From NCBI RefSeq assembly GCF_964194155.1, contig NC_135884.1:142662001-142726000 (forward strand): a stretch of DNA of 64,000 nt, written 5' to 3'. This document shows positions 1 to 64,000 of this stretch, piece by piece. Every line of letters begins with the position of its first letter. The first letter of the stretch is position 1. This stretch comes from Cetorhinus maximus. Lineage: Eukaryota. The notes beneath the pieces are model-generated. The model did not search any database, was not told the DNA's origin, and worked only from the letters and a program-made list of their open reading frames with translations. The position numbers and the translations under genes are program-made.

Positions 1-345
1 GGGGAGGGGAAGTGAAATCTCGATTATTTTTCTGTAAGGAATCCTGTGCAAATTGTAACAATAACAATCAGTAATAATCAGCTTTCACTGGGTTGAGGCT
101 TCCTATGCCGAGGAAAATGAAATGCTCAGGGAGACTATGGAGGTCAAGCGATAGGAGGTGATAATCACAATGTAGAAGTTAATTAACATGTGAAGGAATT
201 AGTCAAACAACAAAAAGTTGTTTCTATTTTTGCTAAGTCACATTCCTGTGCCATAACTTCACAATTAAGTTTGTTGCGAAAATTTCTTCATGAGATTGGT
301 CTTTGAAATAATTCTTTTTTTGCCTTCTTCCCCGATTCATTTTAG

Positions 346-414
346 GTGGAAAGACTGGACGCCAAGGTTATTGGACCACTAAAGGCATATGGTCCGCTGA
401 CAAAATCCAAATGG
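346..414 (+). CDS. CIBAR2: CIBAR2-like exon (69 nt) [23 protein letters not shown]
   Basis: ttttag|GTG acceptor, TGG|gtattt donor; matches the FAM92 VERLEAKV..PLK.YG motif. Confidence 0.92.
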
Positions 415-3400
415 GTATTTTGTTCCTTTGTTCCTATTTAATTTTCCACCGTAATACTTCTAATTAATCAAAAGTCAAATTCTTTTCCACCCACAAACCA
501 AAAATTTCACCTAAACAACAACTTTCATTTATATAGCACCCTCAATGTAGTACAAACATCTTGAGGCACTTCACAGGAGCGTAATCCACTCAGCTTCTGA
601 CCTCATTACAGCCTTGTTTCAAACATGGACAAAAGAGTTGAACTCCTGAGGTGAGGTGAGAGTGACTGCCCTTGACATCAAGGCAGCTTTTGACTGAGTT
701 TGGCATCAAGGAGCCCTAGAAAAACTGGAGTCAATGGGAATCAGGGGGAAAACTCTCCTCTGGTTGGAGTCGTACCCAGCACAAAGAAAGATGGTTGTGG
801 TTGCTGGAGGTCAATCACCTCAGTTCCAGGACATCACTGCAGGAAATCCTCAGGGTAGTGTCCTAGACTCAACCATCTTCAGCTGCTTCATCAATGACCT
901 TCCTTCCATCATAAGGTCAGAAGTGGGGATGTTTGCTGATGATTGCACAATGTTCAGCACCATTCGCGACTTCTTAGATACTGAAGCAGTCCATGTCCAA
1001 ATGCAGCAAGACCTGGACAATATACAGGCTTGGGCTGACAAGTGGCAAGTAGCACTGATGCCACACAAGTGCCAGGCAATGACCATCTCCAACAAGAGAG
1101 AATTTAACCATCGTCCCTTGAAATTCAATGGCATTACCTTCACTGAAACCCCCACTATCAACATCCTGGTAGTTACCATTGAGCAGAAGCTCAACTGAAC
1201 TAGCCATATAAATACTGTGGCTACAAGAGCAAGTCAAAGGCTGGGAATCCTCCAACAAACAACTCACCTCCTGACTCCCCAAAGCCTGTCCACCATCTAC
1301 ATGGCACAAGTCAGGAGTGTGATGGAATACTCCCCACTTGCCTGGATAAGCACAGTTCCAACAACACTCAGAAGATCGAAACCATTTAGGACAAAGCAGC
1401 CTGCTTGATTGGCACCCCTTCCACAAACATTCACTCCGTCCAACACCGACCAACAGTGGCAGCAGTGGGTGCCATCTGCAAGATGCACTGTAGGAACTCA
1501 CCAAGGCTCCTTAGGCAGCATCTTCCAAACCCACACTACAACCTAGAAGGACAAGGGCAGCAGATACATGGGAACAACACCACCTGCAAATTCCCCTCCA
1601 AGTGACTCACCATCCTGACTTGGAAATATATCACCGTTCCTTCACTGTCGCTGGGTCAAAATCCTGGAACTCCCTCCCTAACAGCACTATGGGTGTACCT
1701 ACACCACATGGACTGCAGCGGTTCAAGAAGGCAGCTCACCACCACCTTCTCAAGGGCAATTAGAGATGGGCAATAAATGTTGGCCCAGCCAGTGACGCCC
1801 ACATCCCATGAAAAAATTAAGAAAAACCAGAAAGAATTTGTAACCGAGTTACATAAGGAGATATCAGAACAGGTGAGAGGTAGATTTTAAGGAATGTCTC
1901 AAAGGAGAAAAGAGAGATAGCGAGGCAGAGATGTTTAGGGAAGGAATTCCAGATTTAGGACCCAAGCAGCTGAAGGTGCGGCTGCCAATGATGGAGTAAA
2001 GAAAACTGGGGGATGCAGAGGCTATAATTAGAGGAACACAGAGGCCACAGAGGTTTGTAATGCTGGAGGAGGTTACAGAAGTAGTGACAGGACCGGCTAT
2101 GCAGGGATTTGAAAACAGGAATGAGGAGTGAGAATTTTACTAACCCTTTGGGGACAGGATGGGCTGGGAGGCAGAAAGGCTGGCAAAATGGCAAGGGAAG
2201 ATATTGGGTGGCATGCCCAACATCTGCTTGCTGTCATGCCACTTTGCCAGCACTGGGAAGGATTGCCAATGAGCTAGCTGCCTGGAGCACAATTGAACCA
2301 CTTAAGTATTCATTTCAGGGTTCCTTCCCGTCCCCATGGTCTTTTTGCTATTGGGTGGGGAGACTGCCCAGTGAAACCAGGCAACTTCCTGGCTGGTGCC
2401 GGAAATGGGGCCTCCTTTTTTTGCAGACTCTTTGACCCACAGAAGGGACCCCAATGGCTATGGCCACCCCTGCAGTACCTGTTCACTGAGACACCACCTC
2501 ACCACCCCCCCCCCCCCTCCAATGATTGATGGGACTTGCCTGCCAGGCACCATCTTCCCCAGCTCCACTTACACCTCTTGGAGGGCACCGGCCATTGGTC
2601 CTACATGTACAACACAGCAATGGCCACTTGTGGTAGCGCTGCTCCACCTGCTGCTGAGCTGCTAGCCCTATGATTGGGCTGGCAGCTTTTAGGGGCAGGC
2701 TGCCATCTTTAATAGGGATGTGTCTGCTTGCTGCCAAAATATGACCTGCATACCGCTGCCCACTAAAGCAGGGTCAGACCCCCCCTACCCCATCCCCTGC
2801 TTTGGGCCGCGGCGACAGGAATTTAGTCTTCGATATGAAATTCAGCCCATCGAGTCATTGCTAGACTGGGTGCCAGTGTAGATCAGTGAGCAAAGACGTG
2901 AATGGGACTTGGTGAAAATTAGGATCCTGGCACCAGGATGAGTGCGAGTTTCCAGAGGTTGCAAGATGAGAGGCCAGCCAGAGCAGTATTAGAATATCAC
3001 TGTCAGAGCCTGTTCGTGTTAACCAAAAAGGACTGGTAACTATTACTGTGGAATCCTTTTGACTCCTCCAAGTGCTGATGTAGTCTGACATTGTGGCGAC
3101 ATCTGTGATTCAGATCATTTAGCCTCCTGGCTGTGGGATACACAGTGAGACAGGATAAACACCGGACTTGGGGGATAATGGAAAACAAAGGGAAAAGTAA
3201 ACTGCGAAGACTGGATGTCAATCCTGAAATTCAAAAGCAAATACAGAAGAGCAGGTCAACACCATCTGTAAAGAGAAAAGTGGGCTGATCATTCTTGGAG
3301 ATTATCTTTACTTCAGGACTGGAAGTTGAAAGATAACCCAAAACTCTCTAAGTAAAATTGCTAAACAAACGGGGGCTGGGGTGGGGTGGGGATGAAACTC

Positions 3401-6400
3401 CAGGTAGTGATCGGACTCAATTTCCTCAAATTTACAAGAATGAGAGGCAATTTCATCCAAACATATGTTCTTAAGGGACTTGAAAAGGTAGAAGCTGGAA
3501 GAATTGCTGTGGAGTCCAGAACATGGGGTCACAGGACAGAATCTTGTGGAGCTGACGGGGTCTTGGCTGCCAGCTGGAGACCCGGTGAGAGCCCCATGTC
3601 GCCTCTTTTCGGGAAGGCCCACTGCATGTTGTGCCACTCAGGCAGTTAACAGGCCTGCAGTGGGCCTTCCCCCCTGTGCCAATGACCCTGAGGGCGCAGG
3701 TCCCGCCTGCCAAGAGCTGCCAACCAATCAGAGGCCGGCAGTTCTCAGCTCCACCGCCGGGGAGATGGTGGCCACTGCTGGTACTACACCTACCCAAGGC
3801 TCTAATTGAGGTGAGACCCAGGTGACTGATGGTAAGAGGTTTTACAGGGTGGGGATTGTTTGGGCAGGGGGTTGGCAGCAAGGGCTGGGAGGTGACCTTC
3901 GGGGGCACTCCTCTTCCTGATGTCAGGTCCCTCGATCAGGAACTGAGTGCCTTTGAATGCAGGAGGCCCAACCCCTTCCCCAGGAGCCCACAAATGAACT
4001 CACCAGGGTTTGCTTGTCGCGCTCCTGGCATGGCAAGCTCCGGGCCAACTGCTGGGCTAATACCCTGTAGTTCCCCATTGCTTTCTCCATGGCAATGCCT
4101 CAACCAATCAGAGTCAACTTGCCAACCAATCAGCACTCTTTTCTCCTGTAGTATAAAATATCATGAACGTTTGAAATTTGGCATTCTTACATTTGTCCTG
4201 ACGAGTTCAAGATGAAAAGTTTCAGCAACATGTCTCTCTTTTCAGCCATATCCAAGTTCTGTACTATCAAGCGACTATTAATTTATACAACTGAATTAAA
4301 TTCCTGTCACAATAAAATGTACTTTCTAGAATAGTGGCTTGTCAAAGTTTACACATGTCAGGAAGCAGCATAATTAGTTCTGATTCTCTTTCTGTATTAA
4401 ATCAGACAGACATCAAAAAATTTAACAGCGTCAGAAATCGTGAAATGAAAGAACTGGAAAACCTGCAAAAGTTGAAACAGAAGAACCCTTCGGACAGGCA
4501 AGGGATTGTATCCTTTCTGAAAGGCTGGCCCTTAAGGGTAGAGAGTTTAAAGATAAAATTGACTTCACTTATGCAACTTTTAAAAAAAACAACAGACACT
4601 TATAACTTAGAAAAGGTTGCCTCAACTCTGAGTTAATTCTCCCATCCCAAATGTAATCAGAACTAAATAAGAACAGAAAATGCTGGGAAAACTCAGCAGG
4701 TCTGGAAGCACCTGTGGAGAGAGAAAAACAGAGTTAACGCTTCGAGTCTGTGTGACTTCTTCAGAGCTGAAGAAAGGTAGAAATGTGATGGGTTTTATGC
4801 TGTTTAAGAGGGGGTGGAGCAGGTGGAGCAAAATAGAAGGTCAGGGTAGGTGGGAGTTCAGGAGAGATTTGACAAACTTATCATGGACACAAGTCAAAGG
4901 GAGCAGTAATGATAGTGTTAAAGACTAAGGCGGGTGCTAATAGTGGCATAAAGGTCGGATAGCAGAAGGCGTTAATAGCAGAACAAGGGTCAGTGCTCTG
5001 TGAAAGTAAAGCATGTGAACGAGTTACAGACTGGCCCTGTGTGGGGAGGGCTTTGGGAAAAAAAGGGTGTTGGGGGTGATAGAGGAGTGAACCAGGGTGC
5101 AACAGAGGGTACAGTCCCTGCAGAATGCTGACAGGAGAGATGAGGGGAAGACGTGTTTGGCGGTGGCATCATGCTGGAGTTGGCAGAAATGGCAGAGGAT
5201 GATCCTTTTAATGTGGAGGCTGGTGGGGTGAAAAGTGAGGGCAAGGGGAGCTGTATCATGATTCTGGGAGGGAGGAAAAGGGTGAGGGCAAAGGTGCGGG
5301 AGATGGGTCAGACACGGAGGCAGGGGTGGGGGAGATGGGTCAGACTCGGAGGTAGGGGTGCGGGAGATGGGTCAGACTCGGAGGCAGGGGTGGGGGAGAT
5401 GGGTCAGACACGGAGGCAGGGGTGGGGGAGATGGGTCAGACACGGAGGCAGGGGTGCAGGAGATGGGTCAGTCTCAGAGGCAGGGGTGCAGGAGATGGGT
5501 CAGACATGGAGGCAGGGGTGGGGGAGATGGGTCAGACTCGGAGGCAGGGGTGGGGGAGATGGGTCAGACACGGAGGTAGGGGCGGGGGAGATGGGTCAGA
5601 CATGGAGGTAGGGGTGGGGGAGATGGGTCAGACACGGAGGTAGGGGCGGGGGAGATGGGTCAGACATGGAGGTAGGGGTGGGGGAGATGGGTCAGACACG
5701 GAGGTAGGGGCGGGGGAGATGGGTCAGACATGGAGGTAGGGGTGGGGGAGATGGGTCAGACACGGAGGTAGGGGCGGGGGAGATGGGTCAGACATGGAGG
5801 TAGGGGTGGGGGAGATGGGTCAGACACGGAGGCAGGGGTGCGGGAGATGGGTCAGACACGGAGGTAGGGGCGGGGGAGATGGGTCAGACACAGAGGCAGG
5901 GGTGGGGGAGATGGGTCAGACACGGAGGCAGGGGTGGGGGAGATGGGTCAGTCTCAGAGGCAGGGGTGGGGGAGATGGGTCAGACTCGGAGGTAGGGGTG
6001 GGGGAGATGGGTCAGTCTCAGAGGTAGGGATGGGGGAGATGGGTCAGACTCGGAGGCAGGGGTGAGGGAGATGGGTCAGACTCGGAGGCAGGGGTGGGGG
6101 AGATGGGTCAGACTCGGAGGCAGGGGTGAGGGAGATGGGTCAGACTCGGAGGCAGGGGTGGGGGAGATGGGTCAGACTCGGAGGCAGGGGTGAGGGAGAT
6201 GGGTCAGACTCGGAGGCAGGGGTGGGGGAGATGGGTCGGACACAATTGAACACCCTGTCCTCGGCTCAGGAGAAAGGAAGACATGTCAGATGCACTGTTT
6301 TGGAAGGTAGAATCATTGGAACAGATGCGACGGTGCTTCTCTTCTACTTCTCTATCACCCGCAACACCTCATACCCTTTCCACGGCACCTTCCCAAGCAA

Positions 6401-9400
6401 TCGCAGAAGGTGTAACATCTGCCCCTTTACCTCCTCCCTCCACACCACCCAAGACCCCAGACACTCCTTCCAGGTGAAGCAATGATTCACCTGCACATCC
6501 TTCAATTAGTCTGCTGTATCCGCTGCTCACAATGCGGCCCCCTCTCCATCGGGGAGACTAGGTCGCCACTTTGCAGAACATCCTCGCTCAGTCCATAAGC
6601 ATAACCCCGACCTTCCTGATGCTTGCTATTTCAACTCACCATCTTGCTGTCATGTCCACATTTCTGTCTTGGCCTGCTACAATGTTCCAGTGAAACCCAA
6701 CGCAAAGTGGAGGAACTTCCGATTAGGCGCCCTACAATCGTCCGGACTTTACATTGAGTTCAATGACTTCAGGCCATGAACTCTGACCTCCATTTTGATA
6801 TTTTTTTTCCAAACTCCCTAGCCCCACAGGGCCAGTCTGAAACTTGTTCTCATGTTTATCTTTCACAGAGCTTGTTCTGCTATTAACACATTCTGCTATC
6901 TGACCTTTCTTCCACTATTAGCACCTGCCTCCGTCATTAACACTATCATTACCACTCCCATTGTCTTGTATCCATGACATCTTTGTCAATCTCTCCTGAG
7001 CTCCCGCCTATCCCTGTCCTTCTATTTTGCTCCACCTGCTCCACCCCCTCTTAAACAGTATAAAATCCATCACATTTCTACTTCTCTTTAGCTCTGAAGA
7101 AGAGTCGTATGGACTCGAAATTTTAATTCTGTTTCTCTCTCCACAGATGCTGTCAGACCTGCTGAGTTTTTCCAGCATTTTCTGTTTTTATTTCAGATTT
7201 CCAGCATCCGCAATGTTTTGCTTTTATTTTCGTAATCAGATCCAGTATCATTTAAAATTTTCATATCTCATGAGGTACATTTTTTTATATCTCTTTCTGA
7301 TCACACACTACAAAAGAACAGTGTGTAGATATGGATTACATTGTATACCCAAATAAAGCATTCTATATTGTGCATATGTATGAGAGTTTTGGATATATTG
7401 AGGTGGATTTTATAAAGGGACAGAGCTGCCCTCCCCGACCCAGAAGGCACCTGGCTGACCCGAAACTTGGCTGCCCGCAGTGATATGACGCTGGGGGCGG
7501 CCTTAATTAGTTAAGAGTGGGTGTTCCGCCTCTCTTGCCCTGGAGATGTGCCAACCAATCTGATTGGCCAGCAGCTTTGTAGACCCAGCAGCACCAGAAG
7601 AAAGTAGTGACCACGGCTGGGACTAGAGAGCTGCTGGCCAATCAGATTGAAGTGAAGGTGGATAAGGTTTTGGGCAGGCCTGGCTGTGAGACCCCAGCGA
7701 GGAGGGGGAGGGGACTGGGGGTGGGGTGGTGGTGGGTGGTGTTAGAAAAGCCAAGGAGGGGGGGCATAAATGGGGGGGGGGGGAGTGGTGGCGAGTACGA
7801 ACATCAGGATAGGGTGCCCCAACTGGGCACAAGGGATTCCCCCAAAGGAAGGTACCCCACTTCCCTGCCCGATCGCAGCCTGCACTGTCAAAGCTGCTGT
7901 GCTGTTTGACTTCCGTTCACCTTCCATCGCAGGCTGGAAAATTACGGCAGAGAAGGAATGAGCCCCTTAAATGGCAGTTAATTGTCCACTTACGGGCCTT
8001 AATAGGCCTAAGGGCTGACAGGCTCCCCGTACTATGGGAGATGGGTCGGGGGGTGGGCATGAAGGCGTGGGCTGGCCAACCACCTTAATTATGTGCCCCT
8101 CCCCTGCCCTCCCCCACCCCTGTCTTCAAATACACCAGCAGGGCTGCTGTAAAATTCATGCCATCCTTCAAGGAATGTAAGTGAAATTAGAAATAGTTAC
8201 CTAGTCATTCAGGACATTTTCCTTAACTGATTTTTCCAGTCACTGGTACGTGGCTTTTAAAACTGTATCTGAAGCTCAAGAACTTCCAATCAGCTTGAAA
8301 ACGAATATGTTTTATAGATTGACTGGTGCTGTTTATGATGTAGTTTAGTACGCTTTTAGCCCTAAACGGATTGTTTCAACGAATGTGAACAGGTGGCTGT
8401 ACATAAGAGGTGCAGTAATGATTAAAGACCACATGTTATAATTCCCCTGGTTGACGAGCCAACAAATGAACTGCCCAATGTGATATTGCCCTATGCAGGT
8501 TGGGTATGTCCCAGGTTTGACCCCCGGTCTGTGTTGAGTTGGCTGACTTCAGCTTGGGAAGCTGTAATGATTCTGCAATAGGAGGCAGGAATCCCGCTCG
8601 TCTTATCTGCCCTGTGAACATCTAGCAAGAAAAAAGCGTTTTTTAAAATGGTTGTAGAGTGAAATATGATTCCAAGGTGGAATATCTGCCAATTTTGGCT
8701 CCCTAGTCTCATACGTGAAGGATGTGACCACTGAGGCTGGAGCCCAGGTTTTCAAAGGGCCATGTGGTCGGGAAGGGGTGTGGGTAGGGTTTGAAAATCA
8801 CTGTCCCAGAGACCAAGTTGGAAACCTGATGCCTTTGGAACAGTTCCGAATTTTCAATAGGTCAGCAATGGGAAGGGAGTTGGGAAGGCACCTGCCTCCG
8901 ATTAATGGCTTTTTTAGCTCTTTAAGGAATTGGTTAAGGAGCCTGTCTGGAACGGAATAAAATTTTCAAAACTTCTTCCGGTGATCCCGAACAGTCTCAT
9001 GCATGTCAGTGCACAGCTGACGGGTTTGTCCCAGGGCACAAATACATTCCTTTGGACAAAGTTTTGAGAGGAATCTATGGGGTCAACTAGTGTCAACATG
9101 AGTGCAGGTCCTTACCTTGTCGTGCAAGTGCACTGCCAACCTCGCTCAACCTCCCTGCCTTCTGAAAAGCTGTCTGCTCAAATTGGCAAGACAGCGGCAG
9201 CCTCTAACATGGCTGCCACCAGCCTATGCCACTGGCACCAGACAGGCAGCTCCCACCTCCTGGAGTTGCACAGTGCCTCTAATTGGGTACCAAGCTCACC
9301 TCCTGGCCAATTAGACCATTTAAATTTAAAATATCATCACAAGAACAATGCAGATCAGGTGCAGGGTTGAGACACGAATTCGTCCAGGTGTCAGATTCCA

Positions 9401-12400
9401 GAAAATTCAGTCTAGGAAAGCTACTGACTGATTCAGCACAGTGCCTGACTTGCAATACAATGTTGCTGATTGATAGAAATCAGCTGAAGTCAGGCTACAG
9501 ACGGTGATTATGGGGACGGTACATATTTTATATATATACTTTATTGTACTGCAAATAGTAAGTTTTGTGATAATATGAAACTGGTGCAGGAATATTCCAA
9601 GGACCATTATCAAAAACTCTGATTGAATGACCACATATTAAGCAGCACTACAATTCCCTTGCTAACGGAAATGAGAAAATGTACCCTCTCTCCAGCGCTT
9701 AACATTTGCCAACATGACACACAGCAATTTCTGGAAATGCAACATTGTTATTTTTGTTTTAAGAATAGAAATGCAAAATATTTTTTGGAAGGTGTGAAAC
9801 TTGTAAATGTTGATGTTAAGAGAGACTTGGGTGTGCAAAGAACTCAGAAATGTAGCATGGAGGTACAGCAAGCAATTCTGAAGGCTAATGGCATGTTGGA
9901 CTTTATTGCAAGGGGATTGGAGTGCATGAATAAAGAAGTCTTGCTACCATTGTACAGGGCTTTGGTGAGACCACACCTGGAATACTGTACACAGTTTTGG
10001 TCTCCATATTTAAGGAAGGATATACTTGCATTGGAGGTGGTACAGCGAAGGTTCACTAAATTGGGTCTCTGGGAATGAAATGGCTGCCCTATTGAGAGAG
10101 ACTGAATAAATTGGGCCTATATTCTGTGGAGTTTATAAGAATGAGAGGCAATCTCATTGAATCATACAAGATTCTGAAGGAGCCTTAATAGGATAGACTC
10201 TGAGAGATTGTTCCCACAGGTTGGGGAATCTAAAACATGGGGCCAATCATTAAAGACTGAGATGAGGAGAACTTACTTCATCAAAGGATTGTGAACCTTT
10301 GGAAATCTCTACCCCAGAGGGTTGTGGATGCTCCATCATTGAATATATTTAAGGCTGGGATAGACAGATGTTCTCTCAGGGAATTAAGGGATATGTAGAG
10401 CAGGAGGGAAAATGGAGTTGAAGCCCAAGATCAGCCATGATCGTATTGAATGGTGGAGCAGATTTAGCATGGTCTACTCCTGCTCCTATTTCATGTGTTC
10501 CTGGATTTTTCCTTTAACAAATTGAAAAATCAGCAAATAATATACACATTTTGTGACTAATTGCTGCAGTCTGCTTTGGCAGTAGTAAGTAAATGTCAGA
10601 TGCATCACCTTCATCAATTTTATGCTGCTGCAGTTCATTGTCATTTGTACATGCACACACACTAGCAGATCTCACATGGTGTTGCTCATGGTCAGTAGGA
10701 AGAGTCTGCAGGGGAAGTGTTCCAGGGAATCAGTGCAATAATTAAAGGAATTGTTGCCTACATGCAAGACTTCTAAACTAATACGAAAACAAAGAAAAAG
10801 GAAGAACATATTTGTGTTTATACATCACCTTTGACAAACTCAAGACATCCCAAAGGGCCTTACAGCCAGTGAAGTTTTGAACTATAGTCTTGAACAATAG
10901 CCACTTTTGTAATGTATAAAAAGCTACAGCCAATTTGCACAAAGCAAGGCCACCAACAGCAATATGACAATGAGCAGATCATTTGTTTTTAAGAATGAAT
11001 TTTGGCTGGGACGCTATATATATTAAACTTGGTTCATGGGGTTTGCATTTCTTTGAAGATCTATTTTAAGTGCCTGCAGTATCAGTTATCCCTGTAAGGG
11101 ATGCTCTGATGGGCTTTCTCAATGTTGGAAGTGTTATCCTGGGCAACACACAATAGTTCCTATTTTACAGTGTGAGTATGTCTTCCTGCAATTGCACAAT
11201 TTTGCAATTGGGTTCCTGAAACTGTTTGAAAAACTTTCTTAATGTCCAAAGTAAGGGTTTAAAACAAAATTAAAAACTCAAAATATTGCACAATAACATG
11301 ATTAAATTTCTCCTCCAAATTGACTCAAAAATTCTGCCCATATTCTGTGACTCTGTGACTGGAATTTGGATTCTGCAGTCCAAGCTTGTACAGTGTATCT
11401 GATTACTCGGGTTGCATCAGTACCCTGCAGTTTATCCATTTTCTCACAACTTCCATTCTGGAATCTTCCCTGTATAAGGTGAATCAGTGCTTAGACTAAT
11501 GACAGCTAATGTTGAATTTGGAACAGTTTTGTATTACGATCCCATGTTTATGGGGAACTGGATTAAAAAGGCTTAAGTTGACGTGACATGGAATTATTTT
11601 TAAAAAATTTACCCTGGGGATATGGCCAACACTAACGGCCAGCATTTATTGTTCATCCTTAGTTCCCCTTGAAAAGGTAATGATCTGCCTTCTTGTTGAA
11701 CCACTGCTGTCCATGTGGCAAAGTGCTGTTAAGCAACGAGTTCCAGGATTTGGACCCAGTAATGCCTTAAAGCCATTAAACAAGAGAAAATTTCAACTCA
11801 TTCTTCCCAGCCGAATTCAACCACAGGTCCCAGGTCTAGTGTTTAAAGCACTGCTCCATGCGCCTCTTTTGCCTCATCTCTGATGCCCTTCGCTTGGCTA
11901 TTCGATTGTCACCAAACACAACATGTTACATGCATTGTGATGGGTTTTTTCAGAAGTTACAACATAACTCTGGCATTAGAAGATTAGAACAAGAGTAGGC
12001 CATTCAGCCCTTTGAGTTACATTCAGTTAGATCATGGCTGACCTGAAAGCAGGAGTGTAGGCCTTTGTCCTATCCCTCCATGGTGCATCCTTCTTGAGCA
12101 TGACTTTTGAGCAAGACATAAGTTGTGCTTGTGACCATTAACCAAGAGTTAGTAACATTGCCCTCAGTATCACAATATCTTTACAGTGCAGAAGGAGGCC
12201 ATCCAGCCCATTGCATCTGCACTGACTCTCTGAAAGAGCATTCCACCTAGTTCCACTCCCCTGCCTTACCCCCTTATCAGACTTGATGTTCATTCTGTTT
12301 GAACCTTTCTGTTTGATGCTGTATTTTATTGGAAATAGCTTCAAAGGCTGTACATGATCTAGTTTCTACACAAAACAGACTCAAATAGAGAAGAGACTGT

Positions 12401-15400
12401 ACTCCAGAAACATGGTTACTTTAAAACAATGCAACAAGATTGGATCTTTTGTGGTGCTTTTAAGAAATGCAGTGGCTAGCCTACTTGATCTCAGTGAAAC
12501 CTGTGCTTCTTTTTGCATGTCACCCCTTGGAGTGCAGTGTACCTTTCATACGAAACTGAATCTATACAAGGTTCATTTGTTACCTCCAAATTAACATGTC
12601 TGTCTGAATGTGAGTGTTGACTTCCTTCCTTAGGCTGAAGCCAGTGTGCAGAAGGCTTCAGTTGATGTCAGTCACACCACACATCAGCTGGAGGAGATCA
12701 TTTACAAATTTCAGCAGCAAAAACTGCAGGACATTAAGGTATGAAGATTAGAGTTGATCTCTTTATTCATAAATTAAGTCTCAATTTCCTGCTTTTTTTT
12801 CAGGCCATTCCTTGCTTCACTATTCTTAGGTGCAAAGACTTCTACAGGCTACACCTTGAACTTGGGGAGATAGTAGTGTTGTGGTAATGGGTTAGTAAAT
12901 TCAGAACACTAGGGTTAGTAAATTCAGAGGCCTAGGCTAATCCTCAGGGGGCATCAGTTCAAATCCCCCCACAGTAGCTGGTAGAATTTTTAAAAATCAA
13001 TTAATTAAAAAAAAATCTGGAATTGAAAACGAGTCTTGGTAATGGTTTTGTTAATTGTTCTAAAAACCCATCTGGTTCAATAATGCCCTTTAGGGAAGGA
13101 AGTCTATCGTTCTGGTCTGGCCTACATGTGACTCCAGACCTGCAGCAATGTGGTTGACTCTTAACTGTCCCTCTGAAATGGCCTAGCAAGGCATTCAGTT
13201 CAAGGGATGGGCAACAAATACTGGCCTTGCCAATGACACCCACATCCCATGAAAGAATAAATTAACTCAATCCTTCTGAGGACCTGAAACGGAAAACCTC
13301 AGTCGCCCACTCATTCTAGGATGTTTAAGTCTTTAAAACCTAAAGCTTAGTGGCACCAAAACACCACTTCCTAAATTAACTTCTCTCTTTTCAGTCTCAG
13401 TGCTATCGTGTTTTATTGACCTTGGCTCTGCATGTAGGTTTCTCTGTAAAAGCATTGCAAACTGTTGCAATTCTCAAAGGGAGCCCAATCCAGCATCAGA
13501 ACGGGGGGGGGTCTTGTGATGGTACTGGAGTAAACTGAAGGAGTGATCCATAACTGCACCTGGTCACTGTATCATGATTCCCTTTGCAAAACTCAAATCA
13601 TTTTCTTTCTTTTTATTCATAGGCCATTTTCTCAAACTTTGTGACAGTCGAAATGATATTCCATGCCAAAGCCCTTGAGATGTACACGAATGCCTTCCAA
13701 CACCTGAACAACTTTGATGAAGAGAAGGATCTGGTGGTATGAATGGAAGTAACTTGTGTTTAGTCCTTGTTTAAAAAAAAATTCAGCAGACAGATTTACA
13801 AGAAACCTAGACTGGGATATTTAAAATGTCTTTTCTTAAATAAATAAAACAGCTAGATGAAAGAAAGAAGCTCATAGACAAGGGCCTTGCCAAGGCTGAA
13901 AAGAGTGGGAGACAAAAACAAGACAAGAAGCAGTTAGTAACCCTGCTGTTAGGAATCTACAACAGAACCTGTGGCACAGCTCTTCACCTTGTCTTACATT
14001 CCTCACAGCACAAGGCTTGGTTATGGCGAGCACTTTCTTGCGTGTGTGAATTGATGTCCTACTGCTATGCAATGTTTGTAAAGCTTGAAAACTGGGGGAG
14101 ATGGTGGCGCAGTGGTAATGTCGCTGGACTAGTAATCCAGAGACCCAGTCCATAAATCTGGAATTGAAAGCTAGTCTCAGTCATCTTTTTTTATTCTTTC
14201 ATGGGATGTGGGTTTCGCTGGCTGAGCCAGCATTTATTGCCCATCCCTAATTGCCCCTGAGAAGGTGGTGGTGAGCCGCCTTCTTGAACAACTGCAGTCC
14301 GTGTGGTGTAGGTACACCCATAGTGCTGTTAGGGAGGGAGTTCCATTCTGATCCAGGAACTCCCTCACTAAAAACAGTGATCATGAAACTATCATTGATT
14401 GTCATAAAGACCCATCTGGTTCACTAATGTCCTTCAGGGAAGGAAATATGCCATCCTTACCCGGTCTGGCCCACATGTGACTGCAGATCCCCACAGCAAT
14501 ATGGTTGACTCTTAGCTGCCCTCTGAAATGGCCTAGCAAGCTATTCAGTTCAAGAGCAATTAGGGATGGGCAGCAAATGTTGGCCATGTCAGTGATGCCC
14601 ACATCCCATGAAAGAATAAAGGAAAAACAATCATATTGGAAAGGATTTAACATCTAATCTAGGTGAGCATGCTTCTCATTCAAGGCTTTTCTTTCCCCTG
14701 CTATATGAAGAAAAATAAACTCAGAAGAAGCTGTACATATTTCAAAAAACATTGAACAAACCAGCGTTGGGACGCTTCTGTTATGAATAATGATGAACAA
14801 AAAGATCACCTGGCCTACCCAGTCTGTGCCACCCAATTGTGATACCTTCACAATAAATATACACCACAACAGCCAAAAGACATGTCATCTCCTAGGAGAG
14901 GGGGAAAAAAAACGATAAAACCCAAGGCCAATTGGGGACAAATAATCTAGGAAATTCCTCTCTGACCCACCCCCTCCCCACCACCCCACTAAGCTGATCA
15001 CAGCCAGTCCAAGAGATCTCTGATCCTGAATTCCTTACAGCATCTACCTTTTGTAAGCGGTGATCTGTGCCTCAGCCAGAAATAGGTTCAGTTCTCGCTT
15101 GAAGAAATTTATGGAAACAGAGTCCACTGCACAAGTCGTATTCTCGAGGAAAAGAACCAGCCCCTGACATCCATCCGAAATCTGACATATACAACTTAAA
15201 ATTCTGACCCCTGGTCCTCCTTTTCCTATTTATAACAACAACGTATATCTATATAACACCTTTAACATGGTAAAATGTCCCAAGGCCCTTCGCAGGAGCA
15301 TTATCAAGCAAAATATCACATGGAGCCATGTAAGGAGCTATTGTGCAGAATTGTCCGCGACCACTGGCGTCGGGTGTGCTCAGCAGTGTGAGCAGACAAT

Positions 15401-18400
15401 ATGGCGAGGAGGCCAAAAGCGATTTCATGACTTCGTGGAACCATTTTGCGATCGTCTGCTCAGCCCGTTGACGGTGGGCTGCGTTTCCCGCCATCGGATG
15501 TCGGGACCCTCATTGTAATACATGTGCATATCATTATAAGGCTAGCCCGCCAGACTCATCCCCCCCATGCTAGATCGTCCGCCCACTTCGGCGTGATTGC
15601 ACGCTGATATGGTTCACAACTGCGCATAAGTGACGTGCACCTGGCGGGCTGCACTTCACACTGGACTTCAAGGTTTATTTGCCTACCTTGCTTTGGGCAG
15701 CACTCACAGTCCTCAGTGCCAGGCTTCACAGGCAGCACCACATCACTTTTAGGGGGGCTCACAGGCAGCCATAAGGTGGGGGTGGCTTTGAATGGCTTCA
15801 GGGCTAGGTAGGGGAGAAGTGGCCTCAGGCAAGGGAAGAGTCTGCAGGATGAGGCTTTTACTGAGGAAGAGGGTTATCCCAGGGTGTGTGTGGGGGCACA
15901 AGTTGATCTGTACAAGTGGCCTCAAGATGGTGAGGGCTGAGGAGGCAGCCTCCAGAGGAGATGAGGCCTGATGGAGATGTGAGTGTGTGTGTGAGAGAGT
16001 GAGTGGTGATGCCCCTTGAGCTGGCAGTGAGTGAGATGCCAGTGAATGTGTGATGGGTTTGAGTGTGAGTTTAGAATGATGAGATGGTTGCCTTAACCTG
16101 GCAGCACAGATGAGATCATTCATCCTCTTCCTGCCCTAGATGGCCAACCTCTTCTGTGCAACATTGGCACTGATCACCACTGCCATTGCCTACCAAGCCG
16201 GAGTGGTAATGTTGCTGCCCCTCCAGTGGCCAGAGCGGGGGTAGAGGACATCATGGCGGGCCTCCACGGCGTCCAACAGTCATTCCAGGGATGCGTCACT
16301 AAACCTGGAGGCTGAAGTCTTCTTGCCTTTCGGGGCCATGTCTTACTTGCAGCAGTCCTGGGCTGGAAGCACGTGGGGCTGTACTTTAAATGTGGCGCCC
16401 GACGTGATGAAGTGGTGAGGTGATGGCTTGGCGGGAAAATTGGAGCCCACCCACCATGGAAACGGTGTCTTTCCCAGGAATGCATTATGAATGCATTGGG
16501 TTTGGGATAATATGACATGAGAAGACGCTGTTACAGCCGACATCATTTTACCCGCCTGCTACTGCACTTAGTGCAAATCTGGGATGATTCCGCCCAATAG
16601 GTCAGATGACTAAAAGCTTGGTCAAAGAGGTAGGTTTTCATGAGTGTCTTAAAGGAGAAAAGTTAGGTAGAAGGACAGAGAGGTCTAGGGAGGGCATTCC
16701 AGAGATCAAGGCTTGGGCAACTGAAGGTGTGGCCACCAATGGTGGAACGATTAAAATCGGGGATGCACAAGAGGCCGGAATTAGAGAAATGCAGATATCT
16801 GGCAGGGTGTGGGACAGGAGGAGATTACAGGGATAGGGACGGGTGAGGCCATGCAGGAACTTGAAAACAAAGATGAGAAGAATTTTAAAATCAAGATGTT
16901 GCTTGACCTGGAACCAAAGTAAAATTTGGGAGACTAGCCCAGAATGTATTGGAATAATGCATTTTATCAGCACAAGCTATTTCCTTCATCATCTTATAAA
17001 CCCCGATCAGAATACCCCTACATCCACACTCCTCTAAAGTGTAGAGGCCCAAATGTTTTAGCCTATCTTGATATCCAAGATGCTTTATATTGGGAATTAG
17101 TTTAATGGACCTCCCCTGCACCTTTTCTAAAGTCTTAATATAACCCAATGTGAGGTGTCTAAACTGGACATGATATTCCAAGTGAAGCTTGATCAAGTTT
17201 TTGTACAAGGACAAAATTTTATGCCTAGTCTTATAATAAATTTTTTTATGAGCGTATGCCAACATTCAATTTACTCTATCGCTTCACACCATTGCTCATG
17301 AACCTTTAGAGTTCTATGCACTAGAGCACCCAGATAGCTACCTCCCTTCACCTTCTTTAATGCCTTCCCCTAAATGTCGAACATTCACTATGCCCACGTA
17401 CATAACAATGCACCTGTCCAAATTAAACATACGAACTCCATTTCCCAATACATTAAGATCGAACTGCAAATAGTATCTTCTGCAAATTTATAAATTGCAT
17501 CCCAATACCCAAACCCAGATCATTAATTAAAAACACCCCTCCCTGCAAGGTCACTCTGGTAGCATCTTAAAGATGAGCATGTTCCATGAAGCAGCTCCAT
17601 TGTAAACATAGGAGGACAGGAGTTCAGGCTACTTGAGAGCCACAAAATTCCAGGAATGCACATTCACAGCTGGGAAACCTTCACCCTCATGCTTCCTTAC
17701 TCCTAACATTAACTCCTGCGTGTCTGTTTTCAGCCGTTCCATTCCACTCAACCTTTCTGAAAGTATGGTCAGCACTGTCCTCTAGTTGCCCAAAAGGACA
17801 GACCAAATATGCGGGTTGGGTAAGATTTTTCTTCCCCTCCCCATTTGCAAAGACACTTCAGTCCAGCAGGTGGGAACAAGTAGAAGAACGGCTCACCGTA
17901 GGAACAAACAGAGGCCATTCAGCCCCTCTGAGCCGTTCCACAGTCTTCTACAAAGCCCCTTGTAATTTTCAAATCTTTGTTTAACTTGCTGTATGTGAAA
18001 TTTTTGTTTCCCACAGGCTTTTAGGTCAAAGATCTCCATCAGTGAATTTGAAAATGACGCACGACCATCTCAGTCCCAAAGCAGCTCAAGCTTACAACCT
18101 TCCCCAGGCAGTCAGGTAGTACATCTTTGGAACATTTCAACCTTTACTTCCTAGTTAACCAACTGGCAGTAGAATGAGATTAGGGCAGGCAAGTGTAACG
18201 CAGCACAAAATGGATGAAAATCATATGAACATTCAAAAGTGGCGGGCAAGAAAAGACCCAGCTGGCCCATCAAGCCTGCAGCATGTCACGATAGCAGAAG
18301 CATCAGGACTAAACACTTCTTTCACTCTCTCCCTTCCGCAGCCAGGTGAACTCCTGGGAGAGGCAAGAAGAGAGAGAAAAAGGTCCAGCAGCAATAAGGT

Positions 18401-21218
18401 AAAAATTACTCCGGAAAATCTCTCTCTTGTCCCCTCAGGCAATCAAAATTAACCCAAGAGATCACAAGGACCAAGTGTTAATCATAGAATTGTAGAACTG
18501 AACAGAGCAGAAGGATTTGACCCATTGAGTTTGCACCAGTTCTGTGGGATTTGAACATTCTTTCACAGGATATGGGCGTCACTGGCTAGGCCAGCATTTA
18601 TTGCCCATCTCTAATTGCCCTTGAGAAGGGGGTGGTGAGCCGTCTTCTTGAACCACTTCAGTTCATCTGTTGTAGGTACACCCACACTACTATTGGGAAG
18701 GGAGTTTAAGGATTTTGGCCCAGCAACAGTGAAGGAACAGCCATATAGTTTCAAGTCAGGATAGTGATTGGATTGGAGGGGAACTTGCAAGTGGTGGCGT
18801 TCCCATGCATCTGCTGCCCTTTCCTTCTAGGTGGTAGAGGTCGCAGGTTTGGAAGGTGCTGTCAAAGGAGCCTTGGTGAGTTTTTGCAGTGTATCTTGTA
18901 GATGGTACACACTGCTGCCGCTATGCGTCAGTGGTGGAGGGAGTGAATGTTTGTGGATGGGGTGCCGATCAAGCAGGCTGCTTTGTCTTGGATGGTGTCA
19001 AGCTTCTTGAGTGGAGCTGCACTCATCCAGGCAAGTGGGGAATATTCTATCACATTCCTGACTTGTGCCTTGTTAGGTGGTGGACAGGCTTTTGGGATCA
19101 GGGCGTGAGTTACTCTCCATGGAATTCCCAGCCTGCTCTTGGAGCCACAGCATTTATATGGCTAGTCCAGTTCAGTTTCTGGTCAATAGTAACGCCCAGG
19201 ATGTTGATAGTGGGGGATTCAGTGATGGTAATGCCATTGAATGTCATGGGGAGATGGTTAGATTCTCTTTTGTTGGATATGGTCATTGCCTGGCACTTGT
19301 GTGGAGTGAATGTTACTTGTGTTCAATGTGCTCAACCTTCTGACTAAAGAACTCGTTCACAATTTTCCCAAACCTATAGTTTCATGACAAAAACCTTCCC
19401 CAGAGGAGCTGCAATTACCTTTAAGAGTCAGATGCATCAAAAGCGGTCAAATGTTAAAGCTCAAATGAGTGATTCCCCCACTCTCAGAGACAGAGGGCTC
19501 TCAAATCTGCCTTTCCTTTGAATAAACATAGACCCAATTCTGTCAGCATTTTCCACACAAATTCTCAGCATTTGTTTTTCATATAATTTGTTTCAGATGA
19601 ACAGAATTTCGAGATTCAAAGATTAAGGGCAGGTGGTGGTGAGGTGGTATTGTCATTGGACTGATAATCCAGAGACTCAGGATAATGCTCTGGGGGCCCG
19701 GGTTTGAATCTCACCATGACAGATGGTGGAATTTGAATTCAATAAAAATCTGGAATTAAAAGACTAATGATGACCATGAAACCATTGTCGATTGTGGTAA
19801 AAACCCATCTGGTTCACTAATGCCCTTTAGGGAAGGAAACCTGCTGTCCTTACCTGGTCTGGCCTACATGTGGTTGACTTTTAAATGCCCTCTGAATAAG
19901 GGCAATTAGGGATGGGCAGTAAATGCCGGCTTAGCCAGCGATGCCCCACATCCCTTAAATGAATAAAGGGGAAAAAAAACAGATAGAATAGCTTAGATAA
20001 TGGCTCAGATTATGAGATAGTAAAGAGATGGCAAAACTGTCAGCATTTGCCATAATTACTCCTCTGAATCTGAAAGCAACTCCTGGAGTTAGCACATGTA
20101 CATGGAAATTCAGAAGTTGTTGTCAGTGAATCAATGTTTCCTCAGAAGGTGTACTGTTCAATCCCCCCCCCCCCACCAAACTGCAATCAAATAGAAATCA
20201 CTGAACTGACGAGAACTTGTCAAAATGTTAGTGTCACTGTAAAGATCCTTGAAGAAGGTACACCTTGGTGAATTAGGTGTAATTGAATTTTTAATGCTAC
20301 ATTAAGTTCACAGTTACTACTGAACAACCTCGCCAACTGTGGAAAACTTATTTTATATTTTTGGGGTTTTAAGTTTTTCTCCGATGATAAAAAATTCACA
20401 TTTTAAAATTTAAAAAATGTGTTTTTATAATATTTGAGTTTTTAACCTTAATCCCATGGTGTGTCCAAATCAGTTATTTTGGCCTTTCTAAAATGTTACA
20501 TTAAAAGTGAAAAATTCAGTGCATTTCACTTCCTGTTTTGCTGTCTATGAGAATACTTCAATATGATTGGCTGCTTGATGACATCACTGTTGTTGGATGC
20601 CTGGCAATTACCTTGGTTCCAGGTTCAAGCTGGCATCAAAAAAGGGGAAATCCTTGCCTTGGAGATTGCTATGTCTTTGTGGGGTGCCATCACTTCGCCA
20701 CTGATTGTGAAATCTGACCAATATAGAAACAAATCAGCATAATTTACAAGCACATTTAGTGGCACCTTCCCATACACTGATCTCTCTGCATGTGATTCCA
20801 ATACTTCAGTTACAAGGAATCAGTTGGGCACCTACCAAATTCTTTGCCTCTTGAGTGGGTATCAGAGTAAAGCGTGCATATAGAATTCAAATCATTTATT
20901 TTTAAATGTTTAAAATAACACGCCATACCATTTTAAATGAAGACATTCATGTTTTGAATGTCAATGCTTGCATAAATGTAATTTTAAGGCAATTGTGCTT
21001 AAACCACAAAACTAATGTGCAGTTTTTCATGGGGCTAATCTCTGTGATTTACTTCCATAATCAAACCCCTAATGTCATTGCAGCTCCGGACTCCAAGAGC
21101 TCTTCGTGCTCATTTTCAGGAAGAAGAGTCAGAGGATGAGGAGGAAGAAGAAGAAGTTGAAGAGTTGCAGGATCTCAGTGATGATGATTACAATCAATAT
21201 GCGAAAATTAGAAAATGA
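346..21218 (+). CDS. CIBAR2: CIBAR2/FAM92B-like BAR-domain ciliary protein, 3' part; join(346-414,4406-4507,8240-8245,12634-12738,13623-13736,18017-18115,21084-21218), 5' exons outside the window
   Basis: Seven AG/GT-bounded phase-0 exons total 630 nt and read openly to TGA: [16 protein letters not shown]...[47 protein letters not shown]...[31 protein letters not shown]... This is a FAM92 family sequence. [17 protein letters not shown] and FRSK are closer to recalled FAM92B than FAM92A. Confidence 0.88.
590..1825 (+). mobile_element. 5'-truncated CR1/L2-group LINE, RT C-terminus plus 3' UTR (family A)
   Basis: ORF 734-1198 has G.PQGSVL and MFADD RT motifs; internal stops; tail ...aagggcaattagagatgggcaataaat...cacatcccatg followed by an A-rich end. 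Confidence 0.9.
1840..2125 (-). mobile_element. L2-type LINE 3' fragment
   Basis: Similar to 16596-16915, 52562-52760 and the reverse complement of 60375-60650 (tttagggarggaattccaga...cagctgaagg...ccaatgrtggag). Confidence 0.6.
4087..4279 (+). mobile_element. Penelope-like pseudo-LTR fragment with CCAAT/CCAAT/TATA and a degenerate hammerhead motif
   Basis: CCAAT at 4104 and 4126, TATAAAA at 4152, TGTC-CTGACGA-G...GAAA at 4194-4217; homologous to 35810-35968. Confidence 0.6.
4406..4507 (+). CDS. CIBAR2: CIBAR2-like exon (102 nt) [34 protein letters not shown]
   Basis: atcag|ACA acceptor; ends at ATT|GTATCCTTT (U12-type donor); NPSDR motif of FAM92. Confidence 0.92.
4508..4516 (+). promoter_or_regulatory. 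U12-type (minor spliceosome) 5' splice site GTATCCTTT
   Basis: Perfect match to the RTATCCTTT consensus exactly where FAM92 similarity ends. Confidence 0.88.
4662..7231. mobile_element. Degraded Penelope-like retroelement with inverted terminal arms and a GIY-YIG remnant
   Basis: Arms 4662-5064 and 6801-7195 are reverse complements; GTAATCAGA is duplicated at 4653-4661 and 7232-7240; 6360-6780 reads [16 protein letters not shown]...[20 protein letters not shown]...IGET, typical of the PLE Zn-linker/GIY-YIG region. Confidence 0.85.
5284..6242 (+). repeat. 32-bp G-rich minisatellite, about 30 copies (AGATGGGTCAGACWCGGAGGYAGGGGTGGGGG)
   Basis: AGATG recurs at 5301, 5333, 5365 ... 6229. Confidence 0.97.
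8217..8239 (+). promoter_or_regulatory. U12-type branch point TTTTCCTTAAC and 3' splice site
   Basis: TTCCTTAAC at 8219-8227 followed 10 nt later by AG (8238-8239), the typical U12 spacing. Confidence 0.85.
8240..8245 (+). CDS. CIBAR2: 6-nt microexon TCACTG (Ser-Leu) of the CIBAR2-like gene
   Basis: ccag|TCACTG|gtacgt; supplies the two residues FAM92 proteins have between ...PSDxxxI and AE...; preserves frame. Confidence 0.8.
9770..10500 (+). mobile_element. CR1 LINE 3' fragment (family B)
   Basis: [42 protein letters not shown], then frameshifts and the CR1 3' UTR (agatcagccatgatcgtattgaatgg...ctcctgctcctatt). Confidence 0.9.
12634..12738 (+). CDS. CIBAR2: CIBAR2-like exon (105 nt) [35 protein letters not shown]
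   Basis: cttccttccttag|GCT acceptor, AAG|gtatga donor; FAM92 similarity. Confidence 0.93.
12864..13262 (+). mobile_element. tRNA-derived SINE with a family-A LINE tail
   Basis: Degenerate A/B boxes (agttcaaatcc), body ctggaattgaaa...cccatctggttc, tail gggatgggcaacaaatactggcc...cacatcccatgaaagaataa. Confidence 0.8.
13623..13736 (+). CDS. CIBAR2: CIBAR2-like exon (114 nt) [38 protein letters not shown]
   Basis: Long pyrimidine tract, catag|GCC acceptor, GTG|gtatga donor; conserved EM.FH.KA.E.Y motif. Confidence 0.94.
14094..14625 (+). mobile_element. tRNA-derived SINE interrupted by an antisense family-A LINE tail (about 14184-14365)
   Basis: A box TGGCGCAGTGG at 14105; body and tail as in 19627-19979. 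Confidence 0.75.
14775..17515 (-). mobile_element. CR1 LINE (RT C-terminus and long 3' UTR) split by nested L2 and Harbinger insertions
   Basis: ORF 16891-17265 reads [19 protein letters not shown]...LEKVQGR...[12 protein letters not shown]; the 3' UTR at 14775-15230 resembles 18230-18480 and the reverse complement of 32220-32460. Confidence 0.7.
15343..16595 (-). mobile_element. PIF/Harbinger-derived non-autonomous DNA transposon with a decayed Myb/SANT-like ORF (16339-16097)
   Basis: [33 protein letters not shown]...[12 protein letters not shown]...KRMNDL has the trihelix Myb/SANT pattern; imperfect TIRs gtgcagaattgtcc / ggatgattccgccc. Confidence 0.72.
18017..18115 (+). CDS. CIBAR2: CIBAR2-like exon (99 nt) [33 protein letters not shown]
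   Basis: tttttgtttcccacag|GCT acceptor, CAG|gtagta donor; FR.K start and Ser/Pro-rich linker as in FAM92. Confidence 0.82.
18555..19325 (-). mobile_element. Family-A LINE 3' fragment
   Basis: Reverse complement of about 1060-1815. Confidence 0.88.
19627..19979 (+). mobile_element. Near full-length tRNA-derived SINE with a family-A LINE tail
   Basis: A-box-like TGGTGAGGTGG, B-box-like GGTTTGAATCT at 19701, tail aagggcaattagggatgggcagtaaatgccggc...cacatccc, A-rich end. Confidence 0.85.
21084..21218 (+). CDS. CIBAR2: CIBAR2-like last coding exon [44 protein letters not shown] (alternative in-frame start at 21120)
   Basis: ttgcag|CTC or ttttcag|GAA acceptors, both phase 0; acidic tail typical of FAM92 C-termini; TGA at 21216-21218. 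Confidence 0.75.
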   Translation, partial: LRTPRALRAHFQEEESEDEEEEEEVEELQDLSDDDYNQYAKIRK

Positions 21219-21859
21219 GTAATGCTGAAGGAAAGCAGTGCCCACTTAGCAATATTATTTTCAAAATGCTTTTGGATGCGAAATGATTAAAATAGAATCT
21301 AGGCCTATCCAACCATTTGTAAGTGTAATTGATAGCCACCGGTAGCTCGAGTGTCTAGAAACTGTCCAACCCACAACAATTGGATGGAGTCCCCAGGAGC
21401 GAATAGACAACAAGGCACCGAACTCTTAAGTTACAGAGTTACAGAGTCAAATGTTGTCCTTCACATTCATATTTCACATTGGTTCATGTGACCTGCTTGG
21501 CAGCTCTGATTTAGATCAAATCTGCCTTCAGCACACTCTCAGGCAGCGCATTCCAGATCCCAATCACTCACTGCATAAAAGAGGACGGAAGGGGGGAGAA
21601 AATTGATTTCACAGAGAACCAGGCAAACCGTCCTGACACTGAACATGTGTCTAACTAGAGTAGCATGGGAATCGTGTTAAGAGGAACAGGTAAAGAGAAA
21701 CTATTTCTGCAGGTTGGGGATTCTAGGATTAAAGGTACATTGTCTAAAAATTAGAGTTAAAAAATCCAACGATGTGTTTTTACAGGGAGCATGCTGTTCC
21801 CAAGTGTTCCCGCTCCCCCACACCCCTTGCTAGGGGAGGTGGGGCAATTTAAAAAAATA

Positions 21860-22330
21860 TCCATTCAAGGATGTGGGCTTCACTGGCTGGGCCAGCGTTT
21901 ATTGCCCATCCCTAATTGTCCATGAGAAGGTGGTGGTGAGCTGCCTTCTTGAGCCGCTGCGTCCATGCGGTGTAAGTACACCCACAGTGCTATTAGGAAG
22001 AGATGATCGAGAGTATACTGATGGGGCAGTAATTGGCTGGCTTGGATTTGTCCAGCTTTTTGTGTACAGGACATACCTGGACAATTCCCCACATAGCTGG
22101 ATGGATGCCAGTGTTGTAGCTGTACTGGAACAGCTTGGCTAGGGGCGCGGCAAGCTCTGGAGCATAAGTCTTCAGTACCATTGCCAGAATATTGTCAAGG
22201 GCCATAGCCTTTGCACTATCCAGTGCCTTCAGCCATTTCTTGATATAATGTGGAGTGAATTGAATTGGCTGAAGATTGGCATCTGTGAAGCTGGGGACCT
22301 CCAGAGGAGGCCGAGATGGATCATCCACTC
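21860..22330 (-). mobile_element. Internally deleted family-A LINE (3' tail fused to RT N-terminus)
   Basis: ORF 21993-22328 LKALDSAKAM..DNI...LKT.APELAAPLAKLFQ.S...W....VCPVHKK..KS.PANY.PIS is joined directly to the tail. Confidence 0.8.
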
Positions 22331-22334
22331 GGAT

Positions 22335-23180
22335 CCCTTAGTTTATTTTAACCACCTTCTCAACCTGCCCTGCAACCTTTGATGATTTGTGCACATATAC
22401 CCCAGGTCTTTTTGCTTCTGTACCCATTTTAGAATTGTATCCTTTATTTTCTATTGCCTTGCTTTGTTCTTCCAAGCAAAATGTGTCCCCTCACACCTCT
22501 CTGCATTAAATTTCATCTGTCATTTTACCCATTCCACCAACTTATGTCCTCTTGCAGTCTCTCGCTATCCTCCTCACCGTTCACAGTTCCAAGTTTTGCA
22601 TCATCTGCAAAATTTTGAAATTGTGCCCTGCACACCCAAGTCTAGATCATTAATATAGATCAGGAAAAGCAGTGGTCCTAATACCGACCCCTGGGGAACC
22701 CCACTGTGTACTTTTTTCCAGTCTGAAAAACAACTGTTCACTACCACTCTCTGTTTCCTGTCATCCAGCCAACATCATATGCATGCTGCCACTCTTCCTT
22801 TTATTGCATAAGCTTCAACTTAATTTCTGACAAGTCTATTATGTGATACTTTATCAAACACCTTTTGGGAGTCCAAGTACACCACATTCACTGAATTACC
22901 CTCTTCAACCATCTCTGTTACCTCATCAATAGCTCAGTCAAGTTAGTTAAACATGACTTGGCTATAACTAATCTATGCTAGCTTTCCATAAGTAATGCAC
23001 ACTTGTCTAAGTGACTTTAATTTTGTCCCAAATTACCACCCCTAAAAGCATTCCCACTACCAATGTCAAACTGACTGGCACGTAGTTCCTGGGTTTATCC
23101 TTACACCCTTTCTTTGAACAAAGGTGTAACATTTGCAACCCTTCAGCCCCTCTGACACCAGCCCTATTATCTAAGGAAAA
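22335..23180 (-). mobile_element. CR1 LINE RT fragment
   Basis: Minus strand reads KKG.KDKPRNY.PVSLTLVVG.LL, DSQKVFDKVSH and [22 protein letters not shown] motifs with frameshifts. Confidence 0.85.
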
Positions 23181-25454
23181 TTGGAGAATGCATTTTAAAA
23201 TTGAGATTGCTGTTTTTTTGTTAACCAAAGCTATTAAGGGATATGAGGCAAAGACAGACATTTAAGTTAGGTCAGAGATCAGACCTAATCTCATTGAATG
23301 GCAGAAAATGTTTGCGGGGGCTAAGTGGCCTCCTCCTGGTCTTATATATTGACAGACATTTCTGTGAGTTCAATAGTCCTGCCAACCAAAATACCTTGGA
23401 GGCAGGTGACTTTCAAAGGATGGAAAGGATAAAAAGGGGAAATGCTAATTTCTTCATAATTAAGGCAAAACATATCCTTCTCCTCAGTGTGAGGGTGGGG
23501 TGGGGTGGGTGGGTGTAGGGGGAGTGGGTGTAGGGGGAGGTGATATACAGCAGCCAAATCTCTAAACCTAACGTGAAATAAAAGGGATATCTACCCCACT
23601 TCTGCGAAACTGTATCATGTTCCATGATAGTTTGGGCTGGTCCAGATACTTGTCCATTCTTCCATCCATCATTACGCAGTATAACACTGGGCTGAATGTG
23701 GCATTGCAATCTCTGGAACCACAATAAGATCTGGCACATGCTCTGTAACCACTGCGAAGCTCATGGCATTTGTCTATATTCCCCTTCCTTCCAGTTGGAG
23801 TGCTCACTTCCCTTCAAGAAATGCCTCTTTTAATTAAAGGAGGAGACACTAGGTTTCCCTCAAACTAAAAGATCTAACGATAGTGACTCCTTTTTGTTTA
23901 GAAGGGCACAACTAATAGAAACTCAAATCTTTTTAAAAAAGGGAACTTAACAAATGAAGCCATCGCATTGCTACCAGTGTTAATAATGCTTCCCAGTCCC
24001 TGCAGTCATGAAATGGCTCGAGCTTAGGGGTAGACCCCTTTTCCAAGGCCAATCCAGGTGTTCACCGCCACAGCACATGTCCAACACAGACCTGCCCTTC
24101 GTCGGATGCACAAGAGTGGAGTTGCTGGTGTTTCGCTGCAGTGAACATGCAGGATTCTCCTGTAATTCTGGTCCGAGGACTCAACTGCTACATTTATACT
24201 CGAGTAAAAAGGAGATTTTGTGAAGCAAGTGTCAGCTGACGCAGCAACCACGACAGAGGGACAATGCTTTGAAAAGGGGCTGTTAGCATCATGACAAGCT
24301 GGCAAATGTTTACACTGGAAATTTCCACAGGATCTTTGGGCCGGAGATGGTCAAAACCGAAGAGAGATGGCGTTAGGGGGTTAACAGGCTCTTTCTCCAG
24401 GGATTCTGGTGATTTACCCCTTCAAATTATGGCAGGAGGTTTGGGAGAACATTGCAGAAATTCAGGATCTTAGTTCCTTTTGGTTTGAGGAAGACAAGCT
24501 AGAGGAGCCATGCATCATCTCTACCCAGCTAAATGCGCAATCTTGTGGTTCTACAGCATTTACACCATAGGCCCACATCTTCTGGAGACCAGACGTATAC
24601 CCCAAGATGATCTTCATGAGCCAGTGGAAATCCCAATGTGCTGATTTTGTGGGAATTGCCTGGGATGTTTGAACTTCCAATGGGCAATTCTCCTGCTCCC
24701 TGGGACCCTCCGAAAAAGTCTCCGACTTGAGTTAGAGTTAGAGACTTTGGGCGATTCGACTCAGTTATCTAGATAGTTAGCCAGGTAATGTTAGATGGAA
24801 AAGTCTCCTGGGTAACTATACAACTGACCACCCCCTGCCTCACCAATCACTCATACTGACCTCGCTGCCAACACTCCCCCTGATCGCCCGAGCTGACCTG
24901 ACTAGCCCTCACCACCCGACTCCCCAGGACCCCCAACTCCCCACCAACCCGATCTGACTAGCCCCTGACCTGATAACCCCTCCCGACATGACCTGACTAC
25001 CCCTGAACCCACCTACCCACTCACCCACCCTACGCAGCAGTCACCCTACCCACTTACCTCACCCACCCTACCCACTTACATAGCTACATATTCACTCATT
25101 CACTAACACACTGAAATGCTGTTTAAATGTCCCAGCTTTACTGTGTTTTAGTGAACACTTACCAGAATACAGCAGGTGGTGCCATAAAAAGGGGGTGTGG
25201 CTCATTCGTCACCTGACAATCCAGCATTACAATGAAGCAGTTTGATGGAAGAATGCTCCACATTTCTGAAGGAGCCGGGGTCAGAAGACCCAGGCAGAAA
25301 TGTGGAGCAGGATCCTGGCACAGAAAATTAGGAGCAGAGTGGCAATACGACAATGGTTGCTGCTCCTCAGAAGATTCAGGCCACTCTGTTATCTACTTGT
25401 GGAAAAAAATGGATTTAATTAAGAAGTGCCAAACATTTCTTTTGTGAAGACAGC

Positions 25455-25730
25455 ATTCGTCATCAGCTGTCCCTCGATTTGAGGATGACATCTACTGAGG
25501 GTCTCGAGTTTCTGCCATGGGTCTTCATTTGTCTGAACAGGTTGATCCTTGACCCACAGATCTTTGGGCACATGAGGCAGAACATCCCACAAGGTAGTGG
25601 GATTTGGAAGCGCAGGATTTGCTTCCATTTCTTTCCTTCTCTGCCGCCGTTCTGTCTCATCATTAAGACGTTGTGAGTCAAAGCATGATGCAGCTTGATG
25701 GACAGGTCATTATCCCTTTATTGGGCCTTA
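25455..25730 (-). mobile_element. RTE-clade LINE 3' end
   Basis: ORF 25463-25681 contains FCLMCPKICGSRINLFRQMKTH, a decayed C-terminal CxxC...SRIGL.SH..TH motif of RTE elements. Confidence 0.6.
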
Positions 25731-25802
25731 AGGTTGCTGCAATGGAGGAATCAAGGTCACCCTGGAAGTTCAATGGAAAGCCCACTGCAGATGCTAGATA
25801 CT

Positions 25803-26130
25803 TTCTATTTTATTCATGGGGTGTTAGCGTTGCTGGCAAGGCCAGCATTTATTGCCCATCCCTAATTGCCCCTGATGTGATCTGAGCCACCTACTTGAAC
25901 TGCTACAGTCTAAATGGTGTAGGTACACCCATAGTGCTGTTAGGAAGAGGGTTCCAGGATTTTGACCCAGCAACAGTGAAGAAACGGTGATATATTTCCA
26001 AGTCAGGATGGTGAGAGGTTTGGAGGGGAACTTCCAGATGGTGGTGCTCCCATGTGTCTGCTGCCCTTGTCCTTCTAGATGGTAGAGGTTGGAGATTGGG
26101 AAAGTGCTGTCAGAAGTTGCAGTGCAAGCC
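25803..26130 (-). mobile_element. Family-A LINE 3' UTR
   Basis: Reverse complement of about 1500-1815. Confidence 0.85.
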
Positions 26131-26690
26131 TTCATAGTGTGTTCATTTATGATTAAAACAGGAAATATATCTGGAAGGAATACTTAAAAAAACCTTCACT
26201 AGAAATTTCAAATAAATATATTAATACAATACAACTTGATGCAGATTTAAAAACACTAGCAGTGGTATTAGTCTTGGGGGTTGAGGAGCTGGTCTGTGAG
26301 GCATAGTTGCTAAGATGAAGCCTGTCCCTTTAAAGCTACAAAGCACAATCCCTATGGGAAAAAACTCCAACGGGCACATCTGAAGCCAATTAAAGGCCTT
26401 GTTGCCTTTTGCTGTGGGAAGTTTCTATAGATTGGCAGCGGCATATAAATCCATAAAACCTGCAGCTCCTGCTCCTGGGGAGAGGCCAAGTTGTCAAGAT
26501 CACAAAAGTCGCCACGGATTGACTGCCTTTCTTCTTTCCAAACAATCATGGTTTTATTTTACTGTTTTATGAATATAACATTTGAACAAATCAGGTGCAA
26601 GTCTGACATAGACTTCACAGTAGTGACATTTTCACCTACGATGTTGATACTAGACTTTCATCCTTGATGTAGTTGTTGAGTTTTACTGTC

Positions 26691-26900
26691 AGCAGTGTAG
26701 TCATTCTGGTTAAAGGGAATAGTGCTTAGCAGTGCAATCATTCCAGTTAAAGCACACAGCAACGCATTCTTTCTGGTTAAGGGGACACTGCACCTTACTT
26801 AGCAGTATAGTTGATTCCAGTTAAAGCCATTACAAGGATGTAACCATACAACCAATTCCTGATAAAAGTGCAGCATCAGAGTATGCAGCAGTATAGTCTG
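26691..26900 (+). repeat. Degenerate array of about 25-nt motif AGCAGTRYAGTCATTCYRGTTAAAG with variable spacers
   Basis: Copies at 26691, 26728, 26758, 26801, weaker near 26843 and 26887. Confidence 0.6.
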
Positions 26901-27568
26901 TTTGCCTGGAAGGAAATGTTACTTAGTCAACAGCAGCACTTGTCCAATATGAACTTTAAATTGCTGGATGGCTCCTGATCAGCCTCACAGGATGAAATGT
27001 CTCTCTAACAGGAGCTGCTGTCTTACTGACGCCTTGGTTACTATTAACTAGTCACCTCTCCAATAATCCCTCCTCTGTCTTCTCAAAATAACACAGGCAA
27101 AGAAACAAAAAATGATACCCAATAGGAAAGATGGAAATGGAAAGCGGAGTACAGAGTACATCAATGCAGTTGCGCTATCAAAAACTTTTCATCAGTTGAG
27201 AAGTGTTTCAGATGCTTTATACATGGTTCATCAGTGTGATCGCAGACACCACTTGTAAACTCAGGAGAAGCAGAACAAATGTCCAATTGGGTTAGAATTA
27301 GTTAATTCTACAGAGAACTGTTCTTGAGGACAACTTTCTCATTGCACAGAAAAAAGGAGCGTGATATCATTTGAAAACTATTTAAACGAGAAATGTGTGA
27401 TTTGCTTAAACCTAATCAGTGGCATATGTTGGTAAAATTAATAACAGGCTTTATTCTGTGGTTTTCTTTTCATGTAAAAATCCAATTCATGTTCCCATTT
27501 TCCAGTGTTTTGTGTAGTGTATGAACATCAATTTGCACCTTATTCAGAATCATCAATCACAATCTATG

Positions 27569-27574
27569 AATAAA
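27569..27574 (+). terminator. Candidate distal polyadenylation signal on + strand (CIBAR2-like gene?)
   Basis: AATAAA followed by ctgtgtctttctgtg; would imply a 3' UTR of about 6 kb, and other AATAAA hexamers occur earlier. Confidence 0.25.
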
Positions 27575-27699
27575 ACAGCAGCGAACTGTGTCTTTCTGTG
27601 ATAAGTAGTATTTTCTGTTGAGTGCCAATGAAATAAATGATTTATAATCCATTCTGACTCTGCTCATGTTGAATTACACAATGATAAGACGCATTACAT

Positions 27700-28145
27700 G
27701 AAAGGAACAACTTGCATTTATATAGCATCAGGATATCCCAAAGCGCTTTACAGCCAACAAAGTATTTTTGAAAAGTACTCACAGTTCTGAAATAGAAAAT
27801 GTAGCGTAGCATGCAGAACAAGATCCCACAGACGTCAATGTAATAAATAACCATGTAATCTGTTTTTTTTTCACTGATGAATATCGGCCCTGCAGGACAT
27901 CCAAGAAGAACTCCTCTGCTCTGCTTTGAAACAGTGCCATGGGATCTTTTGCAAGGCAGGCAGGATCACAGTTTCATGTCCCAAACAGAAAGGTGGCACC
28001 CCTAACCATGTGGCACTCCCTCAGTACTGACAGCAATTTTACCCTAGATTTTGTGCTCAAGTCCCTGGGGGTGGGGGGGGACTTGAACCCTCAGCCTTCT
28101 GACTCCGAGGACAGAAGTGCTACCCACAGGGCCAAAGCTGACACT
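27700..28145 (-). mobile_element. Deu-domain SINE (SacSINE1-like)
   Basis: Reverse complement of the 46920-47392 element; tRNA-like head near 28080-28145. Confidence 0.72.
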
Positions 28146-28401
28146 TGATGTTTAGCAGGAACTATTCTACCTTTGATGCTGAGGCTCACACAAAAGTGCA
28201 TTATGACTGACACCAGGGGAGTCGGTTCCTATTACTAACAGCCTCTGTCACCGAGAGGCTGCAGGTTTAAAATGTAAAAGCACCTTCAGGTTGTCCGAAC
28301 ACATTTCTTCACATTAACCCGAACTGGATTGAAACCCAAGTGTAAAGACAATGGTCTGTAGCAACACCAAGATACCACTTGTGATAACTTACAAAAAGGC
28401 T

Positions 28402-28407
28402 TTTATT
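28402..28407 (-). terminator. Candidate polyadenylation signal of the TMEM67-like gene
   Basis: AATAAA on the - strand about 1.2 kb past the stop, followed by GT-rich sequence (gtggtatcttggtgttg). Confidence 0.45.
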
Positions 28408-29597
28408 AGAGAATAAATTCATAAATTGTAAAATGCACAGCAAATATACACAAAGTTTTAAAAAAGCTTCTCAAAATATATCACTAGTAAAATACTGTAG
28501 TCCATATCTAATTACTGATTAAAATAGTGGCCATGATTGGGACACACTCAACAATTGACATGAATATAAGATTGGAAACTCTAGTGACAAAGCATTTGAC
28601 AATCTTGCCAGTTACAGATAGGCCCAAACACAATGGCATTGGACAACCATTATTTTATGCTCTCTAAAATGTACAAAATATTTGTCATGTCGATACAATT
28701 CATGAAGACACAAAGACAACCTCGGTGAGAAAATGATTTATTTGTGTTGCCATATTCTTCTGGCCTGTTAGGTCAGCCAGGCAGTCCAGCGGCTACAGCC
28801 TTGAGGGCTAAATTCGCCAGAATGATACCTAGTGCCAAATTTTTAAATGACCACAGAAGTGGGACTACGGGCAGACAGGCCAACAATTCCTGCCACTGGC
28901 CGGTGAGCCAGTTTGCTGATGTGGTCCAGCTGCAGGGCCGTTTTGTGAACAGCCTGGCTGGGTAAAGACGATTCCACACAAGCGGCGGGCAGCCTATTAA
29001 AGCAGTTAAAGGGCCAATTAAATCCAAAGTTCCGAAGCCGACTAGAATGTTCCAGTTGGCTGGCAGGCTGCTCATGGTGGCCATAGCCCAGCCCGTACAT
29101 AGCGGTGGCACACCTTGGGAATGATATACTGGTCTTGGAGGGAGCGCAACGTAGATTTACAAGAATGATTCCTGGGCTCCAAGGGTTAAATTACACATAC
29201 TAGAGTGGTATTCCCTGGAATTTAGAAGGTACTCTACTGAGTGCCACCTCAGGCTTGTTCTAAGCTAAATGCTGTCTTCATAGCAAGATAGTCCAGCCAG
29301 AAGATATTGGAAAACCTGGTTCAGATTGCAAACCGCCAGCCTTACACTTTCACTATTTCTCCGATTGCATTACTGAATTTCCCTTCAGCCACTCTACTCA
29401 ACTCTGACAGCACTGTTTATTCTGTGAGGCAGCTGGTTATCTTTTGGGCTTTATATCTTGCCACTCGATTGTTCCTTTGGATAACACTGGACTGCATACA
29501 TCAGCCCGTTGCTCTCAAAATAAAGTCACACTTGTGTGAGCGCAGTTAGGATTAAGACGTTCCTGTCCATAAAGCATTCCTCGACAGTAAAGAAACT

Positions 29598-61465
<31,868 letters not shown>

Positions 61466-62232
61466 CTGTGTAAAATGAAAGGAGACAGTGAGGAACAAAA
61501 TACAACAAGACTACATCAAAATTAGAGGACAGGGGAGTGGTAAAAATGGATTTTCTTATGTGGATAAAGGTTATAATATATAATGTCAAGGATTTGGCCT
61601 TTAACCAGGCACTGTCTCTGTATATATGGGACAGTTTAGCTAGAGAACCAAGTTCTTCTTGCAGTTCTTGATGACACACCTGAACTCTGACCTCAGGAGA
61701 TGCCCACCCAGTGAGCGGTTGTGATGCTCTTACTTCACCACTCACTCTCTACATTTACAACCCATCTGGCTGAGTCAGATTGTCAAATTAGTGCTGAACT
61801 TTAGCACCATCCTACGCTGAGTGGCTGTCCCCAGACAGTAAGTCACATTTATAGACGTAAGCAAATGCTTAACTTAGACTGTGAGTAAAGGACTAAAGGG
61901 CAAGAGCACATTGACATTAATGAGCAAGGCGAAAGATTATAAGATACTTTTCTTCCATGTGGATGAAAGCAATAGACCTTTGACTGATAGTTAATGTTAT
62001 GTGAATTAGCATCTTTAAGAACAGCTGAGATAATATTCAGTTACAAATGGGATTGAGCAATACAAGTGCAGGCAAGAATGATCAAATACTCGGTTGAAGA
62101 CAACAGGTATACAACTTGTAAAGTATGCACAATGTACATATAGACTGCACTATAGGGCAGCACTGGTTGGAATGTCTTCAGCCCAAAGCTACTGATCTTC
62201 TGTTCATTTAAATTCATGGATAAAAAATTATA

Positions 62233-62450
62233 AGGGGAGATGGTGGTAATGCCACTGAACTAGTAATCCAGAGTTCCAGGCTAATGCTCTGGAGACATGG
62301 GTTCAAATCCTACCACAGCAGCTGGGTGGAATTTAAATTCCGTTAATAAATCCAGAATTGAAAGCTAGTCTCAGTAATGGTGACCATGAAACTATCCTCA
62401 ATTGTCGTGAAAATCCACCTGGTTCACTAATGTCCTTTAGGGAAGGCAAC
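62233..62450 (+). mobile_element. tRNA-derived SINE, 3' truncated
   Basis: ggggagatggtggtaatgccactgaactagtaatccagag...gggttcaaatcc; same family as 19627-19979. Confidence 0.8.
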
Positions 62451-64000
62451 CTCAATAACCCTAATATTAGCCGGGATAAAATAAGTGCGAGAAGGTATAA
62501 AAGGGTGCAGGATTCTTAAACATGCACTCAGGAGAACTTTATTGCCAGCAGGTAACAAACCCCAACAAGAAGAGGGGCAGTTCTGAATTTAGTTTCAAGA
62601 AATGAAGCAGGGCAAGCGGAAGGGGTAGCAGTGGGGGAGCATTGTGGTGCTAGTGATCATAATACAGTTCGATTTAGAGCAGCTATGGAAAAGGACAAAG
62701 ATGGACCAAGTAAAAGTTTTAAATTGGGGAAAAGCCAATACCACGCTGAAATGTGATTTGGCAAACGTGGACTGGTAATAGCTGGTTGAAGATAAATAAG
62801 TGTCAGAGCAGTGGGAGGCAGTCAAGGAGGAGGTATGAGGGTTCAGAACAAATGTATTTCCACAACAAAGTGTGGGATTCACAAATCTAGACACCCAAAT
62901 GATACGATACTGAGAAGTGTAGAGGAATAGAGGGACACTGGAGCTTGGACCTAAGCCCAATGGAGTTTAGAAGAATGAGAGGTGATCTTAATGAAACATT
63001 TAATATCCTGAGGGGATTTGATAGGGTAGATACCGGAAGGATGTTTCCACTTGTGGCAGAGACTAGTACCAGGGGACACAGTTTAAGAATAAGGGGTCTA
63101 CTGTTTAAGACAGAGATGAGGAGAAATTCTTTCTCTCAAAGGGTTGTTAGTATGTGGAATTCTCTTCCTCAGAAAGCAGTACAGGCTGGGTCATTGAATT
63201 TATTCAAGGCAGATTAGACAGATTTTTGATAGACAAGAGAGTCAAGGGCTGTGGGGGAGTAGATGGGCAAATAGAGTTGAGACACAACTAGATCAACCAT
63301 GATAAAAGCAAAATACTGCGGATGCTGGAAATCTAGAACAAAAACAAAAATACCCGGAAAAACCCAGCAGGTCTGACAGCATCTGCGGAGAGGGATACAG
63401 TTAACGTTTCGAGTCCGTATGACCCTTCATTAGAACTAAGAAATATAGAAACGAGATGAAATATAAGCTGGTAGAGGGGGGTGGGACAGGTAGAGCTCAC
63501 CCCCCCTCTACCAGCTTATATTTCATCTCATTTCTATATTTCTTAGTTCTAATGAAGGGTCATACGGACTCGAAACGTCAACTGTATCCCTCTCCGCAGA
63601 TGCTGTCAGACCTGCTGAGCTTTTCCAGGTATTTTTGTTTTTGTTCTAGGTCAGCCATGATCTTATTGAACAGCGGAGCTCGATTGAAGGGCTGAATGGC
63701 CCACTATTACTCCGAAGTCCTATGTTCCTATGCATGTCCGCAGGTTCCCAAAGGTAGCAGAACAGGTAAATAAGATGGTTAAGGTGGCATATAGTACACT
63801 TTCCTTAGAAGTGGATTATAAGATTATAAGAGTAGGGGGATTATGCTAGAACTGCATGAAGTGCTAGTGAGGCCATAGCTGGAGTACTCCCTACAGTTTT
63901 GATCACCATATTGCAGGAAGGATGGGATCGCACTAGAGAAAGCACAGAGGAGATTTATGAGGATGTTGCCAGGAGTGAAAAATTCAGCTATAAGGAAAGA
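62450..64000 (+). mobile_element. Cluster of CR1 fragments (APE end, RT C-terminus, 3' UTR)
   Basis: VGEH.GASDHNTVRF, RRMRGDLNETFNILRGFDRVD, LVRP*LEYSLQF*SPY.RKD. Confidence 0.8.
63304..63649. mobile_element. Near-perfect palindromic Penelope-derived element with two hammerhead-like motifs
   Basis: Arms 63333-63483 and 63498-63649 are reverse complements with few mismatches and a loop of about 14 nt; target duplication CTAGRTCARCCATGAT at 63288-63303 and 63646-63661. Confidence 0.88.

Follow-up and report, generated by a model that had tools for sequence, protein, structure and literature searches.

The shark CIBAR2 gene and its U12-type intron

The window (the whole stretch of 64,000 nucleotides of Cetorhinus maximus DNA that was analysed) carries on its forward strand the shark CIBAR2 (FAM92B) gene. 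The encoded protein matches the FAM92 domain (Pfam PF06730) and the nearest named protein groups with the CIBAR2 clade in a tree with support of 100/100, in agreement with the CIBAR2-like assignment made in a preliminary description of this DNA, whose elements were all found in place. A BAR fold is indicated by a close relative (P0124) that matches the structures 9uhd and 8ceg. Exon A (346-414, 69 nt, phase 0) ends at a U2-type donor and is followed by exon B (4406-4507, 102 nt, phase 0), which encodes the distal half of BAR helix 2, the tip loop and the start of helix 3. Further downstream lie exon D (12634-12738, 105 nt, phase 0, U2-type acceptor), an exon of 114 nt containing the end of the BAR domain (13623-13736), one of 99 nt (18017-18115), a 57-nt exon that some shark isoforms contain and others lack (18342-18398), and the last coding exon with the stop codon (21084-21218). 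Beyond position 21500, 9 of the 14 long open reading frames had no Pfam match in the search of the window.

Donors of U12-type introns follow the consensus RTATCCTT, complementary to U11, and their branch sites follow TTCCTTRAY, complementary to U12 and located about 10-20 nt from the 3' end of the intron. Exon B ends in ATT at a 5' splice site of this class, GTATCCTTT (4508-4516), which opens a GT-AG intron of 3732 nt (4508-8239). This donor forms a 7-bp duplex with the 5' end of this genome's U11 (-6.2 kcal/mol), compared with +0.4 to -1.9 kcal/mol for four U2 donors of the same gene. Near the other end of the intron, TTCCTTAAC (8219-8227) matches the U12 branch consensus at 9 of 9 positions. 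The A predicted as its branch point (8226) is 13 nt away from the end of the intron, and the duplex of this site with this genome's U12 reaches -12.7 kcal/mol as against -3.7 to -8.4 kcal/mol for four other acceptors of the gene. The first AG past it is at 8238-8239. It is the sole perfect U12 branch site within 4508-12633; the later acceptors are U2-type, and the best U12 branch match at the acceptor of exon D is 6/9. Genes for U11, U12 and U6atac are present in the genome (matches over the Rfam cut-off), and the U12 class first assigned from the motifs is supported. The branch consensus also agrees with the catalogue rows of the PMC6717393 supplement. The intron also contains dispersed repeats and, at about 5300-6240, a tandem array rich in G.

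Two microexons between exons B and D

The AG is followed by the six bases TCACTG (8240-8245), which keep the reading frame between usable splice sites, and by a U2-type donor, GTACGT (8246-8251), a 7/9 match to the U2 consensus. The chain from AG to exon D proposed earlier is thus present in full, and the microexon does lie inside the BAR domain: its Ser-Leu pair is the counterpart of residues 145-146 of human CIBAR1, where BAR helix 3 makes its first turns. Among 299 vertebrate records, 192 contain two residues at this junction (108 of 150 in the CIBAR2 set and 84 of 149 in the CIBAR1 set); 52 lack only these two residues (27/150 and 25/149, respectively), and double-skip isoforms account for 4 of the CIBAR2-set and 9 of the CIBAR1-set records. 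Ser-Leu itself, exactly the pair encoded by TCACTG, is found in 14 records, all from sharks. The idea that annotation pipelines easily lose such an exon was also substantiated. The two residues are missing from RefSeq models for a number of sharks and rays (P0004, P0123, P0135, P0256, P0140, P0261, P0262) and from the two isoforms named for the nearest shark protein. Of 17 same-species pairs picked by hand, all 17 combine a record with the residues and a record without them. Isoform P0017, which skips exon B and keeps the second microexon described below, is also devoid of Ser-Leu. In Logan run assemblies, 15 of 16 records carry the residues, one is a double skip and none is a single skip, in a small sample with no identifiable cartilaginous fish and with 90% clustering that can hide two-residue variants. 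Contigs of four presumed-RNA runs aligned to positions 1-19000 were dominated by repeats and showed no exon junction, and they count neither for nor against the exon. The 6-nt exon is probably present in almost every full-length mRNA and is likely obligatory.

The layout is repeated in the CIBAR1 paralogue of the same genome (contig C4), where the U12 donor falls at the same codon and a 9/9 branch site and an AG precede a 6-nt exon encoding Thr-Gln, followed by GT. This TQ pair is also found in the CIBAR1 proteins of sharks (P0133, P0260). The duplex energy of the CIBAR1 branch site (-7.1) equals that of its next acceptor and is not outstanding. Read-through of the donor as V-S-F/L is seen in records of other vertebrates, an indirect sign of a conserved intron position, and hints at the protein level suggest that the layout may be older than vertebrates.

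Neural microexons of the SRRM3/4 type are marked by UGC immediately ahead of their U2 acceptor and, following the Nova rule, by YCAY motifs. The 6-nt exon was rejected as a member of this class, its acceptor being U12-type and the nearest upstream TGC lying at 8159. A second microexon of 15 nt (10570-10584, Ser-Ala-Leu-Ala-Val), with a U2-type branch motif and a GTAAGT donor, has TGC at 10562 and 10565, just upstream, as well as five YCAY within 100 nt downstream, a count reached by 4% of 1946 intron windows. Homologous residues are SALVE in two skates (P0015, P0016) and by SALAE in a bamboo-shark isoform (P0017), and the 15-nt exon is likely alternative. The preliminary description was right in taking 12634 as the next large exon and missed this microexon, so that exon D is not the only downstream exon. 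Another 15-nt candidate (11157-11171) was discarded for want of protein support among the tallied inserts. In the 824-nt downstream intron of CIBAR1 no supported second microexon was found, only one unsupported 12-nt candidate.

Probable splicing products of the minor intron

The core of this arrangement is already known: FAM92A and FAM92B are both listed as minor-intron genes in human and mouse in the catalogue rows of Olthof et al. 2019 (PMC6717393 supplement), where their donors appear as GTATCCTTT after ATT and GTATCCTTC after ATC, and CIBAR1 is a target in the SCNM1 ciliopathy. The observation alone therefore changes little. SCNM1 orofaciodigital syndrome and the absence of U11 in mice both affect the CIBAR1 minor intron, and the link between minor splicing and cilia drawn earlier is supported. 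In SCNM1 patient cells the canonical CIBAR1 transcript is down by 69.9% (PMC12750831). According to the PMC8034651 supplement, the Fam92a double-skip index is 0.84-1.0 in five U11-null samples and 0, 0, 0.17 and 1 in controls, with one blank, and the double skip is also listed for human U12 inhibition; its validation by RT-PCR in mouse limb is reported in the available text of bioRxiv 2022.11.10.516037. Under-counting of a 6-nt exon could inflate this index too.

We consider it quite probable that the locus is the shark orthologue of the catalogued CIBAR2 minor intron, with the U12 donor at 4508 and the branch site at 8219 placed ahead of a 6-nt exon that is likely almost always included, and that failure of minor splicing likely drops the microexon and the 102-nt exon together. 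From known minor-spliceosome biology, U11/U12 would bind donor and branch site across the intron, and therefore the 6-nt exon would need neither definition across itself nor a tissue-specific activator. The two introns may be removed in turn, the microexon being part of a 108- or 111-nt exon after either step. As splice sites pair within their class, the allowed products should be limited to the full-length form, the double skip and cryptic-donor forms. In the double skip, 414 would be joined either directly to 12634 or to the 15-nt microexon, and the third class would join cryptic U2 donors near 4508 to 12634. Loss of U11 or U12, which shifts splicing to the double skip in the mouse and human paralogue, would presumably do the same here, removing 108 nt in frame, or 36 residues. 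The product is predicted to be a three-helix BAR domain with a shortened arm and one lipid-binding cluster lost, in a model whose underlying alignment consisted mainly of full-length proteins.

An ordinary optional cassette, in which the 4508 donor would often be used by the major spliceosome and joined to 12634 to give a protein two residues shorter, is an unlikely alternative. It would account for the direct junction in the 52 records, RefSeq models included, and for the skipping of the exon downstream of the Fam92a minor intron reported in PMC6717393 Table S7 (for the mouse, 46-100% across normal tissues; for human testis, 88%), and both observations count against an obligatory microexon. 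However, single skips are absent from the 16 Logan records, and each of the 17 species pairs holds another record with the residues. There are U12-consensus sites that serve either spliceosome, their U2 use being linked to AG at exon positions -2/-1 in PMC10853781; the 4508 donor lacks that AG, since the exon ends in ATT, and agrees with the U2 consensus at no more than 4 of 9 positions. In Table S7 several mutually different events stand at about 50% each, as mis-mapping would give. We read the 46-100% skipping as mis-mapping of the 6-nt exon, which suggests that the high FAM92A downstream-exon skipping and the many two-residue-short database proteins are artefacts of the tiny exon.

Even less probable is the model of the preliminary description, in which the tight U12-to-U2 spacing acts as a rate-limiting valve; should it fail, the intron would stay in the transcript and the BAR protein would be cut short at 4634. 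The hand-over from U12 to U2 at the microexon stands as likely, because the microexon alone offers a U12 branch site; the valve and its truncated product are not supported. Nor is there support for two spliceosomes having to act at once 6 nt apart, since the introns could be removed sequentially. The in-frame stop at 4634-4636, after 42 intron-coded residues past exon B, is real, some records stop soon after donor read-through (e.g. P0218, P0188), the canonical transcript falls in SCNM1 patient cells as given above, and retention of the human CIBAR1 intron rises in U4atac patients to 3.2% in fibroblasts and 12% in lymphoblastoid cells. Nevertheless, retention is 0.9% in controls, and loss of U11 or U12 leads to in-frame skipping of both flanking exons. 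Retained minor introns typically undergo decay or nuclear retention in the accessible part of PMC11874965, where truncated proteins are also named, and decay or nuclear retention would be expected for a transcript with the stop at 4634. In PMC8034651, moreover, exon length did not tell sensitive minor introns apart from insensitive ones. As to chance, 1500 first-order Markov simulations of 4508-12633 gave the series of branch site, AG, 6 nt and GT at 0.0067 per region, and GTATCCTT after a given GT has a p of about 2.4e-4. Every motif occurs once more in the window, GTATCCTT at 22437 and TTCCTTAAC at 47907, the former discarded as a splice site because it belongs to a dispersed repeat that recurs in the window and on contig C4. 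A genome-wide search for a branch site, AG, 6 nt and GTRAGT gave 19 matches and 45 in the control, with no enrichment. Since the motifs alone are not rare, the case rests on position and conservation. That they are chance matches and the six bases no exon is nonetheless almost inconceivable, given that these bases encode exactly two residues of 14 shark proteins, that the layout recurs in CIBAR1 and that the orthologous intron is in the catalogue rows of the PMC6717393 supplement.

Relation to known introns and microexons

Neither the coupling of a U12 intron to a 6-nt exon nor the second microexon nor a short-armed CIBAR isoform was found described in the open-licence literature; Iturrate et al. 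2022 (SCNM1), outside that scope, may cover the FAM92A exon. The FAM92A/B catalogue rows of the PMC6717393 supplements say nothing about how long the downstream exon is, and the accessible parts of PMC4667643, PMC12269497 and bioRxiv 2026.08.20.745718 hold nothing on a 6-nt exon. The features not found in print are the 15-nt microexon at 10570-10584 and the protein-level hints of a pre-vertebrate layout. On this analysis, the product to be expected when splicing fails is an in-frame deletion of 36 residues and not a truncated protein, a prediction testable in SCNM1, U4atac or U11 models. The locus could also serve as a natural minigene to find out if an exon too small for exon definition can be included without regulators thanks to a U12 intron. 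A broader, speculative proposal, which we hold to be doubtful, is that the U12 intron and 6-nt exon form a pre-vertebrate module, in which the microexon is constitutive by splice-site class alone, and a structural switch. Low minor-spliceosome activity would remove the 36 residues in frame to produce a short-armed CIBAR1/2, still dimerising and devoid of the distal lipid-binding cluster, that could be a dominant inhibitor at the ciliary base contributing to minor-spliceosome ciliopathies, and cartilaginous fish would add a second, possibly neural, 15-nt microexon tuning the same helix.

Among the closest known systems is the FAM92B/CIBAR2 minor intron of human and mouse, from a gene of the same clade, in which, as in the shark, the U12 donor follows an Ile codon and the branch site is of the TCCTTAAC form. 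In contrast to its 173 nt in human and 142 nt in mouse (PMC6717393 supplement rows; also PMC6800510 Table S3), the shark intron spans 3732 nt, the shark microexon encodes Ser-Leu where most bony vertebrates have Ser-Gln, and in cartilaginous fish the second, 15-nt microexon comes after it. The donor context and a gap-free protein alignment suggest that the human and mouse exon is also 6 nt long, a size stated in none of the sources consulted. The FAM92A/CIBAR1 minor intron, of 3000 nt in human and 2451 nt in mouse, occupies by donor context the same position as that of shark CIBAR2; the functional data found all concern mammalian CIBAR1. Constitutive strong-site microexons (PMC7821500) and neural SRRM3/4-type microexons are, like both shark CIBAR2 microexons, very short and frame-preserving, and annotations often get them wrong. 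Of the shark pair, the second is like the neural type, with UGC close upstream and YCAY downstream, but the first differs from both classes in its U12 acceptor and in having no UGC within 80 nt upstream. The discovery tool of PMC7821500 is described for U2-type flanks, and Fam92 had no match in its supplements. U12/U2 twintrons and interlocked introns, in section 7 of PMC8329584 (prospero, SRSF10, NCBP2, MAPK8/9, TMEM87A/B, CENATAC), likewise bring U12 and U2 sites close together, and in such circuits, as proposed here, the loss of minor splicing redirects the major spliceosome. In shark CIBAR2, no conserved competing U2 site of the twintron kind was found nested at the U12 intron: the best in-frame U2-like donors near 4508 reach 5/9, none of them strong, and cryptic donors vary between species (P0003, P0021, P0257). 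Unlike those nested or mutually exclusive introns, the ones described here lie in series around a 6-nt exon.

A minor intron and a six-nucleotide exon in shark CIBAR2

The exons of the window belong to CIBAR2 (FAM92B): they match Pfam FAM92, shark CIBAR2-like records are their closest named proteins, one record (P0004) agrees with them at every coding stretch aligned by tblastn, and that record groups with CIBAR2 in a 26-row tree with a support of 100/100. Shark isoforms differ in a 57-nt exon (18342-18398) that keeps the frame and codes a basic stretch, some having it and others not. The U12 intron and microexon reported in the preliminary description are real and had been read correctly, with every feature at its claimed position. 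Exon B (4406-4507; 102 nt, phase 0) ends in ATT and is followed by GTATCCTTT; the branch motif TTCCTTAAC lies at 8219-8227, the first AG 3' of it at 8238-8239 and the Ser-Leu (SL) microexon at 8240-8245, with a U2 donor at 8246 ahead of the next large exon, exon D (12634-12738). Read-through of the U12 donor meets a stop at 4634-4636. A G-rich tandem array (unit ~29 nt by eye) occupies ~5300-6240 inside the U12 intron, and a second GC-rich region, strand-skewed and with long stop-free frames, spans ~51300-52900.

U11, U12 and U6atac genes are present in the genome; genes or pseudogenes over the cut-off number at least 41 for U11, 14 for U6atac and 8 for U12. The 4508 donor forms 7 bp with this genome's U11 at -6.2 kcal/mol, while the values of four U2 donors range from +0.4 to -1.9. 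The 8219 site agrees with the U12 branch consensus in 9/9 positions and has a duplex of -12.7 kcal/mol; four other acceptors reach 6/9 and -3.7 to -8.4 kcal/mol. When the region was simulated 1500 times under a Markov model, a branch site followed by AG, six nucleotides and GT occurred 0.0067 times per region, and GTATCCTT is expected after a given GT with p ~2.4e-4. The donor and branch motifs have one further copy each in the window, at 22437 and 47907. The former sits within a dispersed repeat and was dismissed as chance; the latter is a perfect U12 branch motif in non-repeat sequence with CCAG close behind (47907-47919), an unassigned match with neither an exon nor a U12 donor 5' of it attributed. 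A genome-wide scan with a version of the branch-site/6-nt-exon pattern gave no enrichment (19 hits versus 45 in the control). The case for the U12 intron and its microexon is carried by position and conservation.

Conservation in the paralogue and across animals

The paralogue CIBAR1 (FAM92A), on contig C4 of the same genome (G000), carries its U12 donor (126040393) at the same codon; a 9/9 branch site at 126050066 is followed by AG and by a 6-nt Thr-Gln exon at 126050085-90 with a GT donor next to it, and the intron measures 9692 nt (L012-L013, G000:C4:126040393-126050090). Because CIBAR1 shares this layout, the arrangement predates the CIBAR1/CIBAR2 duplication. The duplex energy of the CIBAR1 branch site is no better than that of the next CIBAR1 acceptor.

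Among protein records, a biased sample of best hits and cluster members, the two microexon residues are present in 108/150 of the CIBAR2 set and exactly these are missing in 27/150; exon B is also missing in 4, the donor is read through in 1, longer inserts occur in 7 and 3 were unparsed. The corresponding CIBAR1 figures are 84/149 with the residues, 25/149 without exactly these and 9/149 also lacking exon B. Counting against conservation, several shark and ray models in RefSeq skip the two residues alone. The residues are missing from the two named isoforms of the nearest shark CIBAR2, whereas the white-shark record has SL. In 17 hand-picked species the residues appear in one record and are missing from another, and the 16 records from Logan run assemblies comprise 15 with the residues, 1 double skip (exon B and microexon both left out) and no single skip. 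In solved structures of human and mouse CIBAR1, the chains align across the junction with no gap. Mis-predicted records carry V-S-F/L after Ile or S-Q-V after the two residues, read-through that points to introns both before and after the two residues in other vertebrates. CIBAR1 read-through after Ile gives VCF, VGL or VQN instead of V-S-F/L in zebrafish (P0188), grass carp (P0158) and tailed frog (P0202), and carp CIBAR1 records keep SQ; in cyprinid CIBAR1 the intron may have become U2-type with the microexon retained, or another terminal exon may be used. Ten invertebrate records, chosen from 150 representatives for their odd look at the junction, show V-S-F read-through in amphioxus and an annelid, octopus isoforms differing by VSSK versus AQ, and models two residues short in oyster, mussel, limpet, nemertean, sea spider, millipede and spider. 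These annotation artefacts, the sole basis for the dating, suggest a module of bilaterian age.

A second microexon

A scan of 8246-12633 for open microexons of 3-30 nt, in multiples of 3, between YAG and GTRAG returned two candidates, one of them a 15-nt exon coding SALAV at 10570-10584. Matching peptides are SALVE, from two skates, and SALAE, from an isoform of bamboo shark; such a match is expected by chance at ~7e-4 per intron. The exon is missing from the nearest named shark models, and its presence in 3/150 records of the CIBAR2 set makes it likely alternative. In frog CIBAR2 (P0063, P0074, P0091) an eight-residue insert (SSTGAYDK, SSSEAQNK) follows the microexon residues, possibly a second microexon at the same place in frogs. 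UGC upstream and YCAY downstream are the motif rules of neural microexon regulation; UGC at 10562 and 10565 and five downstream YCAY, a level reached in 4% of windows, would give a weak hint of such control here.

Inclusion, skipping and published minor introns

No acceptor but that of the microexon has a U12 branch site, which likely obliges the U12 donor to splice there. U11/U12 recognise splice sites across the intron; definition across six bases would thus not be needed, and the two flanking introns could be removed one after the other. The other annotated forms all fit class-matched splice-site pairing: exon A (346-414) is joined to D in P0018, P0024 and P0025 and to the second microexon in P0017, while D is reached from a donor within exon B in P0021 and from one within the U12 intron in P0003. 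Exon B plus the microexon make 108 nt with phase 0 at both ends and correspond to human residues 111-146 (distal half of helix 2, tip loop, start of helix 3), where the R132/R134/R136 lipid-binding cluster falls (PMC11266426). A model of the white-shark protein at full length matches FAM92A structures, and in it SL is predicted to open helix 139-208 (mean pLDDT 83). For an annotated whale-shark double-skip form, a model built from mostly full-length homologues predicts that the three long helices are kept and that a new loop arises at 105-109 (mean pLDDT 77); the fold and any function of this form are putative.

In SCNM1 patient fibroblasts the canonical CIBAR1 transcript falls by 69.9% (PMC12750831). 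Skipping of both flanking exons reaches an index of 0.84-1.0 in five U11-null mouse brain samples, with controls of 0, 0, 0.17, 1 and one blank, and is also listed under human U12 inhibition (PMC8034651); RT-PCR validation is reported for U11-null limb (bioRxiv 2022.11.10.516037). The human CIBAR1 intron is retained at 0.9% in controls, against values in U4atac patients of 3.2% in fibroblasts and 12% in lymphoblastoid cells (PMC6800510). The preliminary description had called the microexon obligatory, a claim that, taken literally, is refuted by the downstream-exon skipping scored for normal mouse tissue (46-100%) and human testis (88%) in PMC6717393 Table S7. We think that these values reflect mis-mapping of a 6-nt exon, since several event classes lie at ~50% in the same samples and run assemblies contain no single-skip junction; the same bias may raise the double-skip index too. 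Inclusion is likely enforced, a regulatory role that replaces the rate-limiting valve proposed earlier, and the likely outcome of failure is in-frame double skipping instead of a truncated BAR protein.

Literature searches within open-licence papers returned no source stating the mammalian exon length and nothing on U12/6-nt-exon coupling, the second microexon or the short-armed isoform. The supplements of PMC6717393 and PMC6800510 count FAM92A and FAM92B of human and mouse among the minor-intron genes, with donors following ATT or ATC, and the shark intron is the orthologue of the CIBAR2 intron catalogued there. Its 4508 donor matches the U2 consensus at 4/9 positions and has no AG at -2/-1, like the validated U12 GT-AG introns described in PMC10853781.
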